The notes beneath the pieces are model-generated. The model saw nothing but the letters and a program-made list of their open reading frames with translations. It did no database searches and had not been told where the DNA came from. A program made the translations under genes and the position numbers. DNA of 63,378 nt, filler included. It is 8 parts of 8 records of this genome, joined end to end, with 100 filler letters (N's around TTAATTAATTAA, not from the genome) between each part and the next. Parts side by side here need not be neighbours in the genome. Positions count along the whole stretch, not along the records: positions 49,192 to 56,886 come from SRR31156797_32138; 7 more parts are not named here. One strand, given 5' to 3'. Below, piece by piece: positions 1 to 63,378 of this stretch. Position 1 is the stretch's first letter, and every line of letters begins with the position of its first letter.

Positions 1-138
1 AAACTGCGCGTGACCATGACCTATGGTATTTCGCTTTTCTCCCGGGAGGAGGGGCTGGAAGCCTCGGTTGCCAAGGCGGACAAGGCACTGTACCGGGGCA
101 AGAAACAGGGAAAGAACTGCGCGGTGATCCAGGCCTGA
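1..138 (+). CDS. GGDEF diguanylate cyclase, C-terminal fragment (5' truncated)
   Basis: Frame 1 reads KLRVTMTYGISLF...VAKADKALYRGKKQGKNCAV-IQA*, matching the GGDEF C-terminal pattern VTxSxGxx...ADxALYxAKxxGKN. Confidence 0.85.
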   Translation, partial: KLRVTMTYGISLFSREEGLEASVAKADKALYRGKKQGKNCAVIQA

Positions 139-152
139 AATAGCGCCATGGA

Positions 153-180
153 TGTTGCCCGGAAGTGGAGCCGGGCAACA
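153..180. terminator. GC-rich hairpin between convergent genes, probable terminator
   Basis: Perfect 10-bp stem TGTTGCCCGG-8 nt-CCGGGCAACA between the GGDEF stop (138) and the convergent stop at 221. No clear U-tract. Confidence 0.5.
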
Positions 181-220
181 GGTGTCCATAGATGCTGCTT
201 TGCAAGCTCCGCTTCAAAAG

Positions 221-3046
221 TTACGGTGCCAATGGAGGAATGTGGTCAACGACGTAATGGTTTCCTTCAAAATCGAATTCCGCCCTCCAGCGCCATTCAC
301 TGGTGGGCACAATCCTTCGGTTAAATTTCAATTCAATGTCAGCAGCCATGGCAGTGGGATCACAAGCTGTCCACATCTCTACACCAGGTGCGAGGTCCCC
401 CAGGACAGAAACGCCTTTTAGTCTCTGTAGGTTGCTCGGTGTCTGGGCCAGGGTCATGACCAGGTTCTCAGCAGTGCTGGTCCCTAAGTTTTTGAACATA
501 ACACTGATGCCTAACCGTGCCTCAAACCGGTTGAGTCGCTCTCTGAAGCAGGTGTTGTACTCCTGCCCATAGACGACAGTAATAGAGATGATATTAAATT
601 GCGCTGACGAGGTACTCGTCAGGCCATAACTGTCAGTGACCCGCAAAACAGCCGAGCGTGAGACCGGGTCGGGGAATAGTTTTGTTACTATGCTGTAATC
701 ACCTGGGGTCACCGGCGTACCGTCTGCCCCCGGTTCGTTGAAAATACCGTCGCCGTCCAGGTCCCACTCGTAGCTGACAATGGCGTCGTCGAGACAGCTC
801 GGGTCTCCAGGGGTCGTACAGGAGTTCTGGTCATAGGAGGCCGAGCCTTCAAAGACAAGGTTATCACCGGGCAGACCAGCCCACGGCCCATTGGTCACCG
901 CCACAGGGGCCACGTTGCCGGTGGTCACCCTGATGGTAGCCGTATCGGTATCGGTCTGTGCCGGGGGAGGGGTACTGTTGTCCGTCACCCGCAGAGTCAC
1001 CGTATACGTCCAGTCCACACCGATATCAGGATACGACGTCGTGGCGGTCTGGCCGATGGTGCCCTCGCCGGGATCGGGTGTTGGCTTGCTATCCCACCAG
1101 AGACCATCCGAGGCATCGAAATCCCATTCCCACTTGATCAAGCTCTTGTCTGGATCCTGATGGTAGGAGCCGGTGCCGTCAAGGTTCACCTGCTGCCCCG
1201 GGTTGACGTCAGGATAGGGACCGCCCGCATCGGCTACCGGCGGCAGACCGGCAATCGCCGGGGCTAGAATGGCCAGAGCCGTAGCGCTTGCAAAGTTTTG
1301 ATCGTACCAACCACTCTCATCAGTCCAGTAGTCGCCAGGTTTCTGAGCATCCACAAGAAACTCAGTATAGAGTTTTTCCCAGTCGCGCCCGTAGAGGTCA
1401 ATTTTATTCAGGTATTTCATCCCCTTGTAGAAGGCATACATGGCGTAGTAGTTCCCAAAGTTGCCATAATCTTCTGAACCGGGCACGTCCCACTTGTCAT
1501 CCAGGAAGCCAAGCGCACTTTGCATGCGGGGCTCTGTCTCGTCATAGCCGCAGTAGTGGAGCATGGCCCCACCGGCTGCCGTCTTGGCAAAGTTGACCCA
1601 CTCATTGGGATCTCTATAACCAAAACCGTCGTTATCCGGGTTCTGACTGTACTCCAGCCAGCCGTCGAGTTCCGTAATGACCAGCGGGTTTACGTTGATA
1701 TCCCACCGGCTCCTTGCCTCCTCCAGGGCCAAAACTGGCCACTGGGCGACGGAGTTGTCAGCACCATAGTAGTTTCTCGCATAGCGCCAACCGCTGGCGC
1801 CGCATCCGGTAAGACTCTCTGTAATACTTACATTCACACTGCAGATTAACTCTCCCTGGTGAGAGACGGATACGGTATAGGTCCCTGGAGCCGCGTAGGT
1901 GTGGGCATTAAATTGCTTATCTGTCTCGGCCCAACCTGGACACTCCTCATCATCACCAGCGTAATCGTCAGGCGGGCTGCCGTCACCCCAGTTGAACGTA
2001 AAAACGCCCGGGCATGTCGTGGGATGGTCTATCCACACTTCCCACGCTTTTATCGAAAGACCATCCGTTATTATTCGAACGCCATAATCATCTTCATCTG
2101 TACACTCCCAAGCTTGCCCGCCCAGGCCTTCATTCTGGGCAAAGGCCAAAAAGTCTTTGGCATCGACGATGGTGTCCCAGAGGGTCATGCCGTTTACGAA
2201 TCGATTCTGATCGGTAGTCACCGCCGTCCGCGTCTGGGCCGTGGCCTTGTCACAGCTGTTCACCAAGGCCAGCATAGCGATCGGGTCGATATACATTTCA
2301 TCACGATAAGCGTCAGGACCAGACCATGAGAAAACCACTCCCTTGCCATCATTGTCACTATCCCCGTCATCAGCCTCAGGATCGCCGATGCAGGCCTGCA
2401 CACTCAGATCAACGTCATAGGCATTATTCAACAGATAACGGACACCAGCTTCGACGGACTTCTTGTAGATATCGTTGTCAGGCGACTGCAGGTTATGGGC
2501 ATGGTTTTCAAAGGCGATCAAGACCATGCCGGTGCTGGCTATGGGCCAGCCACTGCCAGGCCACCAACTGCCATCACTGGTTGAGTACTCCTGGAGGTAC
2601 AGGTATCGCAGGCCCCGGTCGACGGCCGAGTTTTTCCGGCGGCTGAGATTGTCGTCACCGGCTGCAATGACCTGAAGATTTATGGTGGCCGAGCTTTGAG
2701 CGCCCAGAGAGTCCTGTACCGTCAGCCGGGCCCAGTGAGTCCCGAACGTATCGTACACATGGTCCATGGAGATAAAGCGCGGGTTTGTTGTAACTGGGGC
2801 AAATGGGGTGTCGCCGCCGTTACTGAATTCCCACCTGTACTCATAAGGCAGTGTTCCCCCTTCTACGCTGCCGAAATAGGTTCGCATCTCTCCGGTAATG
2901 ACGTAGGCCTTGGCAAAGGTCGCGCCGCTCGGCTGGACCCGCACTTTTAACGGGTCAGCCGAAACGGTCTGCGTAACGGCAAAGAAAGTCACCATCAAGG
3001 CCAGATAAAGGAAGAGAAACTTTAAATTCCATCTTGATGAGAGCAT
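221..3046 (-). CDS. Secreted PKD-domain protein with prenyltransferase/squalene-oxidase-repeat (alpha/alpha barrel) region
   Basis: Signal-peptide-like N-terminus ending TVSA. PKD signatures: YEYRWEF, FNWGDGS..HTYAAPGTYTV, PPVADAGGPY..WEWDFD, APVAVTNGPW..YEWDLDGDG. Barrel-repeat-like motifs: AVDRGLRYL..DGSW, VEAGVRYLL, SGWRY..DNSVAQWPVLAL, WLEYSQNPDNDGFGY. Confidence 0.75.
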   Translation of the reverse strand: MLSSRWNLKFLFLYLALMVTFFAVTQTVSADPLKVRVQPSGATFAKAYVITGEMRTYFGSVEGGTLPYEYRWEFSNGGDTPFAPVTTNPRFISMDHVYDTFGTHWARLTVQDSLGAQSSATINLQVIAAGDDNLSRRKNSAVDRGLRYLYLQEYSTSDGSWWPGSGWPIASTGMVLIAFENHAHNLQSPDNDIYKKSVEAGVRYLLNNAYDVDLSVQACIGDPEADDGDSDNDGKGVVFSWSGPDAYRDEMYIDPIAMLALVNSCDKATAQTRTAVTTDQNRFVNGMTLWDTIVDAKDFLAFAQNEGLGGQAWECTDEDDYGVRIITDGLSIKAWEVWIDHPTTCPGVFTFNWGDGSPPDDYAGDDEECPGWAETDKQFNAHTYAAPGTYTVSVSHQGELICSVNVSITESLTGCGASGWRYARNYYGADNSVAQWPVLALEEARSRWDINVNPLVITELDGWLEYSQNPDNDGFGYRDPNEWVNFAKTAAGGAMLHYCGYDETEPRMQSALGFLDDKWDVPGSEDYGNFGNYYAMYAFYKGMKYLNKIDLYGRDWEKLYTEFLVDAQKPGDYWTDESGWYDQNFASATALAILAPAIAGLPPVADAGGPYPDVNPGQQVNLDGTGSYHQDPDKSLIKWEWDFDASDGLWWDSKPTPDPGEGTIGQTATTSYPDIGVDWTYTVTLRVTDNSTPPPAQTDTDTATIRVTTGNVAPVAVTNGPWAGLPGDNLVFEGSASYDQNSCTTPGDPSCLDDAIVSYEWDLDGDGIFNEPGADGTPVTPGDYSIVTKLFPDPVSRSAVLRVTDSYGLTSTSSAQFNIISITVVYGQEYNTCFRERLNRFEARLGISVMFKNLGTSTAENLVMTLAQTPSNLQRLKGVSVLGDLAPGVEMWTACDPTAMAADIELKFNRRIVPTSEWRWRAEFDFEGNHYVVDHIPPLAP

Positions 3047-3726
3047 ATGCTTCCTCCTTTCCTTTTATATTTGTTGGCCTTCCTTTGTTCCAACCGAATC
3101 CTTCTATCATCATTTGCTTTCCTTTTTCTCCTCCAACACCATACCCCGATTATACCAGAGCCAAGGAGAAGCATGGTCGACGGTTCCGGGATCACTTGAC
3201 CCCTAAAATTGTCGATATGGAACGGCTCCCCGAACCCTGCAACCAGATCGTCATAGATGTACAGAGTATCAAACCCACTCGCATAGCTCAGGCTCATGGT
3301 GTGGGAACTATTGTCAGAAACGGTAAGGGATGTCTCAGCCACCTCGATGCCCGAAGACAGCGCAACCGCCCAGAGCGTTGTGCTCGGCGGGAACGAGTAT
3401 TCGGAGATAATCTCGAACGAGCAACTGGCGAAGGGGGGCCCGGTGAGACTAACCCCAATGAAGGTGTCATACAGACCCGGGCTATTTCCTGTTCCGTCGT
3501 CATAACCGCTGGCCAGGTAGGGGTTGCCGGGGCTCCACCAGTCGTCCGTATAGGTATCGTTCCATGATATGGGATTTCCAGCCCAGAAACTTACCTCTTC
3601 TATGGTCGGGTCTAATGTCCCTAACGGTACTTCATCAAAGGTAATCGCATTCCCCATACCGGTCAGGACAAACATCAAAAACAGCGATACGAAAACTATC
3701 ACAATCCTTTTTATTTTCTTTTCCAT
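3022..3726 (-). CDS. PEP-CTERM sorting-domain protein
   Basis: N-terminal signal peptide; C-terminal IPEPSTMLLLGSGIIGVWCWRRKRK (PEP motif, TM helix, basic cluster), then an atypical 31-aa extension. Confidence 0.9.
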   Translation of the reverse strand: MEKKIKRIVIVFVSLFLMFVLTGMGNAITFDEVPLGTLDPTIEEVSFWAGNPISWNDTYTDDWWSPGNPYLASGYDDGTGNSPGLYDTFIGVSLTGPPFASCSFEIISEYSFPPSTTLWAVALSSGIEVAETSLTVSDNSSHTMSLSYASGFDTLYIYDDLVAGFGEPFHIDNFRGQVIPEPSTMLLLGSGIIGVWCWRRKRKANDDRRIRLEQRKANKYKRKGGSICSHQDGI

Positions 3727-4056
3727 ACATACATATCCTTCAGTTAATTTGTGTGCATACTCTTTATTAATTTTTTACGAAATCATTAGCCCTCCTTGTT
3801 CAAAATCTAATTAAACACCTCGCTGAATTCCCATAATGAATAGGCATAAAGCCTCTTTTTTTAATCAGCTTCAGTGTGTGCGAAGGGTTAACATTGGAAA
3901 GAACATTCTAACTATGATTTTACGGGGGAGGACGATAGGAAGTAATTCAGATGTGCAAGATTAATGGTTCAACTAATAATATGGAATAGCAATCTGATCG
4001 CTTTTCTTTTTTTGATAAATCAGTATTGAAATAAGATTAGGTTTTTTATTTTAATA

Positions 4057-4072
4057 TGCAAGAAAGGTGCCT
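4057..4072 (-). promoter_or_regulatory. Sigma-54 (-24/-12) promoter upstream of the PEP-CTERM gene
   Basis: Minus strand AGGCACCTTTCTTGCA with exact GG-N10-GC spacing. PEP-CTERM genes are commonly sigma-54/PrsR controlled. Confidence 0.7.
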
Positions 4073-4568
4073 TTATTTCTAAGGATTTCAGTCTGTTCGG
4101 CTGTCTTGGGTTGTAGCGTTTTTAGGCTCTTTTTTCTATAGAAGAAAAGGTGGTGTTGTGAAAAAAAATATCTATTTTTTGTGAAAACGGATTCATAGTA
4201 CAGTGTAGGGTGAAAATTCTTAAAATTTCTATTTTGAGACCGGGATGGACTGAAGCTGGCATAATTCAACATTAATGTTTATTAGGGAATCAACTCAACC
4301 CAAAAGCCAATAGTGCATAACGTTATATACATATAAAAATGATTCAGGATTTGGTTGTGTTAACTTGTATTCACAGCGTTTGCTTTGGATATTTCAGGAG
4401 GGGGCTGGACGCTTCGGTTGTCCCTATGTGGCAGGATAGTTGGGAATAGGAAATTTTCAAACAGGTTGCCAAACCATGTCATATTTGATATCGGAATCGA
4501 GTTGTTTGATAATCGGATATAATTGACAAAAACAACCGGACTTCCGGTTATGCCTGAGAGTTTACTTA

Positions 4569-4988
4569 ATGAAAGTTGTTTTAGAGTCTGATCCGGGAAT
4601 GGAGGAAATTGAATTTTTAGAACGGCAATTGCTCCAGTTTAACTGCGCCCGGATTGATAACTATTCCTATGAAAATTTTATTTTTAAGGTAATTGGTGAG
4701 TCAAATTCAATGACAGCCGGTATCCATGGGCAGATAGGCGGCGGCTGGCTTTATATCGCAAGTCTCTGGGTCAGGGAAGATCTTCGGGGGCAGGGGGTTG
4801 GAAAAAGGCTTTTGTCTTTGGCTGAGGAAAGGGGTGTTGAGAAAAAATGCGGCGGTGCGTATCTGTATACATACAGTTTTCAGAGCCCCGGGTTTTATGA
4901 GAAATCAGGCTATGAGGTTTTCGGGGCCTTGGAAGAATTCTGCGGTAGTCATTCCAAGCTTTATATGAAGAAACGTTTGCTTTTGTAA
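4569..4988 (+). CDS. GNAT family N-acetyltransferase
   Basis: Acetyl-CoA motif LWVREDLRGQGVGKRLL and TYSFQSPGFYEKSGY. Confidence 0.9.
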   Translation: MKVVLESDPGMEEIEFLERQLLQFNCARIDNYSYENFIFKVIGESNSMTAGIHGQIGGGWLYIASLWVREDLRGQGVGKRLLSLAEERGVEKKCGGAYLYTYSFQSPGFYEKSGYEVFGALEEFCGSHSKLYMKKRLLL

Positions 4989-5044
4989 ATTCCTCAACCA
5001 TGACCCCGATCTTTTCGTGATCATTTGTCAAGATTAAAGATTTG

Positions 5045-5090
5045 ACCCCATTGCCCGGCAGGGGGTGCCGGGCAATGGGGTGCTTTTTTT
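5045..5090 (+). terminator. Rho-independent terminator
   Basis: Perfect 16-bp stem ACCCCATTGCCCGGCA/TGCCGGGCAATGGGGT, 5-nt loop, followed by a T-run; lies between the convergent GNAT and pduT genes. Confidence 0.8.
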
Positions 5091-5097
5091 GGGGGGC

Positions 5098-5649
5098 TTA
5101 CAGGAGCTTCTGCTTCAGTTCCTGGCTGGGTGAGGGGATGACCACGTGGCTTGCCACGGGGCCGGATTCGCCCACGCCCTCAACGCCTGCCGAAACAGAT
5201 GCTTCCACCGAACCCACGTCGCCGGTCATGGTGACAAAGGCTTTGCCGCCCAGGCCGGAGGCGGACCGGATCTCGATGAGATCCACCATGCCTGCTTTGG
5301 CGGCGGCATCGGCGGCCAGGATACAGGAGACCGTGGTGTAGGTCTCGATGACACCCAGGGCCGTGATTTCGGGAACGATGGCGGTGCCGCCCAGGGCCGG
5401 GATGACGGCCGGATGGACGCTGGGGATGGTGAACCAGTCGATGACCATCTCCTTGCCGATGTCCCTTCCTGTTTCCACAGATGTTTTTACCGAGCCGGTG
5501 TCGCCGGCAATGATGATGAGATAGCGTCCCGGGCAGGTGGGACGGGACATCAAGAGGTCGACATTGGCGGCCTTTACCATCTCGTCGGCCACATGAATTC
5601 CGACGGCTATGCTGTTAAGCTCCACTGAGCCGATTGTTCTTAAGTTCAT
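5098..5649 (-). CDS. pduT: Tandem-domain bacterial microcompartment shell protein (BMC-T, PduT-like)
   Basis: Two BMC domains (ELNSIAVGIHVADEMVKAANV; IETYTTVSCILAADAAAKAG..GLGGKAF..GDVGSV) and the CPGRY cysteine motif typical of Fe-S-binding PduT. Confidence 0.85.
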   Translation of the reverse strand: MNLRTIGSVELNSIAVGIHVADEMVKAANVDLLMSRPTCPGRYLIIIAGDTGSVKTSVETGRDIGKEMVIDWFTIPSVHPAVIPALGGTAIVPEITALGVIETYTTVSCILAADAAAKAGMVDLIEIRSASGLGGKAFVTMTGDVGSVEASVSAGVEGVGESGPVASHVVIPSPSQELKQKLL

Positions 5650-5665
5650 TATCTATCAACCTCGA

Positions 5666-6811
5666 TTACTGATGTTTAATTGTAACAGCTTCCTTGGTAA
5701 CCTTTGTGACCACGCCGGTGATGCTGGCATGGATCCTGGCGCCCAGGGCTTTCTCCGGAATTTCGGCCACAAGGTCCCCTGCGGTCACGGTATCGCCTTC
5801 GGCAACCACCGGCTGTGCGGGTGCGCCGATGTGCTGGCCCAGCAGGAGCGTCACATGGCTCGGGACGAACTCTGTCTGGCTGAAGTGGGGATGGGTGTCG
5901 TACCGGGCGACATCCAGGCGCTGCATCAACCGTTTGGTGGGGACGTGGCGGGTGGCCTTGAAGGGATTGTTCACCGGCTCCTCGCCCGTTGACTGGGGCC
6001 GGATGCCTTCGGCCGCAAGCTCGCGTTTGATCTGGGCGTTCACTTCCCTGGGGCTGATGCCCATGGGGCAGGCGAACTTCTCGCAGATGCCGCATTCGGA
6101 GCAGAGCAGTGCTTCTTTGCGTGCTTCCACGGGAACCATGTCAGCGGCATAGGACCGCATGAGCTTGTGGGGGTGGAGATTGTGACCCAGGAGGTTTCTG
6201 GGGCACATGTCCGTGCACTGGCTGCACTGGCAGCAGACCGTGGTGCTGATCCGCCGGATCACCCTGGGATCCCGGATCTTGGCGGCAACCACGTTGTGGG
6301 TCTCGGGGAGCACGATGAGGCCGGAGGTGGTCTTGGTGACCGGACGGTCCGTGGTGTCGAGCACCCGGCCCATCATGGGGCCGCCGTCCACCACCCTGTA
6401 CTCGGGGATGAGGGAGCCGCCGGCAAAGTCCAGCACCTCTGAAACCTGGGAACCCACGGGGACCTTGACCACCATGGAATTGCGGATCTCGCCGGTGACG
6501 GTGAGATAGCGGTGGGTGACGGGTTTGTCATCCATGGCCAGGGCGATGTTGTAGAGGGATTCCACGTTGCTGACCACGGCGCCCACGTTCAGGGGGAGCC
6601 CGGCTTCCGGGACCGTGCGTCCCATCACCTCGTTGACCAGTACGTGCTCGTCTCCGGCGGGGTAGAAGTCCTGAAGCTCGAACATCTTGATCCGCGGATC
6701 GCTGTCTTTCTCAACGGCATTGGCCACCACTTCCATGGCCTTGACATGTTTTCCCTTGAGGCAGATGATGCCTTCATTGGCGCCGGTGGCGTCCAGGACC
6801 GCTTTCAGTCC
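5666..6811 (-). CDS. pduS: PduS-like (RnfC-related) flavin/Fe-S oxidoreductase, 5' truncated at contig end
   Basis: YPAGDEHVLV, GGPMMG, two ferredoxin motifs (CCQCSQCTDMCP, CSECGICEKFACP), QHIGAPAQPVV and ARIHASITG; adjacent to pduT. Frame stays open to the contig edge. Confidence 0.85.
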   Translation of the reverse strand, partial: GLKAVLDATGANEGIICLKGKHVKAMEVVANAVEKDSDPRIKMFELQDFYPAGDEHVLVNEVMGRTVPEAGLPLNVGAVVSNVESLYNIALAMDDKPVTHRYLTVTGEIRNSMVVKVPVGSQVSEVLDFAGGSLIPEYRVVDGGPMMGRVLDTTDRPVTKTTSGLIVLPETHNVVAAKIRDPRVIRRISTTVCCQCSQCTDMCPRNLLGHNLHPHKLMRSYAADMVPVEARKEALLCSECGICEKFACPMGISPREVNAQIKRELAAEGIRPQSTGEEPVNNPFKATRHVPTKRLMQRLDVARYDTHPHFSQTEFVPSHVTLLLGQHIGAPAQPVVAEGDTVTAGDLVAEIPEKALGARIHASITGVVTKVTKEAVTIKHQ

Positions 6812-6812
6812 T

Positions 6813-6912
6813 NNNNNNNNNNNNNNNNNNNNNNNNNNNNNNNNNNNNNNNNNNNNTTAATTAATTAANNNNNNNNNNNNNNNNNNNNNNNNNNNNNNNN
6901 NNNNNNNNNNNN
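6813..6912. other. Artificial contig spacer
   Basis: N-run with central TTAATTAATTAA (stops in all six frames). Confidence 0.98.
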
Positions 6913-6952
6913 CAAACACCAGGATCAACACCAAAGCGGTCATATACAGGAT

Positions 6953-6983
6953 AAAAAATGCCGACGGAGATTACCGACGGCAT
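6953..6983 (-). terminator. Probable rho-independent terminator of rocD
   Basis: Minus strand ATGCCGTCGG-TAATCT-CCGTCGGCAT-TTTTT (one mismatch in the stem), about 40 nt after the rocD stop. Confidence 0.6.
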
Positions 6984-7023
6984 CACAAAATCATTCGAAG
7001 CTGCAACAAGCGTCTTTTATGTT

Positions 7024-8247
7024 TTATCCTTCAAATTGTTTAAACGTTTTTTTAATAATCTCAATCGCTTCCATTAATTGTTCTTCAGTAATCACCAATG
7101 GAGGGGTAAACCTGATAATATGTTCGTGTGTAGGTTTGGCAATCAACCCGTTTTCTTTCAATGCCACACAAACATCCCAGGCGGTTTTGCCATTGGTAGG
7201 ATTAACTGCAACAGCATTTAATAATCCTTTTCCACGTACTATTTCGATCATTGGCGAGTCAATCGATTTAATTTCTTTACGAAAGATTTCTCCCAGTCGG
7301 TTCGAGTTCTCAACCAGCCCTTCGTCTAAAATAACATCAATGGCAGCCATGGCCACTTTTCCTGCAACCGGATTTCCACCGTAAGTACTTCCATGCTCGC
7401 CCGGTTTAATGGTTAGCATAATTTCGTTATCGGCCAATACACACGACACCGGGTAAATTCCTCCCGAAACAGCTTTTCCCAACACCAAAATATCCGGACG
7501 GACATCTTCATGATCGCAAGCCAGCATTTTTCCTGTACGTGCCAATCCGGTTTGTACCTCGTCGGCCACAAAAAGTACATTGTATTTTTTGCAAAGCTCA
7601 CTGGCTTTTTTCAAATAACCGTCTTCCGGCACATAAACACCTGCTTCAGCCTGTATCGGTTCAACAAGAAAACCTGCTACATTCGGGTCTTTTAATTCTT
7701 CTTCCAAACGCTGTAAATCGTTATAAGGGATGTTTACAAAACCAGGAGTATAAGGGCCATAATGGCTATAGGCATCCGGATCGCTCGACATTGAAATAAT
7801 GGTAATTGTACGACCATGGAAATTGCCATCGCAAACTACAATTTTAGCCTGGTTTTCAGGTATACCCTTTACTTTATACGCCCATTTACGAACCAGTTTT
7901 AGTGCTGTTTCGTCGGCTTCTGCACCGGAGTTCATCGGTAACATTTTATCATAACCAAATAAACTGGTCATATATTCTTCCCAGTCGCCAAGTACATTGT
8001 TGTAAAAGGCACGCGATGTTAATGCCAACGTTTGCGCCTGCCTGGTTAAGGCTTCAACTATTTTGGGGTGACAGTGACCCTGGTTTACAGCGGAGTATGC
8101 TGCCAGAAAATCGAAATACTTTCTACCTTCAACATCCCAAACGTAAATACCTTCACCTTTTTCCAACACTACAGGAAGCGGATGGTAATTGTGAGCGCCA
8201 AATTTATCTTCTTTGGCCATGTAATCAGCAGTAGTCAAATTTGCCAT
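7024..8247 (-). CDS. rocD: Ornithine--oxo-acid aminotransferase
   Basis: Class III PLP aminotransferase motifs [57 protein letters not shown]. Confidence 0.95.
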
Positions 8248-8376
8248 TTTCTCTCATTTTAATTTTATGCAGAAATACAATTTTTACTGAACAAAAACAA
8301 CCTGCTCTGCGTGTTAAATAGCAGTGAGAAATGTCATGGAATGGGAGAGTAAAGTTTAAAGTTTCTGGCTAGCATC

Positions 8377-10431
8377 TTATTTCCAAAACCTTGCAATAAA
8401 AATCTCGGCAAGTATAAATAACAGTGCCAGCAGAATACACCATTTCCAAAACTGTTTCCCGTTTTTTATTGACTCAAAAATTTCGGTGAAATTACGTTCA
8501 ACTTCTCTAACCACTGTTGCATTCTTTAACTGGTATTTATTTAGCCTGTCACTTAGTTCATTACTACTGATATAGCGCAAATCAGATTCTAAACGATTAT
8601 AATTAAAAGCCATGGATGATACTGTTTCATCACCATTTTTTACCAGAAAATGTCCATCTGTTTGGATTTGGTCATTAAACGTTAAACGAACACTGTTTCC
8701 CCAGTTGCTTTTATTTGGAATGAATTTTTCACCACTGGTTCGATTCTCAATTTCAATTGTAGAACTAAAATCAATATCGAGGTTACTCGGTAGGTTAACG
8801 AAATTATTTGATCCAACTGTAAACGATATGTTTTGCTTGGGTAAACTGTTTAAAACAATATTGTATAAAGTTGGAACAAAAAGAACATCGTGAGCAAAAG
8901 CTTTGTTATTTTCGTTTACGGGGAATCCAAATACCCATAGCTTTCCATCATTGTAATTTAGCATCGAAAGTGCTTTGTCGCCGTTTTGAAATGTTAAAAG
9001 CTTGTGTTCTTCAGTTCGTATTGACGAGCCAAATTGCAAGTGTCCGTTAATTTTGGGTAGTATCGGATTCTTTTCTTGTTTTTTAAAAACATCGGCATAA
9101 AATTTATGGTCAAAATCAATACCCGAAATTTCCTGAGTTGTTGAATCAATACCGTTAATTTGGTTGGCACCAAACATGGCCAGTAGCTTGTTGTTAAATT
9201 CCTGGTTTAATCGAAAACTGGGAAAAAGAACTACCGAACTGCCGATGTTTACAACATTTTCCAGTTCATTTAAAAAACCGCTTGAGAAATTTTCAATATT
9301 TAACAGAAAGATGGCATTGTAATCTTTTAAACGGTTTACCTGCAAACTTTGCTCATTCATTTCGTCGAATAAGATATAATCATCGTTGGCAAATAACGCC
9401 CTTATAAATTGTAATCCTTCTTTCGATTCGGCATTGTTACCAAAAATTGCCAGAGCTTTTAAATTTGGTTCCACAAAATAACTAAGATACCAGTTGTTAT
9501 CGTGGGTAAACGGATAGTCGGTAATTTCTATTTTACCAAGTTGAGGACCACTGTTGTTATTGGTATATTTTAAGTTGGCAACTATCTCGTTTTGTGCTTC
9601 TACCGAGAAATTCGTAATGGATTTTATTGAATCATTTATAAACAACTTTAACGGTAGGTTTTGATAATTCTGATTCGAACTGTTTTTTATTCGAACAAAC
9701 ATATTCTCCTCTTGTCCCAGCCGGTGTGCCGGAACTTCTACCCAACATGAATCAATAAAGAGATTTGCCACCTCGTTAGAAGTAAGCGGCATGAAATAAC
9801 TAAAAATCTCTTCCTTTCTGAAATTTGCAATGTCGCTTATATTACGTTGAAAGTCGGATATAAAATAAAGACTTTTATCTGTATCTGAACCTGATTCTTC
9901 TGATGCAAAACGGTTGTAAATTAAAGACATTGAAACAACGGTAGGGGAGGTTTTTACCTCTGAAACCTGTTGGATAAACTGTTCTTTATTAAAAACGTGT
10001 TGATGTTTGGGTTTTAGGTCGTTAGTGAATAACCTGAATTTGGTGCCTGGAGGGTGTGCCAGGCAAATCTCCAAAGCCTTATTTCGGGCAACTTCTAACA
10101 ATTGACCTTGTTCCGACAGTGCATTCATCGAAAATGAATTGTCGATGTAAACAGCAACCAGTCGATTGGGTTGTTTCTGTGCATCTTTATTTGCCGGGAT
10201 ATAAGGTTGGGCAAAAGCAAATACAAGGAAAATAAGAGTAAGGATACGCGCGGCCAGAATCAGAAGTTGTTTTAATCTCGATTTTTTTTTCGACTCTTTT
10301 TTTATGTTTTTTAAAAAATCAACATTACTAAAATATACTGTTTTATGACGTTTAAAGCTAAACAAGTGAATTATAACAGGTATAGCAATAGAAAACAGTG
10401 CAAATAAGAATGCTGGATAAAGAAACTTCAT
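8377..10431 (-). CDS. BatA-domain / vWA-like membrane protein
   Basis: N-terminal BatA double-TM motif (IPVIIHLF..VYFSNV..LVFAFAQP), IDNSFSM and ISDFQ vWA-like motifs, C-terminal TM ending WKWCILLALLFILAE. Confidence 0.85.
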   Translation of the reverse strand: MKFLYPAFLFALFSIAIPVIIHLFSFKRHKTVYFSNVDFLKNIKKESKKKSRLKQLLILAARILTLIFLVFAFAQPYIPANKDAQKQPNRLVAVYIDNSFSMNALSEQGQLLEVARNKALEICLAHPPGTKFRLFTNDLKPKHQHVFNKEQFIQQVSEVKTSPTVVSMSLIYNRFASEESGSDTDKSLYFISDFQRNISDIANFRKEEIFSYFMPLTSNEVANLFIDSCWVEVPAHRLGQEENMFVRIKNSSNQNYQNLPLKLFINDSIKSITNFSVEAQNEIVANLKYTNNNSGPQLGKIEITDYPFTHDNNWYLSYFVEPNLKALAIFGNNAESKEGLQFIRALFANDDYILFDEMNEQSLQVNRLKDYNAIFLLNIENFSSGFLNELENVVNIGSSVVLFPSFRLNQEFNNKLLAMFGANQINGIDSTTQEISGIDFDHKFYADVFKKQEKNPILPKINGHLQFGSSIRTEEHKLLTFQNGDKALSMLNYNDGKLWVFGFPVNENNKAFAHDVLFVPTLYNIVLNSLPKQNISFTVGSNNFVNLPSNLDIDFSSTIEIENRTSGEKFIPNKSNWGNSVRLTFNDQIQTDGHFLVKNGDETVSSMAFNYNRLESDLRYISSNELSDRLNKYQLKNATVVREVERNFTEIFESIKNGKQFWKWCILLALLFILAEIFIARFWK

Positions 10432-10483
10432 GTTCTTAAAAATAGGAAGACCAAAAACCGAAGTCAGGGGCCTTGGTTAAAAT

Positions 10484-11464
10484 TTATTCTTCTTTAAAAA
10501 TTGCTACGTTTTTTTCTCCATTCGATTTTATGTACCCACGAAACATACCGCTGGTATTAAACTCCATGGCTATGTTGCCCTGGGCATCAACCGCAATAAC
10601 TCCACCTGTACCCTCCAGTTCCGAGAGTTTATCGATTTCTTTCCTACAGGCTTCTTTTACGCTAAGTTGTTGGTATTCCACCATGGCCGAAATATCGCGG
10701 GCAAAACCAAGCCTGATATAATATTCGCCGTGTCCGGTACACGAAACAGCACAAGTCTTATTGTTGGCATAAGTACCGGCACCAATAATAGGAGAGTCGC
10801 CAATGCGTCCGTACTTTTTATTGGTCATTCCACCGGTTGAAGTTCCGGCACAAAGATTTCCATAGGTATCCAGAACTACACAGCCAACAGTACCCATATT
10901 GTCTTTTTTAGTTCTTTCGCGTTCGCGTTTTAGTAAACGTTGCAACGACTGAAACCTGTTTTCAGTATAAAAATAGTTGTTTGGAACCATTTCAAGTCCT
11001 TGTTTGCGGGCAAACTCCGAAGCTCCTTTACCGCTAAGCATAACGTGTACCGAATTATTCATAACCTCTCTCGCTGCGTTTATCGGATTTTTAATATCCT
11101 GTACACCGGCTACAGCTCCTGCATTTAAGGTTTCTCCATCCATAATAGAGGCATCCAACTCATTAACACCGTTGTGGGTAAAAACGGCTCCTTTTCCGGC
11201 ATTAAACAAGGGCGAATTTTCCATAACATTAATCACTTTTACTACCACATTGCTTGCAACGGCTCCATCCTTTAACATCGATTCGCCTACCTGAAGGGCT
11301 TCCGCTAGTTTAGCTTCGTATTCTTTCTGGCGCTCTTCACTCATCTTTTCTTTTGAAATAACTCCGGCACCGCCGTGAATAACCAAGGTATATTTTGCCT
11401 GAGAAAATCCTGAACTCGCAAAGATGAAAAAGGCTAAAAGAGTTAAAATAGTTTTGTTTGTCAT
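10484..11464 (-). CDS. iaaA: Isoaspartyl peptidase/L-asparaginase (Ntn hydrolase) with signal peptide
   Basis: VIHGGAG, FNAGKGAVF, ELDASIMDG, GTVG autocleavage site, TSTGGMTNK, RIGDSPIIGAG, TGHGE. Confidence 0.9.
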   Translation of the reverse strand: MTNKTILTLLAFFIFASSGFSQAKYTLVIHGGAGVISKEKMSEERQKEYEAKLAEALQVGESMLKDGAVASNVVVKVINVMENSPLFNAGKGAVFTHNGVNELDASIMDGETLNAGAVAGVQDIKNPINAAREVMNNSVHVMLSGKGASEFARKQGLEMVPNNYFYTENRFQSLQRLLKRERERTKKDNMGTVGCVVLDTYGNLCAGTSTGGMTNKKYGRIGDSPIIGAGTYANNKTCAVSCTGHGEYYIRLGFARDISAMVEYQQLSVKEACRKEIDKLSELEGTGGVIAVDAQGNIAMEFNTSGMFRGYIKSNGEKNVAIFKEE

Positions 11465-11658
11465 GGTGCAAATATTTTAACTACAAAAATGAAATAAAAT
11501 TCAGAATTGAAGTACTCAATTGGAGTTTCTTTTCTGTTTGTTAAACAGAATTTTTGTCGTATTTTGTTAATTTGTTTATTCTTTGTAGTTTTAATGTTAA
11601 ACAAAATGTTTTTTCTCCTGTTGTATGAATCAAAAAGACAGCACAAAACAAGGGTAAT

Positions 11659-12543
11659 ATGAAAACAGAAGGATATTCAATAAAGGACCTTGAAACGTTA
11701 TCTGGCGTTAAAGCACACACCATTCGGATTTGGGAAAAAAGATACGAGTTGTTGCATCCGAAACGAACTGATACTAATATTCGTTTTTATACTGATGCAG
11801 ATTTAAAACGTATGTTGAACATATCGCTTTTAGTGCGAAACGGGTATAAAATTTCGAAAGTGGCAAAATGGCGGGAAGATGATGTTAAGGAAACAGTTTT
11901 AAAGGTTGCTCAATCAAAAAAAACGGATGAAGGATATGTAGAACGATTATTGCTAAGCATGGTTAACTTTGATAACCTGGGATTTAACGCATTGACCAAC
12001 GATGTATTTGAGCAGCTCAGTTTTGAAGACGCTATTCAAAAGGTGTTTTTTGCTCTCTTTGAACGGATTGGAATTTATTGGCAAATTGGTTCTATCTTTC
12101 CTGCGCAGGAACATTTTGTAAGCCATTTGATGCGACAGAAAATTATAGCTGCAATTGATGCATTGGGGGGTAATGAAACAGGAGCCAAAAGTATTCTGTT
12201 TTATTTACCTGAAGAAGAATTGCATGAGTTAAGCTTGTTGTTTTATTCTTATTTGGCTACCAAAGCAGGATTTAATGTAATCTATTTGGGGCAACTAGTT
12301 CCTTTCGAAGATCTTGAGAAGTTAAAAAAACATATCGATGTTGATTTTGTATTTACAGCTTTTATCAATTCAATTTCAAAAAAAGAACTGGAGAACTACC
12401 TGGTACGATTAAAAGAATTATACCCCCGGCAAAAAGTTTTTATAACCGGGTGGCAAGTGAACCAGTTAGAGCCATCACTTCCCCGTAATGTTAAGGCAGT
12501 AAAAGATTTTAAGGAGTTTAAAAAGTTTTTTGGAATACACTAA
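11659..12543 (+). CDS. MerR-family regulator with cobalamin-binding domain (CarH/LitR-like)
   Basis: MerR HTH (YSIKDLETLSGVKAHTIRIWEKRY), W-x9-EH (WQIGSIFPAQEH), ELHELS and IYLGQLVP B12-domain motifs. Confidence 0.85.
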   Translation: MKTEGYSIKDLETLSGVKAHTIRIWEKRYELLHPKRTDTNIRFYTDADLKRMLNISLLVRNGYKISKVAKWREDDVKETVLKVAQSKKTDEGYVERLLLSMVNFDNLGFNALTNDVFEQLSFEDAIQKVFFALFERIGIYWQIGSIFPAQEHFVSHLMRQKIIAAIDALGGNETGAKSILFYLPEEELHELSLLFYSYLATKAGFNVIYLGQLVPFEDLEKLKKHIDVDFVFTAFINSISKKELENYLVRLKELYPRQKVFITGWQVNQLEPSLPRNVKAVKDFKEFKKFFGIH

Positions 12544-12546
12544 ACT

Positions 12547-12765
12547 TTATGGTTCGTGTAGTTTTTCTTTTGTGTTGTGTGCTGCTGCAAAAACATGTGC
12601 CCAGATCAAAAAAAGAAATAAGAGTACAACTATTCCTATTGAAAGAAACAATATCATTGTGTAAATTTTCTTATTGTCGGAAGCCAAAGGGAATACAAGT
12701 ACCAATGCTACTAAAAACAATAGTATCGAAACTACCAACCGAATATTGTACTTATAATTATTCAT
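12547..12765 (-). CDS. Small two-TM hypothetical membrane protein
   Basis: Two hydrophobic stretches. Start placed at the internal ATG (MNNYKY); the ORF track starts at 12822. Confidence 0.5.
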   Translation of the reverse strand: MNNYKYNIRLVVSILLFLVALVLVFPLASDNKKIYTMILFLSIGIVVLLFLFLIWAHVFAAAHNTKEKLHEP

Positions 12766-12914
12766 TTCTGTTTGCCTGTATAAAAGGCTATTGAAGTTAA
12801 AAAAATCGATATTTATAATCAATAAGTGAAAACCTGAAAAATATGTAAGGAATAGATTGTCACTTAATGTATATATGTGTTAAGTAAAGTGCGCCTAACT
12901 TTTTTAAGTATTGT

Positions 12915-13427
12915 TTATTGTGGCCCAATTGAGTTTGCTTCACTGTTTAATCCTGGCGTAAGTGATAAACGTTTTACATCTGTAGTAAAAATCTCAAGCA
13001 TTTCATCGTCGTCGCTTTGTGGGGTGTTACTAAAATACAAATTGTAGTTTGCGTGCATCGGTACCATAACTTTACAATTTAATTTTGGCGGAATACGAAT
13101 ATCCATAAAATCGCAATAATCCTCTTTATCCCAAACTAAATCGGTAAGCATGTTCACATAGATTGTATCGTTGGTTGGATTTATCAGGTTTAACTTCTTA
13201 AATTCTTGTTCAGAAGGTACATAATCTACTTCGGTATCGAGTAAGGCACTCATAAAAACAGTGCCAAAACCTGCCATAATATCACCAAAAACATTTCCTC
13301 CATGAGTGTTGCGCAGTTCTTTCTGGCGCTCATAACTCGATTCGTCGTGAAAATATTTTGGGGCAGCACAACTCTGAAAAAGTAGTCCAATAATCAATAT
13401 CAGCAGGTAAGTAAAATGGCTTTTCAT
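12915..13427 (-). CDS. Hypothetical lipoprotein
   Basis: Signal peptide ending in a lipobox-like FQSC. Confidence 0.7.
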   Translation of the reverse strand: MKSHFTYLLILIIGLLFQSCAAPKYFHDESSYERQKELRNTHGGNVFGDIMAGFGTVFMSALLDTEVDYVPSEQEFKKLNLINPTNDTIYVNMLTDLVWDKEDYCDFMDIRIPPKLNCKVMVPMHANYNLYFSNTPQSDDDEMLEIFTTDVKRLSLTPGLNSEANSIGPQ

Positions 13428-13562
13428 AATTGTGGTTCTTTGCTGATCGTGAAAAACAATTATCGTGCCTTAAATTTTTTGAGTTTGCTTATTAAACATT
13501 AATAAAAACTCCGTATACTTGAATATTAATTCCAACGTTATAAACAAAAACACTATAAAACT

Positions 13563-14162
13563 ATGAAAAGATTTCTTATTATTGTCTTGTTTTTCTTATC
13601 GGTAACTATTGCAAAAGCTCAGCCGGTATTCGATATTGGCCTGAAGGCAGGTGTAACCACATCATCATTAAGTATTGACAATATCAGTAGTTTGCTGGAT
13701 TTGGATTCGGACGCTATAACTAATATGCATTGGGGAGCTTTTGGGCGTGTGGGCTTTGGACGTTTATATGTTCAACCCGAGCTTTATTTTAACAAAAAAG
13801 GTGGCGATTTAACAAGTAATATTTATGAAATGGCCGGTGGATTTGATTACAAAAATATTGATGTACCGGTTTTGTTAGGCTACAAAGTAATTAAAGGCTC
13901 GTTGCTTGACTTACGTTTAATGGCAGGACCGGTATTTAGTTTTGTAACCGATGTTGATTACCCGGATGAACTGGATGATTTTTTACACGATGAGTTTTTT
14001 AATGATCACTTGCTAGGGGTGCAATATGGTGTTGGAGTAGATGTGCTGTTCTTAACTTTAGATGCCCGTATGGAGCATTGCGGAAATATCTACGAAGATC
14101 CTGACTTGATTAGCGGAAGAGCAACTTCTTTTATGATTACACTTGGATTTAAAATATTATAA
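13563..14162 (+). CDS. Outer-membrane beta-barrel (porin-family/PorT-like) protein
   Basis: Signal peptide; GLKAG, LYVQPELYF..KGG, IDVPVLLGYK, LMAGP motifs; C-terminal TLGFKIL. Confidence 0.8.
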   Translation: MKRFLIIVLFFLSVTIAKAQPVFDIGLKAGVTTSSLSIDNISSLLDLDSDAITNMHWGAFGRVGFGRLYVQPELYFNKKGGDLTSNIYEMAGGFDYKNIDVPVLLGYKVIKGSLLDLRLMAGPVFSFVTDVDYPDELDDFLHDEFFNDHLLGVQYGVGVDVLFLTLDARMEHCGNIYEDPDLISGRATSFMITLGFKIL

Positions 14163-14182
14163 AAAAGATATTATTGAGAGAG

Positions 14183-14211
14183 AAAAGGCTTCGAAATATT
14201 CGAAGCTTTTT
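14183..14211. terminator. Bidirectional terminator
   Basis: AAAAGGCTTCGAA-ATA-TTCGAAGCTTTTT between convergent genes. Confidence 0.7.
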
Positions 14212-14459
14212 TATGCGTTTTTTTTAAACCAGTTTACCGGATTAAGTTGTTCTTTGTATTTGGTAAACAATTCTTTACCTACCAATAATCCACCAGCCCA
14301 AAAAACAACCTCCATTAATATAAAACTGGTAGTTGAAGCTGCAACCTTGGTTTTAGTTGGCATGTCAAAAAATGGAATTATCAAAGTAGCTGCAAAAAAT
14401 ACTCCTGAAAATACCATCAAAAAAATGCCGAATTTTATTTGCCGGTTTTTACCTTTCAT
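14211..14459 (-). CDS. Small membrane protein (transporter-suffix-domain type)
   Basis: Two TM helices with MEVVFWAGGLLVGKE followed by a basic tail. Confidence 0.7.
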   Translation of the reverse strand: MKGKNRQIKFGIFLMVFSGVFFAATLIIPFFDMPTKTKVAASTTSFILMEVVFWAGGLLVGKELFTKYKEQLNPVNWFKKNA

Positions 14460-14500
14460 TAAAACTAAAACACCTAATGATGGTATTTGTTTTAATAGGG

Positions 14501-15139
14501 CTAATCGCCTAAACTTTGCATTAATAAAGTACAGGCATTGGGCCCTTCGTTAAACAGTAAATCGAGAATACTTAGGTTGGCAACAAATCCGAACTTTTCG
14601 GTAAATACCTGGGTGTAAGCCCTGGGGTGGAAATGTTTGTCGGTTTGGGTTTTGTTTTTGGGTGAGATCGAACTCCTTAAGTTAAGTGTATTCTCAGGAA
14701 CTTCTTCAAAATCACCGGTTAGAATAACTTTGTTTTCAATTTCCAGAAAGTCGCAAATGGTTTCATGGATCTTTAGGTTGTGGTCGAGTAAAAAACTAGT
14801 TTTTGTTTCGAAGAATGGGAACAATTCATCCTGGTAGTATTCAAAATATGGCGATGAATTATAGGCTGAAACAATAGTTTGCCACTGGTTTCTTTGCCAG
14901 TTTTCGTCGTACGAAATCTTCAGGTCTTTTATTAAAATTTTTGGTCCTCTGCCCTTTACTACAGGTATTACAAGCGAAATGGGGCCATTGCTCCCAAGTA
15001 TTGTACACCGGTTTCGGTAGGTTTGTTTTATAAAGTTTTCAAATTGCTCGATATAAACCTTTGGGTGATGAAGATAGCGTGTATAGGCGTGTATAGGTGC
15101 AAAATAAGCAGTGCTCAATAAAAGTGTTTCGGTATTCAT
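14501..15139 (-). CDS. WbqC family protein
   Basis: KQTYRNRC, LVIPV, AYNSSPYFEYY, YTQVF..GFVANLSILDLLFNEGP; near lepB as is usual in Bacteroidota. Confidence 0.85.
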   Translation of the reverse strand: MNTETLLLSTAYFAPIHAYTRYLHHPKVYIEQFENFIKQTYRNRCTILGSNGPISLVIPVVKGRGPKILIKDLKISYDENWQRNQWQTIVSAYNSSPYFEYYQDELFPFFETKTSFLLDHNLKIHETICDFLEIENKVILTGDFEEVPENTLNLRSSISPKNKTQTDKHFHPRAYTQVFTEKFGFVANLSILDLLFNEGPNACTLLMQSLGD

Positions 15140-15141
15140 GT

Positions 15142-15501
15142 TTAGTCTTTAAAAAAAGTATCGCCAGTGTCATCGTCATTGTCTAGTTCTATTCCCTCCG
15201 GATCGGTAATTTCCTCTCTTACTTCCTGGTCTTTATGTCGATTTAGTTCATGTAATTCCTTTAACTCGTTATTGAATTTAATCAATTGATTGTATTCTCT
15301 TTTCACTTTCCAAAGTCTGGGGTAAAAATAAATGGCAGCAACAAGATACCCTAGCAATAAGCAGCTTAGAAGAACAATAACCAAGGGGGCATCTGTTATA
15401 TCCCAAAAAAGAAAATGGATTGTAAGATCAATATTATTTTGCAAGGTAAATATTACCAGCAGAACGGCCAGGATAAGAAGTAAAATGACAACTAACTGCA
15501 T
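15142..15501 (-). CDS. LapA family (lipopolysaccharide assembly protein A) membrane protein
   Basis: IFTLQN..IHFLFW..PLVIVLL..LLG pattern followed by a coiled coil. Confidence 0.75.
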   Translation of the reverse strand: MQLVVILLLILAVLLVIFTLQNNIDLTIHFLFWDITDAPLVIVLLSCLLLGYLVAAIYFYPRLWKVKREYNQLIKFNNELKELHELNRHKDQEVREEITDPEGIELDNDDDTGDTFFKD

Positions 15502-15629
15502 GACTTTTTGTTTTTGTAAAAATAAAAAAGGATAACAGATTCACCATTATCCTTTTAACGAATATTTTTGAATAAGATTGTAAATTATGAGATCAAAGTA
15601 CCCATTATATCAACCTTGCCTTTATAAGC

Positions 15630-16544
15630 TTACTTAACGCTGCTAAATAATCGTTTAAACCTGATATTTGCCGGGAAACTTTTGTCTTTATCCAAAGATA
15701 ACCATATAAATTTAGCTTTTCCAACCACATGGTCTTCGGGCACAAAACCCCAGTAACGCGAATCGGCTGAATTATGTCGGTTATCACCCATCATCCAGTA
15801 ATAATTCATTTTAAAGGTGTAGCTTGTGGCAACTTCTCCGTTAATTTTAATTACATCACCGGCTACTTCCAGTTCATTTTCTTCGTAGATTTCGATTATC
15901 CTTTGGTAAAGTGGCAGGTTCTGAGTTGTAAGTTCAATGGAGACTCCTTTTGCCGGAATGGTTAGTGGCCCAAAGTTGTCTTCATTCCAATTGTATCCCG
16001 GTGCATTTGGAAATATTCCCAATTCTTTTTGTCCTGCATCGTAAAGGGTTTTCTGTAATGAGTTAACATTGGCAAAACCTTTTAATTTAGTAGCGGCTTC
16101 ATCTGTTAGCGGAAATAAATATTGTTCGCTTGAATATACATTTCGATCAGCTTTTGCAATATTCAGTTTTTCCAACATTTTAGAATTTATTGCTGTACCG
16201 TTGGTTTTAACCATATAATTAAATTGCATTCCGTCAAAATGTTGCTGTGGTTTGTCGTTTACAAATAACTGTCCTTTTTTAAGTTCTATTTTATCTCCGG
16301 GTATACCCACGCAGCGTTTAATATAATTCTCGCGCTTATCCACCGGGCGGTTAATAACCTCACCAAAGTGTCTTTTGTCGGTCCATACACGGTTGCGGCC
16401 ATACGATCTGATTAGCTGGTAATAACTTTGTGTTGGCATACCTAAGGCCACGGTATCTCCTTCCGGAAAATGGAAAACCACAACATCGTCGTTTTTAATT
16501 TTTGTAAATCCTTTTAACCTTTTGTAAGGGCGTTTAATGGCTTC
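15630..16544 (-). CDS. lepB: Signal peptidase I, 5' truncated
   Basis: DVVVFHFP, YIKRCVGIPGD (catalytic Lys box), MMGDNRHNSADSRYWGFVPEDHVVGKA. Confidence 0.95.
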   Translation of the reverse strand, partial: EAIKRPYKRLKGFTKIKNDDVVVFHFPEGDTVALGMPTQSYYQLIRSYGRNRVWTDKRHFGEVINRPVDKRENYIKRCVGIPGDKIELKKGQLFVNDKPQQHFDGMQFNYMVKTNGTAINSKMLEKLNIAKADRNVYSSEQYLFPLTDEAATKLKGFANVNSLQKTLYDAGQKELGIFPNAPGYNWNEDNFGPLTIPAKGVSIELTTQNLPLYQRIIEIYEENELEVAGDVIKINGEVATSYTFKMNYYWMMGDNRHNSADSRYWGFVPEDHVVGKAKFIWLSLDKDKSFPANIRFKRLFSSVK

Positions 16545-16546
16545 GG

Positions 16547-16646
16547 NNNNNNNNNNNNNNNNNNNNNNNNNNNNNNNNNNNNNNNNNNNNTTAATTAATT
16601 AANNNNNNNNNNNNNNNNNNNNNNNNNNNNNNNNNNNNNNNNNNNN
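16547..16646. other. Artificial contig spacer
   Basis: N-run with TTAATTAATTAA. Confidence 0.98.
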
Positions 16647-16647
16647 C

Positions 16648-17061
16648 ACCAGCGGCATCAAGGTGGTCCATTACGTGATTATCTGTAAATACATGTATGC
16701 GGCCATCCGGAAAATATTCCTGCAACCCATGTCGGTCATGAGTATCCGTTTGAACCAGCGCCCTGTTGATCAATCCATCATCGATCTTTCGGTCTGCTAC
16801 TTCATTGTTAATATTTTAATGGTGCTCATGGGCGGGTGCCTCATGGTTCTGTTGGACAACATGGACTATCTGACGGGCATCAGTTCCGTCATCGCTTCCC
16901 TCATGAACATCGGTCCGGGGTTCGGGGCCATCGGCGCATCGGAAAATTATGCCCATATTTCCACTGCGGGCAAATGGTTTCTTGCCTGGAATATGATGGT
17001 GGGACGTCTGGAAATGTTCTCGGCCCTGGTCATCTTCTATCCGTCTTTCTGGAAAAGATAA
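16648..17061 (+). CDS. trkH: TrkH potassium uptake permease, C-terminal fragment
   Basis: TSGIKV, SLMNIGPGFG pore loop, MMVGRLEMF..FYPSFWK. Confidence 0.9.
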   Translation, partial: TSGIKVVHYVIICKYMYAAIRKIFLQPMSVMSIRLNQRPVDQSIIDLSVCYFIVNILMVLMGGCLMVLLDNMDYLTGISSVIASLMNIGPGFGAIGASENYAHISTAGKWFLAWNMMVGRLEMFSALVIFYPSFWKR

Positions 17062-17063
17062 GC

Positions 17064-19577
17064 ATGAAACCCTTTGGCCTCCCCATCGATGCTGTCCTGG
17101 ATGATTTACGGAGGGCGCTTCCGGAAAATCCGTGTGTGGTGCTGGAGGCGTTGCCGGGGGCCGGCAAGACCACCTGTATCCCCCTTGCCCTTAAGGATTC
17201 GCCATGGCTTGACGGCAAAAAGATCATGGTACTGGCACCCCGGCGGCTGGCTGCCAGGGCCGCGGCCATGCGCATGAGCCATTCTTTAAAAGAAACCGTG
17301 GGCCGAACGGTGGGTTATCGGGTCCGCATGGAGAGTCGGGTCAGCGCAGGAACCCGCATTGAAGTGGTCACCGAAGGGGTGCTGACCCGAATGCTGCAAA
17401 AGGATCCATCCCTTGAAAAGGTTGGATTGGTCATCTTTGATGAATTTCACGAACGCAGCCTGGATGCGGATCTGGGGCTGGCCCTCTGTCTGGAGATGCA
17501 GGGGATACTCAACCGGAATTTAAGGCTTCTGGTCATGTCCGCCACCCTTGACACGGGGCCCGTGGCGTCAATGATGAACCGTGCTCCGGTCATTACATGT
17601 CCGGGGAGGCTGTTTCCCGTGGAAACCCGGTATGTGGGCGACCATACGCCGACCTGGTCCGAGGATGCCCTTTACCGGGCGGTCCTCTCCGTTGTGCGTG
17701 AGAAGGTGGGCAGCATCCTGGTCTTTCTGCCCGGAGCGGGGGAGATCCGGAAAATTGAGCGGCGACTGAAGGGTGCCCGGCTGGGACCGGAATGGCGCAT
17801 CGCACCGCTTTTCGGCAATCTGAGCCGCAGGGAACAGGATCAGGCAATTCTGCCGCCCCCTGAAGGGTTCAAAAAGATTGTGCTGGCCACATCCATTGCG
17901 GAAACCAGTCTGACCATTCAAGGCATCCGGGTGGTGGTGGATGGCGGTCTGCAGCGGATGCCGCGGTTTGACCCTCGCAGCGGCCTCACGCGGCTGGTGA
18001 CAATCCCCGTGTCCCGTGCGTCGGCGGATCAACGGCGGGGCAGGGCGGGCCGGATTGGTCCCGGGGTGTGCCTGCGCCTCTGGTCCCGGCAGATGCATCC
18101 CACCCTTGCCACGGCTCATCGGCCTGAAATTCTTGAAGCGGATCTGGCGCCGCTGGTCCTGGAACTGGCCATCTGGGGCGTGGATGATCCCGAAACCCTC
18201 CATTGGCTCGATCCTCCGCCCGAAGGATCCTTTAAAGGGGCACGTGATTTGCTGAAAAGTTTAAAGGCCCTGGATCACCGTGGCAAAGTCACCCCTCAGG
18301 GTCGGCAAATGGCTGATCTGCCGGTCCATCCGAGACTGGCGCGCATGCTGATCGCAGCCAAATCCGCGGGGGAGGGGGGCGTTGCCTGTGATGTGGCGGC
18401 CCTGCTCGGCGAACGGGATGTGTTACGGTTTGAACCGGGTTGTTACGATGGGGACATGGGGCTTCGGGTGGAACTAATGGGTGCCGCACGGCAAAACCGG
18501 CCGCTTGCCTCTCCCGGGGCCGGCGTGGATAAAGGGGCCGTGACCCGTGCCATTGCCATTTCGGACCATTTGCGGCGACGTCTCGGCGTAAAAGAAGAAA
18601 ATGGCCGTACGGATGATCTGGGGCGGTTGCTGGCGTGGGCCTATCCGGATCGCATTGCACACCGTCGACCGGGTTTTAAGGGGAAGTTTCTGTTGAACAG
18701 CGGTGGTGGCGCTTTTCTGGATGAAGCCTCACCCCTTGGCCGTGAATCATTCCTGGTGGCGGCGGATCTGGATGGAAAACGTCGTGAAGCCAGGATTTAC
18801 AAGGCTGCACCGTACTCCATGGGCACCCTGATGGAACAGTTTCAAGACCGGCTGAAATGGTCCGAATCCATCACCTGGGACAGGGAGGGGGGCCGCGTAA
18901 AATCGGAGCGGCACTTGAACCTGGGCGCCATCACCCTTAAAAATAAACGTCTGGAGAAACCGGATTCGGAAAAGGTGCTGAACGTATTTCTCGAAGGCAT
19001 CAAAGATGCGGGGGTTCAGTGCCTGCCATGGAATAAGGAACTCCGCCGATGGCAGGGGCGTGTCTGTTTCCTGGAGAAGTTATTAAAAGATGAAGAACCC
19101 TGGCCCCATGTCTCCGATGAGGGGCTTGAATCGCGCTTGAAGCAATGGCTGGCCCCGTACCTTGTGAATATGGATCGGCTGACCGACCTGATCCGGGTGG
19201 ACCTAAAAGGGGCCCTTTTCAGTATCCTATCCTACCGGCAGCAAAAAACCCTTGATGCGGAGGCACCCACCCACATGACGGTTCCCAGCGGTTCACGCAT
19301 TCCCATCGACTATGCCGCCCCTAGCCCTGTGCTGGCTGTCCGCCTGCAAGAGGTATTCGGTCTTTCCAAAACCCCGACCATTGCCGGAGGGCGGCAACCT
19401 TTGTTGATTCATTTGCTTTCCCCGGCCGGTCGTCCGGTTCAGATCACCCGTGACCTGGCAGGTTTCTGGAAGACCGGATACCTTCAGGTGAAAAAGGAAC
19501 TCAAGGGAAGATACCCCAAACACTACTGGCCCGATGATCCATATAAGGCCCAAGCCACCGCTCGGGTCAGGCCATAA
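17064..19577 (+). CDS. hrpB: ATP-dependent RNA helicase HrpB
   Basis: GAGKTT, PRRLAAR, DEFHERS, MSATL, ATSIAETSLTI, QRRGRAGR and HrpB C-terminus (LLSPAGRPVQIT.DL..FW..YPKHYWPDDP). Start re-assigned to the ATG at 17064, just after the trkH stop. Confidence 0.95.
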   Translation: MKPFGLPIDAVLDDLRRALPENPCVVLEALPGAGKTTCIPLALKDSPWLDGKKIMVLAPRRLAARAAAMRMSHSLKETVGRTVGYRVRMESRVSAGTRIEVVTEGVLTRMLQKDPSLEKVGLVIFDEFHERSLDADLGLALCLEMQGILNRNLRLLVMSATLDTGPVASMMNRAPVITCPGRLFPVETRYVGDHTPTWSEDALYRAVLSVVREKVGSILVFLPGAGEIRKIERRLKGARLGPEWRIAPLFGNLSRREQDQAILPPPEGFKKIVLATSIAETSLTIQGIRVVVDGGLQRMPRFDPRSGLTRLVTIPVSRASADQRRGRAGRIGPGVCLRLWSRQMHPTLATAHRPEILEADLAPLVLELAIWGVDDPETLHWLDPPPEGSFKGARDLLKSLKALDHRGKVTPQGRQMADLPVHPRLARMLIAAKSAGEGGVACDVAALLGERDVLRFEPGCYDGDMGLRVELMGAARQNRPLASPGAGVDKGAVTRAIAISDHLRRRLGVKEENGRTDDLGRLLAWAYPDRIAHRRPGFKGKFLLNSGGGAFLDEASPLGRESFLVAADLDGKRREARIYKAAPYSMGTLMEQFQDRLKWSESITWDREGGRVKSERHLNLGAITLKNKRLEKPDSEKVLNVFLEGIKDAGVQCLPWNKELRRWQGRVCFLEKLLKDEEPWPHVSDEGLESRLKQWLAPYLVNMDRLTDLIRVDLKGALFSILSYRQQKTLDAEAPTHMTVPSGSRIPIDYAAPSPVLAVRLQEVFGLSKTPTIAGGRQPLLIHLLSPAGRPVQITRDLAGFWKTGYLQVKKELKGRYPKHYWPDDPYKAQATARVRP

Positions 19578-19660
19578 AGTATTGACGCGGTTTTCTGCAG
19601 ATGTCATTCTATTGAAACATTCGTTATGCTCTATAAGGGTCCGGACAGGCGCGAAGGGAG

Positions 19661-21382
19661 ATGTTTTTTATGAAGTTTTTAATGGGACAATTTGTCTACG
19701 TTTTTGGAAAAAGACAAGAGAGAAATGTCAGGATGTTAATGAAGTTTTTTTTCATCCTCATAACGATGATTACCCTCTACAGTGTTCTGTTTCACTTCCT
19801 GATGGTACTGGAAAACAGAGAATTCAGCTGGATTACAGGCTTTTATTGGACCCTTACGGTCATGTCCACACTCGGTTTCGGTGATATCACGTTCACCTCG
19901 GACTTGGGAAGGCTGTTCTGTATGGTTGTGCTCCTATCCGGTATCGTATTTCTCCTCATCATGCTTCCCTTTACCTTCATTCAATTCTTTTATGCACCAT
20001 GGCTTGAGGCCCAGACAAAAGCCAGGGCGCCTCGGGAATTGCCCGAGGACATTAAGGGGCATGTTATTCTGACAAACTACGATCCGATCACCATGAATCT
20101 TATCGACAGGCTGAGACAGTATCAGTATGAATATGTCATTGTCATGGAGGATATACAGAAAGCACTGGAGCTGATCGACCTGGGCTATAAGGTGGTAGCG
20201 GGTGAGCTGAGTGACCCGGAAACATACAGACGTCTCAGGGCCCGGAAAGCAGCCCTGGTGGTCGCCAATAGTAACGACATGATGAATACAAACATAGCCT
20301 TCACAATTCGGGAGATTTTTAAAGAAGTGCCCATCGTTGCAAATGCCGACCTGGATGACTCTGTGGACATTATACAACTGGCTGGAAGTAATTATGTCTT
20401 CAAATTCATGGAACTGCTGGGCCAGTCATTGTCAAGAAGAGTGCTCAGTACGAGCGCCAGGGCAAACGTCATTGGAAGTATCGACTCCCTTCTCATCTCT
20501 GAGGCCCCCGCCATGAGGACACCCCTAGTTGGTTATACACTCGTGCAAAGCAGGCTGCGGGAGACAACAGGCATTACGGTTGTGGGTGTTTGGGAAAGGG
20601 GCACCTTTGAAATACCCACTGCCGCAACAGTGATCAATTCCACGACCGTTCTTCTATTGGCCGGATCAGCGGAACAACTCAAGCGCTACGATGAACATTT
20701 CGGGGGTTATGAAAAATCCCCGGCACCGGTCCTTGTCCTGGGAGGCGGTCGGGTTGGCCGCGCTGCCGCAGAGGCGCTGGAAGAGGGGGGCATTGATTAT
20801 CGGATCATTGAGAAAAATAGGCGGCTCATCGAAGATGAGAGGTATATCCATGGAAGTGCTGCGGACATCAAAACACTGGAACGGGCAGGGATCAAGGAGG
20901 CACCATCGGTTATCATCACCACCCACGATGATCCCACAAATATCTACCTGACCATTTACTGCCGGAGGCTGCGACCCGACATCCAGATTATCAGCCGGGC
21001 CACCCTTGACAGAAGTATCTCAAAGCTGCACACGGCCGGGGCTGATCTGGTGATGTCATATGCTTCCCTGGCTGCCAATACGATTCTCAATCTTCTTAAA
21101 CCCGATGAAGTGTTGATGCTTGCCGAGGGGCTAAATGTATTCCGTGTTGGCGTGCATTCTTCTCTTGTGGGAAAATCCCTGGCTGAAAGCCGGATCCGCG
21201 TGCAAACAGGCTGCAGTGCCATCGCCATAAACCACGACGGGAAAATGGTTATCAATCCTGACCCCTCTGTTTGTTTCCGTGAGGGTGATGAACTCATTAT
21301 GATTGGCGCCGATGACGCGGAAAAACGGTTTTTCAAGATGTATGAGACTTCATTTTCAACCAATTCAGCGTCAAAGCCATGA
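19661..21382 (+). CDS. Two-TM potassium channel with tandem RCK (TrkA_N/TrkA_C) domains
   Basis: Pore sequence TVMSTLGFGDI between two TM helices, then two RCK units (second Rossmann GGGRVG). Confidence 0.85.
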   Translation: MFFMKFLMGQFVYVFGKRQERNVRMLMKFFFILITMITLYSVLFHFLMVLENREFSWITGFYWTLTVMSTLGFGDITFTSDLGRLFCMVVLLSGIVFLLIMLPFTFIQFFYAPWLEAQTKARAPRELPEDIKGHVILTNYDPITMNLIDRLRQYQYEYVIVMEDIQKALELIDLGYKVVAGELSDPETYRRLRARKAALVVANSNDMMNTNIAFTIREIFKEVPIVANADLDDSVDIIQLAGSNYVFKFMELLGQSLSRRVLSTSARANVIGSIDSLLISEAPAMRTPLVGYTLVQSRLRETTGITVVGVWERGTFEIPTAATVINSTTVLLLAGSAEQLKRYDEHFGGYEKSPAPVLVLGGGRVGRAAAEALEEGGIDYRIIEKNRRLIEDERYIHGSAADIKTLERAGIKEAPSVIITTHDDPTNIYLTIYCRRLRPDIQIISRATLDRSISKLHTAGADLVMSYASLAANTILNLLKPDEVLMLAEGLNVFRVGVHSSLVGKSLAESRIRVQTGCSAIAINHDGKMVINPDPSVCFREGDELIMIGADDAEKRFFKMYETSFSTNSASKP

Positions 21383-23232
21383 AGATTCCCTTTTCAATCA
21401 CCTTCAAGCTTCTCTTTTTTATTCTCCCCCTTGTTTGTCTTCCCGCAATCATTGTGGGGTATCTTTCATATCATACCTCCATTGACAGTGTTACGGTTCT
21501 TTCCAGGGAACAGCAACTTTTACAGGCAAAAACCGTTGCAGCTCAAATCAACGGCATCTTTCAAACCTGTTTCATGGATTTGAAATTGATGGCGCAACTT
21601 CTCGTTGTGGAAAAGGTTGGGTGTCACAAATGGATGAATCCCGTCCAAAATGGAGCAGACAGAAAAGCGATCATCGAAAGGATCCTCAAAGAGTTTCTGT
21701 TGAGATCGCCCTATTATAAATGCATTTCCATTATCAACTCGGACGGGGTGGATTTGTTAAGGGTATCTCGAAACCCCATGGGTAAACCGTCCTTTAAAAA
21801 GCTGTATAAACCCAACACCTTGACCCATCATATAAAACAGGGGACCTCTATTTCGGAGGTGTTACGGGACCCTTTAAAGGACGGCTACCTAATCTATTTT
21901 TCCCGGGCCGTTCAATGTGACAGGGGGGATGCCGTGGTGGAAGTGGTGATCGCTTTTGACTACAAAAAGGCGCTTGAATTGGTCCGGTCCGTGATCATCG
22001 GGGTTGAGGGGTATGCGTTCATGGTGGATCATCTGGGCCGTACCGTTGCCCATCCCCGGTTTGCGCCTTACACCTACAATCTGTCCAAATATTCCGATCA
22101 TCGCCTTCGGGAATTCGTGGTGGATATGATGTGTGGTGAAACCGGTTGGAAGCGGTATCAATACCTGGGTGAAAAAGCGGCGGCCTTCGCACCCATTCCG
22201 GCCATGGGTTGGAGCCTGGCGGTGAGTATTCCCATTGAAGAATTCAAGCAGGAAGCAAAAACCCTCAGAAAACGGGTGCTTGAGGTGGTGATCATCACAT
22301 TGATGTTCGCGGGATTGGTTGTGGTGATACTCTCTTACCATCTGTTGAGACCCGTAAAAAGATTGGCCGTTGCAACGGAACGGATAGCCCATGGCGATCT
22401 GGAACAGGCGATTCCGGTCCGTTCATTGGATGAAATGGGGATGTTGACCCGTTCCTTCAATCGAATGGTGGAGAACCTGAAAACAACGCGGGACGAACTG
22501 GTGAAATCGGAGAAACTGATCGCCATGGGGAAACTCTCGGCGGGCGTTGCCCATGAGATCCGCAACCCCTTAAATGCCATGAAAGGGGCCATTGTCTATC
22601 TTAGGCGGAGACGGTCCAAAGATCCGTTAATCCTGGAATATACTTTACTCATTGAAGAAGAGCTGGCGCGGTTGAACCGTTTTGTAACGGAATTTCTCGC
22701 TTATGCGCGGCAGCCGCCCCTCAATCTGAGACCTCTGAATCTTAATGCGCTCATCGGGAAAGCCGTCACCCTTTTCGAGGAGAGGCTGCGGGAGAGCAAA
22801 ATCGTCCTGGTACAAGACCTCGACCCCCATTTGCCGCTGCTCCCTCTGGATGCCAACCAGATGGGGCAGGTGATCGCAAATCTCTTGATCAATGCCATGG
22901 ATGCCATGCCGGATGGCGGGAATCTTGAGATCCATACCGATGTTTTGAGGGATGCGGACGAATCCCGGCATTCTTCCACACGCGTCCTCATGATGATGAG
23001 GGATCACGGATTGGGAATTCCCCGGGAGGACCTTGATAAAATATTTGACCCGTTTTTCAGCACCAAGGAGAGCGGCGTGGGGCTGGGGCTCCCCATCAGC
23101 TTGAGAATCGTTGAAAACCATGGTGGCACCTTGCGGATTCAGAGTCGTGAAGGGAAGGGAACCACCCTCATGTTGGAACTGACCTCATTCCAGGAAGGAG
23201 ATCATGAAAAAAAAGATTCTGATCGTGGATGA
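21379..23232 (+). CDS. Sensor histidine kinase (Cache-like periplasmic domain, HAMP, HisKA, HATPase)
   Basis: Two TMs, HAMP (DEMGMLTRSFNRM), H-box AHEIRNPL, N-box NLLINAMDAM, DHGLG, FFSTK, GLGL. Confidence 0.92.
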   Translation: MKIPFSITFKLLFFILPLVCLPAIIVGYLSYHTSIDSVTVLSREQQLLQAKTVAAQINGIFQTCFMDLKLMAQLLVVEKVGCHKWMNPVQNGADRKAIIERILKEFLLRSPYYKCISIINSDGVDLLRVSRNPMGKPSFKKLYKPNTLTHHIKQGTSISEVLRDPLKDGYLIYFSRAVQCDRGDAVVEVVIAFDYKKALELVRSVIIGVEGYAFMVDHLGRTVAHPRFAPYTYNLSKYSDHRLREFVVDMMCGETGWKRYQYLGEKAAAFAPIPAMGWSLAVSIPIEEFKQEAKTLRKRVLEVVIITLMFAGLVVVILSYHLLRPVKRLAVATERIAHGDLEQAIPVRSLDEMGMLTRSFNRMVENLKTTRDELVKSEKLIAMGKLSAGVAHEIRNPLNAMKGAIVYLRRRRSKDPLILEYTLLIEEELARLNRFVTEFLAYARQPPLNLRPLNLNALIGKAVTLFEERLRESKIVLVQDLDPHLPLLPLDANQMGQVIANLLINAMDAMPDGGNLEIHTDVLRDADESRHSSTRVLMMMRDHGLGIPREDLDKIFDPFFSTKESGVGLGLPISLRIVENHGGTLRIQSREGKGTTLMLELTSFQEGDHEKKDSDRG

Positions 23233-24580
23233 CAATGCCAATACGGTTAAAGTCATCGGTGCGATCCTTGAAGATGACGGTTATGGCATCATGAAGGCGG
23301 GAAATGCTGAAGAAGCCTTGGGTATTTTTAAAAAATCGAGGGATACGGATGCCATTCTGGCGGATCTTAAAATGCCCGGAAAGGACGGCCTGTGGCTGTT
23401 TCGCCAGGCGAGGAGAATCGAAAAAAATGTCCCTTTCGTGATCATGACGGGCCATGGCACCATCGAGTCGGCTGTTCGGGCCATGAAGGACGGCGTGACC
23501 AACTATCTGATCAAACCATTGAATTACGAAGAGTTAAGCGTGGTTTTGGAACGGGCCGTCAGGGAGAGACAGATCACCCTTGAACTGGCAGATTTGCGTC
23601 AAAAAGTCAAGGCGGGAGAATCTTTTCAAAACATCATCGGTATCAGCAAGGTGATGCGGAACGTTTTTGAAACCCTGCGCACCGTTGCGCCCACGGATGC
23701 CCCCATCCTGATTCAGGGGGAAACCGGCACGGGAAAGGAACTATTGGCAAAAGCCATCCATTCCTTGAGCAAGCGGGAAGACCGGAATCTGGTGTGCATC
23801 AATTCCGCGGCACTCACGGAAACGCTTCTTGAGGCGGAACTCTTCGGTTATGTTAAAGGCGCCTTTACCGGTGCGGTGGCCAATAAAAAAGGGAGGCTTG
23901 AGTTTTCCCACGGCGGTAGCCTCTTTTTGGACGAAATAGCCCATATGTCTCTGAAACTCCAATCGAAACTTCTCCGCTTCCTGCAAGATGGCGTCTTTGA
24001 ACCGGTGGGGAGTGTGGAGAGCCGGAAAGTGGATGTTCGGATTATCTCCGCCAGTAACCGGAATCTTCAGGAACAGATCGGGCAAGGAGAATTTCTGAAG
24101 GATCTTTATTATCGCCTTGAGGTGATTTCCATTACCATGCCGCCCCTTCGGGAACGAAGAGACGACATCCCCCTTCTGGCGGATCACTTTATTAAACGGT
24201 ATGCCGGACAGTACGAAAAGTCGGTCACCGGTATACGAACCGAGGCTCTGGATGCTTTGATGCGCCATTCCTGGCCTGGAAATGTCAGGGAGTTGGAAAA
24301 CTGTCTGGCCCGCGGGGTTATTCTTTCAAAGGGAGATAAAATCGGTCTGGAAAATCTTCCCGAAAAAATCAAGGTCAAGGCAGGGCCTTTGGCGCCCTCA
24401 AAGGGAGAGTGCATCATAGGGGAGATCCCCGCAAAAGGGATCACAATCAAGGAGATGGAACAGGAATTGATTGAAAAGACCCTTGAAAAATGCAATGGAA
24501 ACAAAAGCTTGACGGCTGATTTTTTGGGGATAAGCCGAAAGGCACTGTATGAAAAGATCCGCCGTTACAAAATGGGTTGA
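23204..24580 (+). CDS. Sigma-54-dependent response regulator (NtrC/AtoC family)
   Basis: REC (IVDD, DLKMP), GETGTGKE, GAFTGA, FLDEI, WPGNVRELEN, C-terminal HTH. Confidence 0.95.
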   Translation: MKKKILIVDDNANTVKVIGAILEDDGYGIMKAGNAEEALGIFKKSRDTDAILADLKMPGKDGLWLFRQARRIEKNVPFVIMTGHGTIESAVRAMKDGVTNYLIKPLNYEELSVVLERAVRERQITLELADLRQKVKAGESFQNIIGISKVMRNVFETLRTVAPTDAPILIQGETGTGKELLAKAIHSLSKREDRNLVCINSAALTETLLEAELFGYVKGAFTGAVANKKGRLEFSHGGSLFLDEIAHMSLKLQSKLLRFLQDGVFEPVGSVESRKVDVRIISASNRNLQEQIGQGEFLKDLYYRLEVISITMPPLRERRDDIPLLADHFIKRYAGQYEKSVTGIRTEALDALMRHSWPGNVRELENCLARGVILSKGDKIGLENLPEKIKVKAGPLAPSKGECIIGEIPAKGITIKEMEQELIEKTLEKCNGNKSLTADFLGISRKALYEKIRRYKMG

Positions 24581-24614
24581 ATCGTTTCCTTTCCATACAA
24601 CTTTCCTGCCGTCA

Positions 24615-24631
24615 TGTTACCAAAAGCAACA
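24615..24631. promoter_or_regulatory. Candidate enhancer (UAS) for a sigma-54 activator
   Basis: Dyad TGTTACCAAAAGCAACA (TGT-N11-ACA) about 80-95 bp upstream of the -24 element. Confidence 0.5.
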
Positions 24632-24707
24632 GGCCCATCATTCCCCTTTTTACCGATTTTTCTTAAAAATACAGTTATTTCAATTGTTTTTTTCGAATTA
24701 TCCGTTT

Positions 24708-24724
24708 TCGGCATGGTGTTTGCT
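24708..24724 (+). promoter_or_regulatory. Sigma-54 promoter of the liv-type ABC operon
   Basis: TCGGCATGGTGTTTGCT with GG-N10-GC spacing, about 45 nt before livG and just downstream of a sigma-54 activator gene. Confidence 0.7.
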
Positions 24725-24768
24725 TTTGTTTTGCCCATTCTGCTTTTTTTTAACCTGGGGCACAAAAC

Positions 24769-25506
24769 TTGGATAAAACCGGCGTTGTTTTCAGTCTCGA
24801 TAGGATCCGGAAAAGCTTCGGGGGGTTGCTGGCCCTGGACAATGTCAGCCTTGACCTGAAAAGCCGGGAAATCATCGGGATCTTAGGACCCAATGGCGCC
24901 GGAAAATCGACCCTGTTCAACGTTATCACGTGCATCATCAAACCGGATGCCGGCGATGTCTACCTGGAAGGCAAACGGATCACCGGCAGAAGCCCCCATG
25001 CCGTCTGCCGGATGGGAATCTCCCGCACCTTTCAACTGGTCAGGTCTTTTCTGAGCATGACGGCCCTGGAAAATGTGTTGGTGGGTTCCATATACGGCAG
25101 CCGGTTGCGGGGCAAAAAGGCTCTTAGCAATTCACTGGAAGCCCTGGAGCTGGTGGGTCTCACCCATAAAAAAGATTTGACCACCGCTCATATGACCCTG
25201 TCCGACCGGCGACTCCTTGAAGTGGCCCGGGCATTGGCCTCACATCCCCGGGTGACCCTTTTGGATGAGCCCATGGCCGGTCTGAATCCCACTGAAATCA
25301 TGACCATGCTGGACGTCATCAACAAAGCCAGGGAGGAAAGGGGTGTGGCCATCTTGTGGGTTGAACACAAGGTGGATGCCATCTTTCATTTGTGTGATCG
25401 AATAATGGTCCTGGAATACGGCCGGAAAATTGCTGAAGGAAGTCCCGAGGAAATTGCCAAAAACGAGATCGTCATAGAGGCTTATCTTGGTGAAACACCT
25501 GCTTGA
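24769..25506 (+). CDS. livG: Branched-chain amino acid-type ABC transporter ATPase (LivG-like)
   Basis: FGGLLAL, GPNGAGKST, ISRTFQ, LLDEPMAGL, VIEAYLG. Confidence 0.85.
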   Translation: MDKTGVVFSLDRIRKSFGGLLALDNVSLDLKSREIIGILGPNGAGKSTLFNVITCIIKPDAGDVYLEGKRITGRSPHAVCRMGISRTFQLVRSFLSMTALENVLVGSIYGSRLRGKKALSNSLEALELVGLTHKKDLTTAHMTLSDRRLLEVARALASHPRVTLLDEPMAGLNPTEIMTMLDVINKAREERGVAILWVEHKVDAIFHLCDRIMVLEYGRKIAEGSPEEIAKNEIVIEAYLGETPA

Positions 25507-25928
25507 AGCTGCAAATGTGGATATTTTTTATGGAGATGCACAGGCCGTCTGGGACGTCTCTTTTTTCGTGGATGAAAAACAGATCGTTGCCCTGGTGGGC
25601 GCAAACGGCGCCGGTAAAAGCACGCTTCTGGACGCCGTTTCCTGTGTGATCCGCCCGAGAAAGGGAAAAATTGCCTTTCAGGGAAAATCCATGAACCATG
25701 TTAAGCCCGAGGAGGTGGCGGATCTGGGCATCAGTCATGTGCCGGAAGGCCGGGGGCTCTTTTCCCGAATGACCGTATTGGAGAATCTGGAGTTGGGCGG
25801 ATTCCCCAAACGGACACGTCCCTTTTTTGAAACCTCCCTTTCCCGTGCTTTTAAACTCTTTCCCGTTCTCAAAAAACGGATTCATCAACAGGCAGGATCC
25901 CTCAGCGGCGGGGAGCAGCAGATGCTGG
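25490..25928 (+). CDS. livF: Branched-chain amino acid-type ABC transporter ATPase (LivF-like), 3' truncated
   Basis: GANGAGKST, HVPEGRGLF..MTVLENLELG, LSGGEQQML. Confidence 0.85.
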
Positions 25929-26028
25929 NNNNNNNNNNNNNNNNNNNNNNNNNNNNNNNNNNNNNNNNNNNNTTAATTAATTAANNNNNNNNNNNNNNNN
26001 NNNNNNNNNNNNNNNNNNNNNNNNNNNN
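25929..26028. other. Artificial contig spacer
   Basis: N-run with TTAATTAATTAA. Confidence 0.98.
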
Positions 26029-26553
26029 TCCGTTTCAGTTCTTTTTGTTGTATATGATGCCCAATGATTTGGAGGTTCCTGGCTAAAACAGATAAACTGA
26101 CATATCGTTTAAAACCTAGAATACCATGATCAGGACATCGATCTAACCCATGGCTTTCCAATGCATTAATAGCCGATTCTACTGCTGAATGCTTTCGTTT
26201 GGTCTGCACAAAAATTTTAATTGATAATCAAGTCATCCCTTTGAGCCTTTTTGTCTTTATCCTTTGAGGTGGAATACTTTAATTGCTGAACCTTGCGATA
26301 AAGCTTTTTGAAGTATCTGATATTATGAGCGGGTTGCCGCCATGCGGTCATTTTTTGTTTGTCCATCAAACCATGAGAGCATCTGCCGTATGATATTGTG
26401 ATTATGCACAATGTCCTGGAGCTTGTCATAATCCCAGTTGCAATTGGGGCGAATGGTGCCCATCACTAGAATTTTCCATAATTCCATTCCCGGGTGGCCT
26501 TTTTTTGAAATAACATGGTCGGGAATCATTGTTTAAAGGATATCGAAAACTTT
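26029..26553 (-). pseudogene. Degraded, internally deleted transposase (ISNCY/IS5-like)
   Basis: Fragments in different frames: GHPGMELWKILVMGTIRPNCNWDYDKLQD (N-terminal), AHNIRYFKKLYRK, and KRKHSAVESAINALESHGLDRCPDHG..FKRYV (C-terminal). In-frame stop near the start; far shorter than a full transposase. Family call from recall. Confidence 0.75.
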
Positions 26554-26690
26554 TAGGCGAAGCTCTTTCACACGATAAATGTGTTGCAAGCCTAAAAGGA
26601 GCTTTGGGATTTTCATCTATAATGCCCAGAAAGGCTTTTAAATAGGGCAATCCGAATTTTCGGTCAACCACTACATAAGGAAATATTGAT

Positions 26691-27977
26691 ATGTCAAATC
26701 TGGCACTATTGGGAGGCGATCCCCTTAGGAGCAAACCTTACCCAGAATATAATACTATTGGTATCGAAGAAAAGAATGCCGCAATGAAAGTATTAGACAG
26801 TGGTATGCTCTCAGGTTATCTTGGCTCATGGTCATCTGAATTTTATGGGGGCCCATGGGTTCAAAAGTTAGAGAGGCAATGGGAAGCTCATTTTAATGTT
26901 TCACATGCTATAAGTGTTAACTCTGCAACATCTGCGCTTACAATTGCTGTTGGAGCATTAGGTATAGGTCCAGGAGATGAGGTAATTGTATCACCATATA
27001 CTATGAGTGCTTCTGTTAGTTGTGTTTTAATGTTTAATGCCATACCCGTTTTCGCTGATATTTCACCCGATACGTTTTGCTTAACACCTGATTCGATAAG
27101 AGAAAAAATAACAAAACGTACAAAAGCAATTATAGTTGTTGATTTATTCGGGCATCCTTTTGAAGTAGATACAATAATGGCTATTGCAAAAGAGTATAAC
27201 CTGAAAGTCATTGAAGATGCGGCTCAAGCCTACGGAGCAAAATATCATGGGCGACCAGCTGGTACGCTTGCAGATATTGGGGTTTTTAGTCTTAACGTGC
27301 ATAAAACTATAAATTGTGGCGAAGGAGGAATTTGTGTCACGGATGATAAAATCGTTGCCGAAAAAATGCAATTGATAAGAAATCATGGCGAAGAAGTTGT
27401 AAAACTCAAGGGTACTCAAAATATAACCAACATAATTGGTCAAAATTATAGGATGTGTGAAATTGAAGCAGCTATTTCTAGTGAACAGCTCAAAAAAGTT
27501 GATAAATTCGTTACAGACCGAATAAAAAATGCCGAATATTTAAGCAAGCATTTAAAGAACTTCCCTGGAATAACTCCACCATTTGTCAGTAAGGGCGCAA
27601 TACACGGATATTATGGATATCCTATTCGATTTAATAAGGACAAAGTGGGGATCTCCAGAACTTTATTTGCAAAAGCGCTGACCGCTGAAGGTGTAATGAT
27701 AGGGACAGAATATGTTGAACCAATCTATCTACAACCCCTCTTTCAAAAACAAATAGCCTACGGAACAAAGGGGTGCCCTTTTACGTGCAGTTATTACACA
27801 GGTGATAATTTAAACTATACCGATGGGCTTTGCCCTGTTACCGAACGTATGCACTATGAAGAATGGATGGGATTACAACCCATACATCAGGGGCTTTCTA
27901 TTAATGATTTAGATGATATAGTTACATCGTTTGATAAAGTTTTTAGTAATATCGAACTATTGCGTAATTTAAACTGA
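26691..27977 (+). CDS. DegT/DnrJ/EryC1/StrS family sugar aminotransferase
   Basis: VNSATSAL, GDEVIV, IEDAAQA, FSLNVHKTINCGEGG (PLP Lys), NYRM. Confidence 0.92.
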   Translation: MSNLALLGGDPLRSKPYPEYNTIGIEEKNAAMKVLDSGMLSGYLGSWSSEFYGGPWVQKLERQWEAHFNVSHAISVNSATSALTIAVGALGIGPGDEVIVSPYTMSASVSCVLMFNAIPVFADISPDTFCLTPDSIREKITKRTKAIIVVDLFGHPFEVDTIMAIAKEYNLKVIEDAAQAYGAKYHGRPAGTLADIGVFSLNVHKTINCGEGGICVTDDKIVAEKMQLIRNHGEEVVKLKGTQNITNIIGQNYRMCEIEAAISSEQLKKVDKFVTDRIKNAEYLSKHLKNFPGITPPFVSKGAIHGYYGYPIRFNKDKVGISRTLFAKALTAEGVMIGTEYVEPIYLQPLFQKQIAYGTKGCPFTCSYYTGDNLNYTDGLCPVTERMHYEEWMGLQPIHQGLSINDLDDIVTSFDKVFSNIELLRNLN

Positions 27978-28100
27978 AAGAGTTTAAATGTATAAAATAA
28001 ACTGGTTGTTAGAGTAACTCATCCCCCCCAGAACATTTAACAAATGAAGGGGTATATATACTGAAAGAAGGGGTAACAAAAAAGTTGGGGAGATCATTAA

Positions 28101-28733
28101 TTGAAAAATAAGAAATTATTGGAGAAATCGAACGAAATATATGATGCAGCTTTTGTCACTGGAAAAAATAAGAGTTCAAGAACATTATTGGATGATACTA
28201 GTAGACAATATAGAAGATTTTCGGAAATATTAAATTTTATTGATGATCTTGATTCTTCAGTTTTGGATATTGGGTGCGGTAATGGGCTTTTTGCTGAATT
28301 TCTAAATTTCAGTGGATTTACAGGAAAATATACGGGTGTAGATATAAATGAGAATTTATTATCTGAGGCAAAAAAAGACTATCCTCATTTAGATTTCAGA
28401 AAAACAGATATTTTAAAAGAGAAAATAGAAAAATTTGATTATGTGGTTATGAGCGGATTGTTTAATGTTAATTTTGGTCAGGATTTTGTATTTGTTAAAA
28501 ATTTCATAAAAAGCATGGCTGAAATATCAGAAAAAAAAGTTATTTTCAATGCGATATCTACATATGTTAATTACAAAGATGAACATATGTATTATTTGGA
28601 CCCATGTAGTTTAATTCCTTTTGTTGTTCAGGAAATTAGCCCAACCTTTGAAATCAGACATTCTTTTTTGCCTTATAATTTTACAATATCTATTTATAAA
28701 AAAAACAATTGGCAATCTATCATGCAGGAATAA
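28101..28733 (+). CDS. Class I SAM-dependent methyltransferase
   Basis: VLDIGCGNG, YTGVDIN, FDYVVMSGLFN. Confidence 0.85.
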   Translation: MKNKKLLEKSNEIYDAAFVTGKNKSSRTLLDDTSRQYRRFSEILNFIDDLDSSVLDIGCGNGLFAEFLNFSGFTGKYTGVDINENLLSEAKKDYPHLDFRKTDILKEKIEKFDYVVMSGLFNVNFGQDFVFVKNFIKSMAEISEKKVIFNAISTYVNYKDEHMYYLDPCSLIPFVVQEISPTFEIRHSFLPYNFTISIYKKNNWQSIMQE

Positions 28734-28736
28734 TGG

Positions 28737-29678
28737 ATGAAAATAAGTGCGTGGAATAAAGAAAGTTGGAATGGTTTTGTTTGTAAAGCACCTCAAGGTA
28801 CAGTGTTTTGTATAAGTAATTTCATGGAATCCTATGGGTATAATATTAGGTATTTAAAATGTGAAAAAGGTAATGAAATAATAGCTGGTTTTTCTTTTGT
28901 TGAAGCTGAGGATGGAATCATTAAGCCGATGCCATTTCAGGTCTATTCTGGGCCAGTATTCAAAAATATGTCAGGACTTAAAGAATATCGGCGTAATGAA
29001 ATAAGCTATCAGGCTATGACAGCATTCGCAGAGTACTTATTTAAGAATTATTCCTGTGTTGATATTATTTTTCATTGGAGCACCGTAGATCTACGTCCAT
29101 TTCAATGGTTGCATTATCATGAAAAAGAAAAAGGTTATTACGATATCGAAATTCGTTACACATCAATTTTAAGCATCATGAATCCTGAAGATACGACTGG
29201 ATATCGTCAGAGTAGGCGCTATGATTTGAATAAATCTGCAAAGATAAAGTATAGCACTCAAGTGTCACAGGATTTGGATACTCTTGAACAACTTTACGAA
29301 ATGACCTTTGCACGGCAAAGACTTGAGGTCCCTCATAAAACTAAAATACTTATGAGAAAGATATATAAAAACCTTATGTACATGGGAAATGGGATTATGT
29401 TTATTTCTGAGATTGAAAATAAACCTGCATCTGTGGCATTCTTTGCTTATGACAAGTTGAGTGCATATTATCTATGGGGGGCGACAGATCCTTCATTCAG
29501 AAATTCTGGTATCGGAACAAGAAACCTGTATGAGGCATTTCAAATTTTGAATAAAGATAAAGGGATTAATTATGTTGATTTTGTAGGTGTTAACAGCCCG
29601 CAAAGAGGTTCATATAAGTTAAGTTTTGGGGGTAAATTAGTATCTTATAATGTAGTTAGTAAATCAAGTATATACTAA
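28737..29678 (+). CDS. GNAT/FemAB-like acyltransferase
   Basis: WNGFV..PQGTVF, AYYLWGATDP..RNSG, DFVGVNSPQRGSYKLSFGG. Confidence 0.75.
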   Translation: MKISAWNKESWNGFVCKAPQGTVFCISNFMESYGYNIRYLKCEKGNEIIAGFSFVEAEDGIIKPMPFQVYSGPVFKNMSGLKEYRRNEISYQAMTAFAEYLFKNYSCVDIIFHWSTVDLRPFQWLHYHEKEKGYYDIEIRYTSILSIMNPEDTTGYRQSRRYDLNKSAKIKYSTQVSQDLDTLEQLYEMTFARQRLEVPHKTKILMRKIYKNLMYMGNGIMFISEIENKPASVAFFAYDKLSAYYLWGATDPSFRNSGIGTRNLYEAFQILNKDKGINYVDFVGVNSPQRGSYKLSFGGKLVSYNVVSKSSIY

Positions 29679-29734
29679 TAATGTAACAATAAAAAATAAT
29701 ATGAACTTAATCCAGTAAAAAAACGGAGTAAATT

Positions 29735-31318
29735 TTGATTGTATTTTTCACCAAAAGTATTAATTTTTTGTTACGATGGTGCATCTATATTTCCCGTATT
29801 GTCTTTATACCCAAAGAAATCAGGAAATTTATAAAACACAACAATAAAAAATGGAACCAATGGGGTACAAATAAAAGTTCAACAGAGATTCTTTTTGAAC
29901 CTTTTGGAATACCGGAATTCTTAATAGCTAATAGTTATTTTGTAAATGTATTAGCTAAAAAACATAATTCAAAAATTCTGTCTTTTTCAGAAAATCGTTT
30001 TTCTAAACCTTTTTTTAATAAAATTCTTAAAAGCTTTAACTGCAACAATCACATAAAGATAAAACTCAATAAACAACAAATTATACAAAGGGATTTCCTT
30101 TCAGCCAGGGCTTTAGAAGAAGTTAAGGATAAAAAAGGTCTATATGAATTGAAGATTTCGGGGATATGGCTTGGAATCGATATATATGAGTCATACCTTA
30201 GAGGTGGTAAGGCTACTCTTAATTTAAAAGACCCTTTTTTTTTAGAAACGCTCAATAAAGGCCTGGCTTATTTCGTATTTTGGACTGACTATTTTAAAAC
30301 ACATCCAGTGGTAGCAATTATTGTATCCCATGATTGCTATCTTCGAAACGTATTGGTTAAAATTGCTTATAAAAATAATATTGCCGTGTATTTACCCAAC
30401 CCAAGAGGCATAAGCCTTTCAACAGCCCCTTTTTCCATTACTAAAAATATATTTTCGAATTATACTGAATATTTTAAGAAATTGTCTTTAAAAAAACAAA
30501 AAGAAGCAATTTCTTTTGCTAAAGGGATGCTTGAAAAACGATTGAGTGGGCAAGTAGGAGTAGATATGTCGTATTCGACAAAATCTGCTTACACGCCTGT
30601 CTCTAATAAACAACCTGTCTTACAGATTAATGATAAAATAAAAATAGTTATATGTACGCATTGTTTTTATGATAATCCCCATGCATATGGGGAGATGTTA
30701 TTTTTGGATTTTTATGAATGGTTATCCTTTTTAGGTGAGATTTCTGAAAAAACTGATTATGACTGGTATGTTAAAACGCATCCGGATTATCGTCAAGGGA
30801 CACTAGAAGTTATAGAAGGAATAATAAAAAAATTCCCAAAAATAAAGTTGATTCCACCTGAAACCTCTTTTTTTCAATTAGCTGATGAAGGTGTTTCTTT
30901 TGCTTTAACTTGTTATGGTTCTATTGGGCATGAACTACCGATGTTGGGTATTCAGGTCATTAATGCTGGCTATAACCCCCATTCTGCCTATGACTTTAAC
31001 TGGCATGCATATTCTGTTGATGAATATCAGAATTTACTGGTTAATCTATCTAGTCTTAAAAAGAAAATTAATTATAATAAAATTTATGAATTCTATTATA
31101 TCCATTTTTATTATACGTATTCAGATTCATTAGTTTATCGTTCACATAGAAAGATGATAAAAATTTTAACTTCCGAACAGCAGCTCGGTTCAAAACCTGG
31201 GGCATATATTTATTTTCTTGACCAATTAACAAGTGATAAACACCTCAATATTATTGATAGTATGCAAAAATATCTTGAGTCCGGTAAACAATATTTTTTT
31301 GATAATGCCGCTGAGTAG
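29735..31318 (+). CDS. Polysaccharide biosynthesis protein (GT-B-like / capsule-biosynthesis-like)
   Basis: C-terminal WYVKTHPD..TCYGSIGHELPMLG pattern resembling capsule-biosynthesis GT-B folds; cluster context. Function not assignable. Confidence 0.55.
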   Translation: MIVFFTKSINFLLRWCIYISRIVFIPKEIRKFIKHNNKKWNQWGTNKSSTEILFEPFGIPEFLIANSYFVNVLAKKHNSKILSFSENRFSKPFFNKILKSFNCNNHIKIKLNKQQIIQRDFLSARALEEVKDKKGLYELKISGIWLGIDIYESYLRGGKATLNLKDPFFLETLNKGLAYFVFWTDYFKTHPVVAIIVSHDCYLRNVLVKIAYKNNIAVYLPNPRGISLSTAPFSITKNIFSNYTEYFKKLSLKKQKEAISFAKGMLEKRLSGQVGVDMSYSTKSAYTPVSNKQPVLQINDKIKIVICTHCFYDNPHAYGEMLFLDFYEWLSFLGEISEKTDYDWYVKTHPDYRQGTLEVIEGIIKKFPKIKLIPPETSFFQLADEGVSFALTCYGSIGHELPMLGIQVINAGYNPHSAYDFNWHAYSVDEYQNLLVNLSSLKKKINYNKIYEFYYIHFYYTYSDSLVYRSHRKMIKILTSEQQLGSKPGAYIYFLDQLTSDKHLNIIDSMQKYLESGKQYFFDNAAE

Positions 31319-31356
31319 TCAACTCCAACATTATAAATAAATATGGAGATTTATAT

Positions 31357-32352
31357 TTGGAAAATAAACCACTAACAACGCCAGTTTTATTTCTTAATTT
31401 TAATCGACCCGACCTGTCTAAGCAGGTGTTTGAAATGATAAGAAAAGTAAAACCAGTAAAATTATTTATTGCAGCTGACGGTCCAAGGATTAATGTACCT
31501 GAGGATAACCAAAAGTGCAAAGAAACAAGGGAAATTATAAGTTGTGTCGATTGGGATTGTGAAATTAAGACTTTTTTCAGAGATAATAATGTTGGTTGCA
31601 AAATCGCCATCAGCTCAGCGATTAATTGGTTTTTTAGTCATGTTGATACCGGTATTATCCTGGAAGATGATTGTCTTCCTTCTATCTCCTTTTTTTATTT
31701 TTGCCAGGAATTATTAGAAAAATATTATGACGACAATCGTATCATGCAGATAAATGGTACAAATCATTTGCTAAATAAAAAACAGTTTGACAATAGTTAT
31801 TATTATTCCAGAATAAATGGTTGCTGGGGATGGGCGACCTGGAAAAGAGCATGGAAATTTTATGATAATGAATTAAAAAATTTTAATAACTTTAGAAATG
31901 AAAACAGGATATATGATTATATAGATAATAAGGCTCTTTGTAATTGGAGGATGGACTACTTTGAAAGAGCATCTAAGCCCGGTTGCAATATTTGGTCAGC
32001 AAATTGGGCATATGCAATAATGATTCAAAATGGTCTTATGATATCTCCAAGCAAAAATTTGGTTCAAAATGTTGGTTTTCGTGAAGATGCGACAAATGGT
32101 CTAAATAGTAGCTTTTCTTTATATTCAACGATTAAAAATGAAGAATTGGAACGTATTGTAAGCCCTTTGTTTGTCTTGCCGGATAAAGAAGCAGACAATA
32201 TACATTTTGAAATTATTAAGAAAACAGATCCCATGTTTGTTTACAAATACAGACGTATTTTTTCAAGACTGATATATAAGTTTACTCAATATATACCAGA
32301 TGGTTTTAGAAAAAAAATTAAATTATTATTGAAAAAATTAAATAGCAAATAG
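31357..32352 (+). CDS. Nucleotide-diphospho-sugar transferase (GT-A fold)
   Basis: PVLFLNFNRPD, FIAADGPR, AINWFF, IILEDDCLP, CWGWATWKRAW, NLVQNVGF. Confidence 0.85.
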   Translation: MENKPLTTPVLFLNFNRPDLSKQVFEMIRKVKPVKLFIAADGPRINVPEDNQKCKETREIISCVDWDCEIKTFFRDNNVGCKIAISSAINWFFSHVDTGIILEDDCLPSISFFYFCQELLEKYYDDNRIMQINGTNHLLNKKQFDNSYYYSRINGCWGWATWKRAWKFYDNELKNFNNFRNENRIYDYIDNKALCNWRMDYFERASKPGCNIWSANWAYAIMIQNGLMISPSKNLVQNVGFREDATNGLNSSFSLYSTIKNEELERIVSPLFVLPDKEADNIHFEIIKKTDPMFVYKYRRIFSRLIYKFTQYIPDGFRKKIKLLLKKLNSK

Positions 32353-32403
32353 TAAAGAACCATTATTATTCAACTTATCAAAAATCATTTTTATGGGCAA
32401 ACG

Positions 32404-33186
32404 ATGCAGATTATAATTTTATGTGGAGGTTTAGGAACCCGCCTTAGAGAAGAGACTGAGTATAGACCTAAACCCATGGTTAATATTGGAGACCAACCGA
32501 TCCTCTGGCATATCATGAAAATATACTCTCACTTTGGTTATAACGAATTCATTCTGCCATTAGGTTATAAAGGAAAAATGATAAAGGAATATTTCTGGAA
32601 TTATGAATTAATGAACAGCGATGTCACTATTGAACTTGGAAAGCAAAATTCATTGTGTATGCATAACTATCATGATGAAGCCGGATGGAAGATCACCCTT
32701 GCCAACACCGGTGAAAAAACGTTGAAAGGCGGTCGCCTCAAACGAGTTGAAAAATATATAAACAGTGATACTTTCATGCTAACATACGGTGATGGCGTAG
32801 CAGATATAAATATCGATAAGCTACTTGAATTTCACCGTGCGCATGGAAAACTTGCAACCGTAACCGGTGTCTCACCAACGGCCAGATTTGGAGAGTTACA
32901 CATAAAAAACAACCAGGTACATTCTTTTCAGGAAAAACCTGAAATATCATCAGATAGTAAGTATGTAAGCGGCGGTTTTTTTATCTTTAACAAAAAAATA
33001 TTTGAATACCTTAGTGATGCTGAAGAGTGTGATCTGGAAATTGGTGCCCTTGAGACCATTGCTGCTGCCGGAGAATTGATGGTTTATAAGCATAAGGGGT
33101 TTTGGGCATGTATGGATACGCTGAGGGATGTGGAATACTTAAATTCAATCTGGGAAAAAGATCAGGCAAGATGGAAATTCTGGTAA
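32404..33186 (+). CDS. rfbF: Glucose-1-phosphate cytidylyltransferase
   Basis: LCGGLGTRLREETEYRPKPMV, GGRLKR, LTYGDGVADI, GFWACMDTLRD. Confidence 0.95.
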   Translation: MQIIILCGGLGTRLREETEYRPKPMVNIGDQPILWHIMKIYSHFGYNEFILPLGYKGKMIKEYFWNYELMNSDVTIELGKQNSLCMHNYHDEAGWKITLANTGEKTLKGGRLKRVEKYINSDTFMLTYGDGVADINIDKLLEFHRAHGKLATVTGVSPTARFGELHIKNNQVHSFQEKPEISSDSKYVSGGFFIFNKKIFEYLSDAEECDLEIGALETIAAAGELMVYKHKGFWACMDTLRDVEYLNSIWEKDQARWKFW

Positions 33187-33201
33187 TTTGGGGAATAAAT
33201 A

Positions 33202-34281
33202 TTGCTGAATAATTTTTTTAAAAATAAAAAGATTTTGATAACCGGCCATACTGGTTTTAAAGGGACATGGCTCTCAATCTACTTAAAAATGCTTGGTGCC
33301 CATGTATATGGTTTTTCTCTGGATTATCCAAGCTCGCCATGCATGTTCAAGTTAACCGATATCAATAAATCAGTGGAATCTGAGTTTGGTGATATCCGCG
33401 ATTTACATAAACTAAAAAAAACCGTAAATTTATTTAACCCCGAGATTGTTTTTCATATGGCGGCTCAACCATTGGTTCGTCAGTCTTATGTCGATCCAGT
33501 AGAAACCTATTCAACTAATGTCATGGGGACTGTAAATCTACTGGAGGCAATCAGGCTATCAACCAAGGTCAAAGCAGTCATCAACGTAACCAGTGATAAG
33601 TGTTATGAAAACAAAGAATGGGTATGGGGCTACCGTGAGAATGACCCTATGGGTGGACACGATCCATATTCAAGTAGTAAAGGGTGTGCAGAACTTATAA
33701 CCTCTTCTTATTGCAACTCTTTTTTTAATTCTGACAATGATAATTATCATCAAACTGCTGTTGCATCCGTACGGGCAGGCAATGTAATTGGTGGTGGCGA
33801 TTTTGCCATAGATAGACTGCTCCCTGATATTGTCAGAGCTTTCATAAATAATGATACCGTGACAATCAGGGCGCCTCATGCAGTTCGCCCCTGGCAGCAT
33901 GTGCTGGAACCATTGCATGGCTACATGGTACTTGCAAAGTATCTATACGAAAATGGTAAAGAGTTCTCTGGAGGCTGGAATTTCGGGCCTGGAAACGATT
34001 CCGTTCAAAAAGTAGGACAAATTGTGAAAATGATTGCCCAACTTTGGGGTGATAAAACAAAATATTCAACAGAAGAAAACAGTGATTTCCACGAAGCACA
34101 GCTTTTGAAACTTGACTGTTCAAAAGCTAACCAATTAATAGATTGGTATCCGGTATTAACGATAGAACAGGCTTTACAATGGACAGTTAACTGGTATAAG
34201 GCTTTTAATAATAAAGAAGATTCTCTGCAGAAATTAACCGAAGAACAGATAGCAAAGTACCTGAATCTTGTTGGTTATTAA
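33202..34281 (+). CDS. rfbG: CDP-glucose 4,6-dehydratase
   Basis: TGHTGFKGTWL, HMAAQPLVRQSY, TSDKCY, DPYSSSK, RAGNVIGGGD, RPWQHVLEPL. Confidence 0.95.
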   Translation: MLNNFFKNKKILITGHTGFKGTWLSIYLKMLGAHVYGFSLDYPSSPCMFKLTDINKSVESEFGDIRDLHKLKKTVNLFNPEIVFHMAAQPLVRQSYVDPVETYSTNVMGTVNLLEAIRLSTKVKAVINVTSDKCYENKEWVWGYRENDPMGGHDPYSSSKGCAELITSSYCNSFFNSDNDNYHQTAVASVRAGNVIGGGDFAIDRLLPDIVRAFINNDTVTIRAPHAVRPWQHVLEPLHGYMVLAKYLYENGKEFSGGWNFGPGNDSVQKVGQIVKMIAQLWGDKTKYSTEENSDFHEAQLLKLDCSKANQLIDWYPVLTIEQALQWTVNWYKAFNNKEDSLQKLTEEQIAKYLNLVGY

Positions 34282-34307
34282 CATTACATCAACAATTAAG
34301 GATAAAA

Positions 34308-34862
34308 GTGAAAATTACTGAATTACCCCTTAATAGTGCCTGGTTAATTGAGCCTCAACCTATTTTTGATAATCGAGGTCAATTTACCCGTATTTTTTGT
34401 AAATCGGAATTAAGCAAAGTACTTGATCTCGAAAAAGAGATTGTACAAATCAATCATTCAAGAAATAAAAAAAAAGGTGCCCTTCGAGGTATGCACTTTC
34501 AATTTCCGCCTAAAGCAGAAATGAAGATAGTTTCCTGTATTAATGGTGCTGTATTTGACGTACTGATAGATTTACGAAAAAATTCAAATACTTTTTTACA
34601 TTGGCATGGTGAAACTCTAACAAAAGAAAATCAAAAAATGATGTATATCCCGGAAGGATTTGCTCACGGTTTTCAGATACTGAAGCAAAACAGCGAACTT
34701 CTTTATTTCCATACTGAATTTTACAGCCCGGATCATGAAGGAAGTATTCGATATAATGATCCTGCGATTAATATTTCCTGGCCTTTGGATATTACTGAAA
34801 TTTCTGAAAAAGACAGAAACCATCCTTTGTTACAAAATGATTTCTCAGGCATAGAATATTAA
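34308..34862 (+). CDS. rfbC: NDP-4-keto-6-deoxyhexose 3,5-epimerase (RmlC/RfbC family)
   Basis: DNRGQF, GALRGMHFQ, DVLIDLR, IPEGFAHGFQ, SEKD. Confidence 0.9.
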   Translation: MKITELPLNSAWLIEPQPIFDNRGQFTRIFCKSELSKVLDLEKEIVQINHSRNKKKGALRGMHFQFPPKAEMKIVSCINGAVFDVLIDLRKNSNTFLHWHGETLTKENQKMMYIPEGFAHGFQILKQNSELLYFHTEFYSPDHEGSIRYNDPAINISWPLDITEISEKDRNHPLLQNDFSGIEY

Positions 34863-34869
34863 GGTTATT

Positions 34870-36132
34870 ATGAAATGTAGATTTTGCAATAATGAACTAT
34901 CCCATAAATTTGTTGATCTTGAAAACGCCCCACTTTCAAATTCCTTTTTAACAAAAACAGATTTGAATGAACGAGAGCTGTATTATCCACTCAGGCTTTT
35001 TGTTTGTGATAAATGCTTTCTTGTGCAAATTGACGAATATAAAAAATCAGATGAAATATTCAATAATGAGTATGTCTATTTTTCTTCATATTCAAAAACC
35101 TGGCTTGAACATGCAAGAAAATATGTTGAAATGATTACAGATAAGCTAAAATTATCCACCAAATCCAGGGTCATTGAAATCGCCTCCAATGATGGTTATC
35201 TGCTTCAATACTTTTTAAAAAAACAAATACCATGCACAGGAATAGAGCCAACCGCCAATACAGCTTGTGTTGCAAGAGAAAAAGGTATCGAAACATTAGA
35301 AGCATTTTTTAACAAAGACTTTGCAGATCGTTATATTAACCATAATGATAAGGCAGATCTTATAATCGGCAATAATGTTTTAGCCCATGTGCCGGATATT
35401 AATAATTTTGTAACTGCACTGCAAACAGTGCTTGCACCCCATGGAAGCATTACAATGGAGTTTCCACATTTAATGCAACTCATTGAACATTCACAATTTG
35501 ATACAATTTACCATGAACATGTTTCGTATCTTTCGCTATATACTATCTGCCTTATTTTCAGCAATGCAGGGTTAAGAATTTATGATGTAGAGGAGTTGCC
35601 AACCCACGGTGGCAGTATACGAATATATGCCTGTCAAAAAGATGATGACAGGCAGGAAATGAACACAGTAAAAAAACTATTGGGGAAAGAAAATCAATAT
35701 GGTTTGCTCAAGATATCAACCTACCTAAAATTTCAGGATAAAGCTAATCGCATTAAAAATGATTTTTTATTTTTTCTTATTGAACAAAAACGAAATGGGA
35801 AAAAAATTGCGGCATATGGTGCAGCAGCTAAAGGTAACACCATGCTCAACTATGCAGGTATCAAATCAGATTTGATAACTTTTGTATGTGATGCGTCCCC
35901 ATCAAAAATAGGAAAATTTCTTCCCGGTAGTCATATTCCAGTGGTTCATGAAGAACAGATAAAAGAATATAAACCTGACTTTGTTCTCATTTTTCCCTGG
36001 AATATTAAAGAGGAAATCACTGCTCAATTAAGTTACATTAGAAACTGGGGGGGGCAGTTTGTTGTAGCAGTCCCGGGGTTAAAGATAAGTTCGCCACAAA
36101 AGGGAATGAGAATAACGAGTAAACAATTATGA
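34870..36132 (+). CDS. NDP-sugar C-methyltransferase family protein (Zn-binding N-terminus)
   Basis: CRFC..CDKC zinc motif, EIASNDG, NNVLAHVPD, FDTIYHEH, THGGS, YGAAAKGNT. Confidence 0.88.
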   Translation: MKCRFCNNELSHKFVDLENAPLSNSFLTKTDLNERELYYPLRLFVCDKCFLVQIDEYKKSDEIFNNEYVYFSSYSKTWLEHARKYVEMITDKLKLSTKSRVIEIASNDGYLLQYFLKKQIPCTGIEPTANTACVAREKGIETLEAFFNKDFADRYINHNDKADLIIGNNVLAHVPDINNFVTALQTVLAPHGSITMEFPHLMQLIEHSQFDTIYHEHVSYLSLYTICLIFSNAGLRIYDVEELPTHGGSIRIYACQKDDDRQEMNTVKKLLGKENQYGLLKISTYLKFQDKANRIKNDFLFFLIEQKRNGKKIAAYGAAAKGNTMLNYAGIKSDLITFVCDASPSKIGKFLPGSHIPVVHEEQIKEYKPDFVLIFPWNIKEEITAQLSYIRNWGGQFVVAVPGLKISSPQKGMRITSKQL

Positions 36133-36983
36133 AAATATTAGTAACAGGTGCAACTGGATTTATTGGGAGATATGTAATTAATGAGATTATAAATAATTAC
36201 CAATATGATATTATAGCGACCTCATCCAATATTGAAAAAGCAAAATTATGCAATTGGTTTCCTCACGTCCAATACTATGAATATGATATTAATAGTGAAG
36301 ATAAAAACTGTTTTGAATTTTTCGAGCGACCAGCTTTAATGATTCATCTTGCGTGGCAGGGCTTGCCAAATTATAAAGGTCTATTTCATTTTGAAAAAAA
36401 CCTTTCTGCAAATTATTGTTTTGCGAAGAATATGATTGAAAATGGTTTAAAATCGATCGTAATAACAGGTACATGTTTTGAATATGGTATGCAGAACGGA
36501 GTATTAAAAGAAGATTTGAAAACTGCACCCAATAATCCTTATGCTATCGCAAAAGATACCTTAAGAAAGTTTCTGGAACAATTACAAAACCAAATTAATT
36601 TCGAATTTAAATGGGTACGTTTATTTTATATGTATGGAAAAGGTCAAAACCCAAACTCAATACTTTCTCAGTTAGAAGAATCATTAAAAAATAATGATTC
36701 TTTTTTTAATATGTCAGGTGGAGAACAATTAAGAGATTATCTTCCTGTTGAAAATGTTGCTGAGTATATAGTAAAAATTGCACTACAAAATAAATTTAAT
36801 GGAATTATTAATTGTTGCAGCGGTTTTCCTGTTTCAATCAGAAATCTTGTAGAAAATTATTTAAAGGAAAAGCAAAAAAATATTCATCTGAATTTAGGAC
36901 ACTACCCATACCATGATCATGAGCCTATGGCATTTTGGGGTGATGAAAAGAAGTTGAAAATGATCCTGAAAATGTATGCATAA
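36129..36983 (+). CDS. NAD-dependent epimerase/dehydratase (SDR), probable 4-ketoreductase
   Basis: TGATGFIG, HLAW, GTCFEYG, YAIAK (YxxxK), RLFYMYG, RDYL. Confidence 0.88.
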   Translation: MKILVTGATGFIGRYVINEIINNYQYDIIATSSNIEKAKLCNWFPHVQYYEYDINSEDKNCFEFFERPALMIHLAWQGLPNYKGLFHFEKNLSANYCFAKNMIENGLKSIVITGTCFEYGMQNGVLKEDLKTAPNNPYAIAKDTLRKFLEQLQNQINFEFKWVRLFYMYGKGQNPNSILSQLEESLKNNDSFFNMSGGEQLRDYLPVENVAEYIVKIALQNKFNGIINCCSGFPVSIRNLVENYLKEKQKNIHLNLGHYPYHDHEPMAFWGDEKKLKMILKMYA

Positions 36984-37153
36984 CGTATGAATGCAATAAC
37001 TTCTTAGGGGTGAGAAAATAATTAACTCCACCAACCAGCCCTTTAATCCTCCACAGTAAAAAATGCTATGAATTGAATGGGAAGCTCCGGTCTGAAAAAA
37101 ACGTAACAAATGCTCATGCATCTGTTACGGAAAAATAGAAACGGAGTATGATC

Positions 37154-37252
37154 ATGCAGGCACGGATAGACCCGAAAAGGTTTTATGGTCGAGATTTTTC
37201 GACAGACGATTTATTGATGATCACAGAAATTGTGACTACCTGCGGTGGTTGA
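37154..37252 (+). pseudogene. N-terminal fragment resembling IS-associated DUF4338 proteins
   Basis: MQARIDPKRFYGRDFSTDDLLMITEIVTTCGG* after GGAG; resembles the FCGRxF..I..I...CxGLSR start of DUF4338 proteins (from recall). Ends where the next IS fragment begins. Confidence 0.45.
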
Positions 37253-37254
37253 AG

Positions 37255-37552
37255 GAAGATAAAAAACATAGCCAGGAGCAGTTACCAACCGTGCAGACTA
37301 TAAAATATAAACTCAATCAGTTAGGCTATAGCTTAAAAAAAGTTGCTAAAACCAAACCCCAAAAAAAATAACTGAAACAGATGCGATCTTTTCATATAAC
37401 CAAAACCTATGAAAAAGGTGTCAAAATTGGGAAAAAAGCTATGGAACAATTAGAAGAAATGATCGAACGGGTTGAAGGTATCAAAAGGCTGTTGACATCC
37501 CTTGTTATTAAAACGCAAATTCGGTGAATTTTATTCCTTTCGGCACACCCTT
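37255..37552 (+). pseudogene. Internally deleted ISAzo13-family transposase remnant
   Basis: LPTVQTIKYKLNQLGYSLKKVAKTKPQKK, then in the -1 frame across an A-run ITETDAIF, then directly the C-terminal TKTYEKGVKIGKKAMEQLEEMIER. The central DDE region is missing. Confidence 0.7.
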
Positions 37553-37618
37553 GCATTAAAACTATCTGAATAATTACTAAAGACTTAATTAGTATCTGCT
37601 GATTTTCTCTCATATGGG

Positions 37619-37718
37619 NNNNNNNNNNNNNNNNNNNNNNNNNNNNNNNNNNNNNNNNNNNNTTAATTAATTAANNNNNNNNNNNNNNNNNNNNNNNNNN
37701 NNNNNNNNNNNNNNNNNN
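37619..37718. other. Artificial contig spacer
   Basis: N-run with TTAATTAATTAA. Confidence 0.98.
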
Positions 37719-37720
37719 GC

Positions 37721-38395
37721 GGCAAGACCACCCTGCTGGATCTGCTCATCCGCCATAACCGGCCCGATGCCGGCACCATCACCCTGGGCGACGGGGCAAG
37801 ACCCCTGGGGCGCTTGTCCCGGAAGGAGATTGCCCGGACCATTGCTCTTGTCTCCCAGAACTACAACATCAATTTTCCCTTTACCGTGGAAGAGGTGGTG
37901 ATGATGGGGCGGCATCCCTATATTTCGCGATTCTCAACCCCGGGGGCAGAGGATGTCAGGATCGTGGAACAGATGATGGAGCGGACCGGCATCAACGGTT
38001 TCAGGAACCGGCGGATCACGGAACTGAGCGGCGGGGAGCGCCAGCGCTGTGTGGTTGCCAGGGCCCTTTGCCAGGATACGCCATTGCTTTTTCTGGACGA
38101 GGCCTTTTCCAGCATGGATATCAGCCATACCCTGCGCTTGCTGAGCATCGTGCGGGAAGCGGTGGACCGGACCGATAAGACCGTTGTGTCGGTGTTCCAC
38201 GATATCAATCTTGCTTCCGCCTGGTCCGACAGCCTCGTGTTCATGAAAGCGGGGCGGCTGGTTGCCGCCGGCGATACCCGGGAGGTGCTGACCGAGGCGG
38301 TGCTGAAGCAGGTGTTTGAGGTGGAGGCCCGGGTGGCGTTCAACGAATATGCCGGGGCCAGGCAGGCCTATTTCCGGGCGGGCGCCCATGGATAA
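37721..38395 (+). CDS. Cobalamin/iron-chelate ABC transporter ATPase, 5' truncated
   Basis: GKTT at the contig edge, VMMGRHP, LSGGERQR, FLDEA, HDINLA. Confidence 0.88.
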   Translation, partial: GKTTLLDLLIRHNRPDAGTITLGDGARPLGRLSRKEIARTIALVSQNYNINFPFTVEEVVMMGRHPYISRFSTPGAEDVRIVEQMMERTGINGFRNRRITELSGGERQRCVVARALCQDTPLLFLDEAFSSMDISHTLRLLSIVREAVDRTDKTVVSVFHDINLASAWSDSLVFMKAGRLVAAGDTREVLTEAVLKQVFEVEARVAFNEYAGARQAYFRAGAHG

Positions 38396-38413
38396 ATCAA
38401 GGGGAGAGGGGGC

Positions 38414-39352
38414 ATGATGTTTTCAGTGAGGGGGCGGTTCACCAGGGGGATTGTGATGGCGGGCATCTGCATTTTTGCAGTCGCAGCAGCGGCAGGGGCC
38501 GGGACCATCGTTGACCAGGGGGGGCGGAAGATTACCGTTGACAAGCCCTTTGTTCGGATCATCTCCCTCTACGGGGCCCATACGGAAAATTTGAGCTTTC
38601 TGGGGCTGGACCGGGAGATCATCGGCGTGGCCCGGAGCGACTCCCACGACAAACGGTTTGCATCAAAGCCCTGGTTCTCCTACCATGACGACCCGGAAAA
38701 GTTTCTCGGGGCAAGGCCCGACCTTGTGCTGGTCCGGCCCATGATCGAACGGGGCTACCCCGGACTGATCCGGCGGCTTGAGCGTTCGGGCATCACGGTT
38801 GCCTCCCTGCAGCCCGCCACGGTTGAGGAGATGTATGATTACTGGCTCGCCCTTGGCACCCTCTCCGGAAAGGAGGCGCGGGCGGCCGGGATGGTGGCGG
38901 ATTTTCAGCGGCAGGTGGCCGTTTACCGCTCCCTCACCGCGGGGGTGGCACCAAAGAAGCGGGTCTATTTTGAGGCGATCCATTCCCGGATGAAAACCTT
39001 TACCCCGGGTTCCATGGCATTGTTTGCCCTGGAGGCTGCAGGGGGCATCAACGTTGCCGGGGATGCTGTCTCCTCCAGGGGGACAAACATCGGCAACTAC
39101 GGCAAGGAGCGGATTCTCTCCCGCGGGAACGAGATCGATGTGTTCCTTGCCCAGCAGGGGGTGATGAACCAGGTGACCCTTGCGATGATCAAAAACGAAC
39201 CCGGCTTTGGCATCATCAAGGCGGTCAGGAACGACCAGGTCTACCTCATTGACGAGATGATCGTGTCACGGCCAGGGTTCAGGTTGTTACAGGGAATTAG
39301 AACCATAGGGGAGATCCTCTATCCCGAATTGTTCGGCGATCTTGCCGAATGA
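38414..39352 (+). CDS. Cobalamin/iron-chelate ABC transporter substrate-binding protein
   Basis: Signal peptide; DQGGRKI..RIISLYGAHTE, RPDLVL, AVRNDQVYLI..SRPG; directly upstream of cbi genes. Confidence 0.85.
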   Translation: MMFSVRGRFTRGIVMAGICIFAVAAAAGAGTIVDQGGRKITVDKPFVRIISLYGAHTENLSFLGLDREIIGVARSDSHDKRFASKPWFSYHDDPEKFLGARPDLVLVRPMIERGYPGLIRRLERSGITVASLQPATVEEMYDYWLALGTLSGKEARAAGMVADFQRQVAVYRSLTAGVAPKKRVYFEAIHSRMKTFTPGSMALFALEAAGGINVAGDAVSSRGTNIGNYGKERILSRGNEIDVFLAQQGVMNQVTLAMIKNEPGFGIIKAVRNDQVYLIDEMIVSRPGFRLLQGIRTIGEILYPELFGDLAE

Positions 39353-39392
39353 TTTTCGGAGACAGGGCCCCAAAAACAAGGACGTAAATAGT

Positions 39393-40100
39393 ATGAAAAC
39401 AGTTGGTAAACTTTTTGGTATCGGCGTTGGCCCCGGGGATCCGGAACTCTTGACCCTCAAGGCGGTGCGCCTGATCAACCAGGCAGATGTGATCTTTACC
39501 GCGGCATCCACCAAGAACACCTACAGCCTGGCCGTGGAGATCGCCCGGCCCCATATTTCCGAGCAGGCCACCATCCGGTCCCTCTCTTTCTCCATGAGCA
39601 AGGACAAGGACACGGCCCGAACGGCCTGGGACAACAACGCCCGGATCATTGCAGAGGTGCTGGAGGAGGGCAAGAACGCGGCCTTCCTCACCCTGGGGGA
39701 TCCCATGACTTACTCCACCTACGGGTACGTGCTCAAGAGTCTGAAAACCGTGATGCCCGAAGCCGGGATTGAAACCGTTCCCGGGATCACCTCCTTCCAT
39801 GCGGCGGCCGCACGGCTCAACCGTACCCTGGTGGAGGCGGAAGAGTCCCTGCTGATCTCCTCGGGTGCCTATGGCGGTGAGCCCTTGAGAAAGAGCATGG
39901 ATGGGGTGGAGAACGTGGTGCTGCTTAAGGCCTATAAGAACACTGCGGATATCAATGTGGCCCTCAAGGAGGCCGGTCTGTTTGAAAACGGGGTCGCCAT
40001 TTCCAAGTGCGGCAGGGAAGGGGAGGAGATCATCGATAATCTGGGGGATCTCGAGACACGGGACCCCAACTACTGGACCCTGATCCTGGCCGGAAAATGA
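39393..40100 (+). CDS. cbiL: Precorrin-2/cobalt-factor II C20-methyltransferase
   Basis: GKLFGIGVGPGDPELLTLKA, AFLTLGDPMTYSTY, VPGITS. Start re-assigned to ATG 39393. Confidence 0.9.
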   Translation: MKTVGKLFGIGVGPGDPELLTLKAVRLINQADVIFTAASTKNTYSLAVEIARPHISEQATIRSLSFSMSKDKDTARTAWDNNARIIAEVLEEGKNAAFLTLGDPMTYSTYGYVLKSLKTVMPEAGIETVPGITSFHAAAARLNRTLVEAEESLLISSGAYGGEPLRKSMDGVENVVLLKAYKNTADINVALKEAGLFENGVAISKCGREGEEIIDNLGDLETRDPNYWTLILAGK

Positions 40101-40190
40101 AGAGGTCATGTCAGAAAAACGGCCGGACTTTCCCTGTGAAGAGGGGCGCCGGGCAACGCACACGAACCGTTATATCTACCAGGGAGGGGC

Positions 40191-41486
40191 ATGATGGGTG
40201 TTGATATCATCGGCATGGGGCTGGGTGGGGAGGACCTCACCGGCAGGCATCGACAGATCATCCACCGGGCCGATCTCCTGGTGGGGGGACGCCGTCACCT
40301 TGAGCTGTTCCGGGATCTTGGCATGGAGACCCTTTCCATTTCAAAGGATATTGCCCGTGTGGTTGCAACCGTCAGGCAACGGATGGCATTGGAGCGTATT
40401 GTGGTGTTGGCCTCCGGGGATCCCCTTTTTTTCGGCATCGGGTCCACCCTGGTCCGGGAGCTTGGGAAAGAACAGGTGACCGTGCATCCCAACGTCACCT
40501 CCCTGGCTGCTGCCTTCAGCGCCATTAAGGAGCCCTGGCAGGACGCCCGGTTCATCAGTCTCCACGGAAGGGAGGTGCCGGATCTGGCGGAGATCCTGAA
40601 GACCCATGCCAGGATCGGGATTCTCACGGATCACACACGGACCCCCGGCTGGATCGCAAACATTCTTCAGGACAACCGTACCCCTATGTTCGGCATGTGG
40701 GTGCTGGAGCGCCTTGGCACCCCGGAGCAGGCGATCTCCTGGCATGATGACATGGCCGAAGTGGTAAAGATGACCTTTGCCGCGCCCAATGTGGTGGTGC
40801 TGAAACGGATTGAATCCCCCGAAGGGGAGGTCTTCCGGGCGTCCGCAAGCTCGGAGGCGCCGCTGGAACAGGCCACGGCAACCGGGCCGGGGGCGGTGAC
40901 GAAAAAATCCGCCATCTGGCCGGGCATGCCGGATGAGTGCTTTGTCCATGAAAAGGGGCTGATCACCAAGGCCGAGGTGAGGAGCATCTCCCTGTCCAAG
41001 CTCAAGCTTGTGTCCGATGATTTCATTGTCTGGGATCTTGGCGCGGGTTCCGGGTCCGTGGGCATCGAGGTGTCCGCCTTTGTTCCACGTGGACGGGTGA
41101 TCAGTGTGGAGAAGAACGAAAACAGGCTCGCCGACATCCGGGCAAACGCCGCGCGCTTCGGGGTGACCCATCTGGATGTGGTCCATGGCAACAGCCTCGA
41201 GGTGGTGGACAACCTGCCCGATCCGGATCGGATCTTCATCGGCGGCGGGGGCAGGGATCTTGGGAAGATCATCCGGGCGGCCGGAAAACGGCTGAAAGCA
41301 GGCGGGGTGATGGTTGTCAATACGGTGCTCATCCAGAACATGGAGCCGGTGCTGGCCCTCTTGAAAGAGATGGGGTTCCGATCCCAGCTGGTCCAGGTCC
41401 AGGTATCCAAATCAAGATCCATGCCGGTGGGGGAACGCCTGGAGGCGTTGAACCCGGTGTGGGTGATTTCAGGTGAAAAACTCTAA
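40191..41486 (+). CDS. cbiET: Fused cobalt-precorrin-7 C5-methyltransferase / precorrin-6B C15-methyltransferase
   Basis: CbiE part (VGGRRHL, LASGDPLFFGIG, SLHGR) fused to CbiT part (ITKAEVR, WDLGAGSGSV, PDRIFIGG). Confidence 0.9.
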   Translation: MMGVDIIGMGLGGEDLTGRHRQIIHRADLLVGGRRHLELFRDLGMETLSISKDIARVVATVRQRMALERIVVLASGDPLFFGIGSTLVRELGKEQVTVHPNVTSLAAAFSAIKEPWQDARFISLHGREVPDLAEILKTHARIGILTDHTRTPGWIANILQDNRTPMFGMWVLERLGTPEQAISWHDDMAEVVKMTFAAPNVVVLKRIESPEGEVFRASASSEAPLEQATATGPGAVTKKSAIWPGMPDECFVHEKGLITKAEVRSISLSKLKLVSDDFIVWDLGAGSGSVGIEVSAFVPRGRVISVEKNENRLADIRANAARFGVTHLDVVHGNSLEVVDNLPDPDRIFIGGGGRDLGKIIRAAGKRLKAGGVMVVNTVLIQNMEPVLALLKEMGFRSQLVQVQVSKSRSMPVGERLEALNPVWVISGEKL

Positions 41487-41497
41487 GGAAACAATAT

Positions 41498-42280
41498 ATG
41501 TCTATGGAAACCTATCCAGTTATATTTGCAGGCGCGGGACCCGGGGATCCGGATCTCATTACGGTCAAGGGCCAGAAAGCCCTTGCTTCCGCTGATCTCA
41601 TCATCTATGCGGGCTCCCTTGTGCCCGAGGCCCTGCTCAAGTGGAAACAGGCGGCGGCGGAGGCGGTCAACAGCGCCTCCATGGATCTTGGGGAGATCGT
41701 TGACATGATCCGGACGGCCCATGGGGCCGGGAAAAGGGTGGTGCGGCTCCACACCGGGGACCCTTCCCTCTACGGTGCCATCTTTGAGCAGATGCGGGAG
41801 CTTGAGAAATATGATATCACCTACCAGGTGATCCCCGGAGTGACGGCGGCCTTTGCCGCGGCTGCGGCCATGGGCATGGAATATACCCTGCCCGAGGTGA
41901 CCCAGACCCTGATCCTTACCCGGATTTCGGGAAGAACCCCGGTGCCGGAGCAGGAGGAGCTGGAACACTTGGCCTCCCACCAGAGTTCCATGGCCATCTA
42001 TCTCTCCATTGCCCACGTGAAACGGGTGGAGGAGATCCTTGGCAAGCACTATGGGAAAGAGAGCGCCTGCGCTGTGGCCTACAAGGTCGGCCATCCTGAG
42101 GAGCGGATCGTGTTCACCACCGTGGAGAAACTCAGTTACACGGTGGAGACCGAGAACCTCAACCGCCAGGCCCTGATCATCGTTGGCAAGGCCGTGGCCG
42201 CCGCCAGGGACAAGGGGGATGTGATTAAGTCGAAACTCTATGATGCGGGCTTTTCCCACGGTTTCAGGGAGAAGAAGTGA
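41498..42280 (+). CDS. cbiF: Cobalt-precorrin-4 C11-methyltransferase
   Basis: GAGPGDPDLITVKG, YAGSLV, RLHTGDPSLYGAIFEQM, TLPEVTQTLILTR, SKLYDAGFSHGFR. Confidence 0.93.
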   Translation: MSMETYPVIFAGAGPGDPDLITVKGQKALASADLIIYAGSLVPEALLKWKQAAAEAVNSASMDLGEIVDMIRTAHGAGKRVVRLHTGDPSLYGAIFEQMRELEKYDITYQVIPGVTAAFAAAAAMGMEYTLPEVTQTLILTRISGRTPVPEQEELEHLASHQSSMAIYLSIAHVKRVEEILGKHYGKESACAVAYKVGHPEERIVFTTVEKLSYTVETENLNRQALIIVGKAVAAARDKGDVIKSKLYDAGFSHGFREKK

Positions 42281-43251
42281 GCCGGGACCAGGGCCGGATA
42301 CAGGAGATCGCCATCTGGGCCATCACCCCGGGCGGGGTGGGCCTGGGGGAACGCTTGCTCAACGGGATGGACCGGGCGGATCTTTTCGTATCGGAGAAGT
42401 GTTCCCGTTCCCGGGAATTATCCCCGGGGACGGAGGTGTTCAAGTCCCTTTCCAAGTCCCTGGAGGAGGAATTTCACGCCCGTTCGGCCCATATCTTTCT
42501 CTTTTCCACGGGCATTGCCGTGCGGATGATTGCCCCGTTCCTGAGATCCAAGCTGGAGGACCCGGCCGTGGTGGTAATGGATGACCGGGGGCTCCATGCC
42601 ATCTCCCTGGTGTCAGGACACCTGGGGGGCGCCAACGACCTTGCCCGGCGGGTGGGGAAAATTGTCGGGGCGCGGCCGGTGATCACCACGGCCACGGATG
42701 TGAATCAATTGCCCTCCATGGATATGGTGGCCAAGGAAAACGGTCTTAAGATCGAGAATCCTGAAATGATCAAGACCGTCAACATGGCCTTTCTGCAGGG
42801 CCGTGCCGTGGAGCTCCAGGACCCCTTTGGACTGGTCGGGCCCCATCTTCCGGAGCGGTTCGTGATTTCAAGTCCAGTAGGACCCACGGGCACACGACCG
42901 GCCGTTGTCTGCACGGATCGGATTGTGAGTGTTCCACGTGAAACCCTCGTGCTCCGACCCGGGACCCTGGCCGTGGGCATCGGGTGCAACCGGGGCACGG
43001 CCCTGGAAGAGATCCACGGGTTTTTGACCGCCGTGTTCCATGACCTGGGGTTCAGTCTTGACAGCATTGCCCTGTTGGCCTCCACCGACGTAAAGGCCGA
43101 TGAAGACGGGCTGCTGGCCCTTGGGAAAAAACGCGGGCTTGATATTCGATTTTATGATAAACCGAGCCTCAACTCGGTAACCACGATTCAGAATCCATCC
43201 AGGGTGGTGGAGAAACATTTGGGAGTAAAAAGCGTATGCGAAGCAGCAGCG
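42277..43251 (+). CDS. cbiG: Cobalt-precorrin-5A hydrolase, 3' truncated
   Basis: STGIAVRMIAP..KLEDPAVVV, SGHLGGAN, PVITTATD, VGIGCNRG, SVCEAAA. Confidence 0.92.
42930..42945. promoter_or_regulatory. parS-like centromere site inside cbiG
   Basis: TGTTCCACGTGAAACC, 15/16 identical to the parS consensus TGTTNCACGTGAAACA. Confidence 0.65.
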
Positions 43252-43351
43252 NNNNNNNNNNNNNNNNNNNNNNNNNNNNNNNNNNNNNNNNNNNNTTAAT
43301 TAATTAANNNNNNNNNNNNNNNNNNNNNNNNNNNNNNNNNNNNNNNNNNNN
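43252..43351. other. Artificial contig spacer
   Basis: N-run with TTAATTAATTAA. Confidence 0.98.
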
Positions 43352-43810
43352 GTTGTGGAACACAGCTTCCACCTGGAGCAGGTGGTGATCAAAAGGGCGT
43401 ACGGAGCCCACCTGCCGCCGGTGAAAGGGGATGAGGAAAAGTTGAAGCAGGTGTTTGTCAACTTGCTTAAAAACGCCCAGGACGCCATGGGACAGGGGGG
43501 CGTCATCACCATTAAAACCTGCTATATCGAGCAACAGGGCACGCTTGTGGTCTCGGTCTCGGATACGGGCAAGGGAATTCGTTCCGCCAACATGAAAAAG
43601 ATCTTTGATCCCTTTTTCACCACCAAGGGGGTGGGCCGGGGAACCGGGCTCGGTCTGTCGGTCACCTTTGGTATCATCAAGGAGCATGGCGGAACCATCG
43701 AGGTGAAGAGTCCCCTTGTGCCGGAAAGGGACAGGATGGACGGCCAGGGACCGGGCACGGGCTTTTTCGTGCATCTGCCTGTGAATAGCGGCACCGGGGA
43801 GAACGGTTGA
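43352..43810 (+). CDS. Histidine kinase HATPase domain, 5' truncated
   Basis: KLKQVFVNLLKNAQDAM, DTGKG, IFDPFFTTK, GTGLGLS. Confidence 0.92.
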   Translation, partial: VVEHSFHLEQVVIKRAYGAHLPPVKGDEEKLKQVFVNLLKNAQDAMGQGGVITIKTCYIEQQGTLVVSVSDTGKGIRSANMKKIFDPFFTTKGVGRGTGLGLSVTFGIIKEHGGTIEVKSPLVPERDRMDGQGPGTGFFVHLPVNSGTGENG

Positions 43811-43863
43811 CCGCCTTCCCGGCTTGAAGCACGGGGGGACGGCATGTTGATAAAGGAGAGGGC

Positions 43864-44223
43864 ATGGCAACGATACTGGTATTGGACGATGTGTTGGATG
43901 CGGTTATCCTGATTAAGCGGATCCTGTCGAGAAAAGGGCATGAGGTGATCACCTTTACCGAGGAGGAGGAGGCCATTGCCTATGCCGCCTCCCATCCGGT
44001 GGACCTAGCCATTCTGGACATCAAGCTCAAACGGCTCAGTGGAATAGAGGTGCTGGAAATGCTGAAAAAGGCCGTACCTGCGATCCGGGTTCTTATGCTT
44101 ACGGGGTATCCCTCCCTGGAGACGGCCCGGGAGGCCCTGGATCTCGGCGCAGGAGCGTATTGCGTCAAACCCATTGACATGGATGAGCTGGAGGAGAAGG
44201 TGGCGGCCCTGCTGGCCGACTAG
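43864..44223 (+). CDS. Single-domain response regulator
   Basis: ILVLDD, LDIKL (phospho-Asp), MLTG, YCVKP. Confidence 0.92.
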   Translation: MATILVLDDVLDAVILIKRILSRKGHEVITFTEEEEAIAYAASHPVDLAILDIKLKRLSGIEVLEMLKKAVPAIRVLMLTGYPSLETAREALDLGAGAYCVKPIDMDELEEKVAALLAD

Positions 44224-45227
44224 CGCCTGGACCGCCTTGACAGGCGGGCGATCACTTGGAAGTACTCCTCGATAAATTTTCCGGACACCACCTGGGCAAT
44301 GGAGAAGCGAAGGGGTGCCTTACCCGGAAAGCGACCGGAGAGAGCCAGGAACACATTGCTCGAAAGGGTGGTGAGCCGGGCCTGGAGGGTGTGCTCGTCG
44401 ATCAGGCCCCGGGGGACCCCGTAGATACGGCACCGGATGGGCCGGAATTCATGGAGCATTCCTCCATCATCCTGAAACAATGGACAGGGGGCGGTCCGGT
44501 TGCTTTCCATGTTCCGGGCTTTCGCGATCACGGCCTGCCTGAGGTCGCTTGCCAGGCTCCTGTTGATTTTCCCGTGGATGTAGATCGCCTCGATCAATTG
44601 GATCTCAAATGGTTTAAAACAGCATTGGCTGTGCTTTGAACCGCATTCAAACCGGTATCCGCATGCCTTGGACGCCGCTTCCACATGGACGGCGACTTTT
44701 TGAAACAGTGCTTCATAATCGTCAATATAGGGGGCAAGATCCACGGTATTGCGATGTTCGAGACGCGGTTCCCGGATGGTCAGGGTGCCGGCGCTTTTTC
44801 CATACCGTTTCAATAGTTTCTTCTGGGTGGCGCTGGTCGGGGCCGCCCGGGTGAGTTTCAGCTTTTGGGCCGCGCCCTTCAGGTCGAGTCCCTTTCTCAA
44901 AAGATAGGAGGAGATCAGGGTGCCGCTTCGTCCGATGCCGTGGCGGCAGTGCACCAGCACCTTTTTGCCCAGGTAGAGGGCCTCGTCCAGCCAGGCAAGG
45001 CCGTTCTCCATCTCTTCCATGGCTGGGGCTTCGTCGTCCCACACGGGAAGATAGAACACCTCGAACCCGGAGCCTTCCTCCAACTGGTGGAGATCGCTGA
45101 ATTCGGCGCAGAGGTTGACAATGGCATCGATGCCCTGGTCGCGGATGAGATCGAGTTCTGCATAGGACATGGGGGCACGGCCAACGGCAAGCTGGGGCGT
45201 CACCCAGGAGAGGTTGTAGTCAGGCAT
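44220..45227 (-). CDS. Dual-specificity protein phosphatase fused to a YkgJ-like cysteine-cluster domain
   Basis: PVWDD acid loop and VHCRHGIGRS (HCx5R); C-terminal CGSKHSQCC..CPLF..RPIRCR. Confidence 0.88.
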   Translation of the reverse strand: MPDYNLSWVTPQLAVGRAPMSYAELDLIRDQGIDAIVNLCAEFSDLHQLEEGSGFEVFYLPVWDDEAPAMEEMENGLAWLDEALYLGKKVLVHCRHGIGRSGTLISSYLLRKGLDLKGAAQKLKLTRAAPTSATQKKLLKRYGKSAGTLTIREPRLEHRNTVDLAPYIDDYEALFQKVAVHVEAASKACGYRFECGSKHSQCCFKPFEIQLIEAIYIHGKINRSLASDLRQAVIAKARNMESNRTAPCPLFQDDGGMLHEFRPIRCRIYGVPRGLIDEHTLQARLTTLSSNVFLALSGRFPGKAPLRFSIAQVVSGKFIEEYFQVIARLSRRSRR

Positions 45228-45250
45228 AGGGCCCTCCTTCTTCTAAACAC

Positions 45251-47758
45251 TCAATCGTTGGTTGAGCTGAAATCATACCTTCCGTTCATGAAGTCGTCAA
45301 CAAAGACGTCCACGTCGGCATGCTCCGTCAGGTACATATCCATCAACCGGGTGGTCCCCAGAAGACGGCCCACCATATCCAGGCGGTTTGTGAGGGTTGC
45401 CGGTGTTCCCATCTGAAACCTGGCATCCACCAGGTCTCCCTTGGCATGGAGCCCGAAGCCCAGCTGCTTCAGGACCCCACGGATAAAGCCAGCCCTCAGG
45501 GCCCGGCCCTGGGCATCCCCGCCGCCCCCCGAGAACCTGAACAGGATATAGTTATCCGTCGGGATGCTCGTGCAGAGGGTGTCAAGGATCACGAAGTGGT
45601 AGCCGAATCTCAGGTTGAGGTTGAGATAGTCGCTGGAAAAAACGGCATAACTGCCGAACCGGGGGGAGTCGGCACTGATGATTCCCCCGGCCATGACGAT
45701 CCTGTCGTGGCTTTCCCAGTCAAAATGGGTGAAGTGTGACCAGCGGATACCGGGGTGCTTTAAACCGTTGAACAACGCCTTTAACGGAACGCTTGTGATC
45801 TCTGCCAGGGTCACCTGCTTAGGGTCGGCAGCGGTTTCCGCGATGCCGCCCCCCACATCCAGGAGATAGAAGAGCATGGGAAGCCCGGATATCAGCTTTC
45901 GGGCGCCTTTTTTCCTTCCACCCTGGCGGTTTCCCTGGGCGAACATCTCCTGGATCGCCGTCTCATGGGCAAACCGGATGATGTCGTGCATGGAGCGGCA
46001 CCCTTCCGGGGTGAATCCGGGGGCGTCCGGGTCCACCAGGCTCAAGGGGGAGATGAACGCCATGAGATTCTTCAGGGTTTTCATGAAGGGGCTTTTTTCA
46101 AAATCAATTGTCCCATCTTCTCCCGGCGCGGGACCGGGCCCCACCTCTCCCTGGTAGACAACCCGGTTGTCGGCATCCACGGTGACCCGGTCTCCCTGTA
46201 TCAGCGTCGAGGTGGCGTTGCCGGTGTTCACAAGTGCGGGGGTGTTGAATTCCCTTGCCACCGTTGCCAGATGTCCTGAATAGGAGCCAAGATCGGTAAC
46301 GATGGCGCTTGCCCGCTCCAGTGCAACCACTAGATCCGGGGAGGCGCTTCGTGATACCACCACGGCCCCCCTGGGAACATTGTTGCTGTCAAGGGGGGGG
46401 ACCGCTTGAAACACCCGGCCGTAGCCCCTGCCTGTAGAGGCGGTCTCTCCCCCCCGGATCAGAACGGGATCGGCGATTGTTCCGGACGCGATCGGCTCAG
46501 GGACAGGCCGGGGAGGCGGGGCGAGGTTCAGGGGTCTGGACTGAAGAATGAAAAGGCGGCGGGCATCGTCCATGGTCCATTCCACGTCCTGGGGAGAGCT
46601 GAAAAAGGCCTCGAGGAGGACTCCCCAACGGGCAAGTGTTGTGATCGTCCGGCTGTCCAGGTTATTTGTCTTTGGGTGCTTCCGGCTGTCATGGATATCG
46701 CCAATGGTTCCGTCGGAGTTCCTTTCTGCCAGAACCGGGCGGTCCGGGGAGGCGGCTCCCCCCATAAGGGTGTCACCCAGTCCCGCAACCGTATGGATCG
46801 ACAGGGGGCCTGCATCCGGGCTGTGGATGGGGCGGGTGTAGACGATGCCGCTGGCCATGGGATCGATCATTTCAAGGACCAGGACCGCCATGGGGGTCGC
46901 GTGGTCAAGGAGGCCGCGGCTGATTCTGTAAAACAGGGCCCGGGCAGTGTATTTGCTCGCGATTACCTGCTTGTAGGCATGGACGATTTCGGCTTCATTC
47001 ACATTGAGAAGGGTCTGGTACTGGCCGGCAAAGGAGGCGAGGGAGTCCTCTCCCACACCGCTGCTGCGAACGGCCAGGGCCAGGGGGGCGTTGGGGTGGG
47101 GGGACAGGGCGGCAACCGCCTGGGCCATGGCTGACGTCACCCCACTGGGCACACTGGCTGTCATGATCATGGACGTGAGCTTCCGGGCCGATTCCGTAAG
47201 GTTCCGGGGGCAATGGATATCGAGCCGGGCAAGGGTTTCGTTGATCTCCCGGTTCAGGCGGTTGTGCTGGATGAAACAGTGAAACGCGTTTGTGGTGACC
47301 ACGAATCCCCGGGGCACGGGCAGGCTGAGCTCCCGGCGGATCCGGGCAAGGTTCAAGGCCTTTGTTCCTACAAGGTCAAGGGCGTCAAGGGGAATTTCGT
47401 CAACCTGGAATGAAAAGGGGGGGCCGGTATCCACCTTGCCCGGGCTCAGCAGGAACCGCACATAGGCGTCGAATTTTCTGTAATAGGTTTCAAGGGTTGC
47501 GTTGCGGGCGGGGTGCATTTTCAAAAGGGATGCCACCATGGCGGAAACGCATGGCGCCAAGCGGTCGTATTCCTTTGCAACGGCCTGGAGATCCACCCGT
47601 GCGCGGTTGCAAAATATCGCTTCGAGTTCTGCCATGGTTTCGTGGGCGCAGGTATCCTGGGCCAGGAGGGACTTGAACGCCTCATATTTTTCTTTCACAA
47701 GGGTTCCCGGCGAAAATACCTGATAGGTCCAGAATTTGAACATGTTCTTGATCAGCAT
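45251..47758 (-). CDS. PEP-synthase/PPDK-like protein (ATP-grasp + phospho-His swivel + non-canonical C-terminal domain)
   Basis: VGTKALNL, VPRGFVVTT, AVRSSGVGED..SFAGQY, QDVEW, LQSRP; swivel SGHLATVAREF. Start moved to ATG 47758 after a GGGGGAG RBS. Confidence 0.88.
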   Translation of the reverse strand: MLIKNMFKFWTYQVFSPGTLVKEKYEAFKSLLAQDTCAHETMAELEAIFCNRARVDLQAVAKEYDRLAPCVSAMVASLLKMHPARNATLETYYRKFDAYVRFLLSPGKVDTGPPFSFQVDEIPLDALDLVGTKALNLARIRRELSLPVPRGFVVTTNAFHCFIQHNRLNREINETLARLDIHCPRNLTESARKLTSMIMTASVPSGVTSAMAQAVAALSPHPNAPLALAVRSSGVGEDSLASFAGQYQTLLNVNEAEIVHAYKQVIASKYTARALFYRISRGLLDHATPMAVLVLEMIDPMASGIVYTRPIHSPDAGPLSIHTVAGLGDTLMGGAASPDRPVLAERNSDGTIGDIHDSRKHPKTNNLDSRTITTLARWGVLLEAFFSSPQDVEWTMDDARRLFILQSRPLNLAPPPRPVPEPIASGTIADPVLIRGGETASTGRGYGRVFQAVPPLDSNNVPRGAVVVSRSASPDLVVALERASAIVTDLGSYSGHLATVAREFNTPALVNTGNATSTLIQGDRVTVDADNRVVYQGEVGPGPAPGEDGTIDFEKSPFMKTLKNLMAFISPLSLVDPDAPGFTPEGCRSMHDIIRFAHETAIQEMFAQGNRQGGRKKGARKLISGLPMLFYLLDVGGGIAETAADPKQVTLAEITSVPLKALFNGLKHPGIRWSHFTHFDWESHDRIVMAGGIISADSPRFGSYAVFSSDYLNLNLRFGYHFVILDTLCTSIPTDNYILFRFSGGGGDAQGRALRAGFIRGVLKQLGFGLHAKGDLVDARFQMGTPATLTNRLDMVGRLLGTTRLMDMYLTEHADVDVFVDDFMNGRYDFSSTND

Positions 47759-47931
47759 GGATACTCCCCCTGATATGGAGTCTGATGCTGGTGACAATGG
47801 ATCGTCTCTAAAAATTTACCAGGAGTTATTGTGAAACGCAAGCCTGAATCGTTTCACAAGGATTGAATCCGGGCGAGGGTTCGTGGTAAAGGAAGGGCTT
47901 AAAAAAAACACTGAAATGTCCGGAGGATGGA

Positions 47932-49059
47932 GTGGATAAAACAAGGGGAGAGATCAGCCAGGAGCTTGAGCAGGGTATCCTGGCAATGCTTTACCACGAA
48001 TGGGAGCAGGTGGTATGGGGATTGAGCCTGAGGGAGCCCACCCTTGCGGCCCGGTTGAAGCGGCCGGGGATTCTCATCAGTGATATGAAGCGCACCCTGG
48101 GCCAATGGGACCCCTTTCTGGGGGAGATTACCCTGGGCCGGGAGCTTGTGCGAAACGGCCGCTGGGATTCCGTGTGCGAGGTGCTCCGCCACGAGATGGC
48201 CCACCAGCTGGCATCAACATTTGCCGATACCCGGAACGAGAAGCCCCACGGCAGTCGCTTTGTTGCGTGCTGTGCTGCCATCGGCGCCAATCCCAAAGCC
48301 TCGGGCTCTTACAAAAGCCTGGAGGAGCGGGTGTGGGGGGAGGGCGCGTCCGAGAACGACCGGATTATGCTCAAGGTCAAGAAGCTCATGGGGCTCGCCA
48401 CTTCCCGGAACCGGCACGAGGCCGAGCTGGCCGCGGCCAAGGCGGGGGAGCTCATCGCAAGGTACAACATCGAGCACATCAAATCCCATGAAAAGAGGAA
48501 CTTCGAGAGCATCATCATCACCCCCCCCTCCCTGAAACGCACCCAGGCCGAAAGCCTTGCCGCCGGCATCCTCGAGGCCCACTACTTTGTCAAACCGGTC
48601 TGGATACCCGTGTATCTCCCGGACCGGGAAAAGATGGGACGGGCCCTGGAGATCAGCGGCACCCCCACCAATGTGAGAATCGCGGATTACGTGTTCGCTT
48701 TTGTACTCAACTACGCCTTGAAGAGCTGGAAGGATTACAAGGCCGCCAACCCCTCCTGCCGGGCCCGGTCCGGATACATGACAGGGGTTGTTCTTGGGTT
48801 CAGGCAGAAGCTGGACCAGAGCCGGGAACAGCGGTGCGCACAGACGGAAGAGGGTCGTGACCGGGCGCTGGTCCCCGTCAGGGACGGGCAGCTTGCCGCC
48901 TATGTCGGCCAGCGCTATCCAAGGGTCAGGAGCACCAGCAGGGTCCATGCCAGCACCAGCAGGGAGGCCTACAGCGATGGCCTTGAAAAGGGCAAGGATC
49001 TTGTCGTGTCCAAGGCCATCGCCGAACGCGGCGGCAACAGGGGAAGGCGGCTCACCTAA
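47932..49059 (+). CDS. SprT-like metallopeptidase fused to DUF2786
   Basis: EVLRHEMAHQ (HExxH) and PHGSRF; KVKKLMGLATS.NRHEAELAAAKAGELIARYN matches the DUF2786 pattern. Confidence 0.82.
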   Translation: MDKTRGEISQELEQGILAMLYHEWEQVVWGLSLREPTLAARLKRPGILISDMKRTLGQWDPFLGEITLGRELVRNGRWDSVCEVLRHEMAHQLASTFADTRNEKPHGSRFVACCAAIGANPKASGSYKSLEERVWGEGASENDRIMLKVKKLMGLATSRNRHEAELAAAKAGELIARYNIEHIKSHEKRNFESIIITPPSLKRTQAESLAAGILEAHYFVKPVWIPVYLPDREKMGRALEISGTPTNVRIADYVFAFVLNYALKSWKDYKAANPSCRARSGYMTGVVLGFRQKLDQSREQRCAQTEEGRDRALVPVRDGQLAAYVGQRYPRVRSTSRVHASTSREAYSDGLEKGKDLVVSKAIAERGGNRGRRLT

Positions 49060-49091
49060 AGGGGGTCAGGCCTAGCTTATTAGCTTATTTG

Positions 49092-49191
49092 NNNNNNNNN
49101 NNNNNNNNNNNNNNNNNNNNNNNNNNNNNNNNNNNTTAATTAATTAANNNNNNNNNNNNNNNNNNNNNNNNNNNNNNNNNNNNNNNNNNNN
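49092..49191. other. Artificial contig spacer
   Basis: N-run with TTAATTAATTAA. Confidence 0.98.
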
Positions 49192-49192
49192 A

Positions 49193-49762
49193 GGGGCCCC
49201 TTTTGATTACAAGGGCTTGTTCCAGGTGGAATGGTTTTTCGGGTTTATTGTGTGGTGGTTTGCCTGGCTTCAAACGGCGGCCCTTACTTTTGGCGGTTGG
49301 CCCTTCTACAAGGTCGGAAAAGTGCTTCACCCAATTCTTCTGACCGTTGTGACGGGCGTAATGGGATATGTTTCCTGGAGCGGCGGGCTGGCCCTCGGAA
49401 TCGGACCGACTTTCTCTTTCGGCGCACTGGGTGCGACCGTCATCATTTGGTCTCTTTTTCAGCCGATATTCCTGGAATGGTATCCCTTCAGGAATATCAC
49501 CCAACCCTTGCGGGGAGTATACGGTTTTCTGCTCGGCATCGTGTTCGTTCCTTTGTGGATCGGCTTTCTAAAATACGGGATCCTGGTGCCGATCTTGCCT
49601 AAACTCAAGGCAACCGGCTTCCCCTTTGACGCCAACTCACTGATGGTATTTTTTGGACTGCACTGTTTTGCACCATGGTTGCTGGTCCATAACTTCTTCT
49701 GGCTTCGGGCACCCCTGGTGCCGCCGGAGCCGCCATTGGGACCCGAGGAGACAAGACCGTAG
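49193..49762 (+). CDS. Polytopic membrane protein, possible permease, 5' truncated
   Basis: Frame open from the contig edge; about five Trp/Phe-rich TM segments with an internal repeat (GWPFYKVGKVLHP / WYPFRNITQPLRG). Confidence 0.65.
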   Translation, partial: GAPFDYKGLFQVEWFFGFIVWWFAWLQTAALTFGGWPFYKVGKVLHPILLTVVTGVMGYVSWSGGLALGIGPTFSFGALGATVIIWSLFQPIFLEWYPFRNITQPLRGVYGFLLGIVFVPLWIGFLKYGILVPILPKLKATGFPFDANSLMVFFGLHCFAPWLLVHNFFWLRAPLVPPEPPLGPEETRP

Positions 49763-49900
49763 CCGGCTTCTGAGTTGGTCGGGGAGGGAGATTCTTTAAT
49801 TGCTTGTAACGGGAGGTGAAACGGCCGGTTCAAAATTGATAGGACCATCCCTTTTCATTTACCCATTTTTTAAAACCTTTTAATTTCGGAGGGACAAAAC

Positions 49901-50920
49901 ATGAAAAACGGACACAAAGTAATCGACATTCACAATCATTTTTATTCTAAGCCCTGGTTGGACTATCTGGCCACAAGAAAAGTAGACCCGTCCTTTAAAT
50001 GGGAAACTGAAACATCAGGGCGCGCCTACATCGACGGTGTCCCAACAGGTCATGTGGACAAAGCCGGTACCTTTGATATCGATGCAAGGGTCGCCGATCT
50101 TGACACTTACGGCATCGACACCCAGGTCATTTCTCACACATGTCCGGGTGTGGGTGAAGTTGACGCGGATGTGGCCGATGAGTGGGCCCCCAAACTGAAT
50201 GACCTGTTTGTGGGTTTCTGCGAGAAATACAAGGGTCGGCTGTACTTTCTGGCCACAGTCTCTGCCCAAAATGTTGACTTATCAATAGCGGAATTGGAAC
50301 GGGTCGCCAAAACCGGATACTGCAAGGGCGTGCAGGTGTTTTCCAGTATAAACGGCGAACTGATCAGTGAAGAAAAATTTCATCCGATTCTCGGAAAAGC
50401 TGCTGAGCTGGGCCTTACTGTCAAAGTACATCCCGCATTTGAATGCCTTGCTGGGGAAGCCTGTAGAAAGGCCAAATTACCCCAGCAGCTGTTCGGTTTT
50501 ACCCTGGATACCACCATGGCCGTTGTCAACCTGATCTATAAAGGCGTATTTACGAAGTATCCCAAACTCAATGTTGTCCATTCTCACCTTGGCGCCATGG
50601 CTCCTTATATGATGGGTCGCATCAACACGGCTTACAAGCGCTATTCCAAAGAATTCGATATCAATTGTGGTGGCCTGCCCTCAGAGATTTATCAAAAACA
50701 TGTCTGGGTGGATACGCTTTCCATGCATGTGCCGGCCATCAAATGTGCTGTGGAGTTCATGGGCATCGATCATATCCTGTTCGGCACCGATTATCCCCAC
50801 CGCGCTTCAGGTTCGGTGGAAGACAACATGGCCATACTGGATGATCAAGTCGGTTTTTCTCAAGAGGATAAAGAAAAATTTTATTGGAAAAACGCCACGG
50901 CTCTGTTCAACCTTGATTAA
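49901..50920 (+). CDS. Amidohydrolase-2 family enzyme (ACMSD / non-oxidative decarboxylase-like)
   Basis: IDIHNH (HxH), GIDTQVIS, VHP, FGFTLDTT, HSHLGAMAPY..GR, LFGTDYPH, NATALF. Confidence 0.85.
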   Translation: MKNGHKVIDIHNHFYSKPWLDYLATRKVDPSFKWETETSGRAYIDGVPTGHVDKAGTFDIDARVADLDTYGIDTQVISHTCPGVGEVDADVADEWAPKLNDLFVGFCEKYKGRLYFLATVSAQNVDLSIAELERVAKTGYCKGVQVFSSINGELISEEKFHPILGKAAELGLTVKVHPAFECLAGEACRKAKLPQQLFGFTLDTTMAVVNLIYKGVFTKYPKLNVVHSHLGAMAPYMMGRINTAYKRYSKEFDINCGGLPSEIYQKHVWVDTLSMHVPAIKCAVEFMGIDHILFGTDYPHRASGSVEDNMAILDDQVGFSQEDKEKFYWKNATALFNLD

Positions 50921-51060
50921 TTTCCCAAGAGCCATATAGACCTGGGGAACCAGTTCTTGAATAAACAACCGGGGCTGGTTCCCCTATGAAGCAAGTCAGC
51001 GTGCTCTGACCTTGGCGTTGGTATGGTAAGTGAAAACACATCATATGGAGGAAGAAGGAA

Positions 51061-52788
51061 ATGGGAGGAATCCACCAAGTTAGTGAACCTGATGTTACAC
51101 GATCCGTTCAATTGGATCAGGGAGACGATAAAATATTTTGGTTCAGGGATGAACTGCACAGTCCTTATCCGGTGACAGCCTTTGCAATGAGCACCATTCA
51201 GAAAGGGCACACGTGGGGCTACGCCCTTTCCGCGGAGGAAGTCCAATTGCCCCCTAGCCGGGGAGCCGCGGTCAAGAGCCACGACAATTACGTCTATCTC
51301 GGTTTTGTGGGGATCACCGACCCTGAAGAGATCGAAAAAAGAGCTCAATCATTCGGTCCGTTTATCGAAACAAGCATCGATAATTGGGATGTTTATTACG
51401 GCAACGCCATGAAAGAGGCGGAGTGTCTGACCATACCTCTGGCCAGGGCCGATCTGGGAAGCATGTCCTATTCTCAACTCGTAGAACATTTGAAAGAATG
51501 CCAGCGAGTGAACATGCGATGCTGGTATTTGCATTTTATGACCATGTACGTTGCTGATATCGTCTATATTGGCGGCGAGGAGTTCGTCAAGGGTCACGGC
51601 ATGGAAGAAAAAGATTATTCCAGGATGCTCAAGGGATTCGATACTTACGGCCTGAAAAGCGACCGGGGACAGTACCTGCTGGCCAAGTCCGCCATAGAAA
51701 AAGATGAAGTCTTGGCCTTGTTCGAAAGCGCTTCCACCCCAAGTGAAATCTTGGAGAAAATCGAGCATAGCGAGCAAGGGAAGGAGTGGAAAAAGGACCT
51801 GAACGTCTATCTCAACGAATTCGGTCATAGAAGCACAGCCGCCGTTTTGGATACTAACTTTCTCACCTGGTATGAAGACCCTACTCCAGTCATCGGTAAC
51901 GTCCAGACGCTTTTGCCCAAAATAAAGGAAGGGTATGATTTCGACGCTATGCGGGAAGAAACAATCAGGCTTCGAGAGGCTGCCATTTCAGATTTTCGGG
52001 CCAAACTGAGCGGAGAAGACCTGAAGGTGTTTGAAAAAGCGATTTCTAAATGGCAGAAAGCCTACACTTTCAATGAGGATCACTGGTTCTTTTTCGAGCA
52101 GATGAACTGGAGTAGTCTGCACTATATCGGCATGGAAATCGGCAAACGGCTGCTCTCTTTGGGAATTATTGAAGAACAGATGGACGTGTTTCACCTTACT
52201 TACTGGGAGTTGGTCGAGATTCTGCAAGATCTTGCCGAATCCGCGGACGTCGGGGCCTATGTTTATTCACTTTTATACAAGCCTTTAGCGGCATCTAGAA
52301 AAAAAGATTATGAGGCGGCTAAAGCCGAACCTGGACCTTCGTTTATTGGTCAAATACCTGAGCGGATGGATGACCCTATTGCCATCAAGGTGTTTGGCAT
52401 AACCGACTTTGTCCTGGATAAAGCCAAAAGAGAAATGGCGGGAGAAACAGTTGAATTAGGAGATACTCTCAAGGGCTTTTCCGGCGCTCCAGGCATAGTG
52501 GAAGGAGCGGCCCTCGTGGCAATGGATCACGATGATCTGCCCAATATTAAACCTGGCTCTATCGTGGTCTGTCCTTATACATCACCGGCCTGGACTCCCA
52601 TTTTTCCCAAACTGAAAGCAGTCGTCACCGATAGCGGCGGCATGCTGACCCACGCGGCAATTACTGCTCGAGAATACGGCATCCCGGCCGTGGTGGGAAC
52701 GTGGGTCGCCACGCAGCAAATTAAGACCGGTGATATCATTCGGGTAGACGGAACAGAGGGAACTGTCGAAATTCTGTCAAGGGCATGA
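51061..52788 (+). CDS. PEP-utilising enzyme, phenylphosphate synthase alpha-subunit-like (substrate domain + phospho-His swivel, no ATP-grasp)
   Basis: N-terminal WFRDELHSPYPVT, central EFGHRS..WYEDP and EDHWFF..DVFHL, C-terminal GFSGAPGIVEG..TSPAWTPIF..TDSGGMLTHAAITAREYGIPAVVG. No VRSS or FAGQ nucleotide-binding motifs. Confidence 0.78.
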   Translation: MGGIHQVSEPDVTRSVQLDQGDDKIFWFRDELHSPYPVTAFAMSTIQKGHTWGYALSAEEVQLPPSRGAAVKSHDNYVYLGFVGITDPEEIEKRAQSFGPFIETSIDNWDVYYGNAMKEAECLTIPLARADLGSMSYSQLVEHLKECQRVNMRCWYLHFMTMYVADIVYIGGEEFVKGHGMEEKDYSRMLKGFDTYGLKSDRGQYLLAKSAIEKDEVLALFESASTPSEILEKIEHSEQGKEWKKDLNVYLNEFGHRSTAAVLDTNFLTWYEDPTPVIGNVQTLLPKIKEGYDFDAMREETIRLREAAISDFRAKLSGEDLKVFEKAISKWQKAYTFNEDHWFFFEQMNWSSLHYIGMEIGKRLLSLGIIEEQMDVFHLTYWELVEILQDLAESADVGAYVYSLLYKPLAASRKKDYEAAKAEPGPSFIGQIPERMDDPIAIKVFGITDFVLDKAKREMAGETVELGDTLKGFSGAPGIVEGAALVAMDHDDLPNIKPGSIVVCPYTSPAWTPIFPKLKAVVTDSGGMLTHAAITAREYGIPAVVGTWVATQQIKTGDIIRVDGTEGTVEILSRA

Positions 52789-52944
52789 AATATTGATTGG
52801 AGAAAGCGTGCTTAGGAGCGAACGGACCGGCAAGATAAGCCAAGGGGGAATCTGTTATTCCCTGAATAAAGACTCTTCAGCTATTCGCTCCTGAGCCTTC
52901 TTTGAGTTTGGAGTAAAGCAAAAATCGAAAAAGGATAAAAAGGT

Positions 52945-53682
52945 ATGTTGAAAATAAAATGGTGCGGCATTGATTTTGGACAGTGCCTCATGGAGCCCAC
53001 CGGGCTCCGGAACCATCTGACAATCGGGGATATCTACAAAGAAATGGGAAACCCCGAAAAGATAAACGATGCCATTAAACGGTACCGACAGGTGGTCGAG
53101 GCGTACGGCGGTTACAGCCTGCTCAAGGAGTCCAACCGCGATAAAATCCATAGCTATGTTCTTGAAGGAAATGACAATGCCATGGATTTGTTCGGCCTCA
53201 AGGAGAAGGAACATCTAAGTGCCGGTGTAGGCGCAGAAGAAGCCTTGATATTCCTGAAAGAAAACGGTGTTGATGTGAACATCGTCGCCGAGCTGAAAAA
53301 AACCCTCGGGCAGATGGAGAAAAACATCATCACCCGATTCATCACCGCCAAGGGATTACGGCAATATTTCAATTTTGTCTATACACCCCAAGGCAAAGTA
53401 GACCTGAAAACAGGCGTTGTGGATGATCGTTATAAAGGCAAAACCAAACAGAGCGGCCTGATGTACGTCATGTTGGTCGAAGAGCTGGAAAAAAGGAATA
53501 TTGCTCCTTCGGAAATGATGATGGTGGGCGACAAAATCGCCACCGACATAGAACCGGCCAAGGCGGCGGGAATTATCACCGTCCAATATACGGGATACAT
53601 AGATATGGGACCTTCCGTGGCCGATTACCGCGTATCCAGCTTTCATGAACTCAGAGAGCTTATAGAGGGGATGGACAAATGA
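52945..53682 (+). CDS. HAD-superfamily hydrolase
   Basis: Motif I IDFGQCL, motif III Lys (KTK), motif IV MVGDKIATDIEPAKAAG. Confidence 0.8.
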   Translation: MLKIKWCGIDFGQCLMEPTGLRNHLTIGDIYKEMGNPEKINDAIKRYRQVVEAYGGYSLLKESNRDKIHSYVLEGNDNAMDLFGLKEKEHLSAGVGAEEALIFLKENGVDVNIVAELKKTLGQMEKNIITRFITAKGLRQYFNFVYTPQGKVDLKTGVVDDRYKGKTKQSGLMYVMLVEELEKRNIAPSEMMMVGDKIATDIEPAKAAGIITVQYTGYIDMGPSVADYRVSSFHELRELIEGMDK

Positions 53683-54032
53683 GCGGAAAGAATATTTTGG
53701 CCGTTAAGGTGACTTATAAAGACGGAACAACTTTGGAGGTGGATGCCGCGGATATTCCTGAAGTTGCTAGAAGAGCACTGGAAACCGCGGGAAATAAGGC
53801 AGCGGAGTCCGGTCTTCCGGATTCAGTTGATCGATATGTTCTTGTGGAATGGAACGATGGTTGGAAGGAGACCTATCGGCTTCCTGAGGACGTGACGGAT
53901 CTCAAGCGATATTTCGTGATTGATCGCCAGGAGTCGGTCGGTCGCCTTTTCTTTAACCGTAAAGATAATTATCCTGAATTGTTACAAATTATTAGAAAAC
54001 CTCACGAAGTAAAAAAGGCATATCTGATATGA
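53679..54032 (+). CDS. Hypothetical protein (117 aa)
   Basis: ATGA overlap with the upstream HAD stop; plausible composition; no family recognised. Confidence 0.7.
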   Translation: MSGKNILAVKVTYKDGTTLEVDAADIPEVARRALETAGNKAAESGLPDSVDRYVLVEWNDGWKETYRLPEDVTDLKRYFVIDRQESVGRLFFNRKDNYPELLQIIRKPHEVKKAYLI

Positions 54033-54310
54033 AATCATTTACATTTACATCAGCGGACAAAACAAAACTCGGCGATAAAATCGAAACCGAATATGAGGTG
54101 TTCGAAGATACTGGCGGCGCTGAGAATTTCAAAAAGGAAATTGATGCCTTCTTATCGAGTCAGGAGGGATTGGCAGCCGGTCAGATAAAGGATGATGCAC
54201 ATCTGCTCAAGGAATGCTGGGCGATCAGAGAACACTTGCGAATATTTGACGGCAAAGAAAGTGAAACAGCTATTGGGTTTATCCGGTCCATAATCGCTGG
54301 AAAATCGTGA
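54029..54310 (+). CDS. Hypothetical protein (93 aa)
   Basis: 4-nt overlap with the upstream gene; no family recognised. Confidence 0.65.
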   Translation: MKSFTFTSADKTKLGDKIETEYEVFEDTGGAENFKKEIDAFLSSQEGLAAGQIKDDAHLLKECWAIREHLRIFDGKESETAIGFIRSIIAGKS

Positions 54311-54437
54311 AAGCTGGAAGACCAGTGAGAGCGTAATGATATCTTAACCAATTGCTGTCTCAAGGTTTTCCTTGGTAATCCCGGCAAGCATTTAGAAGAG
54401 TCATATCTAAATTGTCGGGTCGGGAAAGGTGTGGTCA

Positions 54438-55226
54438 ATGAAGGAAATAAAGGGAAAAAAGGGCTTCATATGCGACATGGACGGTGTGATTTACCATGGA
54501 GATTCTTTGTTGCCGGGCGCGCGCGAGTTTGTGGAATGGCTTAAGGATGAGCAGAAGGAATATATTTTTCTGACCAACAACAGCCAAAAAACACGTCAAG
54601 AACTCAGCCAAAGACTTAAAAGGCTGGGCCTTGAGGTCGACCCGTTGCATTTTTATACAGCCGCACTGTCGACAGCTAGCTTTCTGGCCAGTCAGCAAAA
54701 GGGGGGCGACGCATTCGTCATCGGAGACGCCGGCCTTACGAACGCCCTGTACGAAGCCGGTCTGGTCATAAATGACGTTGATCCGGACTTTGTGGTCGTC
54801 GGTGAAAGCGCCTCCTATTCATATCATAAAATCACACGCGCCATTAACCTGGTTTTAGCCGGGGCCAGGCTGATCGGGACCAATCCCGACAGCTTTATGC
54901 CCTCCGGAAATGAGCGTTATCCCGGTTGCGGGGCTATGATGGCCCCCATTGAACGGGCCACCGGCAGAAAAGCCTATTTTATGGGTAAACCCAACCCACT
55001 TATGATTCGCCATGCCTTGAGATGCTTGAATTGCGAACGAGAGGATACGGTGTTTATTGGCGATTCCATGGAAACCGATATCATTGCCGGCATCAATTCC
55101 GAGGTAGAAACGGTTTTGGTTCTTACTGGAGCGACGGCCAAAGAGAACTTGCAGATGTATCCGTACAGACCGCGCTACATACTCAATGGAGTAAGCGATA
55201 TTCTTACTTTGTCGAAGGAGGAATAA
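54438..55226 (+). CDS. HAD-IIA (NagD-like) phosphatase
   Basis: CDMDGVIY, FLTNNS, IGTNPD, MGKPNP, IGDSMETDI, LVLTG. Start placed at ATG 54438. Confidence 0.92.
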   Translation: MKEIKGKKGFICDMDGVIYHGDSLLPGAREFVEWLKDEQKEYIFLTNNSQKTRQELSQRLKRLGLEVDPLHFYTAALSTASFLASQQKGGDAFVIGDAGLTNALYEAGLVINDVDPDFVVVGESASYSYHKITRAINLVLAGARLIGTNPDSFMPSGNERYPGCGAMMAPIERATGRKAYFMGKPNPLMIRHALRCLNCEREDTVFIGDSMETDIIAGINSEVETVLVLTGATAKENLQMYPYRPRYILNGVSDILTLSKEE

Positions 55227-55230
55227 AACC

Positions 55231-55767
55231 ATGAGCGAAGCCAGGGACAAATTAACGCGAAAGAAAGTCTTGATTGTCGATGACGAACAGGATGTATTGG
55301 ATACGCTGGAAGATTTGATCTCTGGATTTGAAATTATAAGGGCCGCTTCTTTTGCAGAGGCGAAGGCGGCTCTTGAATCTCAAGTCCCGGATATTGCGAT
55401 TTTGGATATCATGGGTGTCGATGGCTACGGGCTTCTGGAGATTGCCGTTGAAAAAGAGGTATTGGCGGTCATGCTGACCGCAAACGCCTTAAGTCCTGAA
55501 AATACGGCCAAATCTTTCAGAAAAGGGGCCGCCTACTTTATCCCTAAAGAGATGTTATCCGATATAAACACTCTGTTGAAGGAACTGCTGAAGGCAAAAG
55601 AAAAGGGGGAAGTCTACTGGAGTACCTGGATGGACAAATTTGAACCCTTTTATGAAAAAAGATTCGGCCCGGACTGGAAGGAAAGTGAGAAGACCTTCTG
55701 GGATACACTTGCCAAACAGGATTGGCGATTGGCGGCGGTTCTTCGGACGCAGGAGGAGAATGAGTAG
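55231..55767 (+). CDS. Response regulator (REC plus short Trp-rich C-terminal extension)
   Basis: LIVDDE, LDIMG, MLTA, FIPK. Confidence 0.88.
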   Translation: MSEARDKLTRKKVLIVDDEQDVLDTLEDLISGFEIIRAASFAEAKAALESQVPDIAILDIMGVDGYGLLEIAVEKEVLAVMLTANALSPENTAKSFRKGAAYFIPKEMLSDINTLLKELLKAKEKGEVYWSTWMDKFEPFYEKRFGPDWKESEKTFWDTLAKQDWRLAAVLRTQEENE

Positions 55768-55877
55768 ACCCGCAATTTAGTCCAAGAATATGGTCACAAG
55801 AAGACGGGCGGCAATATTTCCTCGGTTCAAAGTGCAATTTCAGAAGTATTACGGGGAGGTATCTAAATGGGGGGAGA

Positions 55878-56886
55878 ATGAAGACAAGACAATCACGTTT
55901 CGGCATGTCAGCTAGAATTTCAATCATTAGTGGTTTAACGGTCTTCATTCTGTTGCTGGCCAGTAGTATCATATTCCTCAAACTTGAAACGAACCTGGTT
56001 GAATATCTGATCGACAATCATATCGAAAGCGTTGAAACCGCCATTGATGAACAGGCCGGGAATCAAAGGGTCGATTTGAGCGTCGGCATGAAGGTGAATG
56101 CTGAGATATGCGGCGGTATCGCTTCGAGTTTTCTTTACAATTTTGATGAAGAGGGGCTCAAAAAGGCCCTTTTTCCATATATGAAACTGCCGGCCCTCAG
56201 CGCCATACAAGTGGTGGACAGTAGCAACAAGCCTTTCCTGGCCATTTGGCGTGCGCCGGAGGTTCAATCGAGCAAGAAACTTCCCAAGGATCTGAAACTG
56301 AATAAGGATCTTTCCTGGGGGGTGAAATCTGTTTTCGAAAAAGAGCCGGTGGGGGAGCTGCGCATCTTTTTTACGGATGCTCTGCTCAAAGCCAAAATAC
56401 AAAAAAGTAAGAAAAAAATGCAAAAGGAGGTCAGCGTTTTCCAGGGCGTCGCGGACAAAGGGTTTCGTGACGCGCTTGTCGGCCAGGTGGCGGTTATTTT
56501 GGGGGTGGTTCTGACACTGGTCCTCACCATCAGTTTGAGTCTGCGAGTTATCGCCAGCAAACCACTCAATCGCATTATTGCGGGTTTGCAGGGAGCAGCC
56601 GAGCAGGTGGGCGCCGCCTCTGAGGAAGTCTCGTCTTTCAGCCAGGAGCTGGCCAGGGGGGCTTCGGAACAGGCGGCAGTCATTGAGGAAACAGTGGCCA
56701 CCCTGGAGGAAATTTCCTCCTTGACCCGTCGGAACGCCACAAATGCTTCTCAGGCCAGCGAGACCATGTCAAAAGAAGCTTCGAAGAACTTAGAGAAACT
56801 CAAAAAGCATATGGAAAAAATGAAAACAGCCATTGCCTCCACCGTGGAATCCAGTCATGAAACCGCAAAGATCATCAAGACCATTG
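55878..56886 (+). CDS. Methyl-accepting chemotaxis protein, 3' truncated
   Basis: Two TMs, then SQELARGASEQAAVIEETVATLEEISS and SSHETAKIIKTI (start of the signalling hairpin). Confidence 0.9.
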
Positions 56887-56986
56887 NNNNNNNNNNNNNN
56901 NNNNNNNNNNNNNNNNNNNNNNNNNNNNNNTTAATTAATTAANNNNNNNNNNNNNNNNNNNNNNNNNNNNNNNNNNNNNNNNNNNN
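56887..56986. other. Artificial contig spacer
   Basis: N-run with TTAATTAATTAA. Confidence 0.98.
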
Positions 56987-57051
56987 ACTTTGTAAACGCA
57001 AAAAGGTTACACTCTTCGCATTTTCTGATTCCAGGAATGCAAATGGGGCGA

Positions 57052-57198
57052 TCAGCGCTTCGTACTAGCCCCTGTAACATTGTGAATTCCGGCCGGTCTC
57101 CCTTTGACGACCAACCAGAAAGAAAGCAGCATTAAAATTAACACTATCAACCTGAATCGGTTTAGGTTGTCTTTATCGGTATACTTTTTTACACGCAT
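57052..57198 (-). CDS. Small ORF (48 aa) with one hydrophobic segment; possibly a truncated exported protein
   Basis: GGAG RBS then MRVKKYTDKDNLNRFRLIVLILMLLSFWLVVKGRPAGIHNVTGASTKR*, 31 nt downstream of the porin stop. Below the ORF-track cutoff. Confidence 0.4.
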   Translation of the reverse strand: MRVKKYTDKDNLNRFRLIVLILMLLSFWLVVKGRPAGIHNVTGASTKR

Positions 57199-57229
57199 TT
57201 CAAACTCCCCATCGGGTATAGTTGATCAT

Positions 57230-58570
57230 CTAAAACACGATCTGCATGGAGGCACCCAGCAGCCTTGCCGTTTCAGCACCTGGCAGGGATGAATCAGCAA
57301 ACTGGGCATCAAGAGTCATATGGACGGCTGGTGTTAATTCAATATTGTAAAAGAACTCCAACACAGCGGATTTGTCGTCTACGCCCGAAGCATTGAGCAG
57401 GCGGCCTGTGTTGACGCTGTTATAGCTGAATCCCAATCCCAAGCAGTCTGCATCACGCCCTGGAATAAGTCCTTTTGCATTCACCCCTGCGCTGATAATG
57501 TATTCCGCCAAATTTGTGGCATCATCAGCATACTGGATACGGGAAAAAACACCCACACCTTGGAGGTCCTGGCGGCCATTGGCGGGATCAACAAGGGTTT
57601 TTGACGGGTTCTTGACCCAGAGATACTGCCAGAAATCTGCTGATAAGAACCAGGATGTGTCTTTGGTAGCCGGTTTCAGTTCAGCGCCCGTCAGGCTGAA
57701 ATGGCCGTCACTCTCAAGGAACTCATTATCCCAGGCATATCCCCCTGTCAGTCCGAAACCCCCAGGCAGGCCTTTAATGGCATAGCCTTGCGTCAGGGAA
57801 ACGAGTCCGAACATCCCATCATCAAAGTGATTGAATCCGGAATTGTTGGAGGTATCGGTTGAGGTGCCGATCATACCGGTTATGGTCATTGTCGGTATGG
57901 GCATGTATAAAAAAAGGCCCCCTGCCGTGCTGTAGGGAACAAACAGGGCTGCTGAAAACGGCATGGTTAGGTTCATGTTCCAGTATTGGGACCGGCCCCG
58001 GCCTCCGGAAAACTCGTTGGATGAATCATAGGTGTCAAATTTACCCAGTGCCACAGCAAACTTGCTGCTTAGAAACTGGGTATAATTGATGACCGGAAGC
58101 ATGAGAGCAACATCCTCATCCAGTTGAGCGGTCATGGGGTGTGTGGCGTCGGTGTTCACCGGAACCAGTGAACCGGAGATGGCATTCACAGATTTTCCAT
58201 AACGGGAGACAGCACGCACGGACAAAAGCCCTCCCGGAATAAGCCCCATGCGGTCAAAGTCCAGGTTAACATTGTAATCCAGGGTTCCGCCATACTTTGT
58301 GTCCCGTTCTATCCCCCCGTCTATGACAGACTGGAGAACCTGATTGAAATCGATGTCAAATGTGACACCTTTCTTGCTCCATTCGGTTCTTTTCCCATTT
58401 AAATCTCCCAGCAGATAAGCCCTCTGGCTAAAATCGCCTGTGTAATCATGAAGGGGGATAATCCCGCTGCTCTGTGATTGATCCTCCTGCGCATGAACCA
58501 TTTGGAGAGACGTTCCCATAACCACGAAAATCAAAAGTAAAAAGCCAACCGGCAAGCGCATAAAACTCAT
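57230..58570 (-). CDS. Carbohydrate-selective porin (OprB family)
   Basis: Signal peptide; LLGDLNGKRTEW..KGV, GLIPGRDAD.LGLG, EFFYNIELTPAVHMTLDAQ; terminal Phe. Confidence 0.85.
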   Translation of the reverse strand: MSFMRLPVGFLLLIFVVMGTSLQMVHAQEDQSQSSGIIPLHDYTGDFSQRAYLLGDLNGKRTEWSKKGVTFDIDFNQVLQSVIDGGIERDTKYGGTLDYNVNLDFDRMGLIPGGLLSVRAVSRYGKSVNAISGSLVPVNTDATHPMTAQLDEDVALMLPVINYTQFLSSKFAVALGKFDTYDSSNEFSGGRGRSQYWNMNLTMPFSAALFVPYSTAGGLFLYMPIPTMTITGMIGTSTDTSNNSGFNHFDDGMFGLVSLTQGYAIKGLPGGFGLTGGYAWDNEFLESDGHFSLTGAELKPATKDTSWFLSADFWQYLWVKNPSKTLVDPANGRQDLQGVGVFSRIQYADDATNLAEYIISAGVNAKGLIPGRDADCLGLGFSYNSVNTGRLLNASGVDDKSAVLEFFYNIELTPAVHMTLDAQFADSSLPGAETARLLGASMQIVF

Positions 58571-58678
58571 TGAGAGCCTCCTAAAATAAAAACATCATCT
58601 TAATTTCATAATTGAAATTGTACTGCCATTCCCCATAAACAAGGGTTAACATACCTTGGGCTTACCTTGAATGCGCAA

Positions 58679-59527
58679 TTACCAAACCACCTTGTAACCG
58701 AACTCTATGGAACCGTCGATGGGCCTGTGACCGCCAATGCCTACGGCTGGCCTTAAATAAGCACTGTGGCCTTTTGTACCAAAGAACCTGTCAAGCATGG
58801 TGCCGAATTCAGCATCGACAATCATGTATTCTTTGTCCTGCTCATAATCAAGAATGATCTGAGGATCAAGCAGGGCCCAGTACTGTTTGTCTGATGATGC
58901 CCATAGGAAATAAACATCAATAAGGCCCTGGTGAACGTCGTCACGGCCATCATCCGTATCCACGCTGAACTTGTGCTGATAGGCAGGCGCAAAAAGAGTC
59001 CCTTTGATACCAAGAGGCGCAAAAAACACCAGAAATACCTGGGGCCCCAGTGAAAATGCACCGGATCCAAGTGCGTCTTCTGAAGCCGTATCCAGAAAAG
59101 TTTCCAACCCCACGGCAACGGCAAGTCGTTTCTCCATATTCAGGTAAGGTACGGTCAGAAATCGGAAATCCGAATCACCAAAACCGGAATCATCCAGGTC
59201 GTCCCGCCCGTCTCCGGTTACGTCAGCTTCTATAGACGCATACCGAACCCTGGCCCGAAACTGCCACTTTCCTTTTGCAAACGGGGCTCTGAATTCAAAG
59301 GTAGTGATATTTTGATCCCCGTCTCCAGTGGTGTTCAGCCATTGGTACTCATTATAGATCCGAGCATCGAAGGTAAAGTTAACGGGATTGGTGCCGGTTT
59401 TGTCACCTTTCATCTTGGCTTTGGCAACATCCTTGGCATCATCCTTGGCAAAAGCCGCCAATGGTGTGCAGGCCAGCATTAAACAGAGTGTAATTACCAT
59501 TATGATATGATGGATTTTCTGATTCAT
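58679..59527 (-). CDS. Putative outer-membrane beta-barrel protein
   Basis: Signal peptide (AFA), alternating beta-strands, SGFGD and DTASEDALGSG motifs, C-terminal FGYKVVW beta-signal. Confidence 0.65.
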   Translation of the reverse strand: MNQKIHHIIMVITLCLMLACTPLAAFAKDDAKDVAKAKMKGDKTGTNPVNFTFDARIYNEYQWLNTTGDGDQNITTFEFRAPFAKGKWQFRARVRYASIEADVTGDGRDDLDDSGFGDSDFRFLTVPYLNMEKRLAVAVGLETFLDTASEDALGSGAFSLGPQVFLVFFAPLGIKGTLFAPAYQHKFSVDTDDGRDDVHQGLIDVYFLWASSDKQYWALLDPQIILDYEQDKEYMIVDAEFGTMLDRFFGTKGHSAYLRPAVGIGGHRPIDGSIEFGYKVVW

Positions 59528-59592
59528 TATTGATTTTCCCTTTTCTTTATCTCAACCGAACAGGTGGTTTTAATTTATTCTCTATCTGGCAA

Positions 59593-61041
59593 TTACTTTT
59601 TGGGTTTATAAGGATCCGGTGTTCCCGGTTTGATCGGTGGTTCTTTTTTAAGTGATATAGCATGCTCGACGAGTTTGGGCATTGCCGCCTTGGGAACCCA
59701 TGTGTCCGAGAAAAAGACGTTTTCCCGCTCTGACATGTCACGGTGAAGATTATAAAGTTTTGGTACACCATACTCCTTGATCTCACCAAAAACCGTATCC
59801 ATTTCCTTAAGGTGGAGTTTCCAGTTACGCCATTTTATACCGTAGACTTCGTTGCCCATGTAGACGATGACCGAGTCTCGTCCAGACTTTTCCTTCTTCC
59901 CTACAAAAAAATCCATCATCTCTATGCCGTCGATGGTGCGGTCTTCTGGTACCTTGCCGCCGGCAATTTTCGCCAGGGTCGGGAAAAGATCCATCTCGTG
60001 GACAATCTCGTCACTGGACTTCCCGGCTGGTATCCTGCCGGGCCAGCGGATGGCGAAGGGGACGCGCAGGCTTCCCTCAAAACTTGTGAACAGGGTACCG
60101 CGCCAAGGGCCAGGGCTCCCCTGGCTTGTGGTTTCGAGGGTGACTGTGTTGTTACCATGGGCCATCTCCGGCCCGTTATCGGCTGTGAAGATAACGATAG
60201 TATTCTTTCGAATACCCAAATCATCAATGGAATCGAGTATCCGGCCGGTGTAGGCGTCGATCTGCATCAACATATCGGCCCAGGCGCCGTTGCCTGACTT
60301 GCCGATAAAATCAGGATGAACCATCGTGGGGAAATGAGTCGCCGTGTAGGGAATAAACGCAAAAAACGGTTTATCTTTCTTAGCATTTCGCTCCATGAAA
60401 TCGATTGCCCTGTCGGTCAGGTCTTTGTCGATTAGGGCGCGGTAGTCGAGTCGATAGGGCCTGACTTTTTTGGGGACCTCTCCTTTCTTGCCATCCATGA
60501 CGTACGTTTCTTCCACGCCGCTTTCAACAAAGCCAGGGCGGCTGGAGTAGGTAGATTCATCGGTTGAGTTATGGATGCCGTACCATTCGTCAAACCCCTG
60601 GTCGGTTGGGAACCTGCCTGGAGTGCGCCCCAGGTGCCATTTGCCATACATGCCAGTCGCATAACCAGCATCAGAGAGCATTTCAGCCATGGTCTCCTCC
60701 CATTGGACAAGTCCATAAACGCCACTGCCGAGCGGTACGATTCCGTTGCCGCTCCTAATGGCGTACCGGCCTGTCATTATGGCAGAACGGGAGGGAGTGC
60801 ATTGTGCTTCCACATTGAAATTGGTTAACCGCATACCCTCGGAAGCCAGTTTGTCCATCCGGGGGGTTGAAGCACCCCGGATGATCCCGCCTCCGTTGAA
60901 ACCGGGTTCTCCCCAGCCGAAATTGTCCATGAATATAAGGACGATGTTTGGTTTTTTGGAAGCAATTGCTTGTCCTGGACACCATACCATTGCAGTCCCT
61001 ACAACCAAAACCAGAACTAAGATTCTGAATAGTACTTTCAT
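59593..61041 (-). CDS. Exported Cys-type arylsulfatase
   Basis: KPNIVLIFMDN, CTPSRSAIMTGR (CxPxR), GKWHLG, DNG, EGSLRVP, D.FPT. Confidence 0.93.
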   Translation of the reverse strand: MKVLFRILVLVLVVGTAMVWCPGQAIASKKPNIVLIFMDNFGWGEPGFNGGGIIRGASTPRMDKLASEGMRLTNFNVEAQCTPSRSAIMTGRYAIRSGNGIVPLGSGVYGLVQWEETMAEMLSDAGYATGMYGKWHLGRTPGRFPTDQGFDEWYGIHNSTDESTYSSRPGFVESGVEETYVMDGKKGEVPKKVRPYRLDYRALIDKDLTDRAIDFMERNAKKDKPFFAFIPYTATHFPTMVHPDFIGKSGNGAWADMLMQIDAYTGRILDSIDDLGIRKNTIVIFTADNGPEMAHGNNTVTLETTSQGSPGPWRGTLFTSFEGSLRVPFAIRWPGRIPAGKSSDEIVHEMDLFPTLAKIAGGKVPEDRTIDGIEMMDFFVGKKEKSGRDSVIVYMGNEVYGIKWRNWKLHLKEMDTVFGEIKEYGVPKLYNLHRDMSERENVFFSDTWVPKAAMPKLVEHAISLKKEPPIKPGTPDPYKPKK

Positions 61042-61105
61042 GCGCTAATCCTTTCTGTTTAATTTAGTTTTGAATTGACATTATGAACCTTGCTTGCCGC
61101 CTAAA

Positions 61106-61426
61106 TTATGTCCGATACTTTTTGATAATTTCACCCCCCCCGGCTTCAAAAATTTCGGCAATTTGTATTTCAAAGGTTTGGCCAAGTACCATAGTGGCCC
61201 CATACAGCAACTCAAATTCCAAGGTTTTAAAATGTTTCTCCATGGCCTGACGAGAATCCCATTGACCAACCACAGAAAAAGTGTTCGCCGCTTGGGGGTC
61301 ATGTGTTAAACTATAGCTGACACAGCTTTTATCCTTTGCAATTCTGGATACCAGATAGTCAGCCGATGTAGCAAACTCATCTGCTTTATACTGTTTTGTC
61401 TTGATTTTCATAATGTACAAAAACAT
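61106..61426 (-). CDS. Antibiotic-biosynthesis-monooxygenase (ABM, dimeric alpha+beta barrel) family protein
   Basis: About 100 aa with SCVSYSL..D....F...GQWDSRQAMEKHF; AGGAGG RBS. Confidence 0.75.
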   Translation of the reverse strand: MFLYIMKIKTKQYKADEFATSADYLVSRIAKDKSCVSYSLTHDPQAANTFSVVGQWDSRQAMEKHFKTLEFELLYGATMVLGQTFEIQIAEIFEAGGGEIIKKYRT

Positions 61427-61509
61427 TTTGCCTCCTCCTCTACCGAAAATATTGATTCACAGGCCTTGAGGATTTCCGACCTATTATTGATGCTTGGGTG
61501 AATTATTAA

Positions 61510-61525
61510 TGCAAAAAAAGCGCCA
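61510..61525 (-). promoter_or_regulatory. Sigma-54 promoter of the ABM-sulfatase operon
   Basis: Minus strand TGGCGCTTTTTTTGCA, near consensus with GG-N10-GC spacing. Confidence 0.8.
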
Positions 61526-61618
61526 TTGAAATTTACATCTGTAAAAAACACCATAACTCTTTTAAAATACTAAAGAAAACCTGTCGCTTGGTGGTGACGG
61601 GCAACGGAGATAGAAACG

Positions 61619-61662
61619 AAAAAACACTTAATATCGTATATCGACGATATTAAGTGTTTTTT
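61619..61662. repeat. Perfect 19-bp inverted repeat (terminator and/or activator site)
   Basis: AAAAAACACTTAATATCGT-ATATCG-ACGATATTAAGTGTTTTTT. Confidence 0.85.
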
Positions 61663-61709
61663 TGTGGGTAAAGTCTGATTTATATGGTGCCCCAGCAATA
61701 CTTCAACGT

Positions 61710-63239
61710 TTAAAGATCATTCTTTGGCCCGGGGTGCTTAATACCCAATTTTTTCATCTTGCTTCGAAGAGTATTGACATGTAGATCCAGGGTTGATGCA
61801 GTACTATTTTTACCCCCGATCTTCCATTTATGAGCTTTTAGCACCTTCAGAATATAGTTTCGCTCCATTTGTTCAAACGTTTTGAAACGGGTTGGGCTAA
61901 TTTCCGAAATCCTGGGAAGCTCAAACGTCAATTTCCCTGCTCTTGCGCTTACCATAGCATTTTCGACAGCGTGTTTTAATTCTCTGACATTACCCGGCCA
62001 GTTATAACGCAGCAGTCTGTCCATTGTCTTCTTAGGAATTGTAGGATTGTCAATATCCATTTTCCTGGCGAATTGATTAACAAAATAATGAATCAACAAA
62101 GGGATGTCATCCGGTCTCTCCCGGAGTGCAGGAACAGTAATCGGAAAGACTTTCAGCCGATACCACAGGTCCTGCCTAAAGCGGCCTTTCTTCACTTCAT
62201 CTTCAAGAATACGGTTTGTTGCAGCAATAATTCGGGCATTAGTGCATAGGGTTTTTGAACTGCCAAGCCTTTCAAATTCGCCACTTTCAAGCACACGAAG
62301 CAGCTTCGCCTGGAGATCGTAAGGGAGTTCTCCGATTTCGTCCAGAAACAGCGTTGATCCTTGGGCCAGTTCAAAGCGACCGAGCTGGGTCTTTGTTGCC
62401 CCGGTAAACGCCCCTTTTTCACGTCCGAAAAGCTCGCTTTCAATTAATTCCCTGGGGAGCGTTGCGCAGTTGACTTTTACCATGGCACTTCTGCCTCGGG
62501 GGCTCAGCCTATGCAGTGCCTGGGCAATAAGTTCTTTGCCAGTACCGGTCTCCCCCATAATCAATACAGAAGAATCCATCGAAGCAACCAACTCGACCCT
62601 GCTGAGCACATATTTTAAAGCCTCGCTTTGTCCGATAATAGTTTCAAAATGTTGCTCCAGCCTAATTTCGTTCTGTAGGTAGTCTCTTTCAGCTTCCAGT
62701 TTTTTTTTCAAATCTTCAATTTCTTTAAGTGAACTACGTAGTCGAAGTTCGGCCTGTTTTGTCTCTGTAATGTCAATGTACATGTTGACGACATAGGCAA
62801 TTTCTTCTTTTTTGTTTTTAACTGAATATAAGTAACACTGAATCCATGGTGCATTTGTCTTTAAATGCCCAAGGCCAATTTCATTCATTAATAGGTCCCC
62901 GTTATATTGAATTGGTGGTAAAATCACGGAATCCCCTGAAAAGGCTTTCTTAACGTAAGAAAGAATACCAAGCTCTACCACCTGTTTGTCGGTGAGCATG
63001 TTGTACTTTGACAACACCTGCGCAGTGTCTTTCTCATTCAGTCCCCATAGTCGTTGCCAGGCATCATTTACCTTTATGATTTGCCCTTTAGACGTCAAAA
63101 TTTCGATCGCAAACGGGCATTGTTCTATCAGCATACGGAAATCATCTTCGTTTTGTTTGAATAGCTGAAAGGCGTCTTTAATTACTCCCGAATGCTTATC
63201 AAATACCATATCCGTTTTTGCATTATCTTTTATGCCCAT
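61710..63239 (-). CDS. PAS-domain sigma-54-dependent activator (FhlA/HyfR-like AAA+ region)
   Basis: N-terminal PAS (IIKVNDAW..DITE), coiled coil, GETGTGKE, ESELFG..GAFTGA, GRFELA, WPGNVREL, HTH. Confidence 0.93.
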   Translation of the reverse strand: MGIKDNAKTDMVFDKHSGVIKDAFQLFKQNEDDFRMLIEQCPFAIEILTSKGQIIKVNDAWQRLWGLNEKDTAQVLSKYNMLTDKQVVELGILSYVKKAFSGDSVILPPIQYNGDLLMNEIGLGHLKTNAPWIQCYLYSVKNKKEEIAYVVNMYIDITETKQAELRLRSSLKEIEDLKKKLEAERDYLQNEIRLEQHFETIIGQSEALKYVLSRVELVASMDSSVLIMGETGTGKELIAQALHRLSPRGRSAMVKVNCATLPRELIESELFGREKGAFTGATKTQLGRFELAQGSTLFLDEIGELPYDLQAKLLRVLESGEFERLGSSKTLCTNARIIAATNRILEDEVKKGRFRQDLWYRLKVFPITVPALRERPDDIPLLIHYFVNQFARKMDIDNPTIPKKTMDRLLRYNWPGNVRELKHAVENAMVSARAGKLTFELPRISEISPTRFKTFEQMERNYILKVLKAHKWKIGGKNSTASTLDLHVNTLRSKMKKLGIKHPGPKNDL

Positions 63240-63378
63240 TTTAAATATGCCTAATATTTCAATCTGATTATAAAAAACGATTATATACTACCAACTATAA
63301 AATACCACTTCAATGGTTAGCGAGCTATTATTCGATGATCAAATTTTAAAAAAGAGAAGGCTGGTCAATTTGATGGTA

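Follow-up and report, generated by a model that had tools for sequence, protein, structure and literature searches.

The phenylphosphate synthase and carboxylase systems (Pps/Ppc) provide a precedent for the logic of phosphorylating a substrate and then carboxylating it (PMC6114531). PpsABC with PpcABCD in Thauera aromatica, and likewise the homologous systems for phenol and aniline in Desulfatiglans anilini, resemble the cluster described here in several ways: the dikinase is split into an alpha subunit with the swivel His and a beta subunit with the ATP-grasp, the intermediate is phosphorylated, a HAD-type phosphatase component plus a small protein of unassigned role stand by the carboxylase, and a CoA ligase acts afterwards, leading into the benzoyl-CoA pathway (PMC6114531, PMC7500099). 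The Hpe pathway of Rhodococcus rhodochrous GD02 has the same order of steps, with a kinase (HpeHI), a carboxylase that is described as acting on the phospho-intermediate only (HpeCBA), a NagD-like phosphatase (HpeD) and a CoA ligase (the synthetase HpeE), and both Hpe and CreHI/CreD of Corynebacterium have in common with the locus the kinase superfamily and a NagD-like HAD phosphatase (PMC9618137).

Rifampin phosphotransferase (RPH) and PigC/RedH also show a presumed substrate-binding region followed by a C-terminal swivel-His domain, as in the alpha subunit of this locus (partial NCBIfam matches), but they are single polypeptides of ~860-890 aa with an N-terminal ATP-grasp, whereas the ATP-grasp protein of the cluster is encoded by a separate gene in relatives. 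Regarding the amidohydrolase, LigW, the gamma-resorcylate, 2,3-dihydroxybenzoate and salicylate decarboxylases, ACMSD and IDCase share with it the fold family and the complete set of catalytic residues. Those Amidohydro_2 enzymes of the ACMSD/LigW type that have been characterised act as decarboxylases, with an equilibrium unfavourable to carboxylation, which counts against the reading proposed below, and the reversible metal-dependent ones work on carboxyl groups in the ortho position to a hydroxyl. None of these decarboxylases is known to involve a kinase, phosphatase or aryl phosphate, and literature searches found no such link.

The window, namely the whole stretch of 63,378 nucleotides analysed, is a chain of contigs with N44-TTAATTAATTAA-N44 spacers at the joints. 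The whole gene set lies on a single 7.7-kb contig (49192-56886), so that its start at 49193 is the contig end, which cuts a membrane-protein gene at the 5' side. All genes described in the earlier note are present where it had placed them, on the + strand, and its remark that the contig holds neither a beta subunit nor UbiD is correct for these 7.7 kb, the missing beta being a point against the pathway proposed below. An ATP-grasp protein (848 aa) found 3 kb upstream in the window belongs to another contig, with a GC content of 0.58 against 0.48 for the cluster contig. In a public assembly the identical stretch (0 differences) is contained within a 29,738-base contig, with 22,043 bases more upstream. 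The contig is best read as one piece of a conserved operon for anaerobic catabolism, whose beta subunit is presumably encoded upstream of it and whose carriers appear to be anaerobes, bacteria of oxygen-free sediments.

This view of the contig draws on related DNA, where the operon encodes the membrane protein, Amidohydro_2, HAD, HAD partner and alpha together with three further proteins, namely a beta subunit with the ATP-grasp, a flavoenzyme of the OYE family and a CoA ligase for aryl acids. The order membrane protein, beta, Amidohydro_2, HAD, HAD partner, alpha, OYE and CoA ligase is found in L105, L106 and L108, L107 shows the segment from beta to alpha in the same order, and the genes also occur together in L001, L015, L049, L050, L021, G200, G259 and G313; nine genomes carry beta, amidohydrolase, HAD, partner and alpha on one contig. 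Among the 47 loci with an alpha at least 41.5% identical (L007 dropped), Amidohydro_2 is present in 32, beta in 25 and UbiD in none, whereas the 42 loci with an alpha at most 39% identical include Amidohydro_2 once and UbiD six times. Dozens of unrelated contigs carry these genes together, an arrangement far beyond chance. One well-flanked clade member, L014 (20 kb), lacks an amidohydrolase, which counts against the carboxylation reading.

The alpha protein (51061-52788, 575 aa) has PF00391, the PEP-utilizers swivel, at residues 496-567 as its sole Pfam domain, with no PPDK_N ATP-grasp detected by Pfam, and its best NCBIfam model (PRK08296.1-5, 320 bits) scores below cutoff. Residues T530 and H531 are invariant among 20 homologues. 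We read it as the probable alpha subunit of a split dikinase of the phenylphosphate-synthase type, with a C-terminal phospho-histidine swivel domain and an N-terminal region that presumably binds the substrate. It is separated from the UbiD-linked alphas in the trees: the 30 alphas of at least 41.5% identity form exactly one side of a branch with SH-aLRT 99, which holds 20 of the 21 amidohydrolase-linked rows and none of the 7 UbiD-linked ones, and a FastTree of 75 rows gives the same separation. Genome G001 contains both kinds, a 30%-identical paralogue adjoining UbiD and a 61% orthologue adjoining Amidohydro_2. Thus, the genes do co-occur elsewhere and the alpha stands apart from UbiD-linked alphas, the opposite of the two findings that the earlier note had named as speaking against its proposal, and the beta subunit that it considered necessary is indeed encoded beside the cluster genes in relatives.

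The Amidohydro_2 enzyme (amidoB, 49901-50920, 339 aa; PF04909, 1.2e-34) has LigW as its best match to any solved chain (E 3.7e-33, none better), followed by ACMSD over full length (5e-28) and IDCase (4e-26), 2,3-dihydroxybenzoate and gamma-resorcylate decarboxylases being also among its closest solved relatives. Its residues H11, H13, H177, H229, R240 and D297 align to H9, H11, H177, H228, R239 and D294 of ACMSD, which we take to bind the metal, to serve as catalytic His and, in the case of the Arg, to bind the carboxylate, and all six are invariant in eight cluster paralogues. A His-Arg pair right behind the metal-binding Asp is invariant in the cluster amidohydrolases while absent in the aligned ACMSD and LigW, and identities of 56-65% relate amidoB to the alpha-adjacent amidohydrolases of L001, L020, L021 and L022. 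On these grounds amidoB is proposed as an ACMSD/LigW decarboxylase-type enzyme and a candidate carboxylase. In the spacer between amidoB and alpha, a perfect 10-bp inverted repeat can be read from the sequence (50944-50984, arms 50944-50953 and 50975-50984); it has no T-run and was not reported by the terminator scan.

The alpha gene is followed by a predicted HAD-family phosphatase (52945-53682, 245 aa; PF00702, 36.6 bits, cutoff 26.4), which shares 47-61% identity with its counterparts in L001, L015, L021, L049 and L050. Its motif I, Asp-x-Gly-Gln-Cys, is atypical, keeping the nucleophile Asp while the general-acid Asp+2 is replaced by Gly; the D, G and Q of this motif, like the G-D...T-D of motif IV, do not vary across 36 family members, and no phenylphosphate carboxylase delta or KDO-8-phosphate-phosphatase model of NCBIfam matched. 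Two ORFs of 117 aa (53679-54032) and 93 aa (54029-54310) come next, each with a 4-bp overlap with the preceding gene and neither with a family match, and they probably represent one 209-aa HAD-partner protein that is split here. The former matches the HAD-partner family profile (hhalign 99.7% probability, E 3.7e-26) and is 37-45% identical to natural split N-halves. The latter, a diverged C-terminal half, remains below significance against the full-length profile, whereas blastp relates it to P0261 (5e-12, 31.5% over 92 aa) and P0272 (5.5e-8), natural split C-halves which that profile does detect; L021 shows the same split, of 117 and 92 aa with 4-bp overlaps. It has lost the R-E-G-K-K..H motif that is invariant in its family, which counts against the pathway proposed below.

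The partner adjoins the HAD in 17 of 19 HAD loci under a strict rule, which supports it as an apparently obligate neighbour of the HAD, and its confident structure model predicts no known fold, nor has it a Pfam family. The pair also stands beside a UbiD and Pps-like cluster in L103, which fits general aryl-phosphate handling; its presence with no nearby alpha, beta or amidohydrolase in L100, L101 and L104 counts against. The phosphatase slot is kept across loci and filled by unrelated families, namely the HAD with its partner in anaerobe-type loci and, in 12 triad loci, an IMPase-family protein whose gene begins at most 60 bp after alpha. The last predicted phosphatase, a HAD-IIA NagD-like protein (54429-55226; TIGR01460, 155 bits, cutoff 100), has a 69% identical homologue 5 kb from alpha in L015 and none in L105-L108. 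The next gene, 4 bp further on, encodes a response regulator without a homologue in the related loci.

The NagD-like HAD is possibly a second phosphatase of the pathway. The earlier doubt that it might be unrelated is borne out in that only the window and L015 combine the cluster with a close NagD homologue, but it is weakened by the NagD-type phosphatases that serve this kinase family in the Hpe system, as there described (PMC9618137). Apart from this point, comparison supports the earlier interpretation in part, namely in the co-occurrence of the genes, the beta subunit of relatives, the separate alpha clade, the conserved phosphatase slot and the constant place of the small proteins beside the HAD, of which they may be accessory subunits.

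The truncated membrane ORF (49193-49762, 189 aa of the 3' part) has ~5 hydrophobic segments and matches no Pfam or NCBIfam family, and atlas entries for it are only clusters of hypothetical proteins. Its full-length homologues (369-394 aa, about 9-10 hydrophobic segments) are 34-53% identical to it and belong to the related clusters (L015, L036, L047, L049, L050, L105, L106 and L108), and this polytopic protein is the probable uptake component, importing the substrate.

Genes beyond the contig inform on the substrate class. CoA ligases of L033, L105 and L001 have the 2,3-dihydroxybenzoate-AMP ligase model as their best match, though below its cutoff (583, 388 and 368 bits, cutoff 724), the L035 ligase belongs to the benzoate-CoA ligase family (523 bits, cutoff 375), a gentisate-1,2-dioxygenase-like bicupin comes next in five loci, and Oah/BamA is above its cutoff in L021. 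These features make the pathway product look like an ortho-hydroxy aromatic acid, and the ortho-carboxyl handling of Amidohydro_2 decarboxylases matches this ligase and dioxygenase context, which suggests that hydroxy-aromatic acids and benzoyl-CoA chemistry are involved rather than N-heterocycles or amines. Hydroquinone or phenol would be our guess for the substrate.

Altogether, we lean, with some reserve, towards a pathway in which a phenolic substrate is phosphorylated with ATP, carboxylated beside the hydroxyl by a non-UbiD enzyme, freed of phosphate and ligated to CoA. Judging from their family, alpha and the separate beta would convert the hydroxyl of a phenolic or enolisable substrate and ATP into the substrate phosphate, AMP and Pi. 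The metal-dependent amidohydrolase would then replace the UbiD-type phenylphosphate carboxylase, forming a C-C bond with CO2 next to the hydroxyl to yield a 2-hydroxy-aromatic acid. The HAD and its partner would take off the phosphate, either making the phenolate inside the carboxylase, like the delta and gamma subunits of phenylphosphate carboxylase, or hydrolysing the carboxylated phospho-product, like HpeD; as a point against, the separate phosphatase suggests that phosphate release may not be done by the amidohydrolase itself. The thioester would be formed by a CoA ligase for aryl acids, resembling 2,3-dihydroxybenzoate-AMP ligase, and would pass to an OYE flavoenzyme, a molybdopterin enzyme and enzymes of beta-oxidation or of the benzoyl-CoA pathway, all of them encoded in related loci only. 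While gene content, neighbourhood conservation, catalytic residues and the separation from UbiD-linked kinases are observed, every reaction and the substrate are inferred.

Such a pathway would differ from Pps/Ppc in having an ACMSD/LigW-type Amidohydro_2 enzyme where the UbiD/UbiX carboxylase stands, an alpha of a separate clade, a HAD devoid of Asp+2 with a 209-aa partner instead of the 10-kDa gamma subunit, and no CBS-type synthase gamma subunit seen in the cluster. With respect to Hpe, HpeCBA is reported to need biotin and ATP and to carboxylate an acetyl side chain (PMC9618137), whereas the candidate here is a metal-dependent amidohydrolase, no biotin enzyme being seen in the annotated loci, and, unlike those of Hpe and Cre, the cluster hosts appear anaerobic. 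If true, it would be a new oxygen-free route of aromatic breakdown, in which the logic of the phenylphosphate and Hpe systems is varied by an enzyme type that has no known part in such a CO2 addition.

An unlikely alternative is that the phosphate merely protects or retains the substrate, as with Cre, the amidohydrolase decarboxylating a (phospho-)hydroxy-aromatic di- or mono-acid before dephosphorylation and CoA activation. The closest solved relatives, all decarboxylases, and the dedicated phosphatases kept in the clusters agree with it, and kinases that only shield a phenol exist, CreHI being reported as an example (PMC9618137). However, the tightly linked CoA ligase needs a carboxyl later, which is simpler if added, the core has no oxidising enzyme that would need a protected phenol, and spending two ATP equivalents ahead of an exergonic decarboxylation makes little sense.

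It is improbable that the substrate is instead an enolisable alicyclic or aliphatic ketone, converted to an enol phosphate as in PEP synthase and by the amidohydrolase to a beta-keto acid, with PEP-carboxylase chemistry, a CoA ligase, SDR, acyl-CoA dehydrogenase and hydratases completing the degradation. SDR, acyl-CoA dehydrogenase and OYE genes, present in many loci, would fit an alicyclic or ketone substrate too, in L015-L018, L049, L050, L104 and L105 they lie around the core together with genes for enoyl-CoA hydratase and 3-hydroxyacyl-CoA dehydrogenase, and PEP synthase is the ancestor of the kinase family. Nonetheless, the aryl-acid character of the ligases, the gentisate-dioxygenase-like neighbour and the Oah/BamA gene speak against it, as does the use of aromatic or vinylogous acids by known amidohydrolase relatives.

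Even less probable is an Amidohydro_2 enzyme that makes no C-C bond but hydrolyses or hydrates its substrate, in the manner of lactonases, LigJ hydratase or phosphoesterases, in a cluster that only phosphorylates and hydrolyses; the family does include LigJ hydratase and meta-cleavage-product hydrolases, with weak matches to 6e6i (5e-9) and 6dxq (4e-5), but decarboxylases match better by more than 20 orders of magnitude and none of the ACMSD catalytic residues varies, the Arg that binds the carboxylate included. Finally, unrelated neighbours, or an alpha that is a PigC/RedH-type condensing enzyme or an RPH-type drug-inactivating phosphotransferase, can be given very little credence, since its partial NCBIfam matches (RPH 123 bits, PigC/RedH 110-121 bits) fall far under the cutoffs of 999-1350 bits, those enzymes have the fused ATP-grasp that alpha lacks, and the neighbourhood is catabolic and kept over dozens of loci.

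All genes described in the earlier note, which had proposed a cluster coupling phospho-activation to (de)carboxylation by a non-UbiD enzyme, were found on the contig 49192-56886 (7.7 kb, GC ~0.48), to which the finding is confined and whose genes lie on the + strand. It opens with a membrane-protein gene truncated by the contig end, of which the final 189 codons are present. There follow an Amidohydro_2 enzyme (339 aa, 49901-50920), the phenylphosphate-synthase-alpha-like swivel-His protein of 575 aa, hereafter alpha (51061-52788), a HAD protein of 245 aa (52945-53682) and two ORFs of 117 and 93 aa (53679-54310) with no family match, each sharing 4 bp with the gene before it. Further along are genes for a NagD-like HAD-IIA protein and, 4 bp behind it, a response regulator, and an incomplete gene similar to those of methyl-accepting chemotaxis proteins. 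The contig is present with 0 differences in a public assembly, as part of a 29,738-base contig whose sequence continues upstream for another 22,043 bases. Runs of two studies labelled as marine sediment metagenome contain fragments almost identical to the amidohydrolase gene (4 differences over 573 bases and again 4 over 607), which is a hint of habitat only.

The 63-kb window contains seven spacers of the form N44-TTAATTAATTAA-N44 (6813-6912, 16547-16646, 25929-26028, 37619-37718, 43252-43351, 49092-49191 and 56887-56986), being thus a chain of at least 8 separate contigs, and its GC content jumps between ~0.31 and 0.60 from piece to piece. Genes across a spacer are hence not physically linked, and may derive from different source organisms. 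The gene for beta, the separate ATP-grasp (PPDK_N) subunit, was found neither on the 7.7-kb contig nor elsewhere in the window. Promoter and terminator scans stayed at chance level (8 versus 8.5 and 7 versus 9.6, respectively). The spacer separating the amidohydrolase gene from alpha contains a perfect inverted repeat of 10 bp with a loop of 21 nt (50944-50984); it has no T-run and was not called as a terminator by the scan.

Related DNA was drawn from a scan of genomes (L001, a locus of a Desulfatiglandales MAG), a scan of metagenomes (77 loci) and genome searches (further regions), all related loci being compared with the window proteins by tblastn. The clearest arrangement was seen in four genomes (L105-L108), of which L105, L106 and L108 display a compact co-directional operon of eight genes, encoding, in this order, a membrane protein (369 aa), beta (319 aa, PPDK_N only), an Amidohydro_2 enzyme (343 aa), the HAD (245 aa), a 222-aa member of the family to which the two small window ORFs belong, hereafter the partner, alpha (573 aa), an OYE flavoenzyme and a CoA ligase; in L105, genes for a molybdopterin enzyme and a 3-hydroxyacyl-CoA dehydrogenase come next. 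L107 shows beta, Amidohydro_2, HAD, partner and alpha in the same order, while in L001 beta, a first amidohydrolase type (amidoA), HAD, a 209-aa partner, CoA ligase, a second amidohydrolase corresponding to the window enzyme (amidoB), alpha and a reductive-dehalogenase-family protein follow one another. The components are present in other orders in L015, L021, L049 and L050, and in genomes G200, G259 and G313 a beta-amidoA-HAD-partner block sits 10-14 kb from alpha. Beta, amidohydrolase, HAD, partner and alpha thus share one contig in nine genomes. Additionally, a triad of beta, amidoA and alpha, often with a CoA ligase ahead, is frequent in peat and soil metagenomes. Current labels are generic for all components ('pyruvate, water dikinase', 'FMN phosphatase YigB', 'hypothetical').

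Considering sequence and gene context, on which all functional assignments here are based, we lean towards an ATP-driven phosphorylation and carboxylation system with an Amidohydro_2 enzyme in place of UbiD. In such a system the HAD-partner pair would take off the phosphate, either as a phenolate-generating subunit or after carboxylation. The window enzyme, proposed as the carboxylase, scores 120.8 bits for PF04909 (cutoff 26.4), and its matches in the PDB (E-values from about 1e-26 to 4e-33) include LigW (3.7e-33), ACMSD (5e-28, full length) and IDCase, with dihydroxybenzoate, resorcylate and salicylate decarboxylases matched as well. These decarboxylase matches also accommodate the reading in which the phosphate is a protecting group and the Amidohydro_2 enzyme decarboxylates, to which we assign a minor though real share of probability beside the favoured carboxylation.

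Regarding the product of the favoured carboxylation, the phosphatase gene slot is conserved and filled by unrelated families, namely the HAD with its partner in anaerobe-type loci and an IMPase-family gene in triad loci. In 12 triad loci the gene for the latter phosphatase (263 aa) starts no more than 60 bp downstream of alpha (L027, L028, L033, L037, L040-L046 and L056), and five loci (L033 and L041-L044) encode, after the IMPase-family protein, a gentisate-1,2-dioxygenase-like bicupin, which matches PDB entry 2d40 at 4.6e-72 and scores 272 bits with TIGR02272, under the cutoff of 442. CoA ligases were best matched by the 2,3-dihydroxybenzoate-AMP ligase model in L033, L105 and L001 (583, 388 and 368 bits, respectively, all below the cutoff of 724), the one of L035 belongs to the benzoate-CoA ligase family (523 bits, cutoff 375), and L021 contains Oah/BamA of the benzoyl-CoA pathway above cutoff. 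Together, the phosphatase slot, the ligases, the dioxygenase-like gene and the Oah/BamA context suggest that the product is probably an ortho-hydroxy aromatic acid, and known relatives of the amidohydrolase act on acids of this type. Conversions of hydroquinone to gentisate and of phenol to salicylate are guesses, and are those in closest agreement with the neighbouring ligase and dioxygenase-like genes. That the substrate is an enolisable ketone we regard, next to these neighbours, as improbable.

Two further neighbours were observed in some of the loci. A reductive-dehalogenase-family protein of ~370-395 aa, absent from the window, is encoded directly downstream of clade-I alpha in 6 loci (L001, 11247-12353; L014, 11148-12335; L019, L024, L025 and L026), with 212-224 bits for TIGR02486 (cutoff 160); it hints at halogenated phenols or another B12/Fe-S reaction in that branch. 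A cytoplasmic molybdopterin enzyme of ~683 aa is conserved beside the CoA ligase (L021, 3954-6002; L022, 727-2775; L105, 15966-18017; L106 and L096), its best model being formate dehydrogenase alpha (TIGR01591, 362 bits versus a cutoff of 666), and might remove or move a ring hydroxyl.

At the active site of the window amidohydrolase, residues H11/H13, H177, D297, H229 and R240 align with H9/H11, H177, D294, H228 and R239 of ACMSD, which we take to be the four metal ligands (HxH, His and Asp), the catalytic His228 and the carboxylate-binding Arg239. These metal, catalytic and Arg residues are invariant in 8 cluster paralogues, as is a His-Arg pair that immediately follows the metal-binding Asp and is absent from ACMSD and LigW. 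A purely hydrolytic role is given little credence alongside this set of residues.

To count the loci, L007 was left out (swivel-domain match only) and L096-L098 were merged with L016-L018, resulting in 47 loci whose alpha is at least 41.5% identical to that of the window. An Amidohydro_2 gene was observed in 32/47, a beta gene in 25/47 and UbiD in 0/47. Fourteen of the 15 loci without amidohydrolase are short contigs or have alpha at the contig edge, L014, with 9 kb either side of alpha, being the true exception. Among loci with distant alphas (at most 39% identity), amidohydrolase appeared in 1/42, UbiD in 6/42 and a NagD-like gene in 14/42; UbiD genes sit elsewhere in five genomes. The genes thus do occur together elsewhere, a point on which the earlier note had made its proposal depend, and that they are unrelated or biosynthetic seems, given 32 of 47 loci with the pair, very improbable.

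The only Pfam domain of alpha is the PEP-utilizers swivel (PF00391, 1.6e-25, residues 496-567), in which T530-H531 is invariant across 20 homologues; neither ATP-grasp nor PPDK_N was detected in the Pfam scan of its 575 aa. Its 45 relatives at 42-82% identity carry names no better than 'pyruvate, water dikinase'. Assignment as rifampin phosphotransferase (RPH) or PigC-RedH was discarded, with scores of 110-123 bits against cutoffs of 999-1350 and no fused PPDK_N. Phylogenies were built with FastTree for 75 alphas and with IQ-TREE for 63, after leaving out 12 near-duplicate or very long rows. In the IQ-TREE phylogeny, the 30 alphas at least 41.5% identical form exactly one side of a branch with SH-aLRT 99; this side holds 20/21 amidohydrolase-linked rows, 0/7 UbiD-linked and 0/7 NagD-labelled ones, and FastTree gives the same split. 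The division is also found within a single genome, G001, where an alpha orthologue of 61% identity lies beside Amidohydro_2 and a paralogue of 30% beside UbiD. Alpha thus stands in a separate clade and not among the UbiD-linked alphas, and the grouping with bona fide PpsA that the earlier note would have taken as refuting its reading was not observed. The sole amidohydrolase-linked row outside the clade, L083, was rejected as a member by the AU test (p 8.5e-94); there (1583-4963) an Amidohydro_2 gene and a distant alpha (31% identity) constitute an independent pairing.

The HAD belongs to a family of 106 proteins at E ≤ 1e-5, all generically labelled, and PF00702 is above cutoff. D10 and G195-D196...T200-D201 are invariant and the nucleophilic Asp is kept, while the general-acid position two residues after it in motif I is Gly in 36/36 aligned family members. 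From these motifs, the protein is predicted to be a HAD-fold enzyme and not a standard DxD phosphatase; a general acid could be dispensable when the leaving group is a good one, such as phenolate.

The 117-aa window ORF is the N-half of the partner family (hhalign 99.7%), and the 93-aa ORF a diverged C-half, matched to split C-halves at 5e-12 and not matched directly by the family profile. The same split occurs in L021, and the representatives of the family include natural split N-halves and C-halves. The family is small and well conserved, with 307 proteins found and just 100 representatives among 1.84 billion. The AlphaFold model of its fused form is confident (pLDDT 90.9, pTM 0.84). A Foldseek search of the PDB gave nothing at E ≤ 0.001, with TM ≤ 0.2 among the matches listed, the highest Z from VIA-align across 48,161 chains was 4.3 (none ≥ 5), and the atlas gave no usable match, results that are not proof of a new fold.

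HAD and partner genes are adjacent (≤ 100 bp) in 17/19 HAD loci, L107 failing this rule solely through a truncated match and L099 being the one real exception. In L103 (G316:C49, 6083-11939), a DxG HAD and a 168-aa form of the partner are flanked by a UbiD carboxylase gene on one side and distant alpha and beta genes (29-31% identity) on the other, and the module is thus common to UbiD-type and amidohydrolase-type clusters. The pair also sits beside UPF0261-family genes in L100 (7374-8801) and L101 (883-5630), contigs of 12-13 kb in which no dikinase or amidohydrolase was found, and in L104 it occurs without a kinase nearby.

Among known systems, in Thauera the alpha subunit requires the beta subunit, and phenylphosphate carboxylase depends on a delta subunit of the phosphatase family and also contains a gamma subunit (10 kDa) to which no role is assigned; D. 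anilini is without gamma, and phenol induces in it a 2,3-dihydroxybenzoate-AMP ligase with no assigned function (PMC6114531). For aniline, D. anilini employs UbiD-type subunits (PMC7500099). In the Hpe pathway (PMC9618137) a Pps-like kinase acts first, followed by a carboxylase that works only on the phospho-intermediate, then by a NagD-like phosphatase and lastly by a CoA synthetase. The present system differs from the canonical phenol pathway (Pps and Ppc) in that no UbiD was found in its 47 clade loci and its alpha belongs to a clade apart from the UbiD-linked alphas. A two-subunit Pps-like kinase, a NagD-like phosphatase and an AMP-forming CoA ligase make up the Hpe/Cre set, of which alpha and a NagD-like gene are in the window and beta and a CoA ligase were seen in relatives only; among the relatives, a close NagD homologue near the cluster occurs in L015 only. 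Neither a biotin-dependent carboxylase (as in Hpe) nor a P450 (as in Cre) was found in the Pfam/NCBIfam annotations of the window contig and the annotated loci (L001, L014-L016, L020-L022, L030, L033, L035, L044, L045, L049, L050, L052, L096, L099-L101 and L103-L105). The logic is that known from Pps/Ppc and Hpe; what is new is the candidate carboxylase, together with the DxG HAD and its partner, whose model matched no known fold.

Our search of the open literature found, among the papers listed, nothing linking this kinase family with Amidohydro_2 enzymes, and the co-mentions of phenylphosphate synthase and amidohydrolase were incidental only. A benzoate-induced 'bamU amidohydrolase' of Geobacter metallireducens (Gmet_2147) is mentioned in PMC1924859 and PMC6114531, and it might be related to the present system.

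If the favoured carboxylation is correct, the cluster would provide candidate genes for physiologically known aromatic carboxylations and a role for two uncharacterised families, the DxG HADs and the 209-aa family, and would improve aromatic-degradation annotation in sediment and peat metagenomes. To our knowledge, anaerobic activation of phenolics is known from very few enzyme systems, and for several carboxylations that physiological work described decades ago, for example that of hydroquinone to gentisate, genes are yet to be assigned. It might correspond to the as yet unidentified enzyme system that carboxylates hydroquinone to gentisate (or phenol to salicylate) in fermenting and sulfate-reducing bacteria, a reading more doubtful than the favoured one. 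Syntrophus gentianae ferments hydroquinone via gentisate, and it carries an annotated HAD of 55% identity; no identical match to the latter was found in 401 and then 96 genomes (best 76%), and its closest genomic relatives (71-76% identity) sit in a complete operon. Furthermore, such a system would show how ATP can drive cheap, oxygen-tolerant metal decarboxylases uphill, which makes it attractive for fixing CO2 onto phenols by biocatalysis. A bolder and more doubtful generalisation is that an ATP-driven aryl-phosphate carboxylase with a metal-dependent Amidohydro_2 core might add a third type of machinery for the biological carboxylation of aromatics to the UbiD/prFMN and biotin enzymes, the DxG HAD and the 209-aa partner being a general aryl-phosphate-handling module; if so, this module would also serve UbiD-type carboxylases in bacteria without phenylphosphate carboxylase gamma and delta subunits.

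Finally, the neighbouring piece of the window encodes an 848-aa protein with PPDK_N and swivel-His domains and an unassigned C-terminal region of ~300 aa (44220-47797, − strand). This ATP-grasp protein, apparently 3 kb "upstream", was considered as beta and rejected, because it lies on another contig, is fused and is just 28% identical to true beta. It directly adjoins a 335-aa dual-specificity (DSP/PTP) phosphatase, with which it forms a kinase/phosphatase pair. A 375-aa protein with SprT-like, DUF2786 and DUF7168 domains is encoded at 47932-49059 (+ strand).
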